Below are positions 1-64,000 of a DNA stretch of 64,000 nt, piece by piece. Position numbers and translations under genes: made by a program. This DNA is from an uncultured virus (IMG/VR IMGVR_UViG_3300017963_000256) (Duplodnaviria; Heunggongvirae; Uroviricota; Caudoviricetes): the IMG/VR virus record IMGVR_UViG_3300017963_000256. The stretch is one strand, 5' to 3'. The notes under the pieces were generated by a model. The model did no database searches and was not told the origin of the DNA. It worked only from the letters and a program-made list of their open reading frames with translations. Position 1 is the stretch's first letter; every line of letters begins with the position of its first letter.

Positions 1-660
1 ATAACAATCAATGCCTACATTTTTTATTCTTTCTACAAGAATTTCATTATTCTCTCCAGTAAAATAACCAGAAGTAAGCCTGACAACAAAAGACCTTCCA
101 GATTTCACCAATGTACCATGTGCCAGATACCAAACAAGAAGAGTTAAAGGAGTGATTCTAATGTCACAGGGGGGTTGTTTTTGTTTTTTGCCGTCTGTAT
201 CTTTGTACCATCTATCATACTGCAGGCAAAAATCAGGATGTGTATCAGTTGCGCCTACATTTTTATCAGAAGATAATTGAAAATTATATATCTCAAATAA
301 TTTTTTGATATATTCGCAAAATTCTTCATTATCACGATATTGTAATTTTGCTGAACTTCCTGAATATCGTCTTATAGAACCATTACCCAACATAGCTGCA
401 TCAATATTTTCAATCATCTTCTCAGATAAAAATGAAGAATTATAATCAAGTCCACCTTCTTTATTTACCAATCTTGCTTCTGATGCATTTCTTCCAATGC
501 CCAATTTCTTTGCATAATTGTGAACTGCCGACATTGAAATGTTTTTTCCCTTTTTTTTAAGCATTTCAGAGATTTTAGGGAAAGACATCTTCTTTTGAAC
601 ATAATACTCTTCATAAAATTCCTTTGTCAGTACATCACCGTACTTGCTTTTCATTGGCAT
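1..660 (-). CDS. LAGLIDADG endonuclease-like protein with N-terminal HTH (3' end outside window; catalytic acids substituted)
   Basis: Hand translation from ATG at 660 is open to the window edge: MPMKSKYG...IDAAMLGNGSI...HPDFCLQYDRWY...ITPLTLLVWYLAHG, the two-motif LAGLIDADG pattern. Confidence 0.75.
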   Translation of the reverse strand, partial: MPMKSKYGDVLTKEFYEEYYVQKKMSFPKISEMLKKKGKNISMSAVHNYAKKLGIGRNASEARLVNKEGGLDYNSSFLSEKMIENIDAAMLGNGSIRRYSGSSAKLQYRDNEEFCEYIKKLFEIYNFQLSSDKNVGATDTHPDFCLQYDRWYKDTDGKKQKQPPCDIRITPLTLLVWYLAHGTLVKSGRSFVVRLTSGYFTGENNEILVERIKNVGIDCY

Positions 661-764
661 TGTAAAATCCTTTTCAAAAAATCAAGTTCAATTCAGGTTT
701 TTTACCACTTAAAAAACTTATTATAAAATGGTACATTAATTTTATGAAAAGTCAAGAAGAAAAC

Positions 765-800
765 AAAAAAAAAGCGCCCTGTAAAAACCAGAGCGCTTTT
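765..800 (-). terminator. Rho-independent terminator after the capsid gene
   Basis: Minus strand GCGCTCTG-loop-CAGGGCGC (one U-G pair) followed by a T9 run. Confidence 0.8.
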
Positions 801-824
801 AAATACTTTATTGCTAATTAGTTA

Positions 825-1694
825 TTACGTACCTGATGTAATCTCAATCTTAGCAATAGCATAGTCATTGATGACGACTATTCCGATTTCTTCATAGATT
901 ACCCATCCCAACCGGAGCTTTTTCGGGTCGTCTGCCGGAAGTACGGTGATGTCCTGACGAATCGGGAAAGCACCAACGTATTCTGCGGGAGCGATGACCA
1001 GAACCGTATTGGTAGGCATCTTGGAGGAAACGTGAATGTCTGCGGTCCAGAGGTGTCCGAAGAGACCACTGGTCAGAACTTCACGTTGGGTTGCTTCGTC
1101 GTACACGGTCTTACCGAAGTTACGAATGTCTGCGTAACGCTGTGCGTGGCAAACAATCTTGGCAACGGTGAGGTCGTGGGATTCGACGGCAGCGAAAGCA
1201 CTGTTCAGAGCAGCCAGAGTCAGCGCACCACCGGTAGCGGTGATGGTCTGGGCAGCCGGTACTGCGTTCAGAAGGGTGTTGAAGATGTTGAAGTCTTCTT
1301 CCTTCTGGATGGCTTCTTTGGCCTTGATCTGTGCGCGGTCTACAATGTAGAACCGGCGTGCTTTGATTTCCGACAGACGAATCTGCGGATTGGTTGCGAT
1401 TTCGAAGGTCGGGACGAGAATTTCTTCGCCTTCGGTGATCTGATCCGGCACGGCACCCCTACGAGGGAGTACGTGTGCAACGGAACGCACGTCACGTTCG
1501 TAACGAGCGAGAGCGCCTTGAGGAAGCTCATCAACCATGAGGAGCTTACGACCGACAGCCTGATACTCCAGAGCGCGGCGAATAGGTTCAACCATCGCCT
1601 GTGCCAGAGCTACGCGACCTTCATCGGTTTCGAGAGCCTGCGCAATGAGGGCTTCTCTTTCTTGGTCATTAACACCATTTTTGTCCAAAGCCAT
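825..1694 (-). CDS. Major capsid protein (HK97/encapsulin-like fold)
   Basis: 289 aa; EGRVALAQAMVEPIRRALEYQAVGRKLLMVDELPQGA and C-terminal GWVIYEEIGIVVIN are typical phage capsid motifs; follows the protease and decoration genes. Confidence 0.85.
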   Translation of the reverse strand: MALDKNGVNDQEREALIAQALETDEGRVALAQAMVEPIRRALEYQAVGRKLLMVDELPQGALARYERDVRSVAHVLPRRGAVPDQITEGEEILVPTFEIATNPQIRLSEIKARRFYIVDRAQIKAKEAIQKEEDFNIFNTLLNAVPAAQTITATGGALTLAALNSAFAAVESHDLTVAKIVCHAQRYADIRNFGKTVYDEATQREVLTSGLFGHLWTADIHVSSKMPTNTVLVIAPAEYVGAFPIRQDITVLPADDPKKLRLGWVIYEEIGIVVINDYAIAKIEITSGT

Positions 1695-1797
1695 TCTTGT
1701 TCTCCTTGATTAATTCTTTAGCTGTTTGGGAATTCTTCGAATTCCATCCACAAGCTGAAGTATTAACGAGTTTTTGAAAAAGTTTTTGATTTAGCCC

Positions 1798-2307
1798 TTA
1801 AATGACGAGCTTAATCTCCATGAAGGTGCCAAGGCTGATATCGCCGTTGATGTCGGTGCCCGGAACGCCGGAAGGATACGCGGCGGGGACAGCAACACAG
1901 TAGCCAACAACCTGCGCGTTGGCTGAAGCAACGTTGGTCAGCTTGCCAGTGGCATCACTGTAGCACGCATCGCCAATGGCGAAGGTGAGAGTGCTGTCAT
2001 ACTGGTCGGTCGCGAATTTACCACCGGAGTGGTAAACGGTGATCTTGCCCGATGCACGGGTTTCGTCGAAATTCGGGTCTGAAACGCGGTTCTGCCAGCC
2101 ATCAGCAGCGCCCGGAAGACCTGAACTGTTACCGGTGTTGATCTTGTTATCGCCAGCCAGACCCAAAGCGACGGTGCCGCTTGCGCCGGTTGCCACAACA
2201 ATGTCAGCAGCCGCATTTTGCATAACAACCATGCCTTCGGTAATTTCTGCCGAAGAATCTACATCATAGATGTCTGCAACAACATGATAAAGTTCAACAA
2301 GAGCCAT
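1798..2307 (-). CDS. Head decoration/cement-like protein
   Basis: 169 aa, Gly/Ala-rich beta pattern (GKITVY...GGKFATDQYD...YSDATGKLT...VVGYC); lies between scaffold and capsid genes. Confidence 0.65.
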   Translation of the reverse strand: MALVELYHVVADIYDVDSSAEITEGMVVMQNAAADIVVATGASGTVALGLAGDNKINTGNSSGLPGAADGWQNRVSDPNFDETRASGKITVYHSGGKFATDQYDSTLTFAIGDACYSDATGKLTNVASANAQVVGYCVAVPAAYPSGVPGTDINGDISLGTFMEIKLVI

Positions 2308-2325
2308 AGTTAAAACCTCCGTTTT

Positions 2326-5300
2326 TTATTGCTCGAATTTTTTGGTCAGTGAAAACTGTTTTACCAACTTGTCCTTAAGGGTTTCTTCTTGCCCTTCTGC
2401 TTTAGACGCGATCACAATGCCTTGTTCCAAGGCCCCATCACTTTTTTCTGCTGGTAATCCGGTAGCCGCTTTTTTCTGAATTTGCTTTTCAATGGTATTT
2501 GCGTAAGCTTTAATTCCGGGGATCGGCATCTTGGTCAGTTCTGCGACCTTGGCATTAAACTCGCCCTGATCGATGAGACCTGCTGCCAATTCCTTCGATG
2601 CTACATTTACGGCTTCCTGATACCGAGCCATTTTAACTTTCTCGATATCTACTGCTTTCTGCGCGTCTTCTGAACCTGCAATGGTAGTGCCCTTCGTCTC
2701 CACATTTCCTCCGTCAAATATTTCCTCGCCCATGTTTCCAGATCCCGCAGGGACCTTAGCTTTTTCGGCACTAAAATTGGGTTCGTCACCTTGCGTGGCC
2801 TTACCGCCCTTTTCAGGAACTTCAGGCTGCGCTAACTGTTGCAGTTCTTTAGGCTCTTTGCCTAAAGTCTGTGAATCTTCGGGTACTTTGCCCTTCAGAT
2901 CTTTGGCTTCATCAACAGGCTTCGGTGCTTCGACCTGTTTTTCGCCAGCGGTTTTTACAGATGCTTCTTTTTTGTCTTTCTTGTCTTTTTTGTCTTTTTT
3001 CTTGTTCATTTTGCATTCCGGAGAATCTTTCATAGGTCCGGTTCCGTCAGGAATTCCGGGTCCTTTGATCTTTCCGGCTTCTTTGGTTTCTGCTTCTTCT
3101 TCAGCAATCACGGTACCCTTGGTTTCGACGTTGCCGCCTTCAAACTGCTCGTCGCCCATATTTCCGGATCCTGCTGGAACATCGGGTTTGGCAGCGGGAA
3201 TGACTGCTTCGTCACCGATAGTGGCTTTGCCGCCCTTATCGGGAACCTTGGGGTCATCGAGTTGCTGCAGTTCTTTGGGTTCTTGACCCAAAGTCTGTGA
3301 ATCTTCAGGAACCTCACCCTTCAGATCAGCTGCTTCATCGACCGGTTTAGGGTCGCCAATCTGCTTGGCGAGTTTGTCGAGGTTGATTGAATTGATGCTG
3401 TCTTTTTCACTTTTGATTCTTGAAGCGTGCATCATAAGGTCCTCTTCTTTTTCTTCGGTTTGTTCCTGAGTCTCAGACTCCACGGGTGCATCTGTTTTAT
3501 TCTCAGAAACTTTGTCATTTCCTTCTTTTTTTTCTGCAATTATTTCTTCTTCAACGACTTCCTCTTCGACGGGACCTTCTTCGACCACGTCTTCGACGGC
3601 ATCGTCAACAACGTCTTCAACGACTTCTTCCTCGTCCAATTCTGCGACAGGAACGTCATCTTCGACGAATTCTTCGGTGCCAGCTGATTCTTCTTCAACC
3701 TTTTCGACGAGCTTATCAACATCTTCTTTGATGTCTTCAGCCATCTCAGCTGCACTCATTTCTTCATCTGATTTCTCGTCCGCGACCTCTTCAACTACTT
3801 CGTCAGCAACATCTTCGACGACTTCATCGGTCACGTCTTCGACAACGACTTCTTCCGGAGCTTCGACATCAACAACATCGACTGAATCTGCCATGTCGCC
3901 TTCCGGTGGGAAGTCCATTTCGATTTCATCTACGATACCAGCATGAATCTGTTTTTCGTTCGCAATGAACTCTTCAACAGCTTCTTCGATTTCGCTGGCG
4001 TATTTGTTTTTCAGGCATTCGCAGATGTTTTTGGCTTGAGCCATGGTGTAATTCTGGCGGATCTGATCTTCCAGACATTCACTCATGGGTTCGCGCTCTG
4101 AAACTCTTTCTGCGATCTTCATGCCGAGGCCGACGCTTTTGGTTTCGGCTTTGGAGAGCATGTTGCAGACGGAGTCAACGAGCGGCTGACCTTCAAACGG
4201 ACCACTGAGGCAGACAGCGTTTTCACCCCAACGACGTGCCATTCTTTCGCGGCAGGATTCCATCGGGAATTCGTTGTCAACCGGACCAGTAGTCTGAGAA
4301 GAATTCACAGTCGGATCGATGTCACGTTTCTGTGCTTCTTTGGTTTTGCCTTCTTTGGAGGACTGTTTGCCCGGTTTCTTGCTGGCTTCAGTCTCATCAA
4401 TTGAAGGATATTCTTTGTGAACTGCTTTTGAAACTGCTGAGACGAGGCTCGTCAGTTTGCCGTCATACCATTTGGGAGCTTTGTCATACTGACTGGCTCT
4501 TGCAAGGGCGTTGCGTGCCTGAGCTACGCTATTAATAGGAAAGTGATCTTTGTTGTCTTTCACTTTCGAATCATCCGACTGGAAAACACATTTGCCGCGT
4601 GAACGACTTTTGGCTTTCTTTGCGGATTTTTTAAGGCACTCCGGGCACTCGACTTTGGGAAGCCAAGTGACCGAAGCGTAGATGGATTTGGGATCGTCTT
4701 GATCGACGAGAATGTCTACCGAATAGTCCTGAGCACATTTTTCACAAGTGCCTTTGCCGTTTGCGATTTTAACTTCTTCGGAACCGCAATTCGGGCAGTG
4801 AGAACCGACTTTTTTATTGCCGGTCTTGATCAGGCTTTCGGGAGTGATTTTGAATGAAGCATTGACAGGAACTTCAGGAAGTCCCGCTTCAGGAAGTTCG
4901 GCACCTTCGGCTTCTTCGGTGATTTCAACTTCTTCACCTTCGTCGCCAGATCCATCCAGAGTGCCTTTCCATTTGTCAACATTCACGGAGACAGCCATGG
5001 TGAATTCTGAAGAACAGCTGTTACATTTGCCTTCACCTTCCAGAAGATCTACGTCTTCTGATCCACAGACGGGGCAGATGCTTCCCGGTGGTTGGGGATT
5101 GCCGGGTTCCGGAACATTGTCAGTTTCTTCGACGGCAACTTCTTCGGCACCCATTTCAGGAGCCTGAAAGCTTTCCATCGGAGGTGCGCCAGCTGCTTCG
5201 TCCATCGGAGGTGCGGGCATCGTTGTACCGCCACCAGCAGGAACGCCTTCTGCGCCAGCAGGAGCAGCGGGCATGCCACCCGGTTCGCCACCGAACTGAG

Positions 5301-7983
5301 CCTTTTTCACCAGTTCATCTCTTTTGGCCTGACGTTCCATTTTCTCGTCAGTGATGCCAGCGGCTTTGCGTCTTGCCGTTGCTCTTTTATCCAGATTTTC
5401 TTTTTTGGTTTCAGCTGCTTTTTCGACATCTTCTGAAGCGGTAGTCGGAGCAGTTTCCATTTTGATAGCGATAAGTTTTTCATCTTCGTGTTCGACATCG
5501 ATATCTGCTTCGATGGTCAAACCTTCTTTTTCTGCCAATTTTCTGCCATAGGCAAAAGCGGCTGCCTTGAACTCATCCGACTTTGGGTCGGCTTCAATTT
5601 CCTCCACGGATGCTTTGATAACAACAATGTTGTCATCTGTTTTAGCTTCTTTTTCCGTTTCTGGAGTTTCAGTCAGAACTTCATTAAAAAGTTCTTTCAT
5701 GGTTGCCGGTTCTTCGACGGCTTCGGTCTCAGCGGTTTTGGCTTTGATCTCTTCGTCGATTCTGGCAACAACATCATTGGTGGAAAGGACAGCATCGAGA
5801 GCCTGAACTGCGAGTTCAGGAGTTTCAACGATACTTTCCATGTTGTCGCGAATTTCGGCAAGAACGATATTGGCACTTTCCTGCGGGGACGCAATGACGG
5901 AAGCCATCTTGTTCCAGTAGGTAGCATTCGCTCTGGCAGTCTTCGCGGCAGGAACGTCAGCCTTTTTCAGAGCTTCGGCAGTTTCAACCATGACCTTCGG
6001 GGAAGCGATCAGCTTCTTGGCGGTCTTGACGATTGATTCAGGGCTGGCGGAAAGAGTGATAGCCGAATCTGCGAGAGCAGCAACGGTGGCTTTCAGCATC
6101 TTGTTTGCAGCCTGACGCCTGCCGAGAGGATCTTTCTGGCTCATCAGCTGTTTTTCAGTGATGACTTCCCAAGCGTCGTCTTTGCGGTTGGCAACTGGCA
6201 TGCTTTCCATTTGTTTTTCGGTGATGACTTCGCGTGGTTTTTCATCGCGAGGACTGGTATCACCTTTGGTGTCCAGTTGTTTTTCCGTAATGACTTCCCA
6301 AGCGTCATCCTGACGTTCGGTTTTGTCTGAGTATTTACGTTCATCCAGTTGTTTTTCAGTAATGACTTCGCGTTCGTCTTCCTGACGACCATCCTGAGCG
6401 ACATCCCACTTGTTGCCGTCCAGTTGTTTTTCAGTTATAACGTCACGTTCATCATCTTCACGCGGATGGAGCGGAGGTTTGATGCCATCGAGTTGTTTTT
6501 CAGTGATGACTTCAGTCTGCGAAGCAGGCGCAGGGGCTTTTTCAGCCGTTTTGGTTGTCTTCGTGGTAGAAGCCTCAATATCTTTCAGACCTGAAAGAAA
6601 AGCTTCTGCCGCTTCCTGAGGTGAATCGTGAATCTGAGATTTAACCTCATCATTGAGTGACGAAATATCCCAAGACGCGATTTCCTGATCGTCGCGATAG
6701 CCAACGACCTTGTCTTCCGCAATAACGATACGATGATTGTCATCGGATGCCGTTATTGTGGTTTCGACTTTTGGCTTCCTTACAAACAAACTACGGATAG
6801 CCTCAACAAGTCCTGATTTATTATTGTTATCAGCCAATTTCCCACTCCTTTCAAAAGTGTTGAATTCGTCTAATAGTTTTGCAGTTTTATTAAGATCGGT
6901 TTTGATCTTTGCCGCCAGACCTAATCCAGCAGGATCACCAACTTCGGTTCCGACTTCGCCACCGGGAGGCGGAGGCATGTCAGCTTCGCCAACTGATGCC
7001 TCAGGGAAAGCCTCTTCCGGTGAAGCTGGTGCAGCTTCTTCCTGTGGTTGACCCGCGCCAGCGGCACCAAATCCTGCTTCATCGAGGCTATCTTTCAAGT
7101 TTTGCATTTTGTCCAAAATCTCTACCGCATCTCCAGCAAATGAAAGATCGATGTATTCGCGATTTTGAACAAAGTACTGAATAAGTTTTGACATATTATC
7201 AACTGATTCGGCAAGCCAGTTCATCTCATCCGGGCCAGCCTTCTTCTTCAATGAAGCAACTTTCTTGATGGCTTCAGTGAGGTTGGCTGCTTTCATCAGG
7301 AAATCTTCCGGATCGAGAATCTCCTGCACCATGCAATCAGGACACGCTGGATCTGTAACGAAAGAAAGTTCGATGAATTTAACTCCGTAGTTATCTTCAT
7401 AAACTTTCTTGCCATTGACTGATTTACCTTTTTGGTTCTTGACATGATCACAGTAATCTTTTTCAGTAGTGGCTTTCTTGCCACAAATTGAACATTTACT
7501 GTAATCAACCGAGCATCCCATAGACACGCCACTAATATAACCTTCTTCGACGCCGCGTGCCAATTGGGGATATGCTTCTCTATCTACCCTTGAAATAGTG
7601 TAAATAGCTTTTTCGTCATCGTCCCATTCGGAAGCGATAACGCATCCGCGTGCTTTCTCGATCTCACCATTTTCATGGTTACAAAAGAGAGGGACTCCAA
7701 CGAAAGTAGAGACCGCCTTTTTCAGTTCTGACTCTGAAAAATGGTCACCGTTTTGGTTAGGCTCATTTGCTCTAATCGCCAACGCCCTAATGAAGATGCT
7801 GTCGTCGGCGTGGTTTTCTATTTCCGCTTTGATGTCAAACGATTTTTTATTATGGGTATTTTCTGTAATCAGTTTTCCTGCGGTTTTATTGATTACGTTT
7901 TCAATTACGTTATCACCTGAACCAACATGGGCAACGGAAGCGGTCTTGCTTGAGACCTGCATTGTTGCGCGTTTAATCAGCAT
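2326..7983 (-). CDS. Prohead protease/scaffold polyprotein
   Basis: N-terminal protease motifs (NQNGDHF, PLFCNH, GVSMGC, ELSFVTDPA), CxxC zinc ribbons, long acidic tracts, internal repeats; directly upstream of decoration and capsid genes. Confidence 0.8.
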   Translation of the reverse strand: MLIKRATMQVSSKTASVAHVGSGDNVIENVINKTAGKLITENTHNKKSFDIKAEIENHADDSIFIRALAIRANEPNQNGDHFSESELKKAVSTFVGVPLFCNHENGEIEKARGCVIASEWDDDEKAIYTISRVDREAYPQLARGVEEGYISGVSMGCSVDYSKCSICGKKATTEKDYCDHVKNQKGKSVNGKKVYEDNYGVKFIELSFVTDPACPDCMVQEILDPEDFLMKAANLTEAIKKVASLKKKAGPDEMNWLAESVDNMSKLIQYFVQNREYIDLSFAGDAVEILDKMQNLKDSLDEAGFGAAGAGQPQEEAAPASPEEAFPEASVGEADMPPPPGGEVGTEVGDPAGLGLAAKIKTDLNKTAKLLDEFNTFERSGKLADNNNKSGLVEAIRSLFVRKPKVETTITASDDNHRIVIAEDKVVGYRDDQEIASWDISSLNDEVKSQIHDSPQEAAEAFLSGLKDIEASTTKTTKTAEKAPAPASQTEVITEKQLDGIKPPLHPREDDERDVITEKQLDGNKWDVAQDGRQEDEREVITEKQLDERKYSDKTERQDDAWEVITEKQLDTKGDTSPRDEKPREVITEKQMESMPVANRKDDAWEVITEKQLMSQKDPLGRRQAANKMLKATVAALADSAITLSASPESIVKTAKKLIASPKVMVETAEALKKADVPAAKTARANATYWNKMASVIASPQESANIVLAEIRDNMESIVETPELAVQALDAVLSTNDVVARIDEEIKAKTAETEAVEEPATMKELFNEVLTETPETEKEAKTDDNIVVIKASVEEIEADPKSDEFKAAAFAYGRKLAEKEGLTIEADIDVEHEDEKLIAIKMETAPTTASEDVEKAAETKKENLDKRATARRKAAGITDEKMERQAKRDELVKKAQFGGEPGGMPAAPAGAEGVPAGGGTTMPAPPMDEAAGAPPMESFQAPEMGAEEVAVEETDNVPEPGNPQPPGSICPVCGSEDVDLLEGEGKCNSCSSEFTMAVSVNVDKWKGTLDGSGDEGEEVEITEEAEGAELPEAGLPEVPVNASFKITPESLIKTGNKKVGSHCPNCGSEEVKIANGKGTCEKCAQDYSVDILVDQDDPKSIYASVTWLPKVECPECLKKSAKKAKSRSRGKCVFQSDDSKVKDNKDHFPINSVAQARNALARASQYDKAPKWYDGKLTSLVSAVSKAVHKEYPSIDETEASKKPGKQSSKEGKTKEAQKRDIDPTVNSSQTTGPVDNEFPMESCRERMARRWGENAVCLSGPFEGQPLVDSVCNMLSKAETKSVGLGMKIAERVSEREPMSECLEDQIRQNYTMAQAKNICECLKNKYASEIEEAVEEFIANEKQIHAGIVDEIEMDFPPEGDMADSVDVVDVEAPEEVVVEDVTDEVVEDVADEVVEEVADEKSDEEMSAAEMAEDIKEDVDKLVEKVEEESAGTEEFVEDDVPVAELDEEEVVEDVVDDAVEDVVEEGPVEEEVVEEEIIAEKKEGNDKVSENKTDAPVESETQEQTEEKEEDLMMHASRIKSEKDSINSINLDKLAKQIGDPKPVDEAADLKGEVPEDSQTLGQEPKELQQLDDPKVPDKGGKATIGDEAVIPAAKPDVPAGSGNMGDEQFEGGNVETKGTVIAEEEAETKEAGKIKGPGIPDGTGPMKDSPECKMNKKKDKKDKKDKKEASVKTAGEKQVEAPKPVDEAKDLKGKVPEDSQTLGKEPKELQQLAQPEVPEKGGKATQGDEPNFSAEKAKVPAGSGNMGEEIFDGGNVETKGTTIAGSEDAQKAVDIEKVKMARYQEAVNVASKELAAGLIDQGEFNAKVAELTKMPIPGIKAYANTIEKQIQKKAATGLPAEKSDGALEQGIVIASKAEGQEETLKDKLVKQFSLTKKFEQ
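2676..3355 (-). repeat. Two ~80-aa direct repeats in the scaffold region
   Basis: PKPVDEAxDLKGxVPEDSQTLGxEPKELQQL...GGKAT...VPAGSGNMG...GGNVETKGTxIA occurs twice. Confidence 0.9.
6140..6515 (-). repeat. Tandem ~21-25-aa VITEKQ[LM] repeats
   Basis: Six copies of [ED]VITEKQ[LM], most preceded by R-x-x-x-x-[RW]. Confidence 0.9.
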
Positions 7984-8002
7984 TCAGCAACCCTCCCGTT
8001 AA

Positions 8003-8854
8003 TTAATAGTCCATGCTTCTTTGGACAGGTTCAACTACTTCATCTACCTCTGTAACCTCTCCACATCCCGAACATCTACCATCAAAAATTCGACCCTTAC
8101 AATATGGACATCTTTGCGAATCCATATCCAGAATCTTTTCAAGTTCACCATTGGCAGCCAGTTCTCTGATCTTCTCTGCCATTTCATCTGAGATTTGAAC
8201 AGCGCTTACGTTAGCGAAGGTTTCAAGATCTTCTACTTCATCCGAAGTAAGAATACCTTTTTCAACGATCTCTTCTTTTGCCATTGTTTCTTTGAGGGCT
8301 GCGTAAAGTCTGAGTTCGCTGTCAACATTTGTATCGGTTGTGATTTTTTGTCCGGTAGAGGCTTGACGTTCGATTTGATCTTTCTTGGGAACTACGTTGC
8401 TGAATTGTTCGAGAAGGTCGAGTCCACTGTCAATGGAGGCCATAATTTTTCCCATGGCACTGCGAACATCACTTGCAGGGAACTCACGGCGACCTACGCT
8501 GACGTTATCCATCATTCTGCTTGCTGCACGGTAGAAACCACGGAGAGAAGATTTCTGTTTTTTGCTGAGTTTTGCTTCAGCAATTTTGACTTCTTTCTCT
8601 TCAGTTTCTGATTCTACTTGTTGGGTAGCTTGATGGGTAGCTTGATGGGTTTCTTCGGCGGGAGTTTCAGGCATCGCTTCAGCAACTTCCTGTGCCTGAT
8701 TGCTCACATCTTCCAAAATCACATCAATCTTTTGCGACAACTCTGCATTACCAGAGTCATCGGCTTCTTGAGAAACTTGAGCAAGTTTCTGAGCCAAATC
8801 ACCTAGATATTTCGATTTATGCATTCTTTTCTCCATGGGAAAAAGTTGAGACAA
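8003..8854 (-). CDS. Hypothetical head-associated protein with C-terminal zinc ribbon
   Basis: 283 aa; CPYC...CSGC near the C-terminus; N-terminal LA..D..G...ID helical module. Confidence 0.6.
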   Translation of the reverse strand: MSQLFPMEKRMHKSKYLGDLAQKLAQVSQEADDSGNAELSQKIDVILEDVSNQAQEVAEAMPETPAEETHQATHQATQQVESETEEKEVKIAEAKLSKKQKSSLRGFYRAASRMMDNVSVGRREFPASDVRSAMGKIMASIDSGLDLLEQFSNVVPKKDQIERQASTGQKITTDTNVDSELRLYAALKETMAKEEIVEKGILTSDEVEDLETFANVSAVQISDEMAEKIRELAANGELEKILDMDSQRCPYCKGRIFDGRCSGCGEVTEVDEVVEPVQRSMDY

Positions 8855-8873
8855 TGCAGGTACACGAGATAGA

Positions 8874-8899
8874 TTTCCGAAAAAAAAATCAAAATCCTT
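8874..8899 (-). promoter_or_regulatory. Putative late promoter AAGGA-N17-GAAA
   Basis: Matches the recurring motif; intergenic, upstream of the protease-capsid operon. Confidence 0.6.
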
Positions 8900-8974
8900 T
8901 TTTTTTCTCAGATTTTTTTCGAGGTAAATTACTGTTTTGGCGGGCGTTTGGAGGTTTGGATTTCTGAGGATTTT

Positions 8975-11900
8975 TTAATATTTTATTTTTTTGCCGACAA
9001 TTTTTTCGATTGCCGCATCGATTTTCTTAGATACTCCAAATTTACCTTCCCGATCATATTTTTCAGCCATTTTGACCAATTCTTCTACAACATCTGACTT
9101 TTTCTCTGGTTTTCTTGTAACATCTGGTAAACCAATAACTTCCTCTTCATCTTCCTCTTCTTCCTGCGGAACTTCCTGAAAATCTTGTTCAATCTGACCC
9201 CATTCTTCAACTTCAGGAGTAGCAGGGGTTTGCGGGGCTTTGGGAAGTACTGAAGGCAAACTCAAAGCTTCTTCCTCTTCCACCTCTTCTTGCACCTCTT
9301 CCACGGGTTCAGTGGCAGTTTCTTGCGGCAATACGGAAGGAAGGCCAAGGACTTCTTCCTCCTCTTCGGGGGTTACTTCGGGGGTTACTTCGGGGGCGAC
9401 CTCTTCTTCAGTAGGTAGCACAGAAGGAAGCCCAAATTCTTCAACTTCTTCTTCAATATCTTGCATGCTTTCGGCTTCGTCAGCCATTTGATCAACTACT
9501 AACTCTTCAGTTTCTTCAACAGTAACTACATTGATATCGGCATCGACTTTTTCTTCAAAATCACCAAATGCTTCTTCGTTGGTGATATCAGGAATATAAG
9601 TCGTAATGTCTTCAGGACTGTCAACAGGAAGAGTATTGTATGGTTTTCTTTCCTGAGGATCCTCTGTTTCGCTTCTTTCGCGAAGAATCTCGTCAGCTTC
9701 TTGTTCTGATTCAGCCATGCTTTCTTCTATTTCTCTCGCACCTTCTTCGCCAAACTCTCTTACTCTGGTATTATGTAATGCCGTTTCTATCAAGTCATCG
9801 CCAGTAGCGTCTCCACCAGTGGCTACTGCTTCTTCCATTGATTCACGCAATTCACGCGCAGAATTTTGAACAGCCGCTCTCTGCTGTTCTACGTCTGTAA
9901 TCTCTTGAACATCCTCTGAAGCAATCCCCAAATTTTGCAAAGCACCAGACAAAGTGTCAACCAAGCCTCTGTCATCACCAGAATCGGTATTAGGGATATT
10001 GACAGGATTGTGCGTAGGAATCACAGGTTCTTCTTCAGTTTCCACGAGATTCTCATCCTCACGAAGTCCCGGCAAAAACCTCTGTACGACATCGGGATGT
10101 TCTCTGCGATATTGCTCAAATTCTTCTGTGGTCATAGATGCAAACGCAACAAAAGCAGCTTGGGCACGTTCCAAAGATCTTCCATCATAATTTGTTCTTA
10201 ACTGGAATGCATTGGTATCAGGGTCGAAAAAAACTAATCTTTCATCAGATGGTCTAATCCCTGAATTTCTTTCATTGTAAGGGTCTGTCATATCTACGCA
10301 GAAATTCTTCTGGACGACTTGGAATGCATCGTTTAGAGTCGTAAAATACCCACGTCCCTTGGAATCATTCCTAATAATCTCTCTGAACTTTGCCATACCT
10401 TCAGCATCTTCTGGATTGAAGTCACGACTCGTAACGGTAATGGGACTTGAAGCTATAGATGTTCCTTCCTTAACCTCAGACCATCCAGCAAAATAAAACT
10501 TTCTGTTCCTAACATTACCTTTGGAGTCTCTGTAAGGAACAAACTCAGGAGACACAATGATATCTAAAACCTTATTAGGAATGGGCACGTTTTCTTCAAA
10601 CACATACTTAGGAGTGGATGGGCTTTTCTTCCAGTCTCCGTTTGTATCAATTGTGAATGCAAAACTAGGATCTCTCTCTTCAAAAGGCACACTTTCACCA
10701 TGCGATCTTGGCCTTTTCTTCCGAACATCGTCCGGTGTAAGATTCTTCATTCTCTCTTGTAAAAAATCACTAAACATATTGATCTTCTGACGCAAGCTTG
10801 GACGATTGGCCTGCTGTGCTTCTGCGGCCTCTGCGTCAAGAGATAGTCTTGTGGCTACTGCATCTACAGCGGTAGTATCTTTGTCAGGATTGCCACCATT
10901 ACTTGCAACGATATTTTTGGCTTCTTCAATAAATGGCTCTCTGAACTCTGCTGCAGTTACAAGATCAGGATGTTTGGCTTTCATCTTTTTGTAATTTGCA
11001 CTGCCAATATTAACCTCTACTGGCATATCACTGCCAAGCCTGAACTCAGGAGCAACAGAAGCATTATAATCAAACTCGTTACCACGTTTTGCAGATGTAC
11101 CGCGAGAAACAAGAGACGGGAAAGTAGTTCTTCGATTCATTTGATATGCTTGAGGAAGAACTTCATGATCTTCTCTTAATGGGAAGTATGCGTCTCCATA
11201 CATGACAACATCGTCAACTGTCTGAGGAACAACTTCATTCCCCTCTGAGTCATACATTTTTTTGGTCTTTTTATAGCGCTTAGATACTTCGGTGTATTCT
11301 CTAGTCTTAGGAGATTCTCTAGGAGTTAACAACGGAATTACAGCATTCTTGGCACACGTAGTATCTAACATGAAGTCTTTTAAACGATCTACAGGTTTAT
11401 CTCCATCATAGACACCGGGACATTCCACATTGGCTAAAGGAAGTCCAGTTTCATCATCATAAGCTTGGCGTCCATAAGTATAATAGGCATGATTGGTTGC
11501 GAGTTGGATAATCTCAGAATACGACAACTTAGGATCTTGACCTGCCGCCTCTCTGTTGTCCATTTCGGCTACAACATCGTTGGCGACATTGACGTAATTG
11601 AATGCAATCGGTCTTTTGGCTTCGTTTTTGAAGTTTACAGGAACACTTACAAAAAAGCCTCTGCCGGGAACTTCATAATTTATCCACTTGAATAAGGATG
11701 CCGTTGCGATATCGTCTTTAATAGGATATTTAATATTTGTATTTGATTCTTGAGGATCGTTCAAAACCCCATGACGACTATCTACTGGACAAAAAGGAAC
11801 AAACTCGCCTTCTTTATTTGATTCAACCCAATCTGTTTCCCGCTGCGCTCCACATTTTTCACAATAACCAAAAAATTTCTTCTCAACGCTTTTGTTCTTT

Positions 11901-12238
11901 TCACGTTGCGTCAGATATCCAATAGCGTTAGAAAGCGCATCAGGATTTTCAACTTGTTTCAATATACTGTCATAACCGGGACGCAATTCTCCCTCTGCAG
12001 CAGGGGGCATATCACCTCTGGGAATAACAACGCGCCATCTGAAATAGGAATCATCACCCAACAGTTTTCTGTATAAATTCTTAATTTTGATTGCCTGTTC
12101 CCCAAAGATTTCTTTTATATTATTTGTACGCAATCTAATGCCAGCATGAGAACCCATCGCTTCTTTGGGCAGAGACGCTTTAATGAGTCTTCTAAACTCT
12201 TTTTGGGTTTTTTTCAATAATTTCTTTAATGAGTTCAT
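8975..12238 (-). CDS. Large hypothetical protein, probably virion-associated
   Basis: 1087 aa; CEKC...CPVDSRH metal site; acidic C-terminus with LPSVLP x3; terminal helical module. Confidence 0.6.
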   Translation of the reverse strand: MNSLKKLLKKTQKEFRRLIKASLPKEAMGSHAGIRLRTNNIKEIFGEQAIKIKNLYRKLLGDDSYFRWRVVIPRGDMPPAAEGELRPGYDSILKQVENPDALSNAIGYLTQREKNKSVEKKFFGYCEKCGAQRETDWVESNKEGEFVPFCPVDSRHGVLNDPQESNTNIKYPIKDDIATASLFKWINYEVPGRGFFVSVPVNFKNEAKRPIAFNYVNVANDVVAEMDNREAAGQDPKLSYSEIIQLATNHAYYTYGRQAYDDETGLPLANVECPGVYDGDKPVDRLKDFMLDTTCAKNAVIPLLTPRESPKTREYTEVSKRYKKTKKMYDSEGNEVVPQTVDDVVMYGDAYFPLREDHEVLPQAYQMNRRTTFPSLVSRGTSAKRGNEFDYNASVAPEFRLGSDMPVEVNIGSANYKKMKAKHPDLVTAAEFREPFIEEAKNIVASNGGNPDKDTTAVDAVATRLSLDAEAAEAQQANRPSLRQKINMFSDFLQERMKNLTPDDVRKKRPRSHGESVPFEERDPSFAFTIDTNGDWKKSPSTPKYVFEENVPIPNKVLDIIVSPEFVPYRDSKGNVRNRKFYFAGWSEVKEGTSIASSPITVTSRDFNPEDAEGMAKFREIIRNDSKGRGYFTTLNDAFQVVQKNFCVDMTDPYNERNSGIRPSDERLVFFDPDTNAFQLRTNYDGRSLERAQAAFVAFASMTTEEFEQYRREHPDVVQRFLPGLREDENLVETEEEPVIPTHNPVNIPNTDSGDDRGLVDTLSGALQNLGIASEDVQEITDVEQQRAAVQNSARELRESMEEAVATGGDATGDDLIETALHNTRVREFGEEGAREIEESMAESEQEADEILRERSETEDPQERKPYNTLPVDSPEDITTYIPDITNEEAFGDFEEKVDADINVVTVEETEELVVDQMADEAESMQDIEEEVEEFGLPSVLPTEEEVAPEVTPEVTPEEEEEVLGLPSVLPQETATEPVEEVQEEVEEEEALSLPSVLPKAPQTPATPEVEEWGQIEQDFQEVPQEEEEDEEEVIGLPDVTRKPEKKSDVVEELVKMAEKYDREGKFGVSKKIDAAIEKIVGKKIKY

Positions 12239-12253
12239 TTGAAAAACTCCGGA

Positions 12254-12640
12254 TTATTCAACAATTTTATGTAATTCAACGTTCGCAAGATCTGCTGAAC
12301 TCCATTGAGGCAAAGGCATTGGAACCGGTACATCCCAAACCTTTCTGGCATACCTTAATGCTTCACGAATGGACCTGAAGTATTTTCCAGAAGGAGGATA
12401 GTCATCCGGCATCTTTCTAATTCCGGCAAAATATGATTTCCCATATTCATCAGTAATACTAGGAGAAACCACAATATAATAGGAAGCATTGGATTCTGGA
12501 TCGTCGCCTTCCCACCGGAAATAGCTCATAGGACCGATCTCTTCATCGAATTTTTCCTTCATGAAAAGAGACTTTTTTTTGTAAAGCTCTTTCCATTCGA
12601 TGTTTCGGTCTTTGATTCGTTTGGCAGCTGACTTTTTCAT
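12254..12640 (-). CDS. Hypothetical protein
   Basis: 128 aa, overlaps the portal stop (ATGA coupling). Confidence 0.6.
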   Translation of the reverse strand: MKKSAAKRIKDRNIEWKELYKKKSLFMKEKFDEEIGPMSYFRWEGDDPESNASYYIVVSPSITDEYGKSYFAGIRKMPDDYPPSGKYFRSIREALRYARKVWDVPVPMPLPQWSSADLANVELHKIVE

Positions 12641-14763
12641 TTTTTACCTTTTTTACCCATCTGTTCTCGATATATCTGGGCTTTTTTATTGATGGTATCG
12701 ACAATCTTATTAATGACCGCACCAAACCGATCATTAATTTCTTTGTCCCTAAACCTTAAAACAGTCCATCCTCCTTGAGCCAGCCTAGTATCGCGTTCAC
12801 GATCCCTTTCCAACTGAGAAGGAGAACTATGAAAAGCCTCACCATCACACTCAACTGCAATTTTCAAATCAGGAAAAGCAAAATCCAACTTATAAGGTCC
12901 AACTTCAAATTGCGCAAACTTCCTGTATGGAATCTTGGATTGCATCAATCCTTTATACATTTTCTTTTCAATACTTGTAAACTGTATGATTTTATTTTGC
13001 TGAACTCCCTCTTTTTCCTCATTAGATTGACGCTCTAATTTTCTGCGCTTTTCAGGTTTCATAATCTTCTTTTCAGGAGGGACAGAAGCCGCTGTAGGTG
13101 GAGCGCCCATGTCCATACCGCCTAAGTCTGGAGCACCACCGGCACCCATGTCTGGAGCACCCATGTCACCCGCCATGCCCATGTCTGGAGCACCATCAAG
13201 CGGCGGCATTCCTCCGCCCATATCTCCGCCGATTGGCGCTCCTCCGAAACCACCGCCCATACCACCCATACCACCCATACCACCCATATCACCACCACCG
13301 GGTGCCATCATTGACATGGTAGCCTGCTCGAAGCGGATACGTTCGACTTCCTGATCGTAATCGACATTGACCTTCTCACACAGCGTTTCAGCAGAGATGA
13401 TTTGCTTTTCATGAAGCTGCATGAAGTTCTGGATTTCTTGGTTTTTGTCGCGAAGATTCAAATCATTCCATCTTATTTTCGGGTAAAGATAAATGGTTTC
13501 ACCCAACTCTGCACTGGCTTCTTCATCCACAAACCCCTGCATCTGGGCAATCGGTTTGTAAATGCATTCTTCAATCCAGCGCTTCAGCTGGAGTCTCCAG
13601 TTTTCCATACGCTGAATCATGGTTTCAACACCAATGGCAAGACCAGAATAACTGCCCATTTCACCATTGAGAAGTGCCTGATTCAACATGACACCATCCA
13701 GAACTTCTTGAGCCACATATTCTAACTCATTGGAAATCTGGATGGTTTTACCAGATGCGCCATACCAGTCATATTCGAAAGCATGGTGCGTAATGAGTGT
13801 CAGGTTCGGATCATTGGCAACTGCACCTAACTGTGCCTGCATGTCCGCAATATCCTGAGGACCGGCTGGACGTTCATCGTTACCAACCTTAACGACTCTA
13901 ATAGGAAGAATCATTCTTTCTGCAACAATCCACTGCGCCGTCATCAGCTTATCTTTGTAAGCCAAGGTCTTAAACAGGCGGCGAATCAGTGATGTGCCGT
14001 AAGTCTGGTACGGAGAAGCATTGTGTTTAAGGTGTTTTACGGCGCGATTTGACAGCGGAATAGGCTGACCAGTTGCGACCAGATTCTTAACATTCATCGG
14101 GAGTTTGTCGTAAATCTGACGCGGTGTTTTCTGGAGGACAATTCTTCTAAGTTCGTCATCAGGAGTTAGTGTAACAAGTGGTTCGTCGGCAAGAATATTC
14201 CACTGGACATCGATCCAATCCGGATTGAGAACGAGGATTCTTTTAATTGTTCCATTAGGATGACGACATTTTACAGATGGATTCTCAGGATTTACACCTG
14301 AACCACCACAAATACCGCATTCGAACTCTGTGAATGGAAATACATCGCCAATCAGAAAGTATTCATGTGAAATCATTTGAGTCCAATAATCAAGATTCAA
14401 GCGTTTGGCTGCATTATCAAAGTACATCTTGATTTTTGGATCTGGACACTCGTTTTCAAACCCATTCATTGGGAACATGGCATAGAAGTTAATGGCGGCA
14501 GCTACTTTAGGTTCGTTTTCAAAGTAGTACCGGCACCATTGAGAAACTTCACGGCGCTTAGAGGGAATTTGCCAGTTTTGCGGGGTATGAAGCGGAGAGA
14601 AAAACATGGGCTGAGTGAAAAGCGTGTTTCCACCATAGCCCATTAGGTCTGTCGTACTAGCCGCAGCAGTCTTTATGGATGCTCCCATGTGACTGGTTTT
14701 TACTGTCGCAGCCGACTTGGACCTTTGGAAGTGTCCTTGAATATCTGACGTAATTAAACGCAT
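12637..14763 (-). CDS. Portal protein fused to a C-terminal DUF559/Vsr-like endonuclease
   Basis: Portal-like motifs (EYFLIGDVF, LNPDWIDV, SPYQTYGTSLI), Gly/Met linker, then GPYKLDFAFPDLKIAVECDGEAFH...DRERDTRL...GWTVLRF. Confidence 0.8.
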   Translation of the reverse strand: MRLITSDIQGHFQRSKSAATVKTSHMGASIKTAAASTTDLMGYGGNTLFTQPMFFSPLHTPQNWQIPSKRREVSQWCRYYFENEPKVAAAINFYAMFPMNGFENECPDPKIKMYFDNAAKRLNLDYWTQMISHEYFLIGDVFPFTEFECGICGGSGVNPENPSVKCRHPNGTIKRILVLNPDWIDVQWNILADEPLVTLTPDDELRRIVLQKTPRQIYDKLPMNVKNLVATGQPIPLSNRAVKHLKHNASPYQTYGTSLIRRLFKTLAYKDKLMTAQWIVAERMILPIRVVKVGNDERPAGPQDIADMQAQLGAVANDPNLTLITHHAFEYDWYGASGKTIQISNELEYVAQEVLDGVMLNQALLNGEMGSYSGLAIGVETMIQRMENWRLQLKRWIEECIYKPIAQMQGFVDEEASAELGETIYLYPKIRWNDLNLRDKNQEIQNFMQLHEKQIISAETLCEKVNVDYDQEVERIRFEQATMSMMAPGGGDMGGMGGMGGMGGGFGGAPIGGDMGGGMPPLDGAPDMGMAGDMGAPDMGAGGAPDLGGMDMGAPPTAASVPPEKKIMKPEKRRKLERQSNEEKEGVQQNKIIQFTSIEKKMYKGLMQSKIPYRKFAQFEVGPYKLDFAFPDLKIAVECDGEAFHSSPSQLERDRERDTRLAQGGWTVLRFRDKEINDRFGAVINKIVDTINKKAQIYREQMGKKGKK

Positions 14764-14808
14764 TTTTCAGGATCCTTGTATACATATTCAATACTTCAAT
14801 TTTCAGGT

Positions 14809-14985
14809 TCAGTTGCAAAGTTCGCCGCACTTGGGGCATTTAACTTTGCTTATATCACATACTTCTTTGGAGGGACATGATTTCACAAATTTTGTCCCAC
14901 AATCACATTTCACAATTTTAGAGTGCCTCTCGCCTTGAGGCTTATTCGGTTCCGGCAACTTGTTCGAAAGTTCTCTTTCTGACAT
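14809..14985 (-). CDS. Small zinc-ribbon protein, 58 aa (not in ORF track)
   Basis: GGAGG ribosome-binding site then ATG; MSEREL...KCDCGTKF...KCPKCGELCN. Confidence 0.65.
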   Translation of the reverse strand: MSERELSNKLPEPNKPQGERHSKIVKCDCGTKFVKSCPSKEVCDISKVKCPKCGELCN

Positions 14986-16423
14986 CGCCTTCCTCCTGAG
15001 GACTGAGTTTTCTCTTGGGTTTTACTTCGTCTTCTTCGTCCCAATCCTCGTCCGTTTCTTTGGTCATTGCTTTGTTGGACATCTGTTTTCCCAACTGCTG
15101 CCCTTGTTGGGAATCCATGTCAATATTGGTATTTTGAATACCTTGAGGAGCTTCAACGGCTCCCGGTTCGGCTTTAATAGGACGAACCCATCTGTTCAAT
15201 TGTGGATCTAAACGTGCTCGACAACTCTGACATTCGCTTTGGTGGTCTTTGCTGAGCGGACTGTCACAGGAGGGGCAGAACCCCGACCTCAAAGGTCTCG
15301 TGATCGGGACTAATTCTTCATCTGGCGACATGTTAGCTACTTTTTTTTTTTTATGATTGTACGCTGTTTTTTCTCTTGGAGCAATTGATTCAGGCAGATC
15401 ACCTTCACGTTGTTTTGAAAGTCGCCTTTCAGTTGAAAATTCATCTGTCCGGATAGGTCTGCGTCTTTCGCCCGGTTTCAACTGATATTGAGGATCTTCG
15501 GTATCGTGGTGTACTTCAAAGCGTTTATCAATATATCCGCCAACCCATTCACCATCTTCATTTCTGTAGGCGCGGGAATATTTATCCATGAGGTTTTGAC
15601 GCCAGACAGCTTCGCCACATAGAACCTTATTATCATCGACAACCATACCATCGAGACAGTAATAACGGCAGTTATAAAGAGAAATAACGTTTCTGAGTTT
15701 CGGGCAGTAACGTTTCTCTTCTGGTCCATAGAGGATGGAATGCGTTGTTCCGCCGCCACCCCAACCGCCAGCGGTTTTCTGCATTTTGTCGGTATCAGCT
15801 TTCTTCTCGACGGATGCAGTTTTTTGTTCTTTGAGATTGAATGATTTTTTCATTTTACCTTCCTCAGATGCAAGGGCGATGGATTCTTCTATGGTTTCAG
15901 ATGCACCTTCAGGCTCATCTGGAACTTCCTCTATGGCAACATCTTCCACAACTTCCTTCTCAGGACCTGTTGCTTCTCCTAATCCTCTATGGACATAGGA
16001 GCTATAAATAAAATCAATGGCATAATCTTTTCCGATATCGTCTGCTTCTTCTCCCAAGTCTTCTTGTTTTTTAGAAGTCATATACTCAGTTACGGCATCA
16101 CCAAGGTTGTTTTGATTCTCAGGGAAAAGAGCAAACAATGCGTCTTCAATTATTTCTTGAACATCGCCAGCACTGCCAAGTTGTGGTGAGTTCATGCCCA
16201 ACTCGTAAGCCTCGTCAAGAGCGGCTTCAAGTATCTGAGGGCTATCCATTTTCTTCGTAAGGATATCAGAAATTTGCGATTCTATATCCTTAGGTTCTGT
16301 AGGTTCCTGAACTTCTTCATCCACTTCAACCACAGGATCTTCAGCCATAAAATCTTCAACAGCCGGATCCAGTTCCGGAAGACCTTCTAGTTGAGCTTTC
16401 TTATGGTTATGCAAGTTAAACAT
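14942..16423 (-). CDS. Hypothetical head-associated protein
   Basis: 493 aa; FNL tags, Cys-rich central domain, C-terminal CPSC/CQSC ribbon; contains an A12 run. Confidence 0.65.
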   Translation of the reverse strand: MFNLHNHKKAQLEGLPELDPAVEDFMAEDPVVEVDEEVQEPTEPKDIESQISDILTKKMDSPQILEAALDEAYELGMNSPQLGSAGDVQEIIEDALFALFPENQNNLGDAVTEYMTSKKQEDLGEEADDIGKDYAIDFIYSSYVHRGLGEATGPEKEVVEDVAIEEVPDEPEGASETIEESIALASEEGKMKKSFNLKEQKTASVEKKADTDKMQKTAGGWGGGGTTHSILYGPEEKRYCPKLRNVISLYNCRYYCLDGMVVDDNKVLCGEAVWRQNLMDKYSRAYRNEDGEWVGGYIDKRFEVHHDTEDPQYQLKPGERRRPIRTDEFSTERRLSKQREGDLPESIAPREKTAYNHKKKKVANMSPDEELVPITRPLRSGFCPSCDSPLSKDHQSECQSCRARLDPQLNRWVRPIKAEPGAVEAPQGIQNTNIDMDSQQGQQLGKQMSNKAMTKETDEDWDEEDEVKPKRKLSPQEEGDVRKRTFEQVAGTE

Positions 16424-17287
16424 TTACTTATTACCCATTAAAGTATCCATCAACTTACTCTGAAGAGCACTGGTGGTCTTGGGTTTTTCGACCTTAATCT
16501 CAGTTTTTTCAGTCTGACGTGTCATTGAAGATTTCAGTTCAGCGTTTTGTTCTGCAATCTTTTCGTCCATGCCCTTGTCGATATTCTTCAGCTTTTCAGG
16601 GTCGTCAAAGATACTAATCTGGTCTTTGGCGACACGGGCTGACTTCCAACCGGATTCAAGTTTCTGACCGGATCCAGCAGGCGTAATCAAGGAACCTTTC
16701 TGGACCGCGCCCTTGGCAGCGTCTTCTTCCCACTGTTCTTTGCGTTTGGCGGATCTTTGTTCTTTTTCTTCACGGATCTTAGCCAGTTTTTCACCAGCAT
16801 CCGTATTCTTGATGTTCGCAATGGCATCTGGGTTGAAGATACTATTAGTGAGTGATTTCTGTTTATTCGGGCCACCATGGTCTGTGATTTTGGCAGTGCC
16901 AGCATTCATGATGCGGTGACCTGAAAAGATATCCTGTTCAGCGAATTCAGAATCCAATTTCTGGGAAGGTTTAATCTTTTCCCATTCTTTGGGTTCCGGT
17001 TTCTCGTCAATACGTGGCTTCACGACCGGTTTTTCAGGAGTTGTGAATTCCATTTTGACGAGTTTTTCGTCTGATGTTTCTTCAACTTGGGGTTCTTCTT
17101 TTGTCTCAGCTTCAACGAGTTCGTTCACATCGTAGTCAAAAGATTCATCACCATCCTTTAATTCGCCCACGGTAGAAACTTCCGCTTTTTTCTCGACTTG
17201 TTTCTCATCCTGTTTGGGAGACAGTTTTTTGGTGAGAGCTTTCACAAGTTCGTTTTTGTTTTCGTTGCTGATCTTGTTAATGATCAT
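16424..17287 (-). CDS. Hypothetical charged protein
   Basis: 287 aa, abuts both neighbours in the head operon. Confidence 0.6.
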   Translation of the reverse strand: MIINKISNENKNELVKALTKKLSPKQDEKQVEKKAEVSTVGELKDGDESFDYDVNELVEAETKEEPQVEETSDEKLVKMEFTTPEKPVVKPRIDEKPEPKEWEKIKPSQKLDSEFAEQDIFSGHRIMNAGTAKITDHGGPNKQKSLTNSIFNPDAIANIKNTDAGEKLAKIREEKEQRSAKRKEQWEEDAAKGAVQKGSLITPAGSGQKLESGWKSARVAKDQISIFDDPEKLKNIDKGMDEKIAEQNAELKSSMTRQTEKTEIKVEKPKTTSALQSKLMDTLMGNK

Positions 17288-17299
17288 ATCTAAATCCTT

Positions 17300-18121
17300 T
17301 TAATAGTTTTTAAACTGGGCATCTATGTATTCGGAAGGGTAAATAATCTTCCAATACTTTTTGAGCATTGCTTTAGTCTTTTCGTCAAGAGCAGCAAAAG
17401 ATTTGATACCAGCTTCTTTCTTGGTGGTATCTTCTTCTTTTTTTGCAACTTTCTTTTCCGGAATATCTGATTTTTTGTAACTTACGATGTAACCCAAGTC
17501 TTTCAAAACGTGTGTAGCCGCAAGAGCAGCAGATGAAATTGAATGTTCAATCTCTTTAAGAACGCCATAATACTCGCTCATGTCGCTCAAGTGATTTTCA
17601 TCCTGTGGTTCTTCAGGATTCTGAACAGATGCGTCTAAAAGCGCATCAACCTGAGTAGATAGCATAGCGACTACATCAGAATTATTTGCCAAACTGTTCA
17701 AACTTACTGTGTATTTCTCAAGATTCTTGAGAAGCTGAGACGCCTTTCTATCATCAATGGCATCCAGTTCCATAACCGGAGTATTCTCAATCTTGTTGAT
17801 ACTCGCCTGAACCTGTGGCAATTTTTCAACTAACTGCTGAAAAGCATTTGTAACAGAAAGAGAGTGTTTGTCGGTGTATCCGAAAGATCTCAACTGAACT
17901 GGCTCTAACGCTTTTGCAAGAGACAATTCTAAGTTCATAAGTTGACTCACCAGATCATCCAACTTGGAAACTGATTCTTTAAGAACTGCACCATTATGCC
18001 CCGGAGAACTTGCCTTTTTCTTCTGGGCAGCAGTTTTCTTTCCCGCTTCATTTATGCGAGAAGAAACCAGTTTGATCATCGGATCAAAGGTTGATGATTT
18101 TCCAACAGGTGTAATCCTCAT
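17300..18121 (-). CDS. Hypothetical protein with C-terminal YWK..YP..Y.D module
   Basis: 273 aa, helical; ends MLKKYWKIIYPSEYIDAQFKNY. Confidence 0.65.
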   Translation of the reverse strand: MRITPVGKSSTFDPMIKLVSSRINEAGKKTAAQKKKASSPGHNGAVLKESVSKLDDLVSQLMNLELSLAKALEPVQLRSFGYTDKHSLSVTNAFQQLVEKLPQVQASINKIENTPVMELDAIDDRKASQLLKNLEKYTVSLNSLANNSDVVAMLSTQVDALLDASVQNPEEPQDENHLSDMSEYYGVLKEIEHSISSAALAATHVLKDLGYIVSYKKSDIPEKKVAKKEEDTTKKEAGIKSFAALDEKTKAMLKKYWKIIYPSEYIDAQFKNY

Positions 18122-18143
18122 AGAAGTCCTCTTTAACCAATGA

Positions 18144-18545
18144 CTATTTCACACTGGTACTGTTCAAAAGATTCTTCTGATCGCTGTCATAAACGATCCC
18201 TTTACTCTGAGAAGCAAGATCGAGTATGGCTCTTACATCTTTTTCGGCTTGGAATGGATCCGTTTCTGCTTGTGCAGATTTCTCCATTCCTTTGCCGGAA
18301 GCTGCTTTCTCACTTACGTCTGAACCGTAACCGGTTGTTTCGATTCCGATTTCATGCGTATTTGAGATTTTTAATCTTATTTTCTTACCATCATCTTTGA
18401 AACAGGTGACGGTAATGTGGTCGCCAAAATTAAAAATAGAAGCTTTCCAACCACATGCCATTCCGCAGCGACAAAGAATCCCTGCCCTGTCTGCGGCATG
18501 CAGATCAGGGCGGTCAGCTAGAACGGTAGCGTAATCAGTTTCCAT
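18144..18545 (-). CDS. Hypothetical protein
   Basis: 133 aa, fills the gap in the operon; TAG stop. Confidence 0.5.
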   Translation of the reverse strand: METDYATVLADRPDLHAADRAGILCRCGMACGWKASIFNFGDHITVTCFKDDGKKIRLKISNTHEIGIETTGYGSDVSEKAASGKGMEKSAQAETDPFQAEKDVRAILDLASQSKGIVYDSDQKNLLNSTSVK

Positions 18546-18568
18546 TTATCTTCCTGTTCAACTAGTGA

Positions 18569-19153
18569 TTAATAATTCGACAGCATCGCGTCAACGTATG
18601 CAGCCGGATACAGCTTTTTCCAATAGCTTCCCAACATACTCTTTTGATCCGGAGTAAGGGCTGACAGCTTGGTGAAAGCTTTTTCACTAGCACAGGTTTC
18701 TTTGGTTTCTTTTTCGAGCTTCGCAGGGGCTTTCAGCTTAGCGCCACAGCCACTGCACTGGAACTGATCGCCAGCTGAAGCGGTAACAACGCTGCACTTC
18801 GGGCACTTAAACTTAGAAGCCATACAGCTTTCTTTATCTTCTTTGTCATCGTCATCATCGTCGTCATCCGACTTTTCTTCCTTGTCATCGTCGTCTGACT
18901 CTTCTTTTTCTTCCTTATCATCGTCGTCTGACTCTTCTTTGGCTTCGACTTTGATCTCTTCGGCTTCCTCTGAAGCTTCTTTGACCTCAGTTTCTTCGGT
19001 CGTGGCTTCTTTAAGCTCATCTTCCGAAGGCTCTACCGTTTCGGTAGTTGCTTCTTCAGTTGAGGCTTGTTTTGAAAGCCCCTTCTGATCGTCCAGAATT
19101 TCCTTCAAGCTCTTAGGCTCTCCGAAAATACCTAAAATTTTGTTAGTAATCAT
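18569..19153 (-). CDS. Acidic protein with zinc ribbon and C-terminal YWK module
   Basis: 194 aa; EESDDDDKEEK repeats, CPKC/CSGC, ends SYWKKLYPAAYVDAMLSNY. Confidence 0.65.
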   Translation of the reverse strand: MITNKILGIFGEPKSLKEILDDQKGLSKQASTEEATTETVEPSEDELKEATTEETEVKEASEEAEEIKVEAKEESDDDDKEEKEESDDDDKEEKSDDDDDDDDKEDKESCMASKFKCPKCSVVTASAGDQFQCSGCGAKLKAPAKLEKETKETCASEKAFTKLSALTPDQKSMLGSYWKKLYPAAYVDAMLSNY

Positions 19154-19198
19154 ACCTGTCTCCCATAAAAAAAACGTTAAACGACACTAACAATAGTT

Positions 19199-19224
19199 AT
19201 TATGCAAAATTAGTTAGTTTCCTT
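19199..19224 (-). promoter_or_regulatory. Putative late promoter AAGGA-N17-TAAT
   Basis: Recurring motif ~45 nt upstream of the ATG at 19153. Confidence 0.55.
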
Positions 19225-19368
19225 CTTTTTATTCAATTCAGAAGGAGGTACAAAGCCATGTTTCGCAGGCTTATAGACATCTGTTCGCCGGTCTTTCATG
19301 TTCATTAGACCGGATTCCCAATCCAAGTACTTGCGTTTCTTATTTTTAGGCTTATCTTTTTTCGCCAC
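19210..19368 (-). CDS. Small basic protein, 52 aa (not in ORF track)
   Basis: AGGTG ribosome-binding site then GTG; MAKKDKPKNKKRKYLDWESG... Confidence 0.5.
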   Translation of the reverse strand: MAKKDKPKNKKRKYLDWESGLMNMKDRRTDVYKPAKHGFVPPSELNKKKETN

Positions 19369-19379
19369 AATTAAACACC

Positions 19380-20894
19380 TTAAAGATTTGCCGGAAATGA
19401 TTCCTGCTTGGGGACTGATTGTTGTCCGGAATACGCACCATATTGTTTGACATGTTTCAAAACATCGTCAATAATCGCAGGATTCGCTCTGAGAATCTCA
19501 TTGATCTCCATGACTTGTTTCGTAGGCTCAACCTGTTCCGTTTGCGGATCTTGTCCCGTCTGCTGTGCTTCTTCATTTGCTACAGCAGCTTCTTCAGCAT
19601 TCTCCGGTTTCGGTTGATTGGCTTCTGCAGATTGCATGGCAATTTGTTGAGCACCCAGAATAGCGTTTTGCATGTTTGCCAATTGTTTTTGAGCCTCAGG
19701 AAGTTTCTCACGACCACGTTGTGTTTCAGTGCCTATCTGACCAATGTCGGTATACAATCCTCTTATTTCATTCATAATATCCTGAAGGATACGAACAGGC
19801 TCTCGACGCCATTGCGCCTCTTTTGACATTTGACCATCTGCGCCAGCTTCAGCCGGAAAAGGATTCCCTCCTCCTTCTGGAGCTTGAAGTTTAGTTTTGT
19901 TCAGTTTTTCCTTACCCCAATCTTTCATTTTTTGCCAAGTTCCTTTTTGCTGTTCTTGTCCTTGTTGCGGCTGTTGGCCTTGTTGCTGTTGTTTTTTGTT
20001 ATCAGTTCCTTTTCCTTGAGCGACTGGTAAATTAATCTTTGCTAGTTCACTCAGGCTTTTAACAAACTTCTGATATTGTTGAGTAATTTGTTTCACAGTT
20101 TTTGGATCAAATGCGCCTGACCTGATAGCGCCAAACCATTCATTTACGTCTTGATGAAGCCTATCAAAGCGCATTTTAATACGTTTACCTGTCGCGCTAG
20201 AAGCCCATCCTGCACCGGCTCCCCAATCTTCAATTGTTCTCTTAAGTGACCTAAGCCACTGGGCTTCTTTGGACATAGAAGCGACTTTTGTAATAACATC
20301 GCTTTCTTCAAACATGCTCTCTTTATCGAGAAGGTCACCAATCTGAACAAGTTCTTCTCTCAATTGTTCATGCATTTTATTGATGTAAGCTTCGGTCTCG
20401 TATTCTTTTGCTTCTTTGAAGAAGTTCTTTACCTCGGAAACCTTTACAGCGTCTTTACTGGCTTTTCTTTTCTCTTGAATCTTTTCAAGTTTTTCAATAA
20501 TCTCTTTACCACTGGCAACATGACCACCAACAGTTCCCGTGTTTATACCTTGAATAGCGTCACCTTGACCGGGAGTTGATGGAGAAACCTGAGCATACTT
20601 GCTCCATGAATCAGTCTCAACACTGTCAACCATGGCTTCCTGATATTCATCAAGACAATCAAAAAAGCATTCTTGAGGGCTGGCTTTGCCACTTGATTTT
20701 CTGCGTTTGGCATTATAGCAATTGATGAAACATCTTTCTTGTTTCAGCCAATATCCCTGAATGCCAACATACTGAGCTTCTTTGATTAAACCGGCAGTCT
20801 TAATGCAGGAGTCAAGCATTTCGACAGCTTTTTTGGCATTCTTTCTGTCCAACTTGTCTGCCAACTGAATCATTTGAATAAGTAAGTTATCCAT
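19380..20894 (-). CDS. Hypothetical head-associated polyprotein
   Basis: 504 aa segmented by KEAQY, KYAQV, KEAQW, KEAQW; two LA..LD helical modules. Confidence 0.65.
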   Translation of the reverse strand: MDNLLIQMIQLADKLDRKNAKKAVEMLDSCIKTAGLIKEAQYVGIQGYWLKQERCFINCYNAKRRKSSGKASPQECFFDCLDEYQEAMVDSVETDSWSKYAQVSPSTPGQGDAIQGINTGTVGGHVASGKEIIEKLEKIQEKRKASKDAVKVSEVKNFFKEAKEYETEAYINKMHEQLREELVQIGDLLDKESMFEESDVITKVASMSKEAQWLRSLKRTIEDWGAGAGWASSATGKRIKMRFDRLHQDVNEWFGAIRSGAFDPKTVKQITQQYQKFVKSLSELAKINLPVAQGKGTDNKKQQQQGQQPQQGQEQQKGTWQKMKDWGKEKLNKTKLQAPEGGGNPFPAEAGADGQMSKEAQWRREPVRILQDIMNEIRGLYTDIGQIGTETQRGREKLPEAQKQLANMQNAILGAQQIAMQSAEANQPKPENAEEAAVANEEAQQTGQDPQTEQVEPTKQVMEINEILRANPAIIDDVLKHVKQYGAYSGQQSVPKQESFPANL

Positions 20895-20908
20895 TTTTTG
20901 TCTTCCCG

Positions 20909-21394
20909 TTAAACTGCCAATTTAACATTGGTCATACCATCGATTACAAAAAGTCGATAGTCAGTTTTTTTCATATCCCATGTTAGGACTAAGTCACGAA
21001 AGTTAATTCTTTGTATATCTTCCGGTAATGCCAAACGTCCAACTGTAAAATTCCCCATCAAACTGAAATAGTCAAACGTAACCGGCATCCGGTGATTAAT
21101 GGCGTCTCTTAAAAAATCTCTAACATAAGCTGGTTGAACAACCTGTGCATCCATCGGCACAGTTTCCGGAGCTTCAGGAATAAAAACTTCCTCTTCAACA
21201 TCCGGCATCAAATCTTCAAACAGAATTGATTCTGTTGGTTCTTCATCTTGCCACAACGTCAAGTATTCCGGAGATTCAACATCCGGCCTGTCAATTTGTT
21301 GGGCAGTTATAATATTGAAATTTTTTTCTGAAATTCCTTTATGTTTTTGAGAAATTTTAAGATATTTATCTGTGAAATATAATTTTGTAGCCAT
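20909..21394 (-). CDS. WYL-domain-like protein
   Basis: C-terminal LRDAINHRMPVTFDY...R...P...LVLTWDMKKTDYRLFVIDGM fits the WYL pattern. Confidence 0.6.
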   Translation of the reverse strand: MATKLYFTDKYLKISQKHKGISEKNFNIITAQQIDRPDVESPEYLTLWQDEEPTESILFEDLMPDVEEEVFIPEAPETVPMDAQVVQPAYVRDFLRDAINHRMPVTFDYFSLMGNFTVGRLALPEDIQRINFRDLVLTWDMKKTDYRLFVIDGMTNVKLAV

Positions 21395-21396
21395 TT

Positions 21397-21741
21397 TTAT
21401 TTTTCGATAAAAATTGAGTTATTTTCTACTTTTAACTTAGTGCCAACCCCAATATCATGACGATCAAACGTACCAACAGGCACTTCTAGAGCATAAGGGC
21501 ATGCAGAATCAGAACTTACGCTCTTAGTTGACAAAGGAGCCATATTCGCAACCTTCTTGACCTGCATATTTTCATCAAGGAAGGCAATATCTAAAGGAAT
21601 ATAGGTATTTGCCATCCAGAATGATAAAACCTGCGGCTTATCAAACTTAAACAGCATACCCGTATCGTCTGGCATTGATTTCCTGAACATCAATCCCATT
21701 TCTCTGGATTGATAAGTATCTGCAATCTCGATCTTTATCAT
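21397..21741 (-). CDS. DUF192 family protein
   Basis: EIADT..SREMGLMFR...GMLF...FWMANTYIPLDIAFLD...YALEV. Confidence 0.9.
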   Translation of the reverse strand: MIKIEIADTYQSREMGLMFRKSMPDDTGMLFKFDKPQVLSFWMANTYIPLDIAFLDENMQVKKVANMAPLSTKSVSSDSACPYALEVPVGTFDRHDIGVGTKLKVENNSIFIEK

Positions 21742-24700
21742 TTTTTCACGATGTCCTTAATGGCGTCAAAATAGAGATCGGTATTATGTTTTGAACTCGT
21801 TCTTGGACGATCTTCCTCAACGGGTTCAGCACCCGGAAGAACCAAGGGTTCCAAGGCTTTTGTTCTGTCGCCAGTGGCCTTTTCCTGCGGCGTGGGAGCA
21901 GGAGCGACAAGCGGATCGTCTGGAGCCATTTCTTCTGGTTGGTCAACAATGTGTTCGATACCAACCTCTACGTCTTGAGGATCTCGCGTTCTTTGCTTAT
22001 GTTCAACATTCTTGACATCTTCTAACGTTTCAGGAATTTTCATTTCCTCAATAAGTTGAGGAGAGTCAGGAACAATGTGTGCTGGAATTTCAGGACGAAT
22101 ACCAGCCTCTACTTCTTCTTTCGGTCCAGAAACTTCTTGTGTCGCTTGAATCTGTTGAAAACGAGAAACCCTATCAGATTTCTTGGTTTTTCGAATACTG
22201 TCAACAATAGCGTTAGAAAAATCAATCCAGTGGAGACGCTGTTCTCTGTATTCTTGTCTCTGAGCCTCAGAATCTTCAACCCATCTTGTACACCATAATA
22301 CGATTTCCCTATTGCTATACGGCGCAGGCTGTTCAGCATTTGCTTCCTGATAGAAAGCCCATGAAATCGCCTGAACCATATGACGACTCTTCAATTGCTG
22401 GTCTGAAGGATCTTGATGACCAAATCCGTAAATGTCTTTAGAGGTTGGTTCATCTCCAGTGCCATCAGGTTTTTCCTCACGGCTACCACTTTTTGTGGCA
22501 ATCGTAACAGATTTGGCGGAAAGTAGTTGAAGTCCAACAATACTATTGTCGTATCCAAGATAAACAGAGTTGAACCTGTCACGAACAGCAGATTCTACTT
22601 CTGTAAAATGGTTTGTCGTAGCAACAATATAAAGATCATTCGCAGGTCCAACACTCTTGTTGAACTCTTCTTCCAGAAACTTCTTCCACATACTACGCCG
22701 CTCTTTGTAAGCCTCAGAACCAGCGCCAGAACCACCCGCAGAAGCAGGCGGGAAGATTGATTCTGCTTCATCAATAATGAATACAGTTTTGTGAGATTTG
22801 CGGATGATATCAAAGAATCTTCTTGATGCAGCTTGTGCCTGACCTAAAAGACCTTCGCCCATATAGGCGGCAACATCAAGGAACATGACTGAATATTCTT
22901 CTCCAAGTACGCCAGCAAGTGATTTGGCAAAGTCGGTTTTACCCGTACCGGCTGGACCATAGAGAAATATCAGGCGTCCCAGTTTATTGGACATCCCAGT
23001 CTTGATTTTTTTGATTAATGTTTCACGATTCCAATCAAATCCCTTGATAATCGCATCACGAGTCATATTGGAAATATATTCTGGAGTTAACGCATCATTC
23101 CCACTGGCTCCAGTTCTAGCATTGATCTCATTGAGGGTTTCTTCCAGCTTATTGTAGAATTCTTCTCCGGTCATATCTTCATGAATGGTTTCCCCAAAGA
23201 ACTTGTACGTCCCCTCTGCTACCTCTTTTGCCGTCCTTAACGCTTCCATCTTGGCATGCAGATTAGCTTCAGTTGGTGCATACTCAATATCTGAAAGAAC
23301 TTTCAAGAAGTCGTCAGAAAGCCACTGTGCCGTGTCTTCACGTTTGGCGATTTTGTCATAAAGTAATGGATTGGCAACTTTCGCCATACCTTTACAATCA
23401 AATGCGCCAGCAACTCCAGATGCCATAGCTTTTTCACGCATAAAGCCCAAAAATTCACGAACATCTAAAATTGGTTTTTGAACACTCTCCGTTACAACAA
23501 AAGTACCATCTGGCTGTTTCTTTCTTTTCGTAGGAAACTCTTTCATTCTCCACATCTTTTTATTATCACGGGAAGCCATTGCCATACTGTAAGCTTCCAT
23601 GAAGTCATATAGGGATGTAAACATGGAACAAGCATCAACAAGCTCATCAACCATACGTACTTCTCTGTCATCCCATTGTTGAACACCTATGATTTGTTCT
23701 TCGCCTTTTTTCAGACTTCTGTAATTGAGGTAAAAAGGAGGAATTGATTCAGAAAAGAACTTCTGTTTCAAGAACTCTTCTGCAACTTTTCTATTCAGGA
23801 TGTCAAGCCTGAATACATAACGAGGATCAATTTTAATATTGTATTGATCGTTATATTCACCAGTTGCGATAGGGGATTTGGTAACTAAAAGGATAGTTCT
23901 ACGTTGCCCACTAGGAAGTTTTCTTCCTTCCCCGCGCTCAATAAGATCGCCTGAAGCAATCTCTTCTTCTGCTGTCCTACTAGCATGTGTGACCCTTTCA
24001 AACTCGTTCAAGACATCGGCATAATGCTTACGAAGCATGGTTTGATCAGGTTCATCTTTGACAGGCTGAACTGCTTCAGGAGATGTGAAATCAACAGGCA
24101 TGCACTTAGAAATTCTTGTTAATCTTGCTTTTTTCCATTCTTCAGGAGTCTTAGGAAAGTAGATTTTTCCTTCATCGTCCATGGCAGCAACATCATCTAA
24201 TGTAGAGTTATCATTCAACAAACCATTAAACAAAAGATTGTTGGCGACCAACTCTGCATCGCTGACAGCTGCTTCTGCATTGCCAAAAAATAATGAAAGG
24301 AAAGGCATCAAACGCCTTCCGTAATTGATGGCTCCTTGGGCAGTCGTAGGAGCTAGAATAGAGTTGCCGTTAGAGTCAGTTCCAACCGGAACGACTTCTT
24401 TCCTCTTTAATACATACTCTTGCTCTGCAGCAGGTTCTGCAGCCGGAAGATCAAATGTCCCAGCTGTTTTCTCCATATTATCAGAAGATGCTTGGGCATT
24501 TTCTTCATCGGGTTCTATAACGCCAGAAATAGGACGCCGTATGTCTCTCGTAAAGTCTGCAAACAAGTCTGACGGTTTATTTACATCATCCCATTCTTCT
24601 ACTAATCTACTTTGGATATTCTCCAAATTCACTTCTGCAGAAGGCCAAAGCTTATTTTTTTGGAGGGCAGCTGCATGATCGTTTGTGGTTGGAATTGTCT

Positions 24701-25598
24701 TAAACCACAATGGAGAATTGCTCATTGCGATAATGTTTTCAATCGCATTTTTGTAATTCTTTAATTTTTCATCTCTCGAAATTGCTTTGTTAAAACTGTC
24801 ATATTCTGCATCAGTATCCGGCTCTACTAATTGAAAGGTTTCCGCTGTTATAATAGCAGGATAATTCTTAATCATCGTGGTGTTGGCGGCATTGCCTTCA
24901 TCCGTCTTATACTCTCTAATAGCTTTATAATGATTCCGCAAAAGATCTTCACTGAAAGCAGTTGTCATTAAACGAGAGGCAAATTCTTCAGTCAATTTAG
25001 AAGCTGATAAATCAGATCCAAAAATCAGTTGTCTTAGTTTGAAAACATCTGTTTTATCTTTGGTTTCAGCAGCATAAGCAATAGGAGATTTACAGTGATT
25101 TTCAAGAGACTTCAGAATACGAGCAGCAGGATTAGTCCACAAATAACTGACTTCTTGTTTGTCCGCGTATGGGGATCCTAATGCCATTTGTAAAAAAGCT
25201 TTAACAAAATGCATGTTTTCGGTACCAACAACCAAATTGATAAATGGAGGAGGTGTTGATTCATGAAGAGCAGTTTTGATTTGTTCAGCAACTTCTGAAT
25301 AAAACTTATGAGAAGATAGTGTTAAATCGCCTCCCAAGCTTTCTTCGAACATCATATTACGAAATACTTCAGGGATTCCATCAACGATAGATGTATTGAC
25401 ATCATTATTAGTACGACTTTTCTTGGCTTTCTGTATACCAGAAAGAACCATTTGATATTCTTTTTCACTCATTCTCCTAAGGGTTTCTGGATCCACCTGA
25501 GGCGCTTCCCCTTGAACTCTCCTCATTTCTTCAGGAGATAATTCAACAGCTTCTTTTTGGAGCTTTTTCTTTAATGTACCAGTGTCAATCTTAAACAT
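21738..25598 (-). CDS. Large AAA+ ATPase
   Basis: 1286 aa; Walker A GPAGTGKT, Walker B IIDEAE, sensor ATTN, arginine finger VRDRF. Confidence 0.85.
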   Translation of the reverse strand: MFKIDTGTLKKKLQKEAVELSPEEMRRVQGEAPQVDPETLRRMSEKEYQMVLSGIQKAKKSRTNNDVNTSIVDGIPEVFRNMMFEESLGGDLTLSSHKFYSEVAEQIKTALHESTPPPFINLVVGTENMHFVKAFLQMALGSPYADKQEVSYLWTNPAARILKSLENHCKSPIAYAAETKDKTDVFKLRQLIFGSDLSASKLTEEFASRLMTTAFSEDLLRNHYKAIREYKTDEGNAANTTMIKNYPAIITAETFQLVEPDTDAEYDSFNKAISRDEKLKNYKNAIENIIAMSNSPLWFKTIPTTNDHAAALQKNKLWPSAEVNLENIQSRLVEEWDDVNKPSDLFADFTRDIRRPISGVIEPDEENAQASSDNMEKTAGTFDLPAAEPAAEQEYVLKRKEVVPVGTDSNGNSILAPTTAQGAINYGRRLMPFLSLFFGNAEAAVSDAELVANNLLFNGLLNDNSTLDDVAAMDDEGKIYFPKTPEEWKKARLTRISKCMPVDFTSPEAVQPVKDEPDQTMLRKHYADVLNEFERVTHASRTAEEEIASGDLIERGEGRKLPSGQRRTILLVTKSPIATGEYNDQYNIKIDPRYVFRLDILNRKVAEEFLKQKFFSESIPPFYLNYRSLKKGEEQIIGVQQWDDREVRMVDELVDACSMFTSLYDFMEAYSMAMASRDNKKMWRMKEFPTKRKKQPDGTFVVTESVQKPILDVREFLGFMREKAMASGVAGAFDCKGMAKVANPLLYDKIAKREDTAQWLSDDFLKVLSDIEYAPTEANLHAKMEALRTAKEVAEGTYKFFGETIHEDMTGEEFYNKLEETLNEINARTGASGNDALTPEYISNMTRDAIIKGFDWNRETLIKKIKTGMSNKLGRLIFLYGPAGTGKTDFAKSLAGVLGEEYSVMFLDVAAYMGEGLLGQAQAASRRFFDIIRKSHKTVFIIDEAESIFPPASAGGSGAGSEAYKERRSMWKKFLEEEFNKSVGPANDLYIVATTNHFTEVESAVRDRFNSVYLGYDNSIVGLQLLSAKSVTIATKSGSREEKPDGTGDEPTSKDIYGFGHQDPSDQQLKSRHMVQAISWAFYQEANAEQPAPYSNREIVLWCTRWVEDSEAQRQEYREQRLHWIDFSNAIVDSIRKTKKSDRVSRFQQIQATQEVSGPKEEVEAGIRPEIPAHIVPDSPQLIEEMKIPETLEDVKNVEHKQRTRDPQDVEVGIEHIVDQPEEMAPDDPLVAPAPTPQEKATGDRTKALEPLVLPGAEPVEEDRPRTSSKHNTDLYFDAIKDIVKK

Positions 25599-25602
25599 CG
25601 CA

Positions 25603-25779
25603 TTACTCCTCGATGACGGAAAATTCTAAGTTTTTTGTGTACTGAATCTCTTCAAGTTCCTCTTCTTCTATTTCCACAACAACGCCGCGTTTCCCTTTAT
25701 CTAAGACGTTATATCCTTGTTTCTTAACCCAATCTAAAAACTTTGGATCCTTTTTCGGATTATGAAGAAAGATTTCCAT
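25603..25779 (-). CDS. Small hypothetical protein, 58 aa (not in ORF track)
   Basis: MEIFLHNPKKDPKFLDWVKK...SVIEE fills the gap between coupled genes. Confidence 0.55.
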   Translation of the reverse strand: MEIFLHNPKKDPKFLDWVKKQGYNVLDKGKRGVVVEIEEEELEEIQYTKNLEFSVIEE

Positions 25780-26188
25780 TTTTGTGTTGTTTCAAATTGA
25801 ATGCTTTTTTGGTCAATGATAGATTGGTGCTTCTGGTCTTTTTCGTCGCCAGAACATTAATGGCATCAACGACATCAATACCTTTCTTTTCAAAAGAAGA
25901 TTTTTCTGTCGTTAAAATGATTTTGTTCAACAACTTCTTGCCTTCAAAAGTCAACCTGATTTTCTTCCCCTGTGCCTTAAGAACTCCTTTGTTTTTCAAA
26001 GAAGATGTAACCTCAATAGAAATGTTATCAGGCACAGCCAACCATTCAGCTTTCTTTGGCGTATTGAGCCACATCCGATATAGCCCGGTCAGTTCTTTGC
26101 TCGAATAATCAAGTTCTGTTTCCATATCGTGCAGGAAAAATTGACCTTTTTTATTCGTAGAATCCTTGATTCTCATAATTGGCTGCAT
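25760..26188 (-). CDS. Hypothetical protein, possible winged-helix domain
   Basis: SLKNKGVL...IRLTFEGKKLL resembles a wHTH wing; C-terminal FNLK tag. Confidence 0.5.
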   Translation of the reverse strand: MQPIMRIKDSTNKKGQFFLHDMETELDYSSKELTGLYRMWLNTPKKAEWLAVPDNISIEVTSSLKNKGVLKAQGKKIRLTFEGKKLLNKIILTTEKSSFEKKGIDVVDAINVLATKKTRSTNLSLTKKAFNLKQHKNGNLSS

Positions 26189-26190
26189 GA

Positions 26191-26964
26191 TTACATCTCC
26201 TGAAATACTGCTGGCGAAAGCTTAATAGACTCTTGGAAGACATCAGGAAGAATCAGATTTATAAGATCATATTCTTCAAGAAGATCCAAAGTCCTTCTTG
26301 TATCTTTTGCCAACATTTTCAAAACTTCCTTTTCCGCACGTTCATTAGTTACAACGTCAAGAATGCTGTGCGAATATTTTTTCATTGCCTCTGATAGTTC
26401 GGGATCAATCTTAAATCCCAAATAAACTGCAAAACGAAGTGCTCTTAAAATAACTAAAGGATTCTTCTGACACACATAAATTGCCGGAAGAATTGTTCTT
26501 ACAACCTTGTTCTTAATATCCTTTATGCCTTTTCTCGTGATATCAAGAACCTTGCCAGTATGCAAACTCTTCAACAAAGAATTGATTGTAAAGTCTCTAC
26601 TGTACACATCTTTGGTAAGTTGATTTACATCAATTCCAAGTTTCCTCATGATCTCTGTATAACCGCTGGTGTCCATCCACTCGCCTTTGAAGTCAATGTC
26701 AACATCAGCGACTTTGAAATTCAGGGTTCCAGTTCGGTGAAGGATTTTGGGCATATCCTGTCCAAGTTCACCTGCAACCAATCCTCCCAATTCGACAGCG
26801 CGGTTTGGATATATCGATGTAAGGTCGATATCTGACTTTTGCTGCATTTTTCCATAATAGATTTCATCGCGGACTGCACCACCAACGATGTAAATACCAG
26901 ATATCCTGTATTTATTCGCCACATCTCTGATAAATTCGATAGCATCTGCAATTGCCATGGTCAA
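26191..26964 (-). CDS. CCA-adding enzyme/poly(A) polymerase family nucleotidyltransferase
   Basis: YIVGGAVRD, DIDL, SRDFTINSL and ILRALRFA motifs. Confidence 0.85.
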   Translation of the reverse strand: MTMAIADAIEFIRDVANKYRISGIYIVGGAVRDEIYYGKMQQKSDIDLTSIYPNRAVELGGLVAGELGQDMPKILHRTGTLNFKVADVDIDFKGEWMDTSGYTEIMRKLGIDVNQLTKDVYSRDFTINSLLKSLHTGKVLDITRKGIKDIKNKVVRTILPAIYVCQKNPLVILRALRFAVYLGFKIDPELSEAMKKYSHSILDVVTNERAEKEVLKMLAKDTRRTLDLLEEYDLINLILPDVFQESIKLSPAVFQEM

Positions 26965-27794
26965 TGCCTGAGTAACGCTCTCGTCGGGTAAACACCGTCA
27001 TTACGATAAAGATCATTGAATGCATAAGGCCATCTTCTGGGTTCCCAAAAAACACCAAAAACACCATATGCGCCTACAACTTGAGGGTTGTATCTCGGAA
27101 GACCTCTGATCTCATTCTCGCGACCTTGAAGTCCTTCACCTACCATATTCCAAGGAACCACTCTTTCCAGCATAGGAAGATCTAGATGAGCATAAGGACC
27201 CATGACACCACTGTCTCTTTCGGCCTGAACTACCATGTCATCCTGAGCATCCTGAACAATAAGTTTCTCCAAGAGAGTTAAAATAAGACATCTGTAATTT
27301 TCGAGATTCATTAATGCATTGTTTCCAAATATTCTCATTAAAGTTCTATAAAGATTTTGGATAATATTTGATGTTATTCTATTAGTCTTCTTGAAGTATT
27401 CGGGAATTCCTATAAGTTCACTTGCGCCTTCTCCGTAGTTTGCAACTATGTCTTCCAGCATATCGACGCATTCATTCTTATAGTATTGATTCTTTTCAGT
27501 TATTTTTTCCTCTTCATTACAATTTATGGCCTGTCTGATTAAATCAGATATATTTTCCCAACATGCCTCTTGATTCCCATGGGTTACAACCATTGAATCA
27601 TGAACTAAGTCATGAGCATCCTGAATAGAAGGGCACAGAACCATTTCCTTTTTTGAGCGATCTAAAATCTCTACACTACCGTCCCGAAGCGGAACAATAT
27701 TATTTTCCAACATTGATCCAATAAAATCATCAATGCTGATATCGGGCTTACCCGCAAAAAGATCTTTTTTTTCCGACATGCTCTGTTTCGTCAT
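26961..27794 (-). CDS. Hypothetical protein
   Basis: 277 aa, coupled to the nucleotidyltransferase gene. Confidence 0.6.
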   Translation of the reverse strand: MTKQSMSEKKDLFAGKPDISIDDFIGSMLENNIVPLRDGSVEILDRSKKEMVLCPSIQDAHDLVHDSMVVTHGNQEACWENISDLIRQAINCNEEEKITEKNQYYKNECVDMLEDIVANYGEGASELIGIPEYFKKTNRITSNIIQNLYRTLMRIFGNNALMNLENYRCLILTLLEKLIVQDAQDDMVVQAERDSGVMGPYAHLDLPMLERVVPWNMVGEGLQGRENEIRGLPRYNPQVVGAYGVFGVFWEPRRWPYAFNDLYRNDGVYPTRALLRH

Positions 27795-27936
27795 GGCATT
27801 TCACTTCACATTCTGGAAACATCTCTTTAATGTGTTCTTTGACATCGTCATCCCAATATTCTGGAATAACATACATTTTCAGATTGCGCCAATCAAACGA
27901 CACTTTCAGTTTGATTTCTTTTTCGTCAGATTCCAA
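27748..27936 (-). CDS. Small hypothetical protein (start uncertain)
   Basis: 3' part of ORF 27748..28140; TTG start overlaps the upstream stop. Confidence 0.4.
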   Translation of the reverse strand: MESDEKEIKLKVSFDWRNLKMYVIPEYWDDDVKEHIKEMFPECEVKCHDETEHVGKKRSFCG

Positions 27937-28363
27937 TTTCTTCTCTCTCTTCTGGTTCTTCGTCAACAATTTCTTCCTCAACATCAAAGGAAAGTTCCTC
28001 ACGAGGAGCCTGAACTTGAGGCGCTGGTGCTTTTCGAGTTGCGGCAGGAGCTTCAGAAATGGATCTTTCCTCAGCCTGCTTTTTCTCTTCAACTGTTTCT
28101 GCATCATCGACAGTAACTTTATCAACCACTGCGGGACCAACTAGTTCATTTTGGATCCTATCCCATTCATGATGGAACTCGTCTTCATCAATTTCAAATC
28201 CAGCTTTCTTAGACGCTGAACCGGGAGTGTCAATCGGATCAAAAAATAGTTCTTTGCCGCCTTTGGCGAAGTCCATAGTCACTTTGAATTCAACTTCAAT
28301 TTCGACTTCTTCGTATTCGTCGTCTTCCATGGCGTATTTGGGACTTAAAATAACCTGAGGCAT
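27926..28363 (-). CDS. Acidic hypothetical protein
   Basis: 145 aa with a ribosome-binding site. Confidence 0.55.
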   Translation of the reverse strand: MPQVILSPKYAMEDDEYEEVEIEVEFKVTMDFAKGGKELFFDPIDTPGSASKKAGFEIDEDEFHHEWDRIQNELVGPAVVDKVTVDDAETVEEKKQAEERSISEAPAATRKAPAPQVQAPREELSFDVEEEIVDEEPEEREEIGI

Positions 28364-28366
28364 AAT

Positions 28367-28654
28367 TCAATCTCCCTTATATACTTCTAATCTTTCTACT
28401 GGCAAAATATGAACAAAATCTGCTGTTGCAACAGATGCCCTATCTTGAATGATGTTAAGAACTTTTCCCTTAACAGTGCGACCGCCTTCTGTGAAAATGA
28501 CACGATCATGAGCACGTGCCTTTCTCTTTTTCTTACGTGATTTCTTTTTACCCAACAGGTCATCAACGTACCATGAGGGCCATAAATCTTTCCAATACTT
28601 ACGTAGGAAATCTTTTTGTTTTGCAGTAAGTGTTGCTATCTTTACAAGTCGCAT
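28367..28654 (-). CDS. Small protein: N-terminal YWK module plus SH3/KOW-like tail
   Basis: MRLVKIATLTAKQKDFLRKYWKDLWPSWYVDDLL...DRVIF...GKVLNI. Confidence 0.55.
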   Translation of the reverse strand: MRLVKIATLTAKQKDFLRKYWKDLWPSWYVDDLLGKKKSRKKKRKARAHDRVIFTEGGRTVKGKVLNIIQDRASVATADFVHILPVERLEVYKGD

Positions 28655-28655
28655 T

Positions 28656-29603
28656 TTAAATCCCGGTTCGTTCTACACGTTCGATTTCTTCCACTGGCGC
28701 TTCCTCAGGAGTTTCTTCAAAAGTCCTTTCATCAATCTGCGCCCTTCTCTTTCTTTTGACTTTCATTTTCCCTTTGAGAGTAGTGCCCTTCCCTTTCAAA
28801 ATATCTCTTTTTTGATCATCTGTCAGTCCGTGTTTTTTGCCCATGTAATAATTCATTGTGATCCCATGAATAAGAGCATCCATAGCACTGACGTTGTAAT
28901 TGGCGACATTGGCTTCTTCTTCATTATTTGTCAGACTTGATTCACCATCGTCAGCCATTCCCTTCGTTCTCTGCTTCCATTGATTCATGTCATCAATGAT
29001 TTTTGCAGCACCAAACGGAGTCACCAGCCTGCCTTCATTATCGAGCATTCCAACAAAAATCTGGGCATCAGGATGCTGTTTTCTCATCATGTCTTTTAAT
29101 TTCGCAGCCTCGCCATCTCCTCTGATCTTGAAAGCCTCTGCGACGTTTTCCGTAGTTTCGCCAGTGTTTGGGTTTTTAACGAATTTTTCACCAAAAAACA
29201 AAATCCTGTCGTTTCCGGCATCTCCGTGATCCAACCAAGTCTTTTCCTCTCCATCGTCTGCGGACTTCCCAATAACAGCACCGTTCCCCCAGAGCGTCCA
29301 TGGAATTTCAAGACCCTTGGCGTTAATGGTGACGGGACTGCCAAAGTGCATAGTTCGGGAATTATCGTTGGGACGAAGACCTCTCATTGAGATATCGGGA
29401 TCAATAAGAGCGAATTCCGGAATTACTCCCGGCACATAGTCCGGGTCGCCCGGAGTTCCATGAGGAACTTCCGGAGAATAGTACGCGCCAAATTCACTCA
29501 TATCTTCGGTATATTTCAAACCATAAATATGAGCATCCTCTCTGAGCGCTTCCTGAAGTTGCGCATTTGTATAAAGAGCGTCGATGACAGCAGCCTTACT
29601 CAT
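28656..29603 (-). CDS. Hypothetical protein
   Basis: 315-aa ORF in the operon. Confidence 0.6.
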   Translation of the reverse strand: MSKAAVIDALYTNAQLQEALREDAHIYGLKYTEDMSEFGAYYSPEVPHGTPGDPDYVPGVIPEFALIDPDISMRGLRPNDNSRTMHFGSPVTINAKGLEIPWTLWGNGAVIGKSADDGEEKTWLDHGDAGNDRILFFGEKFVKNPNTGETTENVAEAFKIRGDGEAAKLKDMMRKQHPDAQIFVGMLDNEGRLVTPFGAAKIIDDMNQWKQRTKGMADDGESSLTNNEEEANVANYNVSAMDALIHGITMNYYMGKKHGLTDDQKRDILKGKGTTLKGKMKVKRKRRAQIDERTFEETPEEAPVEEIERVERTGI

Positions 29604-30207
29604 CTGTCTCCTCCTTTATGATATCCTGAATAGATTCTGTATTCCCAAACGTAGTGACTGTTTCTTGACTTTTAGGCGGTCTGCCACGCTTCCTGCCGGT
29701 AGTTGCCTTCTTTTTACGTGGCTTTCTTTTCTTCTTAACCAGAACTTTTGTACTCTTGGTTTTACGGGTCTTTTTTTCCGGCTTTTCTTCAACCGTTTCT
29801 TCAGTATTTTCCTCAATCACTGTTTCTTGTTCGGATGTTACAACAACTTCTTCGTCCACGTTTTCCGTCATATGATAAGGCGTCACAGTGATCATGTCGA
29901 AATACAAAGCTTCCGCAATGTCATTGCGCTTCAGATCTTTTGAATAAATGAGGGCGCTTTCTCCCGGTGGCAGAGAAGCATTGATGCTGTCAAACGATAA
30001 AATGCTTTTACTAATATTTGTCATAATGAAGGTTTCATCAAATTCTACTTCACCTTCTATCTCCAGCAAATTATGCTGAACAGCTTCTTTGACATCCAGA
30101 TTGTTCAATTGTTCTTCTGTGAGATCAACAATCTGATCTCGAACTAGGCTGATTCCAATGCTACCCAACGATAAAGCTCCATATTTGATTCGGCATGCAA
30201 CTTTCAT
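29596..30207 (-). CDS. Hypothetical protein with Lys-rich tail and AT-hook-like motif
   Basis: Two similar ~55-aa N-terminal units; tail GRKRGRPPKS. Confidence 0.6.
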   Translation of the reverse strand: MKVACRIKYGALSLGSIGISLVRDQIVDLTEEQLNNLDVKEAVQHNLLEIEGEVEFDETFIMTNISKSILSFDSINASLPPGESALIYSKDLKRNDIAEALYFDMITVTPYHMTENVDEEVVVTSEQETVIEENTEETVEEKPEKKTRKTKSTKVLVKKKRKPRKKKATTGRKRGRPPKSQETVTTFGNTESIQDIIKEETDE

Positions 30208-31136
30208 GTTTCTTCCTCCACAGAGTTCATGGTCATTTTTGCGGCACCCCGCAAATACTTCTCAACTTCAAGTGAGTCCCCTATCGAGAGAACCCATACA
30301 AATAATTGCGGACCTACTTCAGTGTCCTTCAGTTCAATTTTATAGTTCGGGAAAATACTTTTCAGTTTTTCATAAGCCTGCTGCGGGTTATTTCCCGCTG
30401 GAGCAACAACCTGCCAAATCTCAACGTTATCACCACTCATCTTACGCTTTAACGCTTTTTCGATCTCATCACGCTTCCATGTAGGATTGTAATCAGTGAG
30501 AGGATCCTGATGTCTCAGGTTTTCTTTCTGATCGACAGGGTCTTTGTTGGTATTGTTGTCATTTGACCTGTTGTCGAATTCTCTTCGTTTCTTTCCCATG
30601 TCGCCTCCCAATTCATAGACATAATTCATACGTGAATCGGGGCGATAGGGATCCACCGGCTTCCAACTACTGCCGGGGCCGCTGCTTTCCTGATCGCTGT
30701 TATTGAAAGGGGATAATCCGTGGAGAGCAGTTTTATGTTTTTTCATGTTAAAAGAATATTTGGCATCAGGAGCATTAACCACATCATCATCTGTGACAAT
30801 GAATCTCCCTTTGTCAAAAAATCTTTTGCAGATACCAATGGCTTTCTCTTTGGCTTTTTCTTTATCCGGTCTTTCCCAGTTTTCATCCACAAAAGCCAGT
30901 CGTTTACAATTCTTTGTGAAGATGAAATTCGGATAAATGCCGTGAAGGAGATAGACTTGCCATCGAGATTGGGACTTACGTCCTTCCACTTGGCTGACAA
31001 GAGGGGCAGGAACGTAATTACAATACATCCCGCGTTCACCATTGTGAACTACAAAGTTATCCTGATCATATTCTTCTTTAAGAATACGGGTAGACCAAAC
31101 GCTACCTTTTTTGTACTGCTTTAGATTGAATTTCAT
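30204..31136 (-). CDS. Hypothetical protein with two FN[LM]K tags
   Basis: MKFNLKQYKKG at the start; SFNMKKHKTA internally. Confidence 0.6.
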   Translation of the reverse strand: MKFNLKQYKKGSVWSTRILKEEYDQDNFVVHNGERGMYCNYVPAPLVSQVEGRKSQSRWQVYLLHGIYPNFIFTKNCKRLAFVDENWERPDKEKAKEKAIGICKRFFDKGRFIVTDDDVVNAPDAKYSFNMKKHKTALHGLSPFNNSDQESSGPGSSWKPVDPYRPDSRMNYVYELGGDMGKKRREFDNRSNDNNTNKDPVDQKENLRHQDPLTDYNPTWKRDEIEKALKRKMSGDNVEIWQVVAPAGNNPQQAYEKLKSIFPNYKIELKDTEVGPQLFVWVLSIGDSLEVEKYLRGAAKMTMNSVEEET

Positions 31137-33313
31137 GCGGAAGCCGTTCGTTTGCGACGATACAGAGAATTTGGATCTATGAGCAGAGAAAGATAGATAG
31201 TAGCTATAGAACTGAGTACTTCTGGATGATTACGGTAAAATTCCCTTGCCGGTTCTTTCTCAACTCTCTGAGGAACCTCAAAGAACTCGCTGTCAATATA
31301 CAGGCTTGCAAGATCCTTCGCGTACTGGCTCACATCTTTGTGTGTTTCTTCTTCCTCACTGATTTCTTCCTGAACATCCTCATCACTGACAGCCAGTTTT
31401 TCAAGATAGTAACGCGCAGCTACAGCGTTCACTTTCTCGTTTTCCATTCCAATGGCTATCGTTTTAGCCTTCTTCAGTTCATCGATTTGCTGCATTTCAT
31501 CTTTCGTCAGTTCTCTGTCATGTCCCATGGACGCAATTGAGATAATCTTACGGTCTAACTCAATAACATTTTTGAGATCCGATTGAATCATTTTCTTGAC
31601 GAGTTTGGGAGAACTGGCAACTTTATGCTTTTTCATGTTGAAAGCTTTACTGAGAAACGGCTCAAAACCATCTGGGACCTGATCCAGAATAGTGGTTTTG
31701 GCAAGATCAAGCTGGACTCCAATATCTTTGTCAAGAATTCTCTTCTTATTAGGAGTCTTCATGTTTTGTTCGTACATTTTCAGATTGAACGTTTCTTTCT
31801 TGACCTGTTCTTCGCGTTCGTTCTTCTGTTTGTCAATAGGTCTGATATTTTCGCCCCATGCTTCTTCATTGCGAAGCGGGGTTCCAGTTTTGGCCTTATC
31901 TTCATTCAGACGACCTTCGGTGAGTGGTTCCCAACCTTCTTCAGTTCTGGCTGGCTCAAGGTATTTGTCGGAAATGACATTGATATTTTTGTCTTTCCGG
32001 TAATCATTCAGCATGCCTTCAAGAGTAGCATAGGCAGTCGCATCAAGAGCGCTTTCTTCGCGATTACGTTCCAGACTCTTGTCTTCGACTTCTTCCCATA
32101 CTTCCGGTTCTTTGGCTTCGGCAAAACGAAGATTTTCTCTAAGAATAGACGCAAATTTCTTCAGTCCCTTAGAACTGGCATAGAATCCACGAGACTCATT
32201 AACGATCCTCATATGGTCTTGGATCATATTCCTTGCCCTCTCCATTCTGTTCTGAAGACTTGAAACACTAATTTTTTGCCCCGGTTCAGTTGCCAGAAGG
32301 TCGTCAAATTCGCCATTTTTATTCTCACTGAGAAGATCCACAATGCCCTGAAGTTTGTGACCTTGTACTTTGAGATACAAAGCGAAAGCAGTCAGCGGAG
32401 GGATCTTTGACATGATCCATGCAATCTCAGCAATGTGCTTTTTGTCATTAAAATCACTTCCTTGCGATTCGGAAGGTGCTAAAAGTTCCTCTCCTCCAGC
32501 AGACGCGGGAGAACTGGCGGATTCATCATCTGTTTGCGCAAATGGATCTTGACTCTCTTCGCCCGGAACGATTTGAACCTCTTTCCCTCTCTTCTTGGCT
32601 CTAATTTTTCGGAAATAATCGATCAAAGACAATTGGGCGACTCTGTTAATAAGCGCTGCTACGCCTTTTTCTGGATCCAATTTGATCTTTTCGTCTTCTG
32701 TTCGCATCATATTCAGGATTTTTATCAGGATGTCTTGAGCCAAATCTTCAGCCACATGAGTATCACTCATTCGTTTGGAAAGATAAGCATAGACACGACT
32801 AAATACGTTTTGGAAAAATTCAGCTTCTGCAGCCTTGTCGCCAAATTCCTTTGTAACAGGATCTTGACTTTCATAAAGCCGCCTAACTAAACTTTTCAAT
32901 CTTTCAAAAGAAACCTGTGTGCGTTTCATGGTGTCAAACGAAGGATCCTTACCCTCTTCAGGCGTTTCAACAAAATCTTCCTGATCAACAAAGTCAACGA
33001 AGTCTTCTTGCTCTTCTTCGGAATATTCGGTGGCTGCCGTTGTGATTCTGGAAACAATGGCATCATTCGCTGAAGTGACAAAATTTTCTTCATCAATTTC
33101 AGAAGATGCAACACGGCTCAGTTCAAGCATTCCCGCGATTTTTAAATAAGATTTTTCTCGTTTACTCTTCGCATACAAAGATGCCAAATAGTTCAGCGAA
33201 GGATTGAAAATCTTGACAACTTTAATTAAAGCGTCAGAATCTTCTTTTTGCGCCTTCTTGCACAAACCGACAATTTCGGCGCTCTGTTTGCGTAAGTCAT
33301 TAATATTACTCAT
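31133..33313 (-). CDS. Large protein containing a sigma70-family (ECF-like) sigma domain
   Basis: Region 2-like RVYAYLSKRM...AEDLAQDILIKI...LIDYFRKIRAKKRG; region 4-like ISVSSLQNRMERARNMI; long N- and C-terminal extensions. Confidence 0.7.
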   Translation of the reverse strand: MSNINDLRKQSAEIVGLCKKAQKEDSDALIKVVKIFNPSLNYLASLYAKSKREKSYLKIAGMLELSRVASSEIDEENFVTSANDAIVSRITTAATEYSEEEQEDFVDFVDQEDFVETPEEGKDPSFDTMKRTQVSFERLKSLVRRLYESQDPVTKEFGDKAAEAEFFQNVFSRVYAYLSKRMSDTHVAEDLAQDILIKILNMMRTEDEKIKLDPEKGVAALINRVAQLSLIDYFRKIRAKKRGKEVQIVPGEESQDPFAQTDDESASSPASAGGEELLAPSESQGSDFNDKKHIAEIAWIMSKIPPLTAFALYLKVQGHKLQGIVDLLSENKNGEFDDLLATEPGQKISVSSLQNRMERARNMIQDHMRIVNESRGFYASSKGLKKFASILRENLRFAEAKEPEVWEEVEDKSLERNREESALDATAYATLEGMLNDYRKDKNINVISDKYLEPARTEEGWEPLTEGRLNEDKAKTGTPLRNEEAWGENIRPIDKQKNEREEQVKKETFNLKMYEQNMKTPNKKRILDKDIGVQLDLAKTTILDQVPDGFEPFLSKAFNMKKHKVASSPKLVKKMIQSDLKNVIELDRKIISIASMGHDRELTKDEMQQIDELKKAKTIAIGMENEKVNAVAARYYLEKLAVSDEDVQEEISEEEETHKDVSQYAKDLASLYIDSEFFEVPQRVEKEPAREFYRNHPEVLSSIATIYLSLLIDPNSLYRRKRTASA

Positions 33314-33369
33314 GATATGCCACCTTTTTCACATGGTAAAGTTGGATTTGAATAGTTCATCTAATTATA

Positions 33370-33395
33370 ATTCTTTATAAGTTATGTAATTCCTT
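33370..33395 (-). promoter_or_regulatory. Putative late promoter AAGGA-N17-GAAT
   Basis: Intergenic, upstream of the sigma-domain gene. Confidence 0.65.
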
Positions 33396-33402
33396 GTCTT
33401 TT

Positions 33403-35220
33403 TTAAGAAAATCTGCGGTCATACTGCTGGTGAATTCTAGCCATCGAATTAGAACCAGCCAATGCACTCACTACTCCGCTTCTTGGGAACCGCGTATTGA
33501 CAAGAAATTCTCCTGAAGTTGAAAAATGACAAATGGCTGCAATGCAGTCAGCCGTATCGTCTGTCGGAACTTCTGACTTCAAATTAGGGAAAATCTTCCA
33601 ACCATTTTCCACATACTTAATCCTCAAACCCTTCAACTCATTTTGGATGTAGTAATCCGCATAATATTCCAGATCGCCACGTAAAACAAGTTCCTTCATC
33701 GCCCCATAAATCTGCATCTTAAACTGTTTTCTGAACGGTGTCTTATGAAGCGGAAGGCCATAACGTTTAAGGTTTTGAATCGTCTGTGCTGAATTCCATT
33801 GGTCAAAAGTAATCGCCGCAACATTAAACTTTCTGCAAAGCTGAATAATATATTGTTCAACTTCTCTGATGTTCACCTCTTGACCATCTTTCGGCGTCCA
33901 CCGTTGAGAGTGAACAATATAAACTCTCTTACGTCTTTCCTGATATTCGTTCTGATATTCCTGACAATATCCAAGAACCACGGCATAAACGTGACTTGAA
34001 ACAGCCGGGTCAACGTGCATATAATAAACCCGTCCCTGTTCTCCCTTTTCCTGCCGACATAACATTGACTCACTTTGCGCCTCATCAACCATTTCAGGCG
34101 GCAAGAAAACATTGGATCCAGTATGTGCAAACTGTGCTCCATATTCCATCATGAAAGCATCAGGGTCACGTCGCTCATCAGCCGCCAAACTGTCTCTCGT
34201 AATTGATGGGTTCGCATCCCATGTCGGCAACTGGAACATCAACGACTTTTCATCTTTGTCGCTATCCCTGTATAAATCATAAAACATGCCATCAGGACCA
34301 CTTGGTGAGGAAATGGCAATGATCCTACCATCTGGCCTTGTTGCATCTCCATTCGCCATAAACGTCTTGGTTGAAGGGGCAAGAGCTTTATAAATTTCAT
34401 ACCCAGACTGACCACCAGTGGTGTTTAACATGAAGGCAAGCTCGTCAAACATGATGGTGATAGAACCACGACCACGAAGAGATTCTGAAGACGAGTGACC
34501 ACAAATCAGGATGATTGTACCGGCGAGTTTAATGGGGTTGTCTGGATCTTCGTTTGTTTCTTTGTCACGATCCGTAAAGAGATGAATTTCATCACCTTTG
34601 GTCGAATCCGCATCCAACTTGTCTCTGAAGTAGGGGGCGCGTCTGATACGTGAAATGATTTCGTTAAACAGAACCTTCGCTTGTTTGGTAGAACGGGCAA
34701 CGTTCAGAATAACGATTTCATTATCCTGCGGGAGATTGTAATATTCTTGAGGACAACCACCGGGAAGTTCTAGAAGTTTGTATGATTCGTATGCAGCGAT
34801 GATGGAACAAAGGAAGGTTTTACCACTACGTCTGCCAATGACCAAAATCAAATGGTCAAATAATTTATGTTCTGGTTTTTCTCCGCTTTCAATTGGGAGT
34901 GCCTTGTCCAGAACATAATGAAGTTCTTTTTCTTTAAGCCATTCTTTTTCTACGTCATCCAGCTTTACATTTTCGTTTCCCCGCGATCCCATATAAAAAC
35001 ATTTAAGAATAATTCTCTGGGCAATACGTAGATGGATGTGTTGGTTGGGAAGGTTTAAATAAATGGGGCTTTCACAGAAAGTGATAATATCAACAATGTT
35101 CCGTGACTCTTCAGAAACAGACTCATCAGTATTTGCTTTTCTTTCTTCCTGTTCAATCTGAAGACTTTCTTCTTTCAACTGCTCGATCAGATTGTCGAGA
35201 TGCTCAGCTGTCTTCGCCAT
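33403..35220 (-). CDS. terL: Terminase large subunit
   Basis: Walker A GRRSGKT, Walker B IMFDE, motif III ISSP, nuclease HVDPA...DDTAD. Confidence 0.9.
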   Translation of the reverse strand: MAKTAEHLDNLIEQLKEESLQIEQEERKANTDESVSEESRNIVDIITFCESPIYLNLPNQHIHLRIAQRIILKCFYMGSRGNENVKLDDVEKEWLKEKELHYVLDKALPIESGEKPEHKLFDHLILVIGRRSGKTFLCSIIAAYESYKLLELPGGCPQEYYNLPQDNEIVILNVARSTKQAKVLFNEIISRIRRAPYFRDKLDADSTKGDEIHLFTDRDKETNEDPDNPIKLAGTIILICGHSSSESLRGRGSITIMFDELAFMLNTTGGQSGYEIYKALAPSTKTFMANGDATRPDGRIIAISSPSGPDGMFYDLYRDSDKDEKSLMFQLPTWDANPSITRDSLAADERRDPDAFMMEYGAQFAHTGSNVFLPPEMVDEAQSESMLCRQEKGEQGRVYYMHVDPAVSSHVYAVVLGYCQEYQNEYQERRKRVYIVHSQRWTPKDGQEVNIREVEQYIIQLCRKFNVAAITFDQWNSAQTIQNLKRYGLPLHKTPFRKQFKMQIYGAMKELVLRGDLEYYADYYIQNELKGLRIKYVENGWKIFPNLKSEVPTDDTADCIAAICHFSTSGEFLVNTRFPRSGVVSALAGSNSMARIHQQYDRRFS

Positions 35221-35277
35221 TAATTAACCCCAAAACTTGAATACAGAAATATTTAAACAGATTTTTCCTGTATCCAA

Positions 35278-35303
35278 ATTCAAGAAAAATACGCATATTC
35301 CTT
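35278..35303 (-). promoter_or_regulatory. Putative late promoter AAGGA-N17-GAAT
   Basis: Intergenic, upstream of terL. Confidence 0.65.
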
Positions 35304-35333
35304 GATTTTTTGGGAATTAATTAAATTAAAATT

Positions 35334-35954
35334 TTAGACTTCGAGGGCACGCCAATCAACTCTTTTCCCACAAACGTTGGAAATGAATTCATCAGCGGTC
35401 TTGCAGGGCATCGGAAGTTGACCGCCCATGCCGACTCCTAACACAGCACGACAGCCATTTTGAGGGAGGATAATTGAAATAGTAACAGTCAAACTTTCGC
35501 TGTTACTTAAGATATATTCAGCAGTTATGCGAGAAATCTTGTTCTCGGCATTCTCCGTTATGCTGTATATTTCCTGCCACGGAGTAGATGACCTAAGGCG
35601 GTTAACATACTGATAGTCAGTATCTTCTTCGCCAAATCTCACATCCAACGGCTTTAATTCAAAACCATCTTCAATCAAACTGTCATGTGCGACCTGAAGT
35701 GCCACATGCATCGGGGTTGGTGTGGGAATTTTTACAGGTTTGACGTGATGTTTGCGTTTATTTACAAGCTGAAACGCTTTCACGAGTGAATCGTCGTTTT
35801 TTAGGGCAGAAAATCGATCTTCCATACCCTCAATCCAGCGCGGAACGAACGGTAAGGCTTTATCTTCGTCCTTAATGTCAAGCCCTACAAGGTCATAGTG
35901 AAACAAACCTTCAATTATGGAACCATATTTGATTTTTGATTTGCCTGTGACCAT
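35334..35954 (-). CDS. Hypothetical protein
   Basis: 206 aa with a ribosome-binding site and upstream ACGTATAATAG. Confidence 0.6.
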   Translation of the reverse strand: MVTGKSKIKYGSIIEGLFHYDLVGLDIKDEDKALPFVPRWIEGMEDRFSALKNDDSLVKAFQLVNKRKHHVKPVKIPTPTPMHVALQVAHDSLIEDGFELKPLDVRFGEEDTDYQYVNRLRSSTPWQEIYSITENAENKISRITAEYILSNSESLTVTISIILPQNGCRAVLGVGMGGQLPMPCKTADEFISNVCGKRVDWRALEV

Positions 35955-35977
35955 TGTTTTTCCTTCCTTTTTTTTAA

Positions 35978-35988
35978 CTATTATACGT
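35978..35988 (-). promoter_or_regulatory. ACGTATAATAG promoter-like box
   Basis: Recurring 11-mer containing TATAAT upstream of accessory genes. Confidence 0.65.
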
Positions 35989-36087
35989 GGTTTTCTGAGA
36001 TTTGGAAGAAAAATTTTAAAATTCTTTTGTTAATCAAATCATTGTAAATCAAGAAGATGTGAAAATATTCACATTTTTCCTGAAAAT

Positions 36088-36582
36088 TTATTGAATTTGT
36101 TCGTAAGAGACTTGACTTGTTCCCTCGGCCTGTTCTCCAACGTCTTCCATTTTGTTTTTCAATGCTTCCATATTGCTTCTTATTTGATCCATGACGTTAT
36201 CTATATAATTGACAGTAACCAAGATTTCGGGGAGTCTGGCTTCTTCTGCTGCTGTGGGTTCAATGGTTTGAGTCAAAGCGCGGATGTTATTTTCCAGATT
36301 ATTCAAAACTTCTTCCGTATTGTTGAATAATTCACCATTCTGATCAATAAATTCATCTACTTCTTCAATTTGATTTTCAGCAAGATTTTTAAGCATTTCC
36401 TGTATTTTCTGGTTTACATTCTGAAGAATGTTGGGAGCCATATCTTCACTGATGTTCTGGAGAGAAAATGTCGTGGATTCAGCCAATTCGCCCATATCTA
36501 CGGTGCCCGGATCCGCATTCGTCAATCCTTGCGGCTGAGCCAGCTTTGTAATTTTGTAGGAATCACTTTCTATTTTTTTCAT
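36088..36582 (-). CDS. Coiled-coil acidic protein with KxAQ leader
   Basis: MKKIESDSYKITKLAQ; 164 aa. Confidence 0.6.
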   Translation of the reverse strand: MKKIESDSYKITKLAQPQGLTNADPGTVDMGELAESTTFSLQNISEDMAPNILQNVNQKIQEMLKNLAENQIEEVDEFIDQNGELFNNTEEVLNNLENNIRALTQTIEPTAAEEARLPEILVTVNYIDNVMDQIRSNMEALKNKMEDVGEQAEGTSQVSYEQIQ

Positions 36583-36629
36583 GATTTTGGCCTTTTCTCT
36601 GTATAATAGTCAGAAAAAGGAGATCAATT

Positions 36630-36875
36630 ATGTCAGATTCCGTTTCCAGAGAAGAGTTTGAATGCGTTGTTAATCAGTTGAATTTTGCCCTCACGTTACT
36701 CACTAAAAACCACAACAACTTATGTGACACCATCGGGGAAAAAGCATTTGAAGTTGATATCCAAAAAGAACTTCAAGATCGACAAGCTCAAAATTCCCTC
36801 AACAGTATTGGAAAAGGCGTCTCCGATATAAAGAAGGAAATCGCAGCAGAAGTTGAAGAAACATCAAAGTCTTAA
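36630..36875 (+). CDS. Hypothetical protein
   Basis: AGGAG ribosome-binding site; GTATAATAG upstream. Confidence 0.6.
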   Translation: MSDSVSREEFECVVNQLNFALTLLTKNHNNLCDTIGEKAFEVDIQKELQDRQAQNSLNSIGKGVSDIKKEIAAEVEETSKS

Positions 36876-37057
36876 CGATATCCAATCAGCGTATTGATGT
36901 TCCCTTTGACAATTTTCAGTTTGTTTTCGCAATTAACACAATAGAAAACGACTGTTCCGCCAATCTCCTGCATAATGACAGGTTTACCGGACGTACTGCA
37001 CCTCGGACAATACCGGTAAATGTTGTCCTGCTCTTCCAAATCTGTTCTTCTTTTCAT
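36872..37057 (-). CDS. Small zinc-ribbon protein
   Basis: YCPRC...YCVNC. Confidence 0.55.
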   Translation of the reverse strand: MKRRTDLEEQDNIYRYCPRCSTSGKPVIMQEIGGTVVFYCVNCENKLKIVKGNINTLIGYR

Positions 37058-37163
37058 TTCCGCACATGGATGAATATTCCTTCAATTATGTTTAATTAAA
37101 TATTTTTCAATTTTCTCCTCTAAAAATAAATTCCAAAAATTCCTACGTGATTCCTGATTTTTT

Positions 37164-37174
37164 ACGTATAATAG
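37164..37174 (+). promoter_or_regulatory. ACGTATAATAG promoter-like box
   Basis: Upstream of the RusA-like to ClpC operon. Confidence 0.65.
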
Positions 37175-37208
37175 ATGGAATATAAAAGATTATTCCGGAT
37201 GTAAACAT

Positions 37209-37763
37209 ATGTCAAAACGTGGCTTCGATATTTCTAAGATGAATCAGAAGATAAACGCAGAATGCCAGAACTGCGGATTCAAAGGTACTTTAGGGGATAT
37301 TCAGAACCACAATTGCAAAGAAGTAAAGAAAAGCGGCAAAGAAACCGGCAAAAAGAAGAAGAAAAAAGAGAAGAAGCCGCTACTAAATAAAGAGTTGCCT
37401 TTCATCCAAAAGTGGCAATTACGCTTTCCGGATGAAAAGCTCCTCAGAAACAACGAAGTTTTGAGAGGACATTGGAGTAAATGGCATAGGTTCAAAAAGA
37501 AATGGATAAAACTGCTGAAACCATATGCTGAATTATGGGGCGATCCATCAGAACTCGTAAAAATAAGCTACATACGAGTCTATGGAAAACGCGCAAGAGC
37601 CATGGATAGAGAAAATCTTGTCCATTGCTTCAAATGGATCACCGACGCTGTTCGGGATAATGGAATGATTATTGATGACGATCCAAGCCATGCGGATCTT
37701 TACCATGATCAAAAGAAAGACGATCACTACGAAATAGTGATTGAAATGGAGCGTATCAAATGA
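37209..37763 (+). CDS. RusA-like Holliday junction resolvase
   Basis: MDRENL...KWITDAVRDNGMIIDDD; N-terminal C2HC metal site. Confidence 0.7.
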   Translation: MSKRGFDISKMNQKINAECQNCGFKGTLGDIQNHNCKEVKKSGKETGKKKKKKEKKPLLNKELPFIQKWQLRFPDEKLLRNNEVLRGHWSKWHRFKKKWIKLLKPYAELWGDPSELVKISYIRVYGKRARAMDRENLVHCFKWITDAVRDNGMIIDDDPSHADLYHDQKKDDHYEIVIEMERIK

Positions 37764-39142
37764 GAATTGGAATTGACTTGGACGGTGTTACCGTCAATTA
37801 TATTCATTCATTTTCAAAAATAATGCACGAACGTTACGGATGTAAAAGATATTATTCCCACGGCGAATTACAGCACTTTGATTGGAGTAAGTCTTTTCCA
37901 ACACATCCCGACAAAGGCGAACTGCTCTCAAAAGAACTTTTTGAAACAAAAGATTTCTTTTTCAATATGCCATCAATCCCTACGCCTGAAGAATGGGAAA
38001 AGATTAACGCATTCATCGAAAAAAACGAAGTCTTTTTTATCACTCATCGAGATTCGTTTGACGACGAAATCAATAAAGATATTATCGACCAAAGTGTTCG
38101 TTGGTTGGCAAAACATGGCGTCAAAGAACCTAATGTCATTCTCATCTGCAACAGCGACGGAAAAACCAAAGGCGATTACGCCAAAGAGTTAAATCTTGAC
38201 GCCCATATTGACGACGGCATCCAATATCTGAAAGACATCCACAAGAAAAGTCCCAGTACCGTTTTATTTACAATGCCGTGGAATTACTGCAAATGGGCAG
38301 AGAACGCTTGGACCGTCAACGGCATTACAGATATGATTTATTTTCTCGAAAACGTTGATCAATGGAAACAGGAACATCAGGATTATCTGAAAGCACATCC
38401 ATACGTTGAATTCAGAAAGAAACTCGCCAGATTCGTTTTCGATAAAATTGGATATCGATTCTACAACTTCTCCTGTTGGAGTGTTCCTTTTCTCAGAAAA
38501 AGAAAACCATATATGACTTATGGATGTTATTACGGTTTCGAACCAGAAAAATGTCATCACGATAAACATGTCCCTCATAAATACTTTCCAAAAGAAAGTA
38601 AAAACCTTTGGGAAAAAGAAGTTATCTTTGCCGAAATAATGCCTGAATGGTTTCTGAATTTTATGTATAAAATGTCAGATTGGTTCGGCGTTCTGGCAGA
38701 GAAAATCCACCCCTACTGGCATGGTGAATGTGAAAAATGCGGTCCTGATTGTACCTGTGTTCAGTCGATCCTCAGTTCCAAAATGAATTACGAAAAACGC
38801 TTTCCAAGCGAAGACGAACTAATCGAAACCAAAGCATTCCTGAAACACAGATTCCCGCTTCTCTACAAGATGTGGGACGATATCCCGTATTCTACACAAT
38901 TCGAACTTTGCGAGATTTGTGACGATTATGAATGGAAGCGAATTCCAGCGTACACAGACGGAAAGCTAGATGTTGATAGGACAATCGATTACAAGATTTT
39001 AGAAGGATATGCTTACTGTTCCGCAGAACTAAATAATGAAGATCGGTCAGAAGAAGAAAAAGAATCGATCAAAAATTATTTGGAACTGTATGAAGAAGCT
39101 CTCAAAGAAGCGAAGAAAGACGCTCTTAAAGAAAGTGATTAA
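37760..39142 (+). CDS. HAD-family 5'(3')-nucleotidase with C-terminal extension
   Basis: IGIDLDGV, FITHR, K...HIDD motifs. Confidence 0.75.
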   Translation: MRIGIDLDGVTVNYIHSFSKIMHERYGCKRYYSHGELQHFDWSKSFPTHPDKGELLSKELFETKDFFFNMPSIPTPEEWEKINAFIEKNEVFFITHRDSFDDEINKDIIDQSVRWLAKHGVKEPNVILICNSDGKTKGDYAKELNLDAHIDDGIQYLKDIHKKSPSTVLFTMPWNYCKWAENAWTVNGITDMIYFLENVDQWKQEHQDYLKAHPYVEFRKKLARFVFDKIGYRFYNFSCWSVPFLRKRKPYMTYGCYYGFEPEKCHHDKHVPHKYFPKESKNLWEKEVIFAEIMPEWFLNFMYKMSDWFGVLAEKIHPYWHGECEKCGPDCTCVQSILSSKMNYEKRFPSEDELIETKAFLKHRFPLLYKMWDDIPYSTQFELCEICDDYEWKRIPAYTDGKLDVDRTIDYKILEGYAYCSAELNNEDRSEEEKESIKNYLELYEEALKEAKKDALKESD

Positions 39143-39146
39143 CTTC

Positions 39147-39779
39147 ATGCACGACAAATATGTTATTGGAATTGATGAAGCAGGTCGAGGTTGTCTGGTC
39201 GGAGGTCTCTGGGTGGCTGCTATCGCCACAAAATCACCAGAGTATCTCAAAGCCATCGAAGTCAATGACAGCAAGAAACTGAGCAAAAAGAAAAGAGAAG
39301 AACTCTACGAAGCAATTAAAGATAACTGTCTCATTGAGACGATAAGAATCAGTGTCAAAGATATCGACACAAAAAATCTGAACGATCTGGAGATGGATGC
39401 GGTCATAAAGATTATCAAAAGATTCGCTGAAAAACTTCAAATAGAAAGAGTCAACATCGATGCGCTTTCAGTGAACTGGTTCAAAGACAAGTATCACATC
39501 TTCAACAAAGTCAATGAGGAACATGAAGACTTCCAAGCCGAAGTCGTAACAAAACCAAAAGCAGATGCAATTTTCCCAAGTGTCAGTGCAGCATCCATCG
39601 TTGCAAAAGTCCTCAGAGACAAAGAAATGGAAGAAAGCGAAGTACCCGGATCCGGTTATCCGGCTGACAGGGTAACTTACGGATTTATTAAGAAGTATTA
39701 CAAAGAGAACAAGTGTTTTCCAGACTGTGTCAGACAAAAATGGAAAACCATTAAAAAGATAAAGAACAATGGCGTATAA
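39147..39779 (+). CDS. rnhB: Ribonuclease HII
   Basis: GIDEAGRG, DSKKL, KADA..PSVSAASIVAKV.RD, GSGYP. Confidence 0.92.
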   Translation: MHDKYVIGIDEAGRGCLVGGLWVAAIATKSPEYLKAIEVNDSKKLSKKKREELYEAIKDNCLIETIRISVKDIDTKNLNDLEMDAVIKIIKRFAEKLQIERVNIDALSVNWFKDKYHIFNKVNEEHEDFQAEVVTKPKADAIFPSVSAASIVAKVLRDKEMEESEVPGSGYPADRVTYGFIKKYYKENKCFPDCVRQKWKTIKKIKNNGV

Positions 39780-40221
39780 CGATCCCGAAACAATCTCAAT
39801 CCCCGACATCATCTATGATGCCAAAGCATTTGGCGTTGGAGAGATGATTATGTTCACTTCCGACAGAGTGGACACAGAACAACTCGACCTTGTGATCGAA
39901 GAAATAGAAAATAGCATTCGTGCCGAAGGTAAAGATGTAATGACCTACGACACCAGAGACAAGATGGTCTATTACAAGGCAAGACCGGGAGGACTCGGTG
40001 CTCTGCAAGACGCGAACTTCGAATATATCAAAAAGTATCGTGCTGCAGGATCTTTCGTGATGCTTCTGGTAGGTCTCACGGAAACCAGAACTCTTTTCGA
40101 CCTTGCCACCTATCTGCAGGCATTCAGCCGTATCGTATTCCTGCAACCATATAGACCTTTTATCGACAAATTATACCACTATCAGGAAACTTACTTCTAC
40201 CAGATATGGCCCAAAGAATGA
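39769..40221 (+). CDS. Hypothetical protein
   Basis: 150-aa coupled ORF. Confidence 0.55.
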   Translation: MAYNDPETISIPDIIYDAKAFGVGEMIMFTSDRVDTEQLDLVIEEIENSIRAEGKDVMTYDTRDKMVYYKARPGGLGALQDANFEYIKKYRAAGSFVMLLVGLTETRTLFDLATYLQAFSRIVFLQPYRPFIDKLYHYQETYFYQIWPKE

Positions 40222-40231
40222 GAGGAAATTC

Positions 40232-42688
40232 ATGCTCCACAAGCTCGACATGCAAACAAAACACATCATTGAAATCAGTCAATCGGAAGCCAAAGCCGTC
40301 AATACCAAATTGATCGAGCCAGAGCATCTCCTTATTGCCATATTAAAAGAAGACTGCTCCGCCTCTATGGTTTTGAGAAAATATAAAGTAAATATCTCCA
40401 ATATCAAACGTGTCATTCGGAAAATGAAGATTTCCAAGACCATTTCGGGGAAAGCCCATCTGAGTGAAAACTGTAAGAAGATCCTCGATCACGCTCTGGA
40501 ATTAATCGTCAAACATGACCATGAAAACATATCTCCAGAGCATCTTTTGTATTCGTTGGTAGCAACCCAAAATCGAGCACGAACCATCATTAATAAACTG
40601 ACGAATTACAAAGTCGTTAAAGAACAAATCCAAAAAGTAATCTTTGACAGAGAACAAGGCCCCGAAGAAGGTATTCACCTACCCCATCACGAAGAAGGTG
40701 GGTACGAGCATGTTCATTCTCAGCCGCGAACCAACAAACGAACAAAAAGGTCAGCCCTCGAAGCTTTCGGCAAGAACCTCACCGAAATGGCAAAACAGAA
40801 CAAATTAGATCCTGTCATTGGGCGAACTGAGGAAATGGGACGCCTTATCAATATCCTCACCAGACGTAAAAAGAACAATCCGGTTCTGGTTGGATATGCC
40901 GGTGTCGGAAAAACATCCATTGTTGAAGGCATTGCCCATGCCATCGCCAAAGGAAATGTCCCTGAAAAACTCAGAAACAAAAAGATCTATTCTATCGATC
41001 TCGGACTCATGGTCGCAGGAACCAAATACCGTGGGCAATTCGAAGAACGAATCAAAGCACTTCTCAAAGAAGTAACTCAAGACAAAGATATCATCATTTT
41101 CCTCGATGAAATCCATACCATCGTGGGCGCAGGAAGCGCAGAAGGTTCACTCGATGCCGCCAATATCATGAAACCTGCTCTCGCCAAAGGTGAGATTAAA
41201 TGCATCGGCGCTACCACCATTAAGGAATACAGGAAATCCATCGAAAAAGACGCCGCCTTGGAAAGACGTTTCCATCCGGTAACGGTTCAGGAAACCTCAA
41301 TCGAAGAAACTTTCACCATCCTGAAAGAACTTCAGCAGAAATACGAAGAACACCACGGTGTCACCATCGGAAACGAATCCATTTATCTTTGCTGTAAGCT
41401 ATCCAAGAAATACATCAATGACCGCTATCTCCCCGATAAAGCCATCGATGTTTTGGACGAAGCTGCCGCCTATGTGTCTTTAGGAAAGACGCAAAACGTT
41501 TCAACACTGAAAGATAAGATCAAAAGAACGGAAAACAAAAGAGATTCCCTATTGAAAGAAGGAAAGTTCAGGGAATTAAATAAAGTTCATAATGAACTAA
41601 AAAGTCTGAACCAAAAGCTCTTCTCAAACGCTATGTCCGAATCCGGTTTTACGGCAATTACTCCCGAAACCGTCAAACTGATCGTCTCTGAAATATCGAA
41701 AATCCCGATCACCGACATCAAAGAAGACGAAAAGGCTAATCTTGCCAACATGGAAAAAGACCTTCAGGAAGTTGTTATCAATCAGAATGAAGCCATTGAT
41801 ATCATCTCCAAGGTTGTTAAAAAATCACGTGTCGGAATGTCCGATCCCAAACGTCCTATCGGTTCGTTCATGTTTGTCGGTGCAACTGGCGTTGGTAAAA
41901 CTCACATAGCCAAACAGCTTGCCAAAATCATGTTTGGTTCAGAAGAGGCTCTCGTTCAAGTCAACATGAGCGAGTACATGGAGAAACATTCAGTCAGCAA
42001 AATGATTGGATCTCCTCCCGGTTACGTTGGCTATGAAGATGCCGGTCAGCTTACCGAAATGATCAGACGCCGTCCCTATTCCGTCATTCTTCTGGACGAA
42101 ATCGAAAAGGCACATCCCGAACTGCTGAATGTCCTGCTTCAAGTGTTTGAAGAAGGTGAACTGACTGACAATATGGGCAGGAAAACCAGCTTCAAAAACA
42201 GCATCATCATTATGACTTCCAATGTTGGCGTCAAAGAAATGAACCAGAAATCGGTTGGATTTGGCAAACACAACAATGCCACAGACGCAAAACATAAGGT
42301 TCAAGCCGCCATTAAAGATGCCTTCAGACCGGAATTCATTAACAGACTTGACAATATCGTCTTCTTCAACAAACTCTCAAAAGATGATATTTCCAAGATC
42401 GTTGAACTGGAAGTAAAACCTCTTATCGAAAAACTCAATGAAATTAACATCAAAGCCATTGTTCACGACAATGCCATCGAGTTTATCGCAAACACGGTAA
42501 ATCCTGATGAATTTGGCGCAAGACCAGTGAAAAGAGCCATCGCAACATTGTTAGAAGACAAGATAACAGACCTCATCTTGGAAGAAAAAATTCCCGCCAG
42601 TTCTACCATCAACATCAAGGTAGTAAAAGGGGAGTTAAGTGTAGTTCCTAAAAGGAAATACACACGCAGGAAAAAAGAAGGAAATTGA
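40232..42688 (+). CDS. clpC: ClpC-like AAA+ chaperone
   Basis: Clp-N repeats (PEHLL), LDPVIGR, GVGKT x2, [23 protein letters not shown]. Confidence 0.9.
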
Positions 42689-42715
42689 TATAATTTCTTG
42701 AATATAATAGTGTCC

Positions 42716-42747
42716 AATACGGGGGACGTTCCCCCGTATTTTTTTTA
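42716..42747 (+). terminator. Rho-independent terminator
   Basis: AATACGGGGGA-CGT-TCCCCCGTATT followed by a T run. Confidence 0.85.
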
Positions 42748-42767
42748 CTGCTATTAGGATAGAAGAT

Positions 42768-43067
42768 ATGGGTATTTCGGAATGGTTATTGTCGCTTCTT
42801 ACAGAGAAGGAAATCGACAACAAATCAACTCCATCAAGCATTGTAGATGCAATGTGCAAAGAAGAATCTAAATCTGGCATTTATCATATTGCAAAGACAT
42901 CATTATCAGCCATAAGTGATAATCATGGGCACGTTATGGCTGGCAATATCAAACAGAAGCTTCTTGAACAGATCGAATTCTCTGAAAGAATAAAAGAGAT
43001 GCTCTCAATCAAAGAACTGAGAGATCTTAAAGAATATGTGCGGGGTTTGGAATTCGAGGGGACTTAA
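42768..43067 (+). CDS. Hypothetical protein
   Basis: 99-aa ORF with a ribosome-binding site. Confidence 0.5.
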   Translation: MGISEWLLSLLTEKEIDNKSTPSSIVDAMCKEESKSGIYHIAKTSLSAISDNHGHVMAGNIKQKLLEQIEFSERIKEMLSIKELRDLKEYVRGLEFEGT

Positions 43068-43068
43068 A

Positions 43069-43287
43069 ATGAAGCCTTCTGACATTAAACATGAAACAAG
43101 CCGCCTACTCCTGAGATCCGGAATAGAGAACAAGAACACAGAGAGAATATGCTGTGCTCTTATTGGAATGATGGCTATAGAGATGTTTGATAATGGAATG
43201 ATAGAAAAGGAAGTAATCGCGAAAATGAAGGAAGTTCGCGACCACTTCCCTAAAATGACTGAAGTATTTATAGATAGTATTAAGTAG
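43069..43287 (+). CDS. Hypothetical protein
   Basis: GAGG ribosome-binding site, ATG at 43069; TAG stop. Confidence 0.5.
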   Translation: MKPSDIKHETSRLLLRSGIENKNTERICCALIGMMAIEMFDNGMIEKEVIAKMKEVRDHFPKMTEVFIDSIK

Positions 43288-43444
43288 CTATTTTACTTTT
43301 AACTGATCTTTTATTCCGGCATTGTTCTATCAGCCTGATCATAATATCTACGCTGATATCCAGCCTCCTGACCTTATCTTTCATACTTGGTTTTACTGAT
43401 TCGACATTGCTCTTTGCGCTTTTGCGTATTGGATTTGTTTCCAT
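43280..43444 (-). CDS. Small basic protein
   Basis: TAATG coupling to the upstream gene. Confidence 0.45.
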   Translation of the reverse strand: METNPIRKSAKSNVESVKPSMKDKVRRLDISVDIMIRLIEQCRNKRSVKSKIAT

Positions 43445-43986
43445 TATTGATCCTTTAACCAATCAATCAACAAATCATTTACTTTGTCGATCTTAGCCGA
43501 CAACTGGTTTAAGATCTTCGTGCTGGATTTGTAACTATTCTCTAAGTTTTCAATTCTGACTTTCATTTCACGAACATCTTTTTCCATTTCCCATACTGGG
43601 CAATTGTCCATTGCGCCTTCCAATTTCTCAAGCCCAGTCCGAATTTCGTCAATGTTTTCGTCCAACCTTTTGATATCTCCGCCAGAACGAATATTTTCCT
43701 TATCGAACTCATGAACTTCTTTTCTTACTTTCTCCAACGTCTCATATAAGTCGTCAATTTCTACTTTTATTTCATCTCTTATCCGATTACTTTCAACCCG
43801 ATTTACATCAGGAACAGACAGTTTTTCTTCTTTTTTTCTCGAAATAATCATCTTTACTAACGCCAAAATACCTAATACTACAGTCAGTATGGCGGCAGTC
43901 GTGGGCCAATCCATCTGGACCACAACAGGCGTAACCTCTTGTTTTTCCTGTACTACGTTAGCTATCGTCGTTGGTGCAGTTGCCAT
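43444..43986 (-). CDS. Single-TM coiled-coil protein (holin-like architecture)
   Basis: MDWPTTAAILTVVLGILALVKMII, then coiled coil; AAGGA-N17-TAAT at 44029-44054. Confidence 0.55.
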   Translation of the reverse strand: MATAPTTIANVVQEKQEVTPVVVQMDWPTTAAILTVVLGILALVKMIISRKKEEKLSVPDVNRVESNRIRDEIKVEIDDLYETLEKVRKEVHEFDKENIRSGGDIKRLDENIDEIRTGLEKLEGAMDNCPVWEMEKDVREMKVRIENLENSYKSSTKILNQLSAKIDKVNDLLIDWLKDQ

Positions 43987-44144
43987 TTGTCTACCTTTTT
44001 GAGCGAAAATTAGAGAGCATAAAGTTATATTAGGGGAAAAACAGTCAATTCCTTGTTTTAGTAATGGAAAAATTTGGCAAAGTTTTTCATTTTTCTTTAA
44101 TTTTTCGGCTTGACATAAGTATAATAGTCCATAGAATATCCTGC

Positions 44145-44342
44145 ATATTGGCTTATGGCCCACTCCCCGTGAGGCGCAAGTCAATATCATATTCTCCTTT
44201 CTGGTGGGTATGGGAGGTGACTCCGCACCCATTGGACTCTGGTTGTGTTGTTGATCATGGTAGGAAAACTTAGAAGCGTTTGGGATGCTTGAGCCAGACA
44301 TCCGCACACTTCTGAGACAATTACTACCGACCAAGAAAGGAG
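44145..44342 (+). ncRNA. Putative structured 5' leader RNA of the vWA gene
   Basis: Several nested stems, a GUGA tetraloop, and 9-bp pairing with the ribosome-binding site. Confidence 0.5.
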
Positions 44343-44349
44343 TGTCAAA

Positions 44350-45774
44350 ATGGCACCTCTATCATTTGTCGCACTGTCTGAATTTTCAAATCTTAACAAA
44401 AAGCAGGACAATGAAGTACACCTGATGGCGAAGTTCGTCGCAGGTGAAATCGAGCAGGAAAACCGCAATCCGCTTGCGATATCATCCGTGCTCGACGTAT
44501 CAGGTTCGATGGGAGGTCCGAAGTTGGACTCCTTGAAAAAGACGATGAAGAAATTGATAAAGAATTTATCAAAACACGACTATCTCGGAATCGTCATTTT
44601 CGCCACCAGAGTTCGTGAAGTCATGAAACCTCTCCCTATGGACGCAAAGGGAAAGGAAAAGGCTTACACTGTCATCGAGGCATTGGAAGCCGACGACTGT
44701 ACAAACATGAGTGGCGGTATACTCAAGGGTTTTGAACAGTTCCAAAAGATGGACCTGCCACCCATTCGCATCAAGCCAGAAAACAGAACGCAAGCCCTCG
44801 AAATAGACGAAAAGACCAATGAGGTCGATTATATCCGAAGGCTGCTCCTTTTCACTGACGGCTTAGCGAATGAAGGAATTCGCGCAGACGACCACAAAGG
44901 CTTCGAGAAGTTAGTCAAAACCACACCCAAGAACGTTACAATTTCGACATTTGGGTACGGCGACAACTACGACGAAGAACTGCTGAATCTCATTGCAGAC
45001 AAAGCAAAAGGCGAAGCACATCACATCACAGACGATGAATCGATGTCTTCCTCGTTTGCAAGAGAACTCGGCGGTTTGGTCAGTTGCATCGGGCAGGGTC
45101 TGAAAATGGAGTTTGAAATGAATGCTGATAACGAGATTGTAGAAGTCATCAGCGACAATTACGAACACTCTCTGTCTTCAGATAAAAAGCTGTTGACCAT
45201 CGAAATACCTGATATTTATGCAGGCGAGTCCATGCGCACCGCCATTAAAGTCCGGATCCCTAAACCCGGAAAAGGCGTTGCAGGGGCAGCACGAGAATTC
45301 CGCGTAGCCACCGTGTCGGGTGAATGCGTCAACCTTAAGACCATGGAAAAAGAGTCCTTCGAAGAGAAGGTCATGGTCAACTTTGTCACAGCATCGAACG
45401 CTGACAAAAAACCGAACAAAGAGGTTGCCGAATACGCAGGAATGCTCAAAACAGCCAAAGCAAGCCGTCAGGCAATGGATTTGGCTGATAAAGGCAATGT
45501 CAAAGGAGCAGGAATGGTCCTTGCTGACTGCCTTAAATCTTTCTCCCACGTGGAATCAGACAAACTGAGTGCGTTTAGGGCTGATATGGAAGAGATGCAA
45601 CAGAATTTCGCATCCCAATCCATGTATCTCAGTAACAGAAAGAGCCTGCGAAATGTAACAAGGGGCCTGTCTAACCAACGAGCTAAGGACACGGCTACCG
45701 AAGCGTATTATGGGACTAAAACCCAAAGCGAAATGATCCAATCCTTTTCAGAGGATGAAGACGAAAAGGAATGA
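44350..45774 (+). CDS. von Willebrand factor A domain protein
   Basis: MIDAS DVSGSM, TNMSGG, LFTDG, TFGYG. Confidence 0.9.
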   Translation: MAPLSFVALSEFSNLNKKQDNEVHLMAKFVAGEIEQENRNPLAISSVLDVSGSMGGPKLDSLKKTMKKLIKNLSKHDYLGIVIFATRVREVMKPLPMDAKGKEKAYTVIEALEADDCTNMSGGILKGFEQFQKMDLPPIRIKPENRTQALEIDEKTNEVDYIRRLLLFTDGLANEGIRADDHKGFEKLVKTTPKNVTISTFGYGDNYDEELLNLIADKAKGEAHHITDDESMSSSFARELGGLVSCIGQGLKMEFEMNADNEIVEVISDNYEHSLSSDKKLLTIEIPDIYAGESMRTAIKVRIPKPGKGVAGAAREFRVATVSGECVNLKTMEKESFEEKVMVNFVTASNADKKPNKEVAEYAGMLKTAKASRQAMDLADKGNVKGAGMVLADCLKSFSHVESDKLSAFRADMEEMQQNFASQSMYLSNRKSLRNVTRGLSNQRAKDTATEAYYGTKTQSEMIQSFSEDEDEKE

Positions 45775-45790
45775 TGGTCGCCAAACCAGA

Positions 45791-45822
45791 AAAGGCGGGG
45801 GATCATTCCCCCGCCTTTTTTT
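45791..45822. terminator. Terminator between convergent genes
   Basis: AAAGGCGGGGGA-TCAT-TCCCCCGCCTTT followed by a T run. Confidence 0.85.
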
Positions 45823-45827
45823 ATTTC

Positions 45828-46052
45828 TCAACCTAAACAGATTTTCCAGTATCTATTCCAAATCGCAAATGGCGTCCTGCCCAAAAGGACAGATGCCGAA
45901 TAGACCTGTTCACCATCATAAGGACTCCGAATCTTCCGAATAATCCGGTCTTCCTCAGGTGAAATCTCCTCGCCATAATTGAAAAGATCGTTTCTGGCGA
46001 GAGCTTTTTCCTGCCACGGACGCAATTTGCGCTCAAAATAACTTTTCTTCAT
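45828..46052 (-). CDS. Hypothetical protein
   Basis: 74 aa, GGAG ribosome-binding site. Confidence 0.5.
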   Translation of the reverse strand: MKKSYFERKLRPWQEKALARNDLFNYGEEISPEEDRIIRKIRSPYDGEQVYSASVLLGRTPFAIWNRYWKICLG

Positions 46053-46253
46053 AATTGATCTCCCATGTCTTGGGGTTTAAGAAAGTACTGCTCTTCAGTC
46101 ACTTACGACAATTGGGCGGTTTGAACCTCCTTTCTGAAGCCCTGATCCTAATAGGTATATATGCACTTTTTTGAAAATGTACGCAAATTTGGGCATTTTT
46201 TTTTTATAATTTCAAAATTTTTACGAATAATAGGTAGATAAAAGGAGATCGAT

Positions 46254-46457
46254 ATGGCTAAAACCATAAGAAGAGGCGAAGGCGTCAGTAAAGAATGCAA
46301 AATGTGCAAAAGCCTTATCGAATTTGACGCCAATGATCTTGTGGTAAATGATGTCGGGGATGATTATTTCAATTGCCCCGAATGCAAAGCGCCAATCTAC
46401 ACACACATTGACGAACTGCCTAAATGGTGGCACTTTCGTTACAATGAGGGACACTGA
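46254..46457 (+). CDS. Small zinc-ribbon protein
   Basis: CKMC...CPEC; AGGAG; ACGAATAATAG at 46223. Confidence 0.65.
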   Translation: MAKTIRRGEGVSKECKMCKSLIEFDANDLVVNDVGDDYFNCPECKAPIYTHIDELPKWWHFRYNEGH

Positions 46458-46735
46458 TGATCAAAATAAATGACATCAAAGATCCTGCCGTCGATCTGTA
46501 CGATCCAGAGGGAAATAAAGTCGGCACCATCGAAACAATGCTTCAATTCGATGATGTCAGGCTCCAAATCCTCAAACAAGAGGTTTCTGGATACTACGTT
46601 ATCTGGGAAGGCGAGAAGATAGAAATAAACAAAGACAGTACATTGAACAGATGGCCCAACGGAATGTTCGATGTTACCGAAAAAATGTTAGCTGAAATGA
46701 TCCATCTAAGAACCCACAAAAGGAAACAAAAATGA
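46457..46735 (+). CDS. Hypothetical protein
   Basis: Ends in the motif WPNGMFD. Confidence 0.55.
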   Translation: MIKINDIKDPAVDLYDPEGNKVGTIETMLQFDDVRLQILKQEVSGYYVIWEGEKIEINKDSTLNRWPNGMFDVTEKMLAEMIHLRTHKRKQK

Positions 46736-47829
46736 AAAAGATTCTGATTTCAGGCGGTCCCGTCCATGCCAATCTGGACGCTGTTAAAATCATCACCAAC
46801 AAATTCAAAGGCGGTCTGATGCTGAAACTGGCAGAAGAAATGGCTTCACATGGCATCGAAGTCACTTATCTCTGCTCACGACAGTCCAGACTTCCCAAGG
46901 ATATCAATCATATCCATCATATTACTTTTCATGAGGGATTCGATGATTACCGCCTGAAGGTAAAAACAATGGCACCTGAAATGGATGCCGTCATTCTCGG
47001 TGGGGCTGTAGCCAATCTCATCCCCGTCAATCCGTGGACGGGTAAGTTCCCTTCCCACGATTACAAAGCGGGGGACATCATCCCCATCGATTTCACCATC
47101 GCTCCCAGAGTGATCGATGAAACAAAGGCAGAGATGCCTGTCTGCTCTCATCTTTTCGGGTTTAAACTGCTTTCCGGTGTCAAACATGAGGAATTGATCG
47201 ATGCCGCCTATGAAGTTCTGACCGGATCCGGCGCAACCGCTGTCTTTGCAAACGATGCACAGAACATCATGCAAGTGCATGCCGTCACGAAAGAACGGGC
47301 AGTCCATACAATGCCCAGAGACGAAATCATGAACTTCGTTCTGGATAGAATGAACGAACAATATTATCGGACACAACCGACTTCAGCAACCGGCGATACA
47401 GCTAAAAAAACCAAGAAAGACAAGGAAATGTTAAAGAAAGTCATCGCAAAGAACAAAGACAAATTTGTCAAAGTCGGTGACTATCAGTTTGGATGCGTTG
47501 CTATCCGAACTGCACGAGGATCAATCGTTACTACAGGAAGGGGTAAAAAAGAACTGGACGACGTTGTAGAAGTGATCGATGTCGATCACCGTAATCGTGT
47601 CGTTTATGCAGATAAAAAGGCAACGCTGAATGCGCCTCTTCTGCATAAAATTTTCACTGATCTGCCTGACACCAATCTGATTCTGCATTTTCACCATCAG
47701 GTTGAGGGACTGGAAACGGTACCATATGCGTGTCCGGGTACTTTTGAGGATTCTTATCTCAGAAACATCAAAGGACCGTTCAACATTGAAAATCATGGCT
47801 GTTTCCTAACCTTTCCAACACTGGAGTGA
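46732..47829 (+). CDS. CoaB-like (phosphopantothenate-cysteine ligase-type) domain fused to a class II aldolase-like domain
   Basis: KILISGGP...LDAVKIITN...AAV...FGFKL...FAND; C-terminal VTTGRG...ILHFH...NHG. Confidence 0.65.
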   Translation: MKKILISGGPVHANLDAVKIITNKFKGGLMLKLAEEMASHGIEVTYLCSRQSRLPKDINHIHHITFHEGFDDYRLKVKTMAPEMDAVILGGAVANLIPVNPWTGKFPSHDYKAGDIIPIDFTIAPRVIDETKAEMPVCSHLFGFKLLSGVKHEELIDAAYEVLTGSGATAVFANDAQNIMQVHAVTKERAVHTMPRDEIMNFVLDRMNEQYYRTQPTSATGDTAKKTKKDKEMLKKVIAKNKDKFVKVGDYQFGCVAIRTARGSIVTTGRGKKELDDVVEVIDVDHRNRVVYADKKATLNAPLLHKIFTDLPDTNLILHFHHQVEGLETVPYACPGTFEDSYLRNIKGPFNIENHGCFLTFPTLE

Positions 47830-47833
47830 AACC

Positions 47834-48499
47834 ATGTCAGATTATCCAAGCTATGAAATTTACAACAAACTGTACGCCAGATACGTCTACAAACGCCCTG
47901 TCTCGGAACTCGTAGACATTGCTGGCGATTTGAATAACAACATCGTCATTGACCTTTGTGGCGGACAAGGACGTTTGGCTTGCTATGTGGCTGAAAACTT
48001 CAAAGCCGATGTCACTCTTGTCGATCAAAGCATCGATATGCTTCCGAACGAAGACGATTTGCCTTATGGCATCAAACGTGTCAAATCTGACATCGAAAGC
48101 TTTATCACAAACTCTGTAGAAAAAACTTTTGATGTTGTTTTCTGCAGGCAGGCAATCAACTACTGGTTCAGAAATCAAGCCATTGAGTGGTTGTCTAAAA
48201 GGATGAAAAAAGGCGGCAAGTTCATCTTTAACACTTTCATGTACAAACCGTCAGAAAAACCAATGGTGAAAGAATACGAATACACTTCACCACAAGGAAC
48301 ATGGAACTACGCAGAAACGTCATGGATCATAGGAGAAACAGTACACCACATACAGGTCTGCGAAGGAATGGAGCCGCATCATACGAGTTTCAAATTCCTC
48401 GATATGCACAAGACAACGGAAACACTCAAAGGAACTGGATTTGAAGTCAAAATCCATCCTGACAAAAAAACCATCATTTACGAGTGTACAAAAAAATGA
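47834..48499 (+). CDS. Class I SAM-dependent methyltransferase
   Basis: VIDLCGGQG, VDQSIDML, FDVVFC, KGGKFIF. Confidence 0.85.
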   Translation: MSDYPSYEIYNKLYARYVYKRPVSELVDIAGDLNNNIVIDLCGGQGRLACYVAENFKADVTLVDQSIDMLPNEDDLPYGIKRVKSDIESFITNSVEKTFDVVFCRQAINYWFRNQAIEWLSKRMKKGGKFIFNTFMYKPSEKPMVKEYEYTSPQGTWNYAETSWIIGETVHHIQVCEGMEPHHTSFKFLDMHKTTETLKGTGFEVKIHPDKKTIIYECTKK

Positions 48500-48511
48500 A
48501 GGAGTGAGAAA

Positions 48512-49183
48512 ATGGAAACTAAAGATATCACCATCGTCAAAAAGACCAATTACACCATCAACTATGAAGTCTTTAAGGATTTCGTCTATTTCGAAATCAC
48601 CAAAGGCAAAACCAAATGGGATCCTTTCGCAATGCCCATCGCATACTTCAATGAAAAGATTGATCCCAAGAGGAAACAGACTTTCAACAAACTCGTCAAC
48701 CTGTCGTGGCGGGAAAAATATTTGGCCTACAAAAAGAGCTTCATGGCTGAGTACGTTGCCGGAAGAGCAAATTACACGGAGGAAAACATTTATGATGATC
48801 TTCTGAAATGTCTCAAGAAGGGTAAAACTGAGTTCATCTTCAGAAACACCCTTTGTGATGACGGGTTCTTCTACAAGGGGGACAAACCCATCCTGAAGGG
48901 CGTAGAGATCAGTTTCTTACCTACGGATTTCAAAGATTTCAGGGAATTCGAAAAGAAACTGAAGAAGAACAAAAAGGTTTCTAATATGAGAATGGTCTCT
49001 ACTGACCACTGGGAAAGGGAAGGAAGGTCAGAGTCTTGTTATGAAAAACTGCTTTTCACTTATACTCCCAGTCAGGTTGAATTCAACAAATGGGTAGATA
49101 AGGAAAAATACTGGACTTGCTACATGGAAATGTATGCAAAGAAAGCCCTGCAGGTAGATAAGTACGAAATCAGAGACTATTGA
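48512..49183 (+). CDS. Hypothetical protein
   Basis: 223 aa, AGGAG ribosome-binding site. Confidence 0.6.
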   Translation: METKDITIVKKTNYTINYEVFKDFVYFEITKGKTKWDPFAMPIAYFNEKIDPKRKQTFNKLVNLSWREKYLAYKKSFMAEYVAGRANYTEENIYDDLLKCLKKGKTEFIFRNTLCDDGFFYKGDKPILKGVEISFLPTDFKDFREFEKKLKKNKKVSNMRMVSTDHWEREGRSESCYEKLLFTYTPSQVEFNKWVDKEKYWTCYMEMYAKKALQVDKYEIRDY

Positions 49184-49185
49184 AT

Positions 49186-49221
49186 AAAAGCCGGTATCGA
49201 CATCGTTGGTACCGGCTTTTT
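49186..49221. terminator. Terminator between convergent genes
   Basis: AAAAGCCGGTA...TACCGGCTTTTT. Confidence 0.8.
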
Positions 49222-49371
49222 CTATTGAAAAAAATGACTAATTGTTAAAGAAATAACGACAGCTGAAATCAATCCTACCACAACTACAATGACACGTTGT
49301 ATCTTGAGTTTGCGTTCTTTACGCTGCCTCTGCTTTTCCCAAAATTCATAGCCCAACTGCTTCGGATCCAT
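49222..49371 (-). CDS. Small membrane protein, 49 aa (not in ORF track)
   Basis: MDPKQLGYEFW...RVIVVVVGLISAVVISLTISHFFQ. Confidence 0.45.
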   Translation of the reverse strand: MDPKQLGYEFWEKQRQRKERKLKIQRVIVVVVGLISAVVISLTISHFFQ

Positions 49372-49388
49372 CGTCACATCTTTCTAAA

Positions 49389-49414
49389 AAGGATTTCCCC
49401 TCAGTTAATAGAAT
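49389..49414 (+). promoter_or_regulatory. Putative promoter AAGGA-N17-GAAT
   Basis: 20 nt upstream of the MshEN ATG; GAGGAGG ribosome-binding site. Confidence 0.65.
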
Positions 49415-49434
49415 TATACACTGAGGAGGTCCGC

Positions 49435-49713
49435 ATGTCCAATAAACGTAAAATCGGTGAACTTCTTGTGGAAGAAAAATACATTACACAAGAACAACTC
49501 GAAAAAGTATTAAAACGCCAAAGAGAACTAGAAGATCATATGCTCTTTGGAAAAATCTGTATTGATATGGGGTTTCTAACTAAGGAAAAATTACATCTTT
49601 TCCTTCAGAAGTGGGAAACGCATATACAAATTGGGGATGTGCTGATTAATAAAATATTGGTAACTGAAGAGCAGATTAAAGAAATAAAAAAGAAAAAAGA
49701 GGGAAAAGATTAA
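49435..49713 (+). CDS. Stand-alone MshEN-like (c-di-GMP-binding) protein
   Basis: KIGELLVEEKYITQEQLEKVLKRQ, LFGKICIDMGFLTKEKL and QIGDVLINKILVTEEQI follow the RLGxxLxxxGxIxxxQLxxxLxxQ repeat. Confidence 0.75.
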   Translation: MSNKRKIGELLVEEKYITQEQLEKVLKRQRELEDHMLFGKICIDMGFLTKEKLHLFLQKWETHIQIGDVLINKILVTEEQIKEIKKKKEGKD

Positions 49714-49937
49714 AGAACCGGATCTCGTCGCCTTTTAATTAAAGACAAAGGATCTGGACCTTTACGCTTTCTCAGCATTTTCTTCTCCCTCTTTCTTTTC
49801 TTCTCTTCCTTTTCTCCCACTTCATCATCTTCACGCGGATAATGTATCAATAAACCAGTACCATCCCGCTCCCTATCTATATACGGGACGCCAGTAGGCA
49901 TTGTATAAGTCTCTTGAGCTAACTTGTACCAGTTCAT
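49710..49937 (-). CDS. Small protein with MNWYKLAQ leader
   Basis: ATG at 49937 coupled (TGATG) to the upstream stop. Confidence 0.6.
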   Translation of the reverse strand: MNWYKLAQETYTMPTGVPYIDRERDGTGLLIHYPREDDEVGEKEEKKRKREKKMLRKRKGPDPLSLIKRRRDPVL

Positions 49938-50233
49938 CAGTCCGAAATTATATATTGTAATCCAATGTAAGGAATATTCAGATTCCAATTAAGAACATAT
50001 CCTTCACTATCAGAATATTCTTGATCATCCCCTCCTGCACTAGACTCATCACTTACTTCATGTTCGCCGGGATAATGGAAATTATTCGCCAAATAACTAA
50101 TAGCTTCTTTTGGGTCTTTTTCTAATTCCTTCATCGCTTCTTCAGCTTCGTCGCCTTGGAGGAAAACAACCTGCTCATAAACATCTGCGACTTTGTCCAT
50201 TGCGGCATACTTTTCTGTTTTGATGATCTTCAT
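49937..50233 (-). CDS. Hypothetical protein
   Basis: MKIIKTEKYAAMDKVA leader. Confidence 0.6.
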   Translation of the reverse strand: MKIIKTEKYAAMDKVADVYEQVVFLQGDEAEEAMKELEKDPKEAISYLANNFHYPGEHEVSDESSAGGDDQEYSDSEGYVLNWNLNIPYIGLQYIISD

Positions 50234-50655
50234 ACGTCTTTCCTCCCCTTATTACGAAGATGTCTAAGAATGGGGTGCTGCATATGTTCAATGTTGTTAT
50301 TTATGAAAAATTTATTAATAAGACGAATTCTTTCGGGATCAGCCAAGCCTTTATTTCTATCCAACATTTGTTCCAACTTACTCGCCACATTCAATGCTTG
50401 AGGCGAAAGATCTGTTTCTATAACCTTTTCACTTTTCTCACCAGAGAACCAACCAAGATCTGCAATCCATTGAATCACTTTATCGCGAATTGCACTTGGC
50501 AATTCACTAACATCCATCCTAAGAATTTCATTTAATTTACTTTCTCCCATTACAGCTTCTTTTTGAAGCTTGTCCCGCAGAACTGAAGCCTCTTTCACAA
50601 ACCCTTCCTGCTCCAGACGTGTCAGGATGTATTGTTTCGTTGCAAAAATTTTCAT
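50230..50655 (-). CDS. Hypothetical protein
   Basis: MKIFATKQY...LEQEGFVKEA...LQKEA; AAGGA-N17-TAAG at 50691-50716. Confidence 0.6.
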   Translation of the reverse strand: MKIFATKQYILTRLEQEGFVKEASVLRDKLQKEAVMGESKLNEILRMDVSELPSAIRDKVIQWIADLGWFSGEKSEKVIETDLSPQALNVASKLEQMLDRNKGLADPERIRLINKFFINNNIEHMQHPILRHLRNKGRKDV

Positions 50656-50738
50656 TGGAACTCTCCTGTTATTAGTGCCTATTCCGTTATCTTATAAATT
50701 TTAATCCAAATTCCTTTTACAAAATATTCTTTCTTTAT

Positions 50739-50861
50739 TGTCACAACGACATAACGACATAGTGACGTACCAATTTTATGTCATTCTGACTATATTCAAA
50801 CCACCCAAAATCATCATCTGTTTGTAAATCAATAACTTAACTGTTTGGCATCATCCTTGCA
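50739..50861 (+). promoter_or_regulatory. Sigma54 promoter with IHF site and upstream activator-like boxes
   Basis: TGGCATCATCCTTGCA (50846-50861); AATCAATAACTTA fits WATCAANNNNTTR (50827-50839); TGTCA-N3-YGAC at 50739 and 50779. Confidence 0.75.
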
Positions 50862-50936
50862 TTTAAGTTAAGGCATCGAGAATGAGGCATAAGCCTCTTA
50901 GACGCCAAATAAACCCTTTTATAAGGAGCAAAAACC

Positions 50937-51359
50937 ATGCTGGCTCTCAACCCTATTTTCAAAAGAAGCGGCTTATTTCCGTCCCTAGAGCGCGATTTCG
51001 ACGGTCTCTTCGGATCTTTAGCCTCAAATGACTTTGCGCCGCAAATAAGTTGCAAAAGCGACGAAAAACAACTCACCATCAAAGCCGAAATCCCCGGTAT
51101 CGATGAAAAGGATGTTGAACTCACAATCCAAGATGACATCCTGACCATCAAGGGCGAAAAGAAAAAAGAGCAGGAAGTCAAGGATGATGACTATTACTTC
51201 TCAGAATGCAAATACGGTTCATTCGACCGTTCTATCCGCATCCCAGATGACACCAATATTGACAAGGCAACGGCAACCTTCAAGAACGGTGTCCTCGAAA
51301 TCACCATGCCGAAAAAAGAGGAAAAAAAACCTAAAAAAATCAACGTGAAAATCAAATAA
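50937..51359 (+). CDS. Hsp20/alpha-crystallin small heat-shock protein
   Basis: AEIPGID...LTIKGEK...YGSFDRSI...ATFKNGVLEITMPK. Confidence 0.92.
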   Translation: MLALNPIFKRSGLFPSLERDFDGLFGSLASNDFAPQISCKSDEKQLTIKAEIPGIDEKDVELTIQDDILTIKGEKKKEQEVKDDDYYFSECKYGSFDRSIRIPDDTNIDKATATFKNGVLEITMPKKEEKKPKKINVKIK

Positions 51360-51361
51360 CT

Positions 51362-51372
51362 ACGTATAATAA
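51362..51372 (+). promoter_or_regulatory. ACGTATAATA promoter-like box upstream of the tRNA
   Basis: Recurring motif ~10 nt before the tRNA 5' end. Confidence 0.6.
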
Positions 51373-51381
51373 GTAAGTAGA

Positions 51382-51455
51382 GCGCTCGAAGCTCAATTGG
51401 CTGAGCGGGGAGACTCTAAATCTTCCGGTTGTGGGTTCGAACCCCACCGGGCGCA
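51382..51455 (+). tRNA. Amber suppressor tRNA (anticodon CUA), no encoded CCA
   Basis: Acceptor GCGCTCG/CGGGCGC plus A; D arm GCTC/GAGC; anticodon arm GGGAGA-CTCTAAA-TCTTCC; T arm GTGGG-TTCGAAC-CCCAC. Confidence 0.85.
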
Positions 51456-51489
51456 ATTCACTTTTAACCCTTTTTATAGGAGAAGCACC

Positions 51490-51561
51490 ATGAGAACGCC
51501 TTTCTGGTAGGTGTTTAATAGCAGACCCCCTCCGGTCGTTGTTTTTCATCCGTCTTTTTAA
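51490..51561 (+). CDS. Putative leader peptide with in-frame amber codon: MRTPFW*VFNSRPPPVVVFHPSF
   Basis: AGGAG at 51478-51482, ATG 51490, TAG 51508-51510, AGA CCC CCT CCG at 51523-51534, TAA 51559-51561. Confidence 0.55.
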
Positions 51562-51590
51562 CCCAAACATTTCTTTTACGGAGAAAAACA

Positions 51591-52067
51591 ATGACTATTT
51601 CAATCATCGATTTTATTCGTTTCCGCGTTCAGTTTTGCAGTGACAAAATCTTTCAGATCAAAAAAGATGCCCTAGAAAGTCGAACGGCATATCGCTACGG
51701 TTACGTCGATAAGAAAACCGGCGAACGTGCCACCGTCCAATCCGACAGTAATGACACGGTGTGGGATCGCTATCCCTACACCACATTCGACTCTCACATC
51801 TGCCCAACCCATCCCAAATGGAATGAGTACAAGGGTCTGAAAAGACAGGTCTCATTATGGATTGCCGCCCTCCACGTGGCAAAAGACAATGAGCACACCG
51901 AGAAGTATCACAACGTCTCTTTGAAAGACGCCAGACAGCAGTTCAAACACGCCATGGGTCAGTTCAAAGACATGGTTCCCAGTCAAAAGTCTGCCCTTAC
52001 CAAATGGGTAGAAGAACGTGAAAAGGAGCGCGAAAATGCAAAGAAAAATGTATCTGCTTGTGCTTGA
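51591..52067 (+). CDS. Hypothetical protein coupled to the Pth2-like gene
   Basis: 158 aa, GGAG ribosome-binding site; overlaps the next gene. Confidence 0.65.
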   Translation: MTISIIDFIRFRVQFCSDKIFQIKKDALESRTAYRYGYVDKKTGERATVQSDSNDTVWDRYPYTTFDSHICPTHPKWNEYKGLKRQVSLWIAALHVAKDNEHTEKYHNVSLKDARQQFKHAMGQFKDMVPSQKSALTKWVEEREKERENAKKNVSACA

Positions 52068-52365
52068 TTCTTTGTCACCCGCTCAGCAAATCGTTCAAGC
52101 AGCACATGTGACCGCTGAATTTGTCTATCACTTTGATGACAGGGAAGATGTGTCTGACTGGCTTACGAACCATCAAACAATGGTCGTACTGGGCGTTAAC
52201 GAAAAAGAACTTGGGGATTGGGAATACCGCCTCGACCGCAGGCAAATCCCTTTCCACACGTTCTATGAACCTGACGTGGACAAACACACCGCCTTAGCCG
52301 TCGTCGTAGACGGCAATGGCGCTAAAATGTTCCGCAAACTGCCAATGATTCAAGGAGACGACTGA
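52036..52365 (+). CDS. Pth2-like peptidyl-tRNA hydrolase
   Basis: KMYLLV..LS..QQIVQAAH...W.....MVVL...F.EPD...TALA. Confidence 0.75.
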   Translation: MQRKMYLLVLDSLSPAQQIVQAAHVTAEFVYHFDDREDVSDWLTNHQTMVVLGVNEKELGDWEYRLDRRQIPFHTFYEPDVDKHTALAVVVDGNGAKMFRKLPMIQGDD

Positions 52366-52718
52366 TGGAGAAATTCAAGATTTATCTGATCGAAGCAAGC
52401 ACCGGCTGTACATGCTGTGCGTCAGAGAACCACATGCGGGGTCCGTTTAGGACTGAAGAGGACGCCAAACGGCGCATCGAGTATTACCATAACAGTCCCA
52501 GAGAAACGGGATACTGGCCTCTGGCGTCTCAATATGCTCGTCGCGGCAGATATAGCGTTGAGGAATACGAGGTCGAACCGATCAGCGATGACCGATTCAT
52601 TCTAGGTGAAGAAAAGGTTTTGGATAGCCTGAACTTCATCGATGTAAATGAAGACGGGACCATCAAGCAAGATAGTGACGCAGAATGGTTTGGCAGTGAC
52701 AATCTTTTCGGTTGGTGA
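52365..52718 (+). CDS. Hypothetical protein
   Basis: 117 aa, GCTCC motif, TGATG coupling. Confidence 0.6.
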   Translation: MEKFKIYLIEASTGCTCCASENHMRGPFRTEEDAKRRIEYYHNSPRETGYWPLASQYARRGRYSVEEYEVEPISDDRFILGEEKVLDSLNFIDVNEDGTIKQDSDAEWFGSDNLFGW

Positions 52719-52725
52719 GCACCAA

Positions 52726-52760
52726 TAAAAAAAAGGACGGGCGTAATGCCCGTCCTTTTT
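52726..52760. terminator. Bidirectional terminator
   Basis: A run, GGACGGGC-GTAAT-GCCCGTCC, T run. Confidence 0.9.
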
Positions 52761-52776
52761 GTGTTTGAAATGGATC

Positions 52777-54999
52777 TTATTTCATGAAGCATCTGATGAA
52801 ACAAGTAGAACTATCTGAACCGCCACCACCTCCAGCCGGAACAGGCTCCCCTTCACCTCCGCCATTTGCTTTGCGCATTTCTTCCTGATGGTAGGTTTCC
52901 AAATCATCAACCAACTGACTGAAATCGCCTTCCTCAAGGAAAATCTGCTCATTCCCATCGGTGACCGTCACACACCCGTCCAAGATCAACATCTGATTAT
53001 TGATCTCTTGGAGTTCCTGCTGAGAGACTGGGTCAAGTTCGTAGTACTCACCATTCATGAGATCCATCATTTCTTCAGCCTCATCGCCTTCAAAGATCTT
53101 TTCGACCCCATCGATGGTCACTTTCATGGCGGCAATACATGCCTCTGTTCCAATAGCATAGGTGACAGAGCCTGCAATCAAAGCCGCGCCACCAGCCCCT
53201 ATGATCTCGCAACCAATGATAAGGTAAGGATGCCCCGCCTTCGAACACCAGTAGGCACTGACGTAAGAAAAAGTATAAGCGCCGACCGCATAAGAAGCAG
53301 CAAATGCTCCGACTTTGCAGGGGATTACTTCAGGCTCACTAGTAGCCAGATCGTAAGCAAAATAGACCTCGCCGCCATGTCTCAAGGCGAAAAAGGCATC
53401 GTCCATAGCGATCATGCCTTTTTTCATGAACCACTGAGTCCACTGTTTATGAAATGACGGATTGGCACTTACTTTCGTAACCCTCAGACGATAACTGTGT
53501 TTAATCGAAGCCCTTTTAGCATCGTCGAGAGTCATATGCGGCTCCTGCAACTTATCGTAATATTGCAGAAAGTAAGTGTCAAACTGAGAGGCACTTTCAG
53601 AAGGATTCAAGTTGTCAATTACCTCAACCCATCCCTTTCCGGTGTGTTCAACAAGGTATCCGGAAGCCGCTACAAGGTTCCCGTTGTTAACCGAATATGT
53701 CACCTTCGCTCCAGTCGGACCATGCTGAACCAGACGAACATCATCTGCAGAAGCCATCATGGAATTGATTTTGGATATCTCGATTCTGTTGGATATCTTC
53801 TTATGATTTCCATGACTGTCCTGTACAATGCTGTTGTATGCTTTAACATCAAGGTTGTGGATTTCATGAGCACGTGTGTTGGAGGGACGAATATGATCGC
53901 TCCGATGCCCTGCATCCAAATGGAGATACTTAAAATCTTGGATATGGTAACGGATGATCGGTTTCGCCTGCTTATCCGTGAAGACCCATTCGAAATAGTA
54001 CGTGTATTTGATTTCGCCGCCTATCAAAGCCTTACGTCTGGCTAAACGAAATTCAACGGTCGCATGATCGTTATCAAGCGCCTTGTAATACTTTCCGGGG
54101 GTCTCGTAGTCCTTTCCCTTGATGGCTTTGAAGTCACTTTCCTGAACGCTATCAAGGTATTGCTGAAGTTCCACGCTCTCCTGTGCGGTTTTCACCGTTT
54201 CGAACAACCCATGTTTGGAGGCAAAATCACTCCACAGGAACACAGCAACGTGCGACCACAGGAATTCATCTTCGCTGAGATCCTCGATTACGACATAGTC
54301 AAAATGCTCTTCTTCGACCACATCGTCCTCTACCGGTTCAGGAGTATCATCAACAACTTCCTCGTCCTGTGATCCATTGTCAACGAAAACTTCTTCGCTA
54401 TCATCGTCGTCGTTATCCTCAGGTTCTTCGCCGTCTTCATTCATATCAAAAGAAAACGATCTATACCCTTGGGGAGACCTTCTGTAGCCGTCGTCATCGG
54501 CATACGGGGCTGAACTGACAAGATCCCACGCTGAATTGCAATCGACGCCCTGAATCCAGACCCGAAAATCTTCTTCAGAACGCACACGGATGGTCAATTC
54601 CAAAGTGTCCCCGTCTTCAGCATCATACAGATACACTTCAGCTAGATAATCATCCAATTCAAACGTATCACCATCTGGATCCCACGCCATATCGCCCGGT
54701 TCTAACTCGTAATAATTGTCATAATCGTCGAGATCGCCTCTGATTTCTACTTCATCGGCATCCCCTTCCACCATGCATTTGACATGAAGAAAGTCGCTAC
54801 CATCCCCGCGATAACGGATTTCTACACGGATATCCACGTACCCATCCGTATAGAATTCCAGTTCATCACGGTCGTCCACATCTTCCCACTCATAGTCCGT
54901 CTTTGCGGATCGAACCTCAACACTGACAATCTCAACCCGCGCCAAAACCGTCGTGGTCATGAAAAGCATAACCGTCACTGCTATCAGCCATCGCAACAT
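52777..54999 (-). CDS. Secreted/surface protein with a CFI-box-CTERM-like tail
   Basis: Signal peptide MLRWLIAVTVMLFMTTTVLA; Gly/Ala-rich hydrophobic helices; ends GGGGGSDSSTCFIRCFMK. Confidence 0.65.
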   Translation of the reverse strand: MLRWLIAVTVMLFMTTTVLARVEIVSVEVRSAKTDYEWEDVDDRDELEFYTDGYVDIRVEIRYRGDGSDFLHVKCMVEGDADEVEIRGDLDDYDNYYELEPGDMAWDPDGDTFELDDYLAEVYLYDAEDGDTLELTIRVRSEEDFRVWIQGVDCNSAWDLVSSAPYADDDGYRRSPQGYRSFSFDMNEDGEEPEDNDDDDSEEVFVDNGSQDEEVVDDTPEPVEDDVVEEEHFDYVVIEDLSEDEFLWSHVAVFLWSDFASKHGLFETVKTAQESVELQQYLDSVQESDFKAIKGKDYETPGKYYKALDNDHATVEFRLARRKALIGGEIKYTYYFEWVFTDKQAKPIIRYHIQDFKYLHLDAGHRSDHIRPSNTRAHEIHNLDVKAYNSIVQDSHGNHKKISNRIEISKINSMMASADDVRLVQHGPTGAKVTYSVNNGNLVAASGYLVEHTGKGWVEVIDNLNPSESASQFDTYFLQYYDKLQEPHMTLDDAKRASIKHSYRLRVTKVSANPSFHKQWTQWFMKKGMIAMDDAFFALRHGGEVYFAYDLATSEPEVIPCKVGAFAASYAVGAYTFSYVSAYWCSKAGHPYLIIGCEIIGAGGAALIAGSVTYAIGTEACIAAMKVTIDGVEKIFEGDEAEEMMDLMNGEYYELDPVSQQELQEINNQMLILDGCVTVTDGNEQIFLEEGDFSQLVDDLETYHQEEMRKANGGGEGEPVPAGGGGGSDSSTCFIRCFMK

Positions 55000-55069
55000 G
55001 GGACTATCCCCCTTTCGGAGACCTTAAAAAAATTGAAAAAAGACACCAAAGCCATCCACGGCTTACTAA

Positions 55070-55080
55070 CTATTATACGT
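55070..55080 (-). promoter_or_regulatory. ACGTATAATAG promoter-like box
   Basis: Preceded by GAGATTCG; upstream of the secreted-protein gene. Confidence 0.65.
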
Positions 55081-55191
55081 AATTTTCCTCGAATCTCGAT
55101 AAAAAAATGCTTTTCTACAGTCGATGTCAAGAGAAAAATCATTTTTTTAAAAATACTTTACAACCTATCTTACCATCATAGCAATACTAAT

Positions 55192-55219
55192 AAAAAAGCC
55201 CCACCCGAAGGTGAGGCTT
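55192..55219 (-). terminator. Rho-independent terminator
   Basis: Minus strand AGCCTCACC-TTCG-GGTGGGGCT followed by a T run. Confidence 0.85.
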
Positions 55220-55364
55220 GAAAAAATCTTTAAAAAAATCTTGGTTTTCAGAGGGAAAAGCTTATTTTGAAGCCCCTCTAACATCGATCAAAGGCGAGAC
55301 CATCTGCCCATTGGTGACAATCACTTTGTCCCCAACTCCCGTCTTCCAAAGCATCTTTTGCCAT

Positions 55365-55556
55365 TTAACGAACATATTCCGATTCATTGGACATCTTACG
55401 TACTTTTTCCATTTCTTCGGTGGAAATAGATGCATTGTAAGCGGAAAAAATAAAGAATCCAACAATAGCCGCAATGACCACAAGAACAATCCCAATATAT
55501 ACAATTAAACCAAGATCGGGCGGATCGTTCCAAATCGCCTTAAACAGTTTGCGCAT
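55365..55556 (-). CDS. Single-TM paralog family member, possibly truncated by an in-frame TAA
   Basis: TM helix plus SISTEEMEKV; MAKDALEDG continues in frame after the stop. Confidence 0.5.
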   Translation of the reverse strand: MRKLFKAIWNDPPDLGLIVYIGIVLVVIAAIVGFFIFSAYNASISTEEMEKVRKMSNESEYVR

Positions 55557-55797
55557 TTACTTTCTCCTTCGCTTTTCTTTTTATATATCTGCCTACACGC
55601 TTCCAACCTTCATTATCCGATTTAATCAGTAATTTTGGATCTTCGTTGCAAGATTTGCATACAAAAAACCCATACAGCCCTAATGAATACATGTGAGCAG
55701 CCTTATTCTCACACAAGCAACGACCACCAAGCGAAACTCCGTCATAAGTCACTCTGAGTTTTACTTTCTTCCCTTGACAATAACAGTGCATATTCAA
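55540..55797 (-). CDS. Small Cys-rich protein
   Basis: Coupled 85-aa ORF. Confidence 0.5.
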   Translation of the reverse strand: MNMHCYCQGKKVKLRVTYDGVSLGGRCLCENKAAHMYSLGLYGFFVCKSCNEDPKLLIKSDNEGWKRVGRYIKRKAKEKVNAQTV

Positions 55798-56189
55798 TCT
55801 CCAGTTAAATTCTCGACATCATTTCCAGAGGCATCTTTAATCTCTTCACCGTAAACATTCGACAGCATATACGTCCGTTTAATCTCTGTAAACTCTTCGG
55901 CATCGATTGTCTTATCAAATTCCATGGCCTCCACCACCAAAGGTTTCAAAGACGGCATTTCTTTGACCATCTGATTCACTTCTTTATATTGCTCTTCTGT
56001 AATCGATCTTCTCCCCAAGGTGGCTGAAAACAAAATTCCACCAAAAAAAATAATTAACGTACTTACCAATACTATAGGGAAAATATCCTTCCCACGAAAC
56101 CAATCCCTAATATATTTGAAAGCATATGATAAGTTTAATGTCATATCAATCGCCGGAAGTTTCTTTTGGAACCTTCCCCTCATAAACAA
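55794..56189 (-). CDS. Single-TM paralog family member
   Basis: TM helix plus SITEEQYKEVNQMVKEMPSLKPLV. Confidence 0.6.
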   Translation of the reverse strand: MFMRGRFQKKLPAIDMTLNLSYAFKYIRDWFRGKDIFPIVLVSTLIIFFGGILFSATLGRRSITEEQYKEVNQMVKEMPSLKPLVVEAMEFDKTIDAEEFTEIKRTYMLSNVYGEEIKDASGNDVENLTGD

Positions 56190-56499
56190 ATGGCAGTCTT
56201 GCTTTATTCTTTATCAACTTGAAATGTTTCACCAAAATTGTTCCGTCTTCCTGCACATAATCCACAACCATATACTTCAAATACGGCTGTTTCTCAATCA
56301 GTTGATTCAATTCAATGTACTGTTCGTCTGATATCGTCGCAGTGTCATGATAAATTGCGAAAAATAAGACACTGAACATAACAATGATAATAGACGCAAT
56401 GATAAACGCCTCATGCCTTATGATACGAGATGCCCGTGAAAGCCCTCTATCCTTGACCCATTTAAAGAAATGAGAAATTTTTAAGGTTGGATCTAACAT
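56146..56499 (-). CDS. Single-TM paralog family member
   Basis: TM helix plus TISDEQYIELNQLIEKQPYLKYMV. Confidence 0.6.
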   Translation of the reverse strand: MLDPTLKISHFFKWVKDRGLSRASRIIRHEAFIIASIIIVMFSVLFFAIYHDTATISDEQYIELNQLIEKQPYLKYMVVDYVQEDGTILVKHFKLIKNKARLPFVYEGKVPKETSGD

Positions 56500-56714
56500 A
56501 CCTCGATTTTCTCCTTCTTCTTTTTATCTTCTTCCTCTTTTTGGACTTTGCCAGCGGCAATCGCCACAATAAGGATGAAAGGCACTGAAACAGCACCAAA
56601 GGCTGCCATATATGCACCATCCTTGGAAATAGCCTCAAACAATCCAAGAACAAGAAATATAAAAGCAGCAAAACACGAAATCAAACAAATCTGCGGTAAA
56701 AGAAACTTATGCAT
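56493..56714 (-). CDS. Two-TM small protein
   Basis: Two hydrophobic helices and a charged tail. Confidence 0.55.
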   Translation of the reverse strand: MHKFLLPQICLISCFAAFIFLVLGLFEAISKDGAYMAAFGAVSVPFILIVAIAAGKVQKEEEDKKKKEKIEVC

Positions 56715-56723
56715 CTCTTCTCC

Positions 56724-57185
56724 TTACATGTGAATGATAATGACCTTGTTTTCCTTCAGCAGTTTGCTGAGATGCTGACGACCACGATCAATGCTCTCTT
56801 CTTCCTCTTCGTCTGCAGCGTAAGTGCATCCCCAATTGTCGGCAAGATTCTCAAACCGATGATCATCTTCCGAAAAGACAACTTCCGCTTCATCGTCGAA
56901 AATCGCAACCTGATCCGATTCATCAACCACGATGAAAGAGTTGTTGGCGTACAGATTCAGTTCCTCTTCCGGTTCGTTGCTGTTTTCCCATCCATCTGAA
57001 TAGGCAGTCGCCTGACCCTCTACCTCAATGGTGGCTTCCAGTTCGCCGTTACCATCGACGGAAGCAGCCTTATTCCAAGGGAAAGGACGGCTTTCGAGGT
57101 CTTCCAGTTTGCCAAAGATTTCTTCGGCATCTTCTTTGGGCAGAATACGAACGCTCGTATACTCAGTCAAAAACTGTGCTTTCAT
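56724..57185 (-). CDS. Acidic hypothetical protein
   Basis: 153 aa, AGGAG ribosome-binding site. Confidence 0.6.
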   Translation of the reverse strand: MKAQFLTEYTSVRILPKEDAEEIFGKLEDLESRPFPWNKAASVDGNGELEATIEVEGQATAYSDGWENSNEPEEELNLYANNSFIVVDESDQVAIFDDEAEVVFSEDDHRFENLADNWGCTYAADEEEEESIDRGRQHLSKLLKENKVIIIHM

Positions 57186-57203
57186 CTGTTTACTCCTTTT
57201 TGG

Positions 57204-57533
57204 TTACTGGATTTCCTGATTCCAACGCAGGCTCTTGGCTTTGTTCCGAACTTCAGAACACAGGGCGCTGTTATCTTCAACTTCCCGCAGAACCCACAGG
57301 ACAGACTTCTTCCATGTCTGGAGTTTCTCCAGTTGTTCTTCGGCATCAGTTTTTTCTTTGTTCTGCTCCGACACCAGCTGAGTGTACAGTTCGAAGATGA
57401 TAGGAATGACTTCCTGCATCGAAACTTGGGTAGGAGCACAGTTCTGCTCTTTCTGCCAATCCTGAATGGCAGTCATCAGATCGTCAGGAGCGTCACTGTA
57501 CTTTTCGATCAGTTTCTTCAGATTTATTTTCAT
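57204..57533 (-). CDS. Hypothetical protein (start uncertain)
   Basis: 3' part of ORF 57204..57611. Confidence 0.5.
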   Translation of the reverse strand: MKINLKKLIEKYSDAPDDLMTAIQDWQKEQNCAPTQVSMQEVIPIIFELYTQLVSEQNKEKTDAEEQLEKLQTWKKSVLWVLREVEDNSALCSEVRNKAKSLRWNQEIQ

Positions 57534-57840
57534 TTTCAATTTCCTTGGTCGTTTTATTTTCTTCATCGAAATCATATTTGGTTTCGATTTCTTTTTCCAG
57601 CCTTTTATCAATTTCTTCCCGCAAGGCTTTCAAAAACTTCACAGTCCAACACCCTTCCAACTGCTCCATCAATTGAACTGCCGCTTTTTCATGCTGTTCG
57701 TAATCTTCTTCCGAATACTGCTTCACATCATGCATCCAGACATCTTCCAGATGATCATAACGCTCAAACATATGAATAAGCATTACACTATTCTTGCTTA
57801 TTCGGATCGGTTCCCGAATTATCTCTTTCTGTATCGACAT
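57493..57840 (-). CDS. Hypothetical protein
   Basis: 115 aa in a run of overlapping genes. Confidence 0.5.
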   Translation of the reverse strand: MSIQKEIIREPIRISKNSVMLIHMFERYDHLEDVWMHDVKQYSEEDYEQHEKAAVQLMEQLEGCWTVKFLKALREEIDKRLEKEIETKYDFDEENKTTKEIENENKSEETDRKVQ

Positions 57841-58222
57841 CTTTCAAACCCCTTATGACCGGTAGTCGTTTGTATTCTTTTCTGATAACTATCATTGTGT
57901 TTCTATCAATACCTTTTTTGCAATATCCATACACGTTCTCACAGTATTCAGGACGTTCTTTTAACATCTCAGCAATTTCAAAAATGTATTTATTCTCTAG
58001 TCCTGTAATCCCTCTTTTCTGCATAGAATTATGAATCTTCATGAAACTGTTAACGACAGGCTTCATTTCCGGTTGATCTTTGATCAAAACAGCAATTCTG
58101 TCGTACTCTTCTTTGCCAATTTCGTGGATGTACGTAAAAAGAGTTACCAGACCCCAAAAAATCAAAAGAACAAAAATCGCCAAGAATGTGAGTGGTAAAA
58201 TCGCTTCTTTTGCATCATTCAT
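57788..58222 (-). CDS. Single-TM paralog family member
   Basis: TM helix plus EIGKEEYDRIAVLIKDQPEMKPVV. Confidence 0.6.
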   Translation of the reverse strand: MNDAKEAILPLTFLAIFVLLIFWGLVTLFTYIHEIGKEEYDRIAVLIKDQPEMKPVVNSFMKIHNSMQKRGITGLENKYIFEIAEMLKERPEYCENVYGYCKKGIDRNTMIVIRKEYKRLPVIRGLKDVDTERDNSGTDPNKQE

Positions 58223-58500
58223 TTATTTTCTCCCAACTTCTTAACTAACTGATCCATCGCCTCTATAATAGGCATGGACTCCCATTTTCTTTTTTCCATG
58301 ACTGCCAACATCTCACAAGGACCCAAACCGCCACGCTCTGCCAACCGCTGTAATGTCTGACCGCCATGATTCCGTTTTGCCGTCTCTTCATCCAATAATT
58401 CCATCGAAACAGAATCCGGATACTTCCAGAGATCAGTCCGTAGTTTCCTTTTGTTAAAATAATCGATAAGAATTGGCATTTCTTTGTACATGTTTTTCAC
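58219..58500 (-). CDS. Hypothetical phage protein
   Basis: NHGGQTLQRLAERGGL motif; coupled ORF. Confidence 0.6.
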   Translation of the reverse strand: MKNMYKEMPILIDYFNKRKLRTDLWKYPDSVSMELLDEETAKRNHGGQTLQRLAERGGLGPCEMLAVMEKRKWESMPIIEAMDQLVKKLGENK

Positions 58501-58805
58501 TTATATAATTTCAGTTCTTTGAAAAAAGGATCCCACTCTTTCCGTGGCTTAAACACCATAGCCACTTCCTGATTCCCCAAAGTGGATTCCGTAATAACCC
58601 TATGATCCTTTAAAAAAGATGCTCTCAAATACTCTGATTTATCGACTTTGCATACAACCTTCTTGAACGACACTTCCATCCATTCCTGAACGTCCCTGTC
58701 ATCAAACCATTCAAGATATGCAATCAGAGAGGCATGCGCTACTGCAACAATCGCATTCCCCACCGGAATATCATCTTTAACCAGAATATACATTTTCATC
58801 TTCAT
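58497..58805 (-). CDS. Pth2-like peptidyl-tRNA hydrolase (second copy)
   Basis: KMYILVK.DIP.G....AHASL...W...FKKVVCKV...FKPR. Confidence 0.75.
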   Translation of the reverse strand: MKMKMYILVKDDIPVGNAIVAVAHASLIAYLEWFDDRDVQEWMEVSFKKVVCKVDKSEYLRASFLKDHRVITESTLGNQEVAMVFKPRKEWDPFFKELKLYK

Positions 58806-59449
58806 CCCTTAATAATTTTATTTAATGATTCTTTCGTGTTCTTAATCAAATCCGGTGACACGTTAGTGTAATGGTCCTTGCTGTACCAGTCCGTATCCAC
58901 CAGAGGCAAAAATACCTCTGCCAATTTAACGGGGTTTTTCTGAAGTTTGTCGTCATCAGGATTGCTGAAATTATAATGATAATCATTGTCGCCATGATGA
59001 AAACGAACGAATTTCTTCAAAACATCCGCATCGAATTTGCCGTGATTTTCAGGAATTTCTTCCCCATACAATCCGCCGCCAACACCCGTTACCATGGATT
59101 CCATAAAAGAATGGAAAAACATGGAAGCAAATCTTTCATAAATGCTTTCCTCTTTTTCCTCCACCTTTTCACGCGGAACTTCATGAATCCTGTCCGCTTC
59201 TTCCGCTTTCTTCGTGGAAACTTTCAGCAGTTCACGGTAACGTTTCTTCTCTTTGACAGGCGGATCATCCGAAGAGAATTCATCATTGAAATGTTCAACG
59301 CACATGAAAATACTACCAACACGAACCATGTATCTGTGAACCGAATCACAAATGACACAACTCGCATTAGGAACAACATGAACACTTTTTCTTTCAATGT
59401 TCGCCAGTACGTCAATCCATTTCGAAAGTTCGCTCATTTCTCCTCCCAA
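58802..59449 (-). CDS. Hypothetical protein
   Basis: CVIC...C..H motif. Confidence 0.55.
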   Translation of the reverse strand: MGGEMSELSKWIDVLANIERKSVHVVPNASCVICDSVHRYMVRVGSIFMCVEHFNDEFSSDDPPVKEKKRYRELLKVSTKKAEEADRIHEVPREKVEEKEESIYERFASMFFHSFMESMVTGVGGGLYGEEIPENHGKFDADVLKKFVRFHHGDNDYHYNFSNPDDDKLQKNPVKLAEVFLPLVDTDWYSKDHYTNVSPDLIKNTKESLNKIIKG

Positions 59450-59450
59450 A

Positions 59451-59810
59451 TCAGTTCATATAAGGATCAGCATCCTCTTCGCCAGTATCCATCTCATGTT
59501 CTTCGTATTCGCCAGATGCCATAGCTTTCAGCAGAGTGCAACATTCAAGACAGACAACAAAAGACACCTGTGAGTCGGGCAGCTTTAAGACAATTCTCCT
59601 GAACGAAAGAGGCTGAACAGCGGCTTGCAGATCCCCTTCCTGTTCTGGTCCATCCGGTTTCCTGATGATAATACTTTCCGAACCAACCTTACGTTTGCAA
59701 ATTCTGCAATTAAACGACAGTTCACCTTCTTGCGCATCCTCTTTCGAAAAAGTCGTAAATTCCAATGTCCGCATCACATTCCCCTTATCCAGTAAGAGTT
59801 TCAGAGTCAT
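59451..59810 (-). CDS. Hypothetical zinc-binding protein
   Basis: CRIC...CLEC. Confidence 0.55.
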   Translation of the reverse strand: MTLKLLLDKGNVMRTLEFTTFSKEDAQEGELSFNCRICKRKVGSESIIIRKPDGPEQEGDLQAAVQPLSFRRIVLKLPDSQVSFVVCLECCTLLKAMASGEYEEHEMDTGEEDADPYMN

Positions 59811-60291
59811 ATGTCACTGTTCGCTTGAGAAGACGAAACCCAGTAACATCTATTTTAGTACGCCTGCCAATGCATCCTTCGGGCTGTTCCTTTTCAAAAG
59901 CACGCGCCCGCTTCATCATAAATTCAAGCTGTTCATCCGTAGGACGATCATAAAAACTGATACCTACAGACAAATAAGCAGGATATTTATCTTTTTTATC
60001 CGGACCTTCACCATCCCGATAATGTTTGCCCATCCCATCATTCCACCAACCGGGAGTCGGTTCAATATGGACTATCGTATCATGCTCTGCGTCAGGATGA
60101 CGATATGAATTGTTCAAAAGATCATCAAACCACTGAACAGGCTTCAGTTTCACACATTCGTCAGCGTATCCGAGGGTCCATTCATGGAAGTATTCTTCTT
60201 TTCTTCCTGTACACCATGCGCAAAGTTCACGCTCGAAATAACCCGCATACTGCTCTGTGTCAATGACGAAAATGTACGTTGAATAACCCAT
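59785..60291 (-). CDS. Hypothetical phage protein
   Basis: MGYSTYIFVIDTEQYAGYFERELCAWCTG; ATG after AGGG. Confidence 0.6.
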   Translation of the reverse strand: MGYSTYIFVIDTEQYAGYFERELCAWCTGRKEEYFHEWTLGYADECVKLKPVQWFDDLLNNSYRHPDAEHDTIVHIEPTPGWWNDGMGKHYRDGEGPDKKDKYPAYLSVGISFYDRPTDEQLEFMMKRARAFEKEQPEGCIGRRTKIDVTGFRLLKRTVTYDSETLTG

Positions 60292-60299
60292 GTTTTCCC

Positions 60300-60428
60300 T
60301 TACGATGCCATTGCGCTGATTGCCGCAAAAATCCATTTCACAACACTCATCACCATGATAATAATGAAAAGCCAAACCGGAATGTGTCCGGATAATGTCA
60401 ATGCAAATGCTAAAAGACTGACTCTCAT
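60300..60428 (-). CDS. Small hydrophobic peptide, 42 aa (not in ORF track)
   Basis: AGGAGG ribosome-binding site; ACGTATAGTAG at 60442-60452; MRVSLLAFALTL... Confidence 0.55.
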   Translation of the reverse strand: MRVSLLAFALTLSGHIPVWLFIIIMVMSVVKWIFAAISAMAS

Positions 60429-60500
60429 AATTTCCTCCTGCCTACTATACGTAAAAAATCCCGAATCTCATAGAAATTCTCAAAATATTCTTAAATCATG

Positions 60501-60770
60501 CTACCGCCGTCGCTTACTCCGTTTCGCCTTGAATTCACCTTTCCGACCACGGATCCATTTCAGATACTTCGACATATCTGGCTGTTTCAAAAGATCTTCA
60601 AACGACATCAAAGCCAGTTCTTTCTCCGTATATAAGGCATGAACCTGACGATGACACGTCTTACACGCAGGAACAGTATCATCATTCTTCCCACCACGGG
60701 ATTTTGGCTTTATGTGATGCTTACTAGTGGACTTAACATCACGAAAACAAATTCCACATTGCTTTTCCAT
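60501..60770 (-). CDS. HNH endonuclease
   Basis: CGIC...HHIKPKSRGG...CKTCHRQVH; ACGTATAATAG at 60777-60787. Confidence 0.85.
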   Translation of the reverse strand: MEKQCGICFRDVKSTSKHHIKPKSRGGKNDDTVPACKTCHRQVHALYTEKELALMSFEDLLKQPDMSKYLKWIRGRKGEFKAKRSKRRR

Positions 60771-60826
60771 AGCTTCCTATTATACGTAAAAGTGAGGAAA
60801 TTAGACAAAAAAAAATCCCCACGATC

Positions 60827-60846
60827 CGAAAATCGCGGGGAATTTT
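60827..60846 (-). terminator. Rho-independent terminator
   Basis: Minus strand CCCCGCGAT...ATCGTGGGG followed by a T run (approximate bounds). Confidence 0.65.
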
Positions 60847-60866
60847 AATATTTTCTACGTCTTAAA

Positions 60867-61058
60867 TCAGACGTTGCTTTTTTCAATAATGGTCGTGTCG
60901 TCCAAATCACTACCCAAATCTTCTCCAAAAACACGACGGTTGTAACCGCGCATCGCTACCGAAATCGCGATCTCATCAATGGCGTCCGCTTCCTTGCGGC
61001 AATCCATCTGTTCCAGTTTTACAGCCAAATTAGCCATTTCCCTCAGTACTTCTTTCAT
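60867..61058 (-). CDS. Small protein consisting mostly of the LA..L[DE]...EA..ID module
   Basis: MKEVLREMANLAVKLEQMDCRKEADAIDEI; GAGGT-N17-GAAT at 61116-61141. Confidence 0.55.
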   Translation of the reverse strand: MKEVLREMANLAVKLEQMDCRKEADAIDEIAISVAMRGYNRRVFGEDLGSDLDDTTIIEKSNV

Positions 61059-61232
61059 CCTACTCAAGCCTCCAATTAAAACATCCACTAAAGTAAACGA
61101 ACACGTCATCTGCATATTCCGATTTATAACGATTAAACCTCGTTCAGTGTTCATTAATTTTTTTTACTCCATCAAAAAACCCCGCATACAACGCAGGGTT
61201 TATGCCTTCTCTGATATATGGTATACATTACA

Positions 61233-61916
61233 TCAGGTGATTCCTGCATGAAATTTGTCAAATAACCTCTCATAGATGTTGTTCCAATCCGCATCAGGAT
61301 ACTTCTCCTTAGACTTCTCGCACAGGAACTTCGCCGCCTCCTCACCTTGTTTTTCGTCCAAATTATAGTCGGGGTAAAGCTTTTTCATTTCCCGCATAAT
61401 ATTTTCATCAAGAGCAATATCATCATAAATCTTCTGTGGTAACTCAAAATCAGGCTTCTCAGACTTCTCAATGTCTTCTACCGTTAGATTGGGTTCCCAA
61501 TTCTCCAACATTCTTTCTATAATGTCCTGAGTTACACCATGAGTATTCCGCTTTGCCAACTCCTCTGCATCAAATCTCCACGGCGTCTCCGCTTCACGAA
61601 TCTCGATCTCATAACCATTCTTCTTCGCCATATCCACATATTCTTTGGCTTCCCATGCCCGAACATTCGTATTGTCAATCACAACGGGAGAAATTCCTTT
61701 TTCTACTGCGTCCTGTGCCCTCTGACGAGTCCAATCATGGGCTTCCTGCATCTTGTCAGGAATAAACTCGTATTCCCCATCCTGTTCCCAAAAATCATCC
61801 GTACTCAATATAACGCCGCCTTCTCCAAGTTCTTTTGCCAACGTGGACTTCCCTGATCCAGAAACACCACGCATAATAATCATCTTTTTCTCTTGGGCGA
61901 CTTTATACCAATTCAT
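61233..61916 (-). CDS. P-loop kinase (AAA_33 / N4BP2-like polynucleotide kinase) with MNWYKVAQ leader
   Basis: RGVSGSGKST, STDDF, VIDNTN, RNTHGV. Confidence 0.85.
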   Translation of the reverse strand: MNWYKVAQEKKMIIMRGVSGSGKSTLAKELGEGGVILSTDDFWEQDGEYEFIPDKMQEAHDWTRQRAQDAVEKGISPVVIDNTNVRAWEAKEYVDMAKKNGYEIEIREAETPWRFDAEELAKRNTHGVTQDIIERMLENWEPNLTVEDIEKSEKPDFELPQKIYDDIALDENIMREMKKLYPDYNLDEKQGEEAAKFLCEKSKEKYPDADWNNIYERLFDKFHAGIT

Positions 61917-62635
61917 TAACCTACTCCTATCTTAACGTATCCATTCTCAGTAGCCCAATCACAAACCGACTGTAAGCGATCCAAATATGATAAAGCTTGA
62001 TCGTCCTGCACCAGCATTACATGAACATTGCCGCCAGACATTTCTTTTCTTTCCCTATTCTCTTCCTGTAATTTGTTTTTCAAAGTACTTCTGGCAAGAT
62101 CTATCTTTTGAGAAATCTGCCATGTGTCAAACGAATGTTGATCAAGATTTAACCCTAATAAATCCTCAAATAAAAAACGCATATTGGCATTACTTAAATG
62201 CATCTTAGGAGGATTGTTTATTTCCTGAGAAGGCAATTCAATAATAGGAAATCTTACCACATTAGAATCAAAAATACCACTTTTCTCATAAATAAGATCA
62301 CCAAATTTAACACCTTTTTCACCTAATATATACTTCAACATAGATACAATCTTCGGTAGTTTGCTCTCTGGCAAACCTACTATATAAAAATTCATCACTC
62401 CGCTAGGTTTATCCCAACTGTAACCATCAGGGGCCAAAACTTCCATAGGACGATTTTGCTTCCAATGTTCCATCTCTTCATTTGTCAAAATCTTACTAAG
62501 CAAAGTAAAAAAATCATGACTAAGAGCAAAACAAAGATGTAAAATGTTATCCACTTCCTGATCATATGTATGATCTACTACATACACGTCCATTGAGGCA
62601 AATTTGCAAGTTTTTGCGACTTTGTACCAATTCAT
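61916..62635 (-). CDS. Hypothetical protein with MNWYKVAK leader
   Basis: 239 aa, coupled ORF. Confidence 0.6.
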   Translation of the reverse strand: MNWYKVAKTCKFASMDVYVVDHTYDQEVDNILHLCFALSHDFFTLLSKILTNEEMEHWKQNRPMEVLAPDGYSWDKPSGVMNFYIVGLPESKLPKIVSMLKYILGEKGVKFGDLIYEKSGIFDSNVVRFPIIELPSQEINNPPKMHLSNANMRFLFEDLLGLNLDQHSFDTWQISQKIDLARSTLKNKLQEENRERKEMSGGNVHVMLVQDDQALSYLDRLQSVCDWATENGYVKIGVG

Positions 62636-63159
62636 TTTTGGCTTTCATTCAAATGCGGAAATGGAACGGAAGGAACATCCTTCCCCAAAAACTTACATAA
62701 CTTTTTCCAACCATCTCCTTCTTGTACATCAAAATAAAGCACATCGCGGGAAGAAAAATAAGCCATAATCCCCTGATAATGCCTTATAAATGTTGACCTC
62801 CAAGCTTTCTTGTCATAATGAAACATCCCATGAATACGAAAACGATTCTCTAAAATCTGAGCCTTAGTATCTATCCGCATTCCCTTGTTTTTTCGATCAG
62901 AAGATGCAGACCAGTCATCTATATCCCTGATCGTTACTATAAACTTTGCATTCGGATAAAGATAATCCAGAAACTTGTAACGACTTGCCACATATAAATC
63001 ATTACAAAAATCATGTTTTTCAATCTCTTCAAGAGATCGAGGAGCATGAATGGCACTGTAACCAAGAATCTGCATCGCTCTGCATAAACTTGTTGTGCCC
63101 GTCCTTCCGATACCAATATCAAAGATCTTACAATCAGGACGTTGTCCTAGTTCCGTCAC
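62632..63159 (-). CDS. Sulfotransferase-family P-loop protein
   Basis: IGIGRTGTTSL..A..ILGY, YPNAKFIVTIRD..W..S, GWKKLCKFLG..VP..PFPHLN. Confidence 0.8.
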   Translation of the reverse strand: MTELGQRPDCKIFDIGIGRTGTTSLCRAMQILGYSAIHAPRSLEEIEKHDFCNDLYVASRYKFLDYLYPNAKFIVTIRDIDDWSASSDRKNKGMRIDTKAQILENRFRIHGMFHYDKKAWRSTFIRHYQGIMAYFSSRDVLYFDVQEGDGWKKLCKFLGKDVPSVPFPHLNESQK

Positions 63160-63434
63160 GTTAATCCGCCTTCAATCATGCCCTTCAAATGATACTCAAT
63201 GGCATCCCATTCACCATTGCTCTCCGCGCCATATTTGTCCTTCATTGAACCCATGATCATTCGGACTGCAGCACGAGTATGTTTGAAATTGTGGTTGTAC
63301 TCCGGATATTCCTCATATGCCTGTCCCCATGCCTCAGAATCAACTTCTTTACGGTAAATCCTGAAAGCATCTGCACGGCTGCCAGAATAACCAACCATCT
63401 CAATCAAATTCTCTATTTCTTGGTTCGTGAACAT
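63156..63434 (-). CDS. Hypothetical protein
   Basis: 92-aa coupled ORF. Confidence 0.55.
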   Translation of the reverse strand: MFTNQEIENLIEMVGYSGSRADAFRIYRKEVDSEAWGQAYEEYPEYNHNFKHTRAAVRMIMGSMKDKYGAESNGEWDAIEYHLKGMIEGGLT

Positions 63435-63435
63435 C

Positions 63436-63768
63436 TTAGCCCAATAGATTCTTGATCGCTGTTAAATGTTGACCAATCTGCTGGCACGTTGCCTGATCTG
63501 CATTAGATTCACGCATCTCTTCATAAAGATTACGCATCTCTGAAATGCACTGAATCGGAGATGTGAAATATCCAGCCGACTCTGGTACTTCTTCAACAAC
63601 CAATCCAGCAGGACGCCCTTCAGGAACAATCACCTGATCACCCGGCATGTCTTTGTATTTCGGATCAATCGCTGCTTCTTTGTTTTCCTCTGAAGGAATA
63701 GGGCGAACTTTACCATCGCCACCCAACAGATCTTTCAATTCTCCTGCTTGAATCTTGAAATCAGACAT
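63436..63768 (-). CDS. Hypothetical protein
   Basis: GGAG ribosome-binding site before MSDFK. Confidence 0.55.
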   Translation of the reverse strand: MSDFKIQAGELKDLLGGDGKVRPIPSEENKEAAIDPKYKDMPGDQVIVPEGRPAGLVVEEVPESAGYFTSPIQCISEMRNLYEEMRESNADQATCQQIGQHLTAIKNLLG

Positions 63769-63781
63769 TTTGTTTCTCCAA

Positions 63782-64000
63782 TTAAACAAAGGCACCCGGA
63801 AACATTCCTTTAATATCTTGATACATTTTGGTATCGGATAAATCTATTTCTTCACTTTCTACCATTGCCTTAAAGATGTTCTTAAAAGCTTGTTTCAATT
63901 CTGCTTCACTCACTGCTGGACCGCCCCCGTCGATACTTTCAATAATGGGCGTGGCTTCCGCAATCGCTTCAGAAAGTTTCTGATCATCTATAAGATCTGT
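63782..64000 (-). CDS. Hypothetical protein (5' end outside window)
   Basis: Open frame from the window edge to TAA at 63782. Confidence 0.5.
   Translation of the reverse strand, partial: TDLIDDQKLSEAIAEATPIIESIDGGGPAVSEAELKQAFKNIFKAMVESEEIDLSDTKMYQDIKGMFPGAFV

What the first reader, a model, noticed from the sequence alone, without database searches (positions are those of the whole stretch)
51362..52365. Amber-suppressor tRNA, amber-interrupted RPPP leader peptide and Pth2: a candidate readthrough/stalling sensor module
Seen: one plus-strand run containing a promoter box, tRNA(CUA), then ~35 nt later a ribosome-binding site and the ORF ATG AGA ACG CCT TTC TGG TAG GTG TTT AAT AGC AGA CCC CCT CCG...TAA. 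An unknown 158-aa gene and a Pth2-like hydrolase follow. The RPPP motif is translated only if the TAG is read through. Known: polyproline and R-x-P-P motifs slow or arrest ribosomes, leader peptides control downstream genes, and Pth recycles peptidyl-tRNA. Inference: the leader reports competition between amber suppression and RF1 termination, and couples it to expression of the rescue genes or supplies their substrate.
Basis: partly seen in the sequence, partly recalled or inferred. Interest (0 to 1): 0.88.

Follow-up and report, generated by a model that had tools for sequence, protein, structure and literature searches.

The report
Stop-codon-gated leader switch in phage
A large phage carries its own UAG-reading tRNA followed by a tiny leader gene whose built-in UAG stop most likely lets the next genes, including a peptidyl-tRNA hydrolase relative, be made only when that tRNA works; many related phages keep the design.

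Summary
The tRNA(CUA) lies at 51382-51455. A Shine-Dalgarno-led mini-ORF starts 34 nt later as MRTPFW-TAG. Read-through adds VFNSRPPPVVVFHPSF. The extension runs through the 5' arm of a 19-bp helix (-22.2 kcal/mol, z -4.9) that hides the ribosome-binding site and AUG of the 158-aa gene. A protein with the Pth2 fold follows.

In 91 non-redundant loci with Pth2-like genes, 39 carry a same-strand tRNA(CUA). Of the 73 with enough upstream DNA, 36 have a leader of the form ATG, a few codons, TAG, a few codons, Pro-Pro; the opposite strand gives 1 of 73. Many of these leaders end R-G/A-P-P-stop, a known ribosome-arrest motif.

TAG is about 29 times denser in leaders than in long ORFs. In two lineages whose tRNA reads TAA, the gate codon is TAA.

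Best reading (about 0.7): a translational switch that opens only when the stop codon is suppressed. It works like RAPP arrest leaders, but the trigger is new. I found no paper describing it. Other reports of this scan describe the same design in other genomes. No experiment exists. The amino acid carried by the tRNA, the 158-aa protein's role and the reason for the Pth2 link remain open.

The parts
51365..51370 (+). TATAAT, a -10-like box 11 nt before the tRNA
   Evidence: Read. The consensus scan did not call it a full sigma-70 promoter. Relatives have TTGAC-N17-TATA(A/T)(A/T) boxes before the tRNA or leader.
51382..51455 (+). tRNA with anticodon CUA (amber suppressor type). CCA is not encoded and the amino acid it carries is unknown.
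   Evidence: ARAGORN. Rfam RF00005, 52.4 bits, E 1.7e-9. Its nearest look-alikes are the tRNA(CUA) genes of other module loci, L234 and L240.
51478..51482 (+). Shine-Dalgarno sequence AGGAG of the leader, 7 nt before its ATG
   Evidence: Sequence.
51490..51510 (+). Leader ORF up to its gate: MRTPFW, then TAG at 51508-51510
   Evidence: The same build occurs in 35 distinct leaders of related loci.
51511..51561 (+). Read-through part of the leader: VFNSRPPPVVVFHPSF, then TAA. The R-P-P-P codons lie at 51523-51534.
   Evidence: Sequence. RxPP with x = G, A, S or P is described as arrest-inducing (PMC12992588, section 7).
51479..51533 (+). Predicted hairpin 1. The leader's own SD pairs with CUCC in the Pro codons, and its AUG pairs with the UGG-UAG region.
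   Evidence: MFE fold of 51456-51600: -37.6 kcal/mol, z -4.79, 0 of 200 shuffles as good. This hairpin is the weaker part of that fold.
51534..51596 (+). Hairpin 2: a 19-bp helix with one bulge. The 5' arm (51534-51553) lies inside the read-through frame. The 3' arm (51578-51596) holds the SD GGAG (51580-51583) and AUG (51591) of the 158-aa gene.
   Evidence: -22.2 kcal/mol, z -4.91, 0 of 200 shuffles. With the first 12 nt of the 5' arm removed, only -3.9 kcal/mol remains (z +0.48).
51591..52067 (+). 158-aa gene of unknown family, at the 'partner' position before the Pth2-like gene
   Evidence: ORF. No Pfam or PHROG family. One relative in 5.8 billion clusters, at 71% identity. AF2 pLDDT 76, no fold match.
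52036..52365 (+). Pth2-like (peptidyl-tRNA hydrolase 2 fold) gene. It overlaps the end of the 158-aa gene and has its own SD, AAGGAG.
52365..52718 (+). 117-aa ORF, last gene of the unit. Its start overlaps the Pth2-like stop.
   Evidence: ORF. Weak DUF7336 match below the cut-off.
52730..52760 (.). Two-way terminator-like hairpin that closes the unit
   Evidence: It is the only terminator-like site on the + strand between 51362 and 52900.

Best explanation
This is a translational switch gated by stop-codon suppression. One transcript most likely carries the tRNA(CUA), the leader, the 158-aa gene, the Pth2-like gene and a 117-aa gene.

A ribosome that starts on the leader meets UAG at codon 7. 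If release factor wins, the ribosome leaves after six residues. The 19-bp helix then keeps the Shine-Dalgarno sequence and AUG of the 158-aa gene closed.

If the phage's tRNA(CUA) reads the UAG, the ribosome goes on to R-P-P-P, where it probably pauses or arrests. With the Pro codons in its P and A sites, it covers the first 11-12 nt of the helix's 5' arm. Whether it stays there or moves on to the TAA in the loop, the helix collapses and other ribosomes can start on the 158-aa gene. The overlapping Pth2-like gene follows by coupling.

Shown here: the sequence parts, the helix, the family-wide conservation of the leader, its link to suppressor tRNAs, and the match between gate codon and anticodon. 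Inferred: read-through in vivo, arrest at the Pro-Pro motif, and the effect on expression.

Why Pth2 is the regulated gene is also inference. Either suppression of host stop codons creates extra stalled or dropped-off peptidyl-tRNA that needs recycling, or the enzyme resolves the arrested leader complex itself.
For: **1. Anatomy in the window.**
- SD-led ATG 34 nt after the tRNA, TAG at codon 7, RPPP five codons later.
- Helix 51534-51596 at -22.2 kcal/mol, z -4.91, 0 of 200 shuffles. It falls to -3.9 kcal/mol when the first 12 nt of the 5' arm are taken away.
- No terminator-like site lies between the tRNA and 52739 on the + strand.

**2. Conservation.**
- Two relatives found through their tRNA(CUA) have the same order of tRNA, leader, a 125-129-aa gene and a Pth2-like gene. 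Their leaders are MT-TAG-VLTIKGFT-TAG-VIRGPP-stop (L093) and MRNKQL-TAG-QVRGPP-stop (L117).
- In the combined set, 36 of 73 loci have a leader on the gene strand against 1 of 73 on the opposite strand.
- In the viral set alone, 11 of 22 loci have one, against a mean of 0.75 loci (maximum 4) in 200 shuffles.

**3. Selection on the peptide.** The 35 leaders use 14 different Pro-Pro codon pairs. Arg is encoded by AGA, CGA or CGC in the window, L093 and L117.

**4. TAG is a selected feature.** Leaders hold 44 TAG in 520 codons. ORFs of 200 codons or more hold 117 in 40,576.

**5. The gate codon matches the linked tRNA.**
- L225, L305 and L306, which carry tRNA(UUA), have MIKVTDN-TAA-VPSLHDPP-TAG. 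Homologous leaders elsewhere use TAG (L323, L277).
- L321, which carries tRNA(UUA), has MLHFF-TAA-IARARGPP.

**6. SD masking.** In 14 of 17 leaders folded, the MFE structure pairs the next gene's SD with sequence 1-25 nt after the first Pro codon.

**7. A second gate in relatives.** 14 of 91 Pth2-like ORFs have TAG within their first 10 codons (examples). L093's has an internal TAG.

**8. Literature.** RAPP and RGPP are robust, EF-P-refractory arrest motifs. RxPP with x = G, A, S or P is arrest-inducing (PMC12992588, abstract and sections 7 and 8).

**9. Weak hint of transcription.** One 208-nt contig from an RNA library covers 51446-51653 without a difference.
Against: - No experiment and no ribosome data exist. 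The RNA contig may be DNA carry-over.
- The window's motif is RPPP, which the cited mutagenesis rates as only partly permissive. Arg at -2 is present in only 10 of 35 leaders, so strict RAPP-type arrest cannot be general.
- 37 of 73 loci with enough upstream DNA have no pattern hit.
- CCUCC in the Pro codons is itself an anti-SD sequence, so part of the Pro-Pro conservation could be selection on RNA.
- Overall fold z-scores are significant for the window, L117 and L222 but not for most other leaders.
- The shuffle control for the SD-pairing count was not run.
- Only one close relative of the window's own gene pair exists, and its DNA could not be fetched.
- The window's 158-aa protein is not detectably related to the partner proteins of other loci.
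Confidence: 0.7

Rival explanations
1. RNA-only switch. The mini-ORF really ends at UAG, and the RxPP region is never translated. A ribosome waiting at the UAG (slow RF1 release) covers the CCUCC-type anti-SD sequence a few codons downstream and so opens the next gene's start. The signal is termination speed, not suppression.
For: In several leaders the Pro-Pro codons lie only 2-4 codons after the TAG, within reach of a ribosome paused at the stop (MS-TAG-TRPP, MKY-TAG-QRPP). CCUCC of the Pro codons pairs with the downstream SD in L093, L117 and L251.
Against: - The Pro-Pro frame is always that of the ATG-TAG ORF and stays free of TAA and TGA.
- The 35 leaders use 14 synonymous Pro-Pro codon pairs, including CCA CCC, which is no anti-SD sequence.
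- 22 of 35 frames end with a stop directly after Pro-Pro.
- Some leaders have two in-frame TAGs.
- The gate changes to TAA where the tRNA is UUA, and the final stop is then TAG.
- In the window the masking arm starts 24 nt after the TAG, beyond a ribosome at the stop.
Confidence: 0.1
2. Processing element with a chance ORF. The 19-bp helix is an RNase III-type or tRNA 3'-processing site that separates the tRNA from the mRNA. The mini-ORF and its TAG and RPPP have no role.
For: - A long helix directly after a tRNA in a tRNA-mRNA co-transcript is what a processing site would look like.
- The leader pattern alone occurs in 47 of 100 shuffled windows.
- The tRNA needs 3' trimming and CCA addition, and a CCA-adding enzyme is encoded at 26191-26964.
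Against: - Leaders are kept in loci that have no tRNA next to them and sit behind promoter-like boxes.
- The strand asymmetry is 36 against 1.
- TAG is enriched about 29-fold in leaders.
- The gate codon matches the anticodon.
- The helix covers exactly the SD and AUG of the next gene.
Confidence: 0.06
3. Minigene that feeds the enzyme. The short ORF is a bar-like minigene whose main product is a short peptidyl-tRNA that drops off. It serves as substrate or decoy for the Pth2-like enzyme, or starves the host of a tRNA, and does not control downstream translation.
For: - The leaders are 2-13 codons up to the TAG and 7-28 codons in all.
- Short nascent chains are prone to drop-off, and lambda bar minigenes are toxic when Pth is limiting (recalled knowledge, not from a call).
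- The neighbour is a Pth2-fold protein.
Against: This reading does not explain the SD-masking helix or the pairing of the SD with sequence just after the Pro codons in 14 of 17 leaders. It is compatible with the best explanation as an added role.
Confidence: 0.07
4. Ordinary sense codon. The phage reads TAG as an amino acid throughout, so the TAG in the leader is one sense codon among many. The leader is a plain arrest peptide without a gate.
For: Phages that recode TAG and carry tRNA(CUA) are common (passages of bioRxiv 10.1101/2021.08.26.457843 and PMC13037316). TAG is a rare stop in the window, 5 of 75 ORFs.
Against: - In the 64-kb window, which holds the capsid, portal and terminase genes, 0 of 17 TAGs with open flanks have coding flanks on both sides. 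The standard code gives intact long genes.
- At 0.29 TAG per 100 codons in long ORFs, it would not happen by chance that each of 35 short leaders holds a TAG before Pro-Pro.
Confidence: 0.05

Closest known systems
RAPP/RGPP-type regulatory arrest peptides (ApdA, ApdP, ApcA; SecM with RAGP). Sources: PMC12992588; PMC10951233, PMC7897499 and PMC10987492 seen as listing only.
   Same: - A short ORF upstream of the regulated gene.
- A C-terminal R-(A/G/P)-P-P core, often right at the end.
- An mRNA helix that hides the downstream start and overlaps the stall site.
   Different: - The leaders here have 7-28 codons, no signal or membrane segment, and no link to Sec or YidC.
- The motif is reached only after one or two in-frame stop codons.
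- Arg is often replaced (KSPP, HDPP, NGPP).
- The regulated genes are a Pth2-fold protein and an unknown partner.
- The setting is a phage.
prfB (RF2) autoregulation through an in-frame UGA, and tnaC (recalled knowledge)
   Same: The outcome at one stop codon early in a reading frame reports the state of the decoding machinery and sets the expression of a translation factor.
   Different: In prfB the alternative to termination is a +1 frameshift within the gene itself. Here the alternative is read-through by a dedicated suppressor tRNA in a separate leader that acts through an SD-masking helix.
Engineered amber-codon leader switches (TAG placed in the trp or tna leader peptides; passages of PMC6412442)
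   Same: [quoted passage not shown]
   Different: Those are man-made and act on transcription (rut site or attenuator). This one is natural, acts on translation initiation, and adds a Pro-Pro stall motif.
Code-change modules and suppressor tRNAs of stop-codon-recoded phages (bioRxiv 10.1101/2021.08.26.457843); tRNA(CUA) genes of standard-code jumbo phages such as XacN1 (PMC5852040)
   Same: A phage-encoded tRNA(CUA), with expression of some genes proposed to depend on it. XacN1 carries two tRNA(CUA) genes whose targets its authors could not find.
   Different: In recoded phages the TAGs are spread through late genes. Here the long genes use the standard code, and the visible client is one regulatory mini-ORF. 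'Hydrolase' and 'leader' do not occur in the preprint's text.
PTH2 genes of jumbo phages (PMC7824862, passages) and lambda bar minigenes with host Pth (recalled)
   Same: An archaeal/eukaryotic-type peptidyl-tRNA hydrolase encoded by large phages, and mini-ORFs tied to peptidyl-tRNA turnover.
   Different: That paper links PTH2 to rescue after tRNA cleavage. The word 'suppressor' does not occur in it. No gated leader or tRNA(CUA) linkage is described.

Membership tests
RAPP-type ribosome arrest peptide | C-terminal core R-A/G-P-P, with Arg irreplaceable | tested here: inconclusive
   The window has R-P-P-P, and x = P is rated partly permissive (PMC12992588 section 7). Relatives have RGPP (L093, L117, L222, L242, L262, L281, L321) and RAPP (L223, L241). 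Only 10 of 35 leaders have Arg at -2.
RAPP-type ribosome arrest peptide | Ribosome stalls with the third and fourth motif codons in the P and A sites | not testable with these tools
   This needs toeprinting or in vitro translation.
RAPP-type ribosome arrest peptide | Encoded just upstream of the regulated gene, whose start is masked by mRNA structure that the stalled ribosome opens | tested here: met
   Window helix 51534-51596. The SD pairs 1-25 nt after the first Pro codon in 14 of 17 leaders. No shuffle control was run for that count.
RAPP-type ribosome arrest peptide | Secretory or membrane N-terminal part, with arrest released by the localisation machinery it monitors | tested here: not met
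   The leader has 23 codons at most and no hydrophobic segment. The downstream genes are not Sec or YidC.
Pth2 (PF01981) peptidyl-tRNA hydrolase | Pth2 fold | tested here: met
   AF2 pLDDT 89.8. Foldseek matches 2zv3, 3erj, 1wn2, 1q7s and 1xty at TM 0.75-0.81, with 14 matches at E <= 0.001.
Pth2 (PF01981) peptidyl-tRNA hydrolase | Sequence membership above the curated threshold | tested here: inconclusive
   Pfam gives 23.0 bits against a cut-off of 23. Relatives score 20-22 bits or give no hit. The family profile matches PDB Pth2 sequences at E 5.8e-6.
Pth2 (PF01981) peptidyl-tRNA hydrolase | Catalytic residues and hydrolase activity | not tested
   The family's invariant residues are Q17, V20, Q21, H24, F76 and T85. 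In the alignment to 2zv3, the enzyme's G-K-x-x-A-Q-G-G-H stretch aligns with Q-Q-I-V-Q-A-A-H. I did not map published catalytic residues.
Amber suppressor tRNA | Cloverleaf tRNA with anticodon CUA | tested here: met
Amber suppressor tRNA | Is charged and reads UAG in vivo | not testable with these tools
   The isotype is unclear. The best non-suppressor look-alikes are Lys(UUU) and an Arg(UCU) with the same acceptor stem.
Stop-codon-recoded (code 15) phage | In-frame TAG in many conserved genes | tested here: not met
   0 of 17 candidate TAGs in the window have coding flanks on both sides. The structural genes are intact under table 11. The rest of the genome is not held.

The most novel reading that the evidence does not exclude
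The leader is a monitoring substrate for the enzyme it controls. Read-through of the gate codon loads a ribosome with a short Pro-Pro-arrested peptidyl-tRNA. The Pth2-like protein, perhaps with its partner, releases that complex and so shuts the switch again. This would keep hydrolase activity matched to the level of stop-codon suppression.

More broadly, large standard-code phages would run a small 'suppression regulon' whose gate codon co-evolves with the anticodon of their own suppressor tRNA. That would be a natural orthogonal translational switch, and it would answer what suppressor tRNAs are for in phages that have not recoded their genes.
Probability: 0.25. Interest if true: 0.9.

Novelty: new variant of a known kind. 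Interest (0 to 1): 0.84.

Why it matters
- Suppressor tRNAs are common in large phages that use the normal genetic code, and their targets have been a puzzle. The XacN1 authors could find none. This module offers concrete, testable targets.
- It would be a natural case of gene control by stop-codon suppression, a principle so far known from engineered switches.
- It would extend RAPP-like arrest leaders to phages, to very short peptides and to a new input signal.
- It ties Pth2-fold proteins functionally to suppression.
- The parts are small and portable, so the claim can be tested with simple reporters in laboratory strains.

Tried and rejected
**Searches for the genome and for close relatives**
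- No whole genome is held for the window.
- GenBank phages gave no relative of 50900-53000.
- Single-protein scans of IMG/VR for the 158-aa protein gave 0 relatives, and for the Pth2-like protein gave 1 weak locus.
- A 20-nt stretch of the tRNA found nothing in IMG/VR.
- Among 38 records of capsid relatives, the 158-aa protein was found in 0 of 38. The tRNA-leader DNA gave only short chance or T-arm matches.
- P0003 was found only in G008 and G013, 2 of 38.
- A strict tRNA(CUA) pattern over 31 records missed tRNAs that ARAGORN finds, so it says nothing about co-occurrence.

**tRNA and partner protein**
- The tRNA isotype could not be settled.
- The 158-aa protein has no Pfam or PHROG family and no fold match.
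- It shows no relation to the partner family A5 (hhalign probability 0.1) or to L093's 125-aa protein (E 1.1).
- The Atlas look-up did not complete twice.

**Other clients of the tRNA in the window**
- In-frame TAG in long genes: none.
- Other amber-gated gene starts: five candidates, none convincing.

**Sequencing runs**
- Four runs laid on 51200-52800 showed no sequence variants, so they give no test of conservation.

I left it out. The 14 of 17 therefore stands without a simulated background.
- L257 has tRNA(UUA). RGPP lies in a frame with an in-frame TAA but no canonical start codon, so it was left uncounted.
- L286 is too short to judge.
- One translation request failed on wrong coordinates.
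Full report
**What is in the window**

The window comes from a large phage. It holds:
- a major head protein gene (825-1694, minus strand);
- a portal gene (12637-14763);
- a large terminase gene (33403-35220);
- a ClpB-like ATPase gene (40103-42688);
- a CCA-adding enzyme gene (26191-26964);
- a polynucleotide-kinase-like gene (61233-61916).

Capsid relatives in IMG/VR include records of 296 and 476 kb. CheckV completeness figures for the fragments point to genomes of several hundred kb.

The standard code fits the window. Long ORFs are intact. Of 75 greedy ORFs, 39 end in TAA, 31 in TGA and 5 in TAG. None of the 17 TAGs with 40 or more open codons on both sides has coding-like flanks on both sides.

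**The observation**

- TATAAT lies at 51365-51370.
- The tRNA with anticodon CUA lies at 51382-51455. ARAGORN found it and Rfam scores it at 52.4 bits. It is the only tRNA in the window and has no encoded CCA.
- AGGAG lies at 51478-51482.
- The ATG lies at 51490, followed by MRTPFW and TAG at 51508-51510.
- In the same frame come VFNSRPPPVVVFHPSF and TAA at 51559-51561.
- A 158-aa ORF (51591-52067) follows, then an overlapping 109-aa ORF (52036-52365), then a 117-aa ORF (52365-52718).
- The only terminator-like site on this strand is the two-way hairpin at 52730-52760.

The 109-aa protein is a true member of the Pth2 fold.
- Pfam PTH2 scores 23 bits, at the cut-off.
- It matches phrog_3668 and phrog_1866.
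- A profile of ten family members matches the sequences of solved Pth2 proteins, best 2zv3 at E 5.8e-6.
- An AlphaFold model (pLDDT 89.8) matches archaeal Pth2 and human Bit1 at TM 0.75-0.81.

The RNA from 51456 to 51600 folds far better than shuffles: -37.6 kcal/mol, z -4.79. The main element is a 19-bp helix. By itself it gives -22.2 kcal/mol, z -4.91, with 0 of 200 shuffles as good.
- Its 3' arm (51578-51596) is the Shine-Dalgarno sequence and AUG of the 158-aa gene.
- Its 5' arm (51534-51553) starts at the last base of the third Pro codon, so it lies wholly inside the read-through part of the leader frame.
- The leader's TAA lies in the loop.

A ribosome released at the UAG never reaches the helix. 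A ribosome that reads through must unwind it.

If the first 12 nt of the 5' arm are taken away, only -3.9 kcal/mol of structure is left, no better than shuffles. That is roughly what a ribosome would cover with the Pro codons in its P and A sites; the footprint size is recalled knowledge.

**Is it conserved?**

Close relatives are scarce. The 158-aa and Pth2-like proteins each have one relative in 5.8 billion clusters, at 71% and 66% identity. Both have a longest contig of 5,280 nt, so they are probably on one contig. I could not fetch its DNA.

More distant relatives gave the answer, by three routes.

*Route 1, capsid relatives.* The large records G013 and G008 (82% capsid identity) carry a tRNA(CUA). 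On its strand come, in order:
- a TTGACA-17-TATAAT box;
- the tRNA;
- an SD-led mini-ORF MT-TAG-VLTIKGFT-TAG-VIRGPP-TGA;
- a 125-aa ORF;
- a Pth2-like ORF with an in-frame TAG.

That Pth2-like ORF aligns with the window's over its whole length (E 5e-8).

*Route 2, a pattern scan for tRNA(CUA)-like sequences in IMG/VR* (118 loci; the scan stopped at 22 of 64 parts).
- It gave 67 distinct tRNA(CUA) contexts.
- 9 of these have an SD-led ATG ORF with an in-frame TAG starting within 200 nt.
- 3 of these continue to RxPP or PPP: the window, L093 and L117.
- L117 has the same gene order, and its leader is MRNKQL-TAG-QVRGPP-TAA.

*Route 3, scans with an alignment of the Pth2-like proteins.* These gave 30 viral loci and 80 metagenome loci.

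Figures for the combined non-redundant set:
- 91 loci hold the Pth2 motif, and 39 of them hold a same-strand tRNA(CUA) (42 on either strand).
- Of the 73 with at least 700 nt upstream, 36 have a leader within 1 kb upstream on the gene strand. The leader form is ATG, 0-13 codons, TAG, optionally a second TAG, up to 10 codons, then Pro-Pro.
- On the opposite strand the count is 1 of 73.
- Among the 22 non-redundant viral loci, the stricter SD-requiring pattern hits 11 forward and 1 reverse. Block shuffles give a mean of 0.75 loci and a maximum of 4 in 200.
- The 35 distinct leaders start 393-694 nt before the Pth2 motif, leaving room for one 100-160-aa gene. One or two of them, such as L243, are probably spurious.
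- 27 of 35 have an SD, and 22 end with a stop directly after Pro-Pro.
- The residue two before the first Pro is Arg in 10 leaders. The residue just before it is Gly in 11.
- The residue after the first TAG is Val or Ile in 23.

Loci without a pattern hit include variants ending Ser-Pro-stop (L231, L234), one with RGPP before the TAG (L219/220), and loci in which the Pth2-like ORF itself begins M-x-TAG. TAG lies within the first 10 codons of 14 of the 91 Pth2-like ORFs.

**Peptide or RNA?**

CCUCC in the Pro codons is complementary to a Shine-Dalgarno sequence. In L093, L117 and L251 it is predicted to pair with the next gene's SD. Part of the conservation could therefore act on RNA.

Three observations argue that the frame is translated.
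- The Pro-Pro pair is written with 14 different codon pairs in the 35 leaders, including CCA CCC.
- Arg is AGA, CGA or CGC in the window, L093 and L117.
- The frame from the ATG through the TAG to Pro-Pro is always free of TAA and TGA.

Both kinds of selection may hold at once. In 14 of 17 leaders that I folded, the MFE structure pairs the downstream SD with sequence 1-25 nt after the first Pro codon, where a ribosome held at Pro-Pro would sit. The 17 were the window, L093, L117 and L221 plus 13 others chosen by hand from those known at that point. L227, L241 and L219 were left out. The three misses are L221, L230 and L236. I have no shuffle background for this count. The target stretch is roughly a fifth to a third of each folded region, so 14 of 17 is well above a naive expectation.

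**Is the TAG a gate?**

- Leaders hold 44 TAG in 520 codons (8.5%).
- ORFs of 200 codons or more in the same loci, read through TAG on both strands, hold 117 in 40,576 (0.29%).

The strongest single result is a match between gate codon and tRNA.
- In L225, L305 and L306 the linked tRNA has anticodon UUA. Their leader is MIKVTDN-TAA-VPSLHDPP, closed by TAG.
- Clearly homologous leaders elsewhere read MKKVTDN-TAG-TLSQHDPP-TGA (L323) and MKVTDN-TAG-INSNHDPP (L277).
- In L321, also with tRNA(UUA), the leader is MLHFF-TAA-IARARGPP.
- A third tRNA(UUA) locus, L257, is ambiguous, and a fourth, L286, is too short.

**How it most likely works**

The evidence fits a switch that opens only when the stop codon is suppressed.
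1. Termination at the gate leaves the downstream start closed.
2. Read-through brings a ribosome onto a Pro-Pro motif, where it pauses or arrests.
3. The ribosome sits on or next to the masking sequence, and the next gene's start opens.

RAPP and RGPP are reported as the most robust arrest cores, refractory to EF-P. Arg is reported as irreplaceable. Gly in place of Ala is fully permissive, and Pro, Ser or Asp partly so. RxPP with x = G, A, S or P was found in random-library screens (PMC12992588: abstract, section 8, section 7).

The window's RPPP is thus a weaker member. Its frame goes on for eight codons through the helix arm, so either stalling or simple passage would open the helix.

Many relatives end Pro-Pro-stop without Arg. 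Slow termination after C-terminal proline (recalled knowledge) may serve the same end there.

Shown: the parts, the helix, the conservation, the tRNA linkage and the gate-anticodon match. Inferred: read-through, stalling and the regulatory effect.

One 208-nt contig from an RNA library covers 51446-51653 exactly. This is a weak hint of a transcript running from the tRNA's 3' end into the 158-aa gene, and it may be DNA carry-over.

**Why Pth2?**

This is open. One possibility is that suppression of host UAG stops sends ribosomes into 3' regions and raises the load of stalled or dropped-off peptidyl-tRNA. Another is that the enzyme releases the arrested leader complex itself, which would make the leader a monitoring substrate in the sense of SecM. 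I rate the second at about 0.25.

The gene between leader and Pth2 is not one family.
- The window's 158-aa protein has no family and no fold match (model pLDDT 76).
- It has no detectable relation to the partner family of eight other loci.
- Those eight share a conserved Y-N-x-I-R-G ... R-G-F-T-P stretch and also have no Pfam family.

**Comparison with what is known**

The module works like RAPP-type arrest leaders. It fails one of their defining features: it has no secretory or membrane part and no Sec/YidC link. It also adds a stop-codon gate.

It resembles prfB and tnaC (recalled) in reading out the fate of one stop codon. It resembles engineered switches in which TAG is placed in the trp or tna leaders (PMC6412442, passages).

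Suppressor tRNAs in recoded phages are described (bioRxiv 10.1101/2021.08.26.457843; PMC13037316), and so are PTH2 genes in jumbo phages (PMC7824862). In the passages and term counts I saw:
- the preprint does not use 'hydrolase' or 'leader';
- PMC13037316 does not use 'peptidyl-tRNA hydrolase' or 'Pth';
- PMC7824862 does not use 'suppressor';
- PMC12992588 does not use 'phage', 'amber' or 'readthrough';
- the XacN1 paper states that no targets for its two tRNA(CUA) genes could be found (PMC5852040).

Six full-text searches returned no paper describing such a module. The library lacks most subscription journals, and I saw no supplements, so this is not proof of absence.

Within this scan, other agents have reported the same design in other genomes (e1-5911500, e1-5778575, e1-4040081 and e1-5749954). 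These are unchecked AI notes, not independent evidence. They do mean that this window is one more member rather than the first sighting.

**Verdict**

- Confidence that this is a suppression-gated translational switch is about 0.7.
- It is a new variant of a known kind of control. It is not found in print, it is widespread in large phages, and it can be tested directly with reporters.

Noticed in passing
window 58497-58805 (-): A second Pth2-like paralogue (102 aa; phrog_1866 at E 3e-9; 26% identical to the first in alignment A1). It lies inside a minus-strand gene row with no leader or TAG gate visible.
   Followed up: partly
window 26191-26964 (-) and 51455: The tRNA(CUA) gene lacks an encoded CCA, whereas most relatives' tRNA(CUA) genes have it. 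The phage encodes a tRNA nucleotidyltransferase (phrog_2244, E 2.5e-29), which would be needed to finish the tRNA.
   Followed up: no
L221, L227, L228, L230, L231, L240, L241 and metagenome loci L280, L289, L296, L328 (starts of the Pth2-like ORFs): The Pth2-like ORF itself begins M-x-TAG or has TAG within its first few codons (14 of 91 loci). This would be a second, direct amber gate on the enzyme. L093's copy has an internal TAG.
   Followed up: partly
L225/L305/L306 and L321: These loci have a tRNA with anticodon UUA instead of CUA, and their leaders are gated by TAA. In L225 the leader is then closed by TAG.
   Followed up: yes
L255, L256, L258, L262, L281, L284, L301, L302, L308, L315, L322: In many metagenome loci the tRNA(CUA) lies directly after the Pth2-like gene rather than before the leader. 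The linkage holds in either order.
   Followed up: no
L223, L224, L236, L237, L228 (about 30-70 nt before the leaders): A shared promoter-like box, TTGAC-N17/18-TATATACT, precedes the leaders where no tRNA is adjacent. A ribose-phosphate pyrophosphokinase gene lies upstream in L223, and an HNH endonuclease gene lies downstream of the Pth2-like gene in L223 and L237.
   Followed up: partly
window 2326-7983 (-): A 1885-aa protein whose first ~220 residues match head-maturation-protease-like PHROGs. The rest has no family.
   Followed up: no
window 50937-51359 (+), 40103-42688 (+): Phage-encoded chaperones: Hsp20 directly before the tRNA, and a ClpB-like ATPase (phrog_4871, E 4e-245).
   Followed up: no
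window 52777-54999 (-): A 740-aa, very acidic protein with a Gly-rich tail. It converges on the module's terminator and has no family.
   Followed up: no
window 51446-51653: A 208-nt contig from a metatranscriptome library (coded run X9) matches exactly. It spans the tRNA's 3' end, the leader and the start of the 158-aa gene.
   Followed up: partly
G008 and G013 (IMG/VR records of capsid relatives): These relatives carry 60 and 45 tRNA genes in arrays, whereas the 64-kb window has only the suppressor tRNA. IMG/VR labels both records 'provirus'.
   Followed up: no
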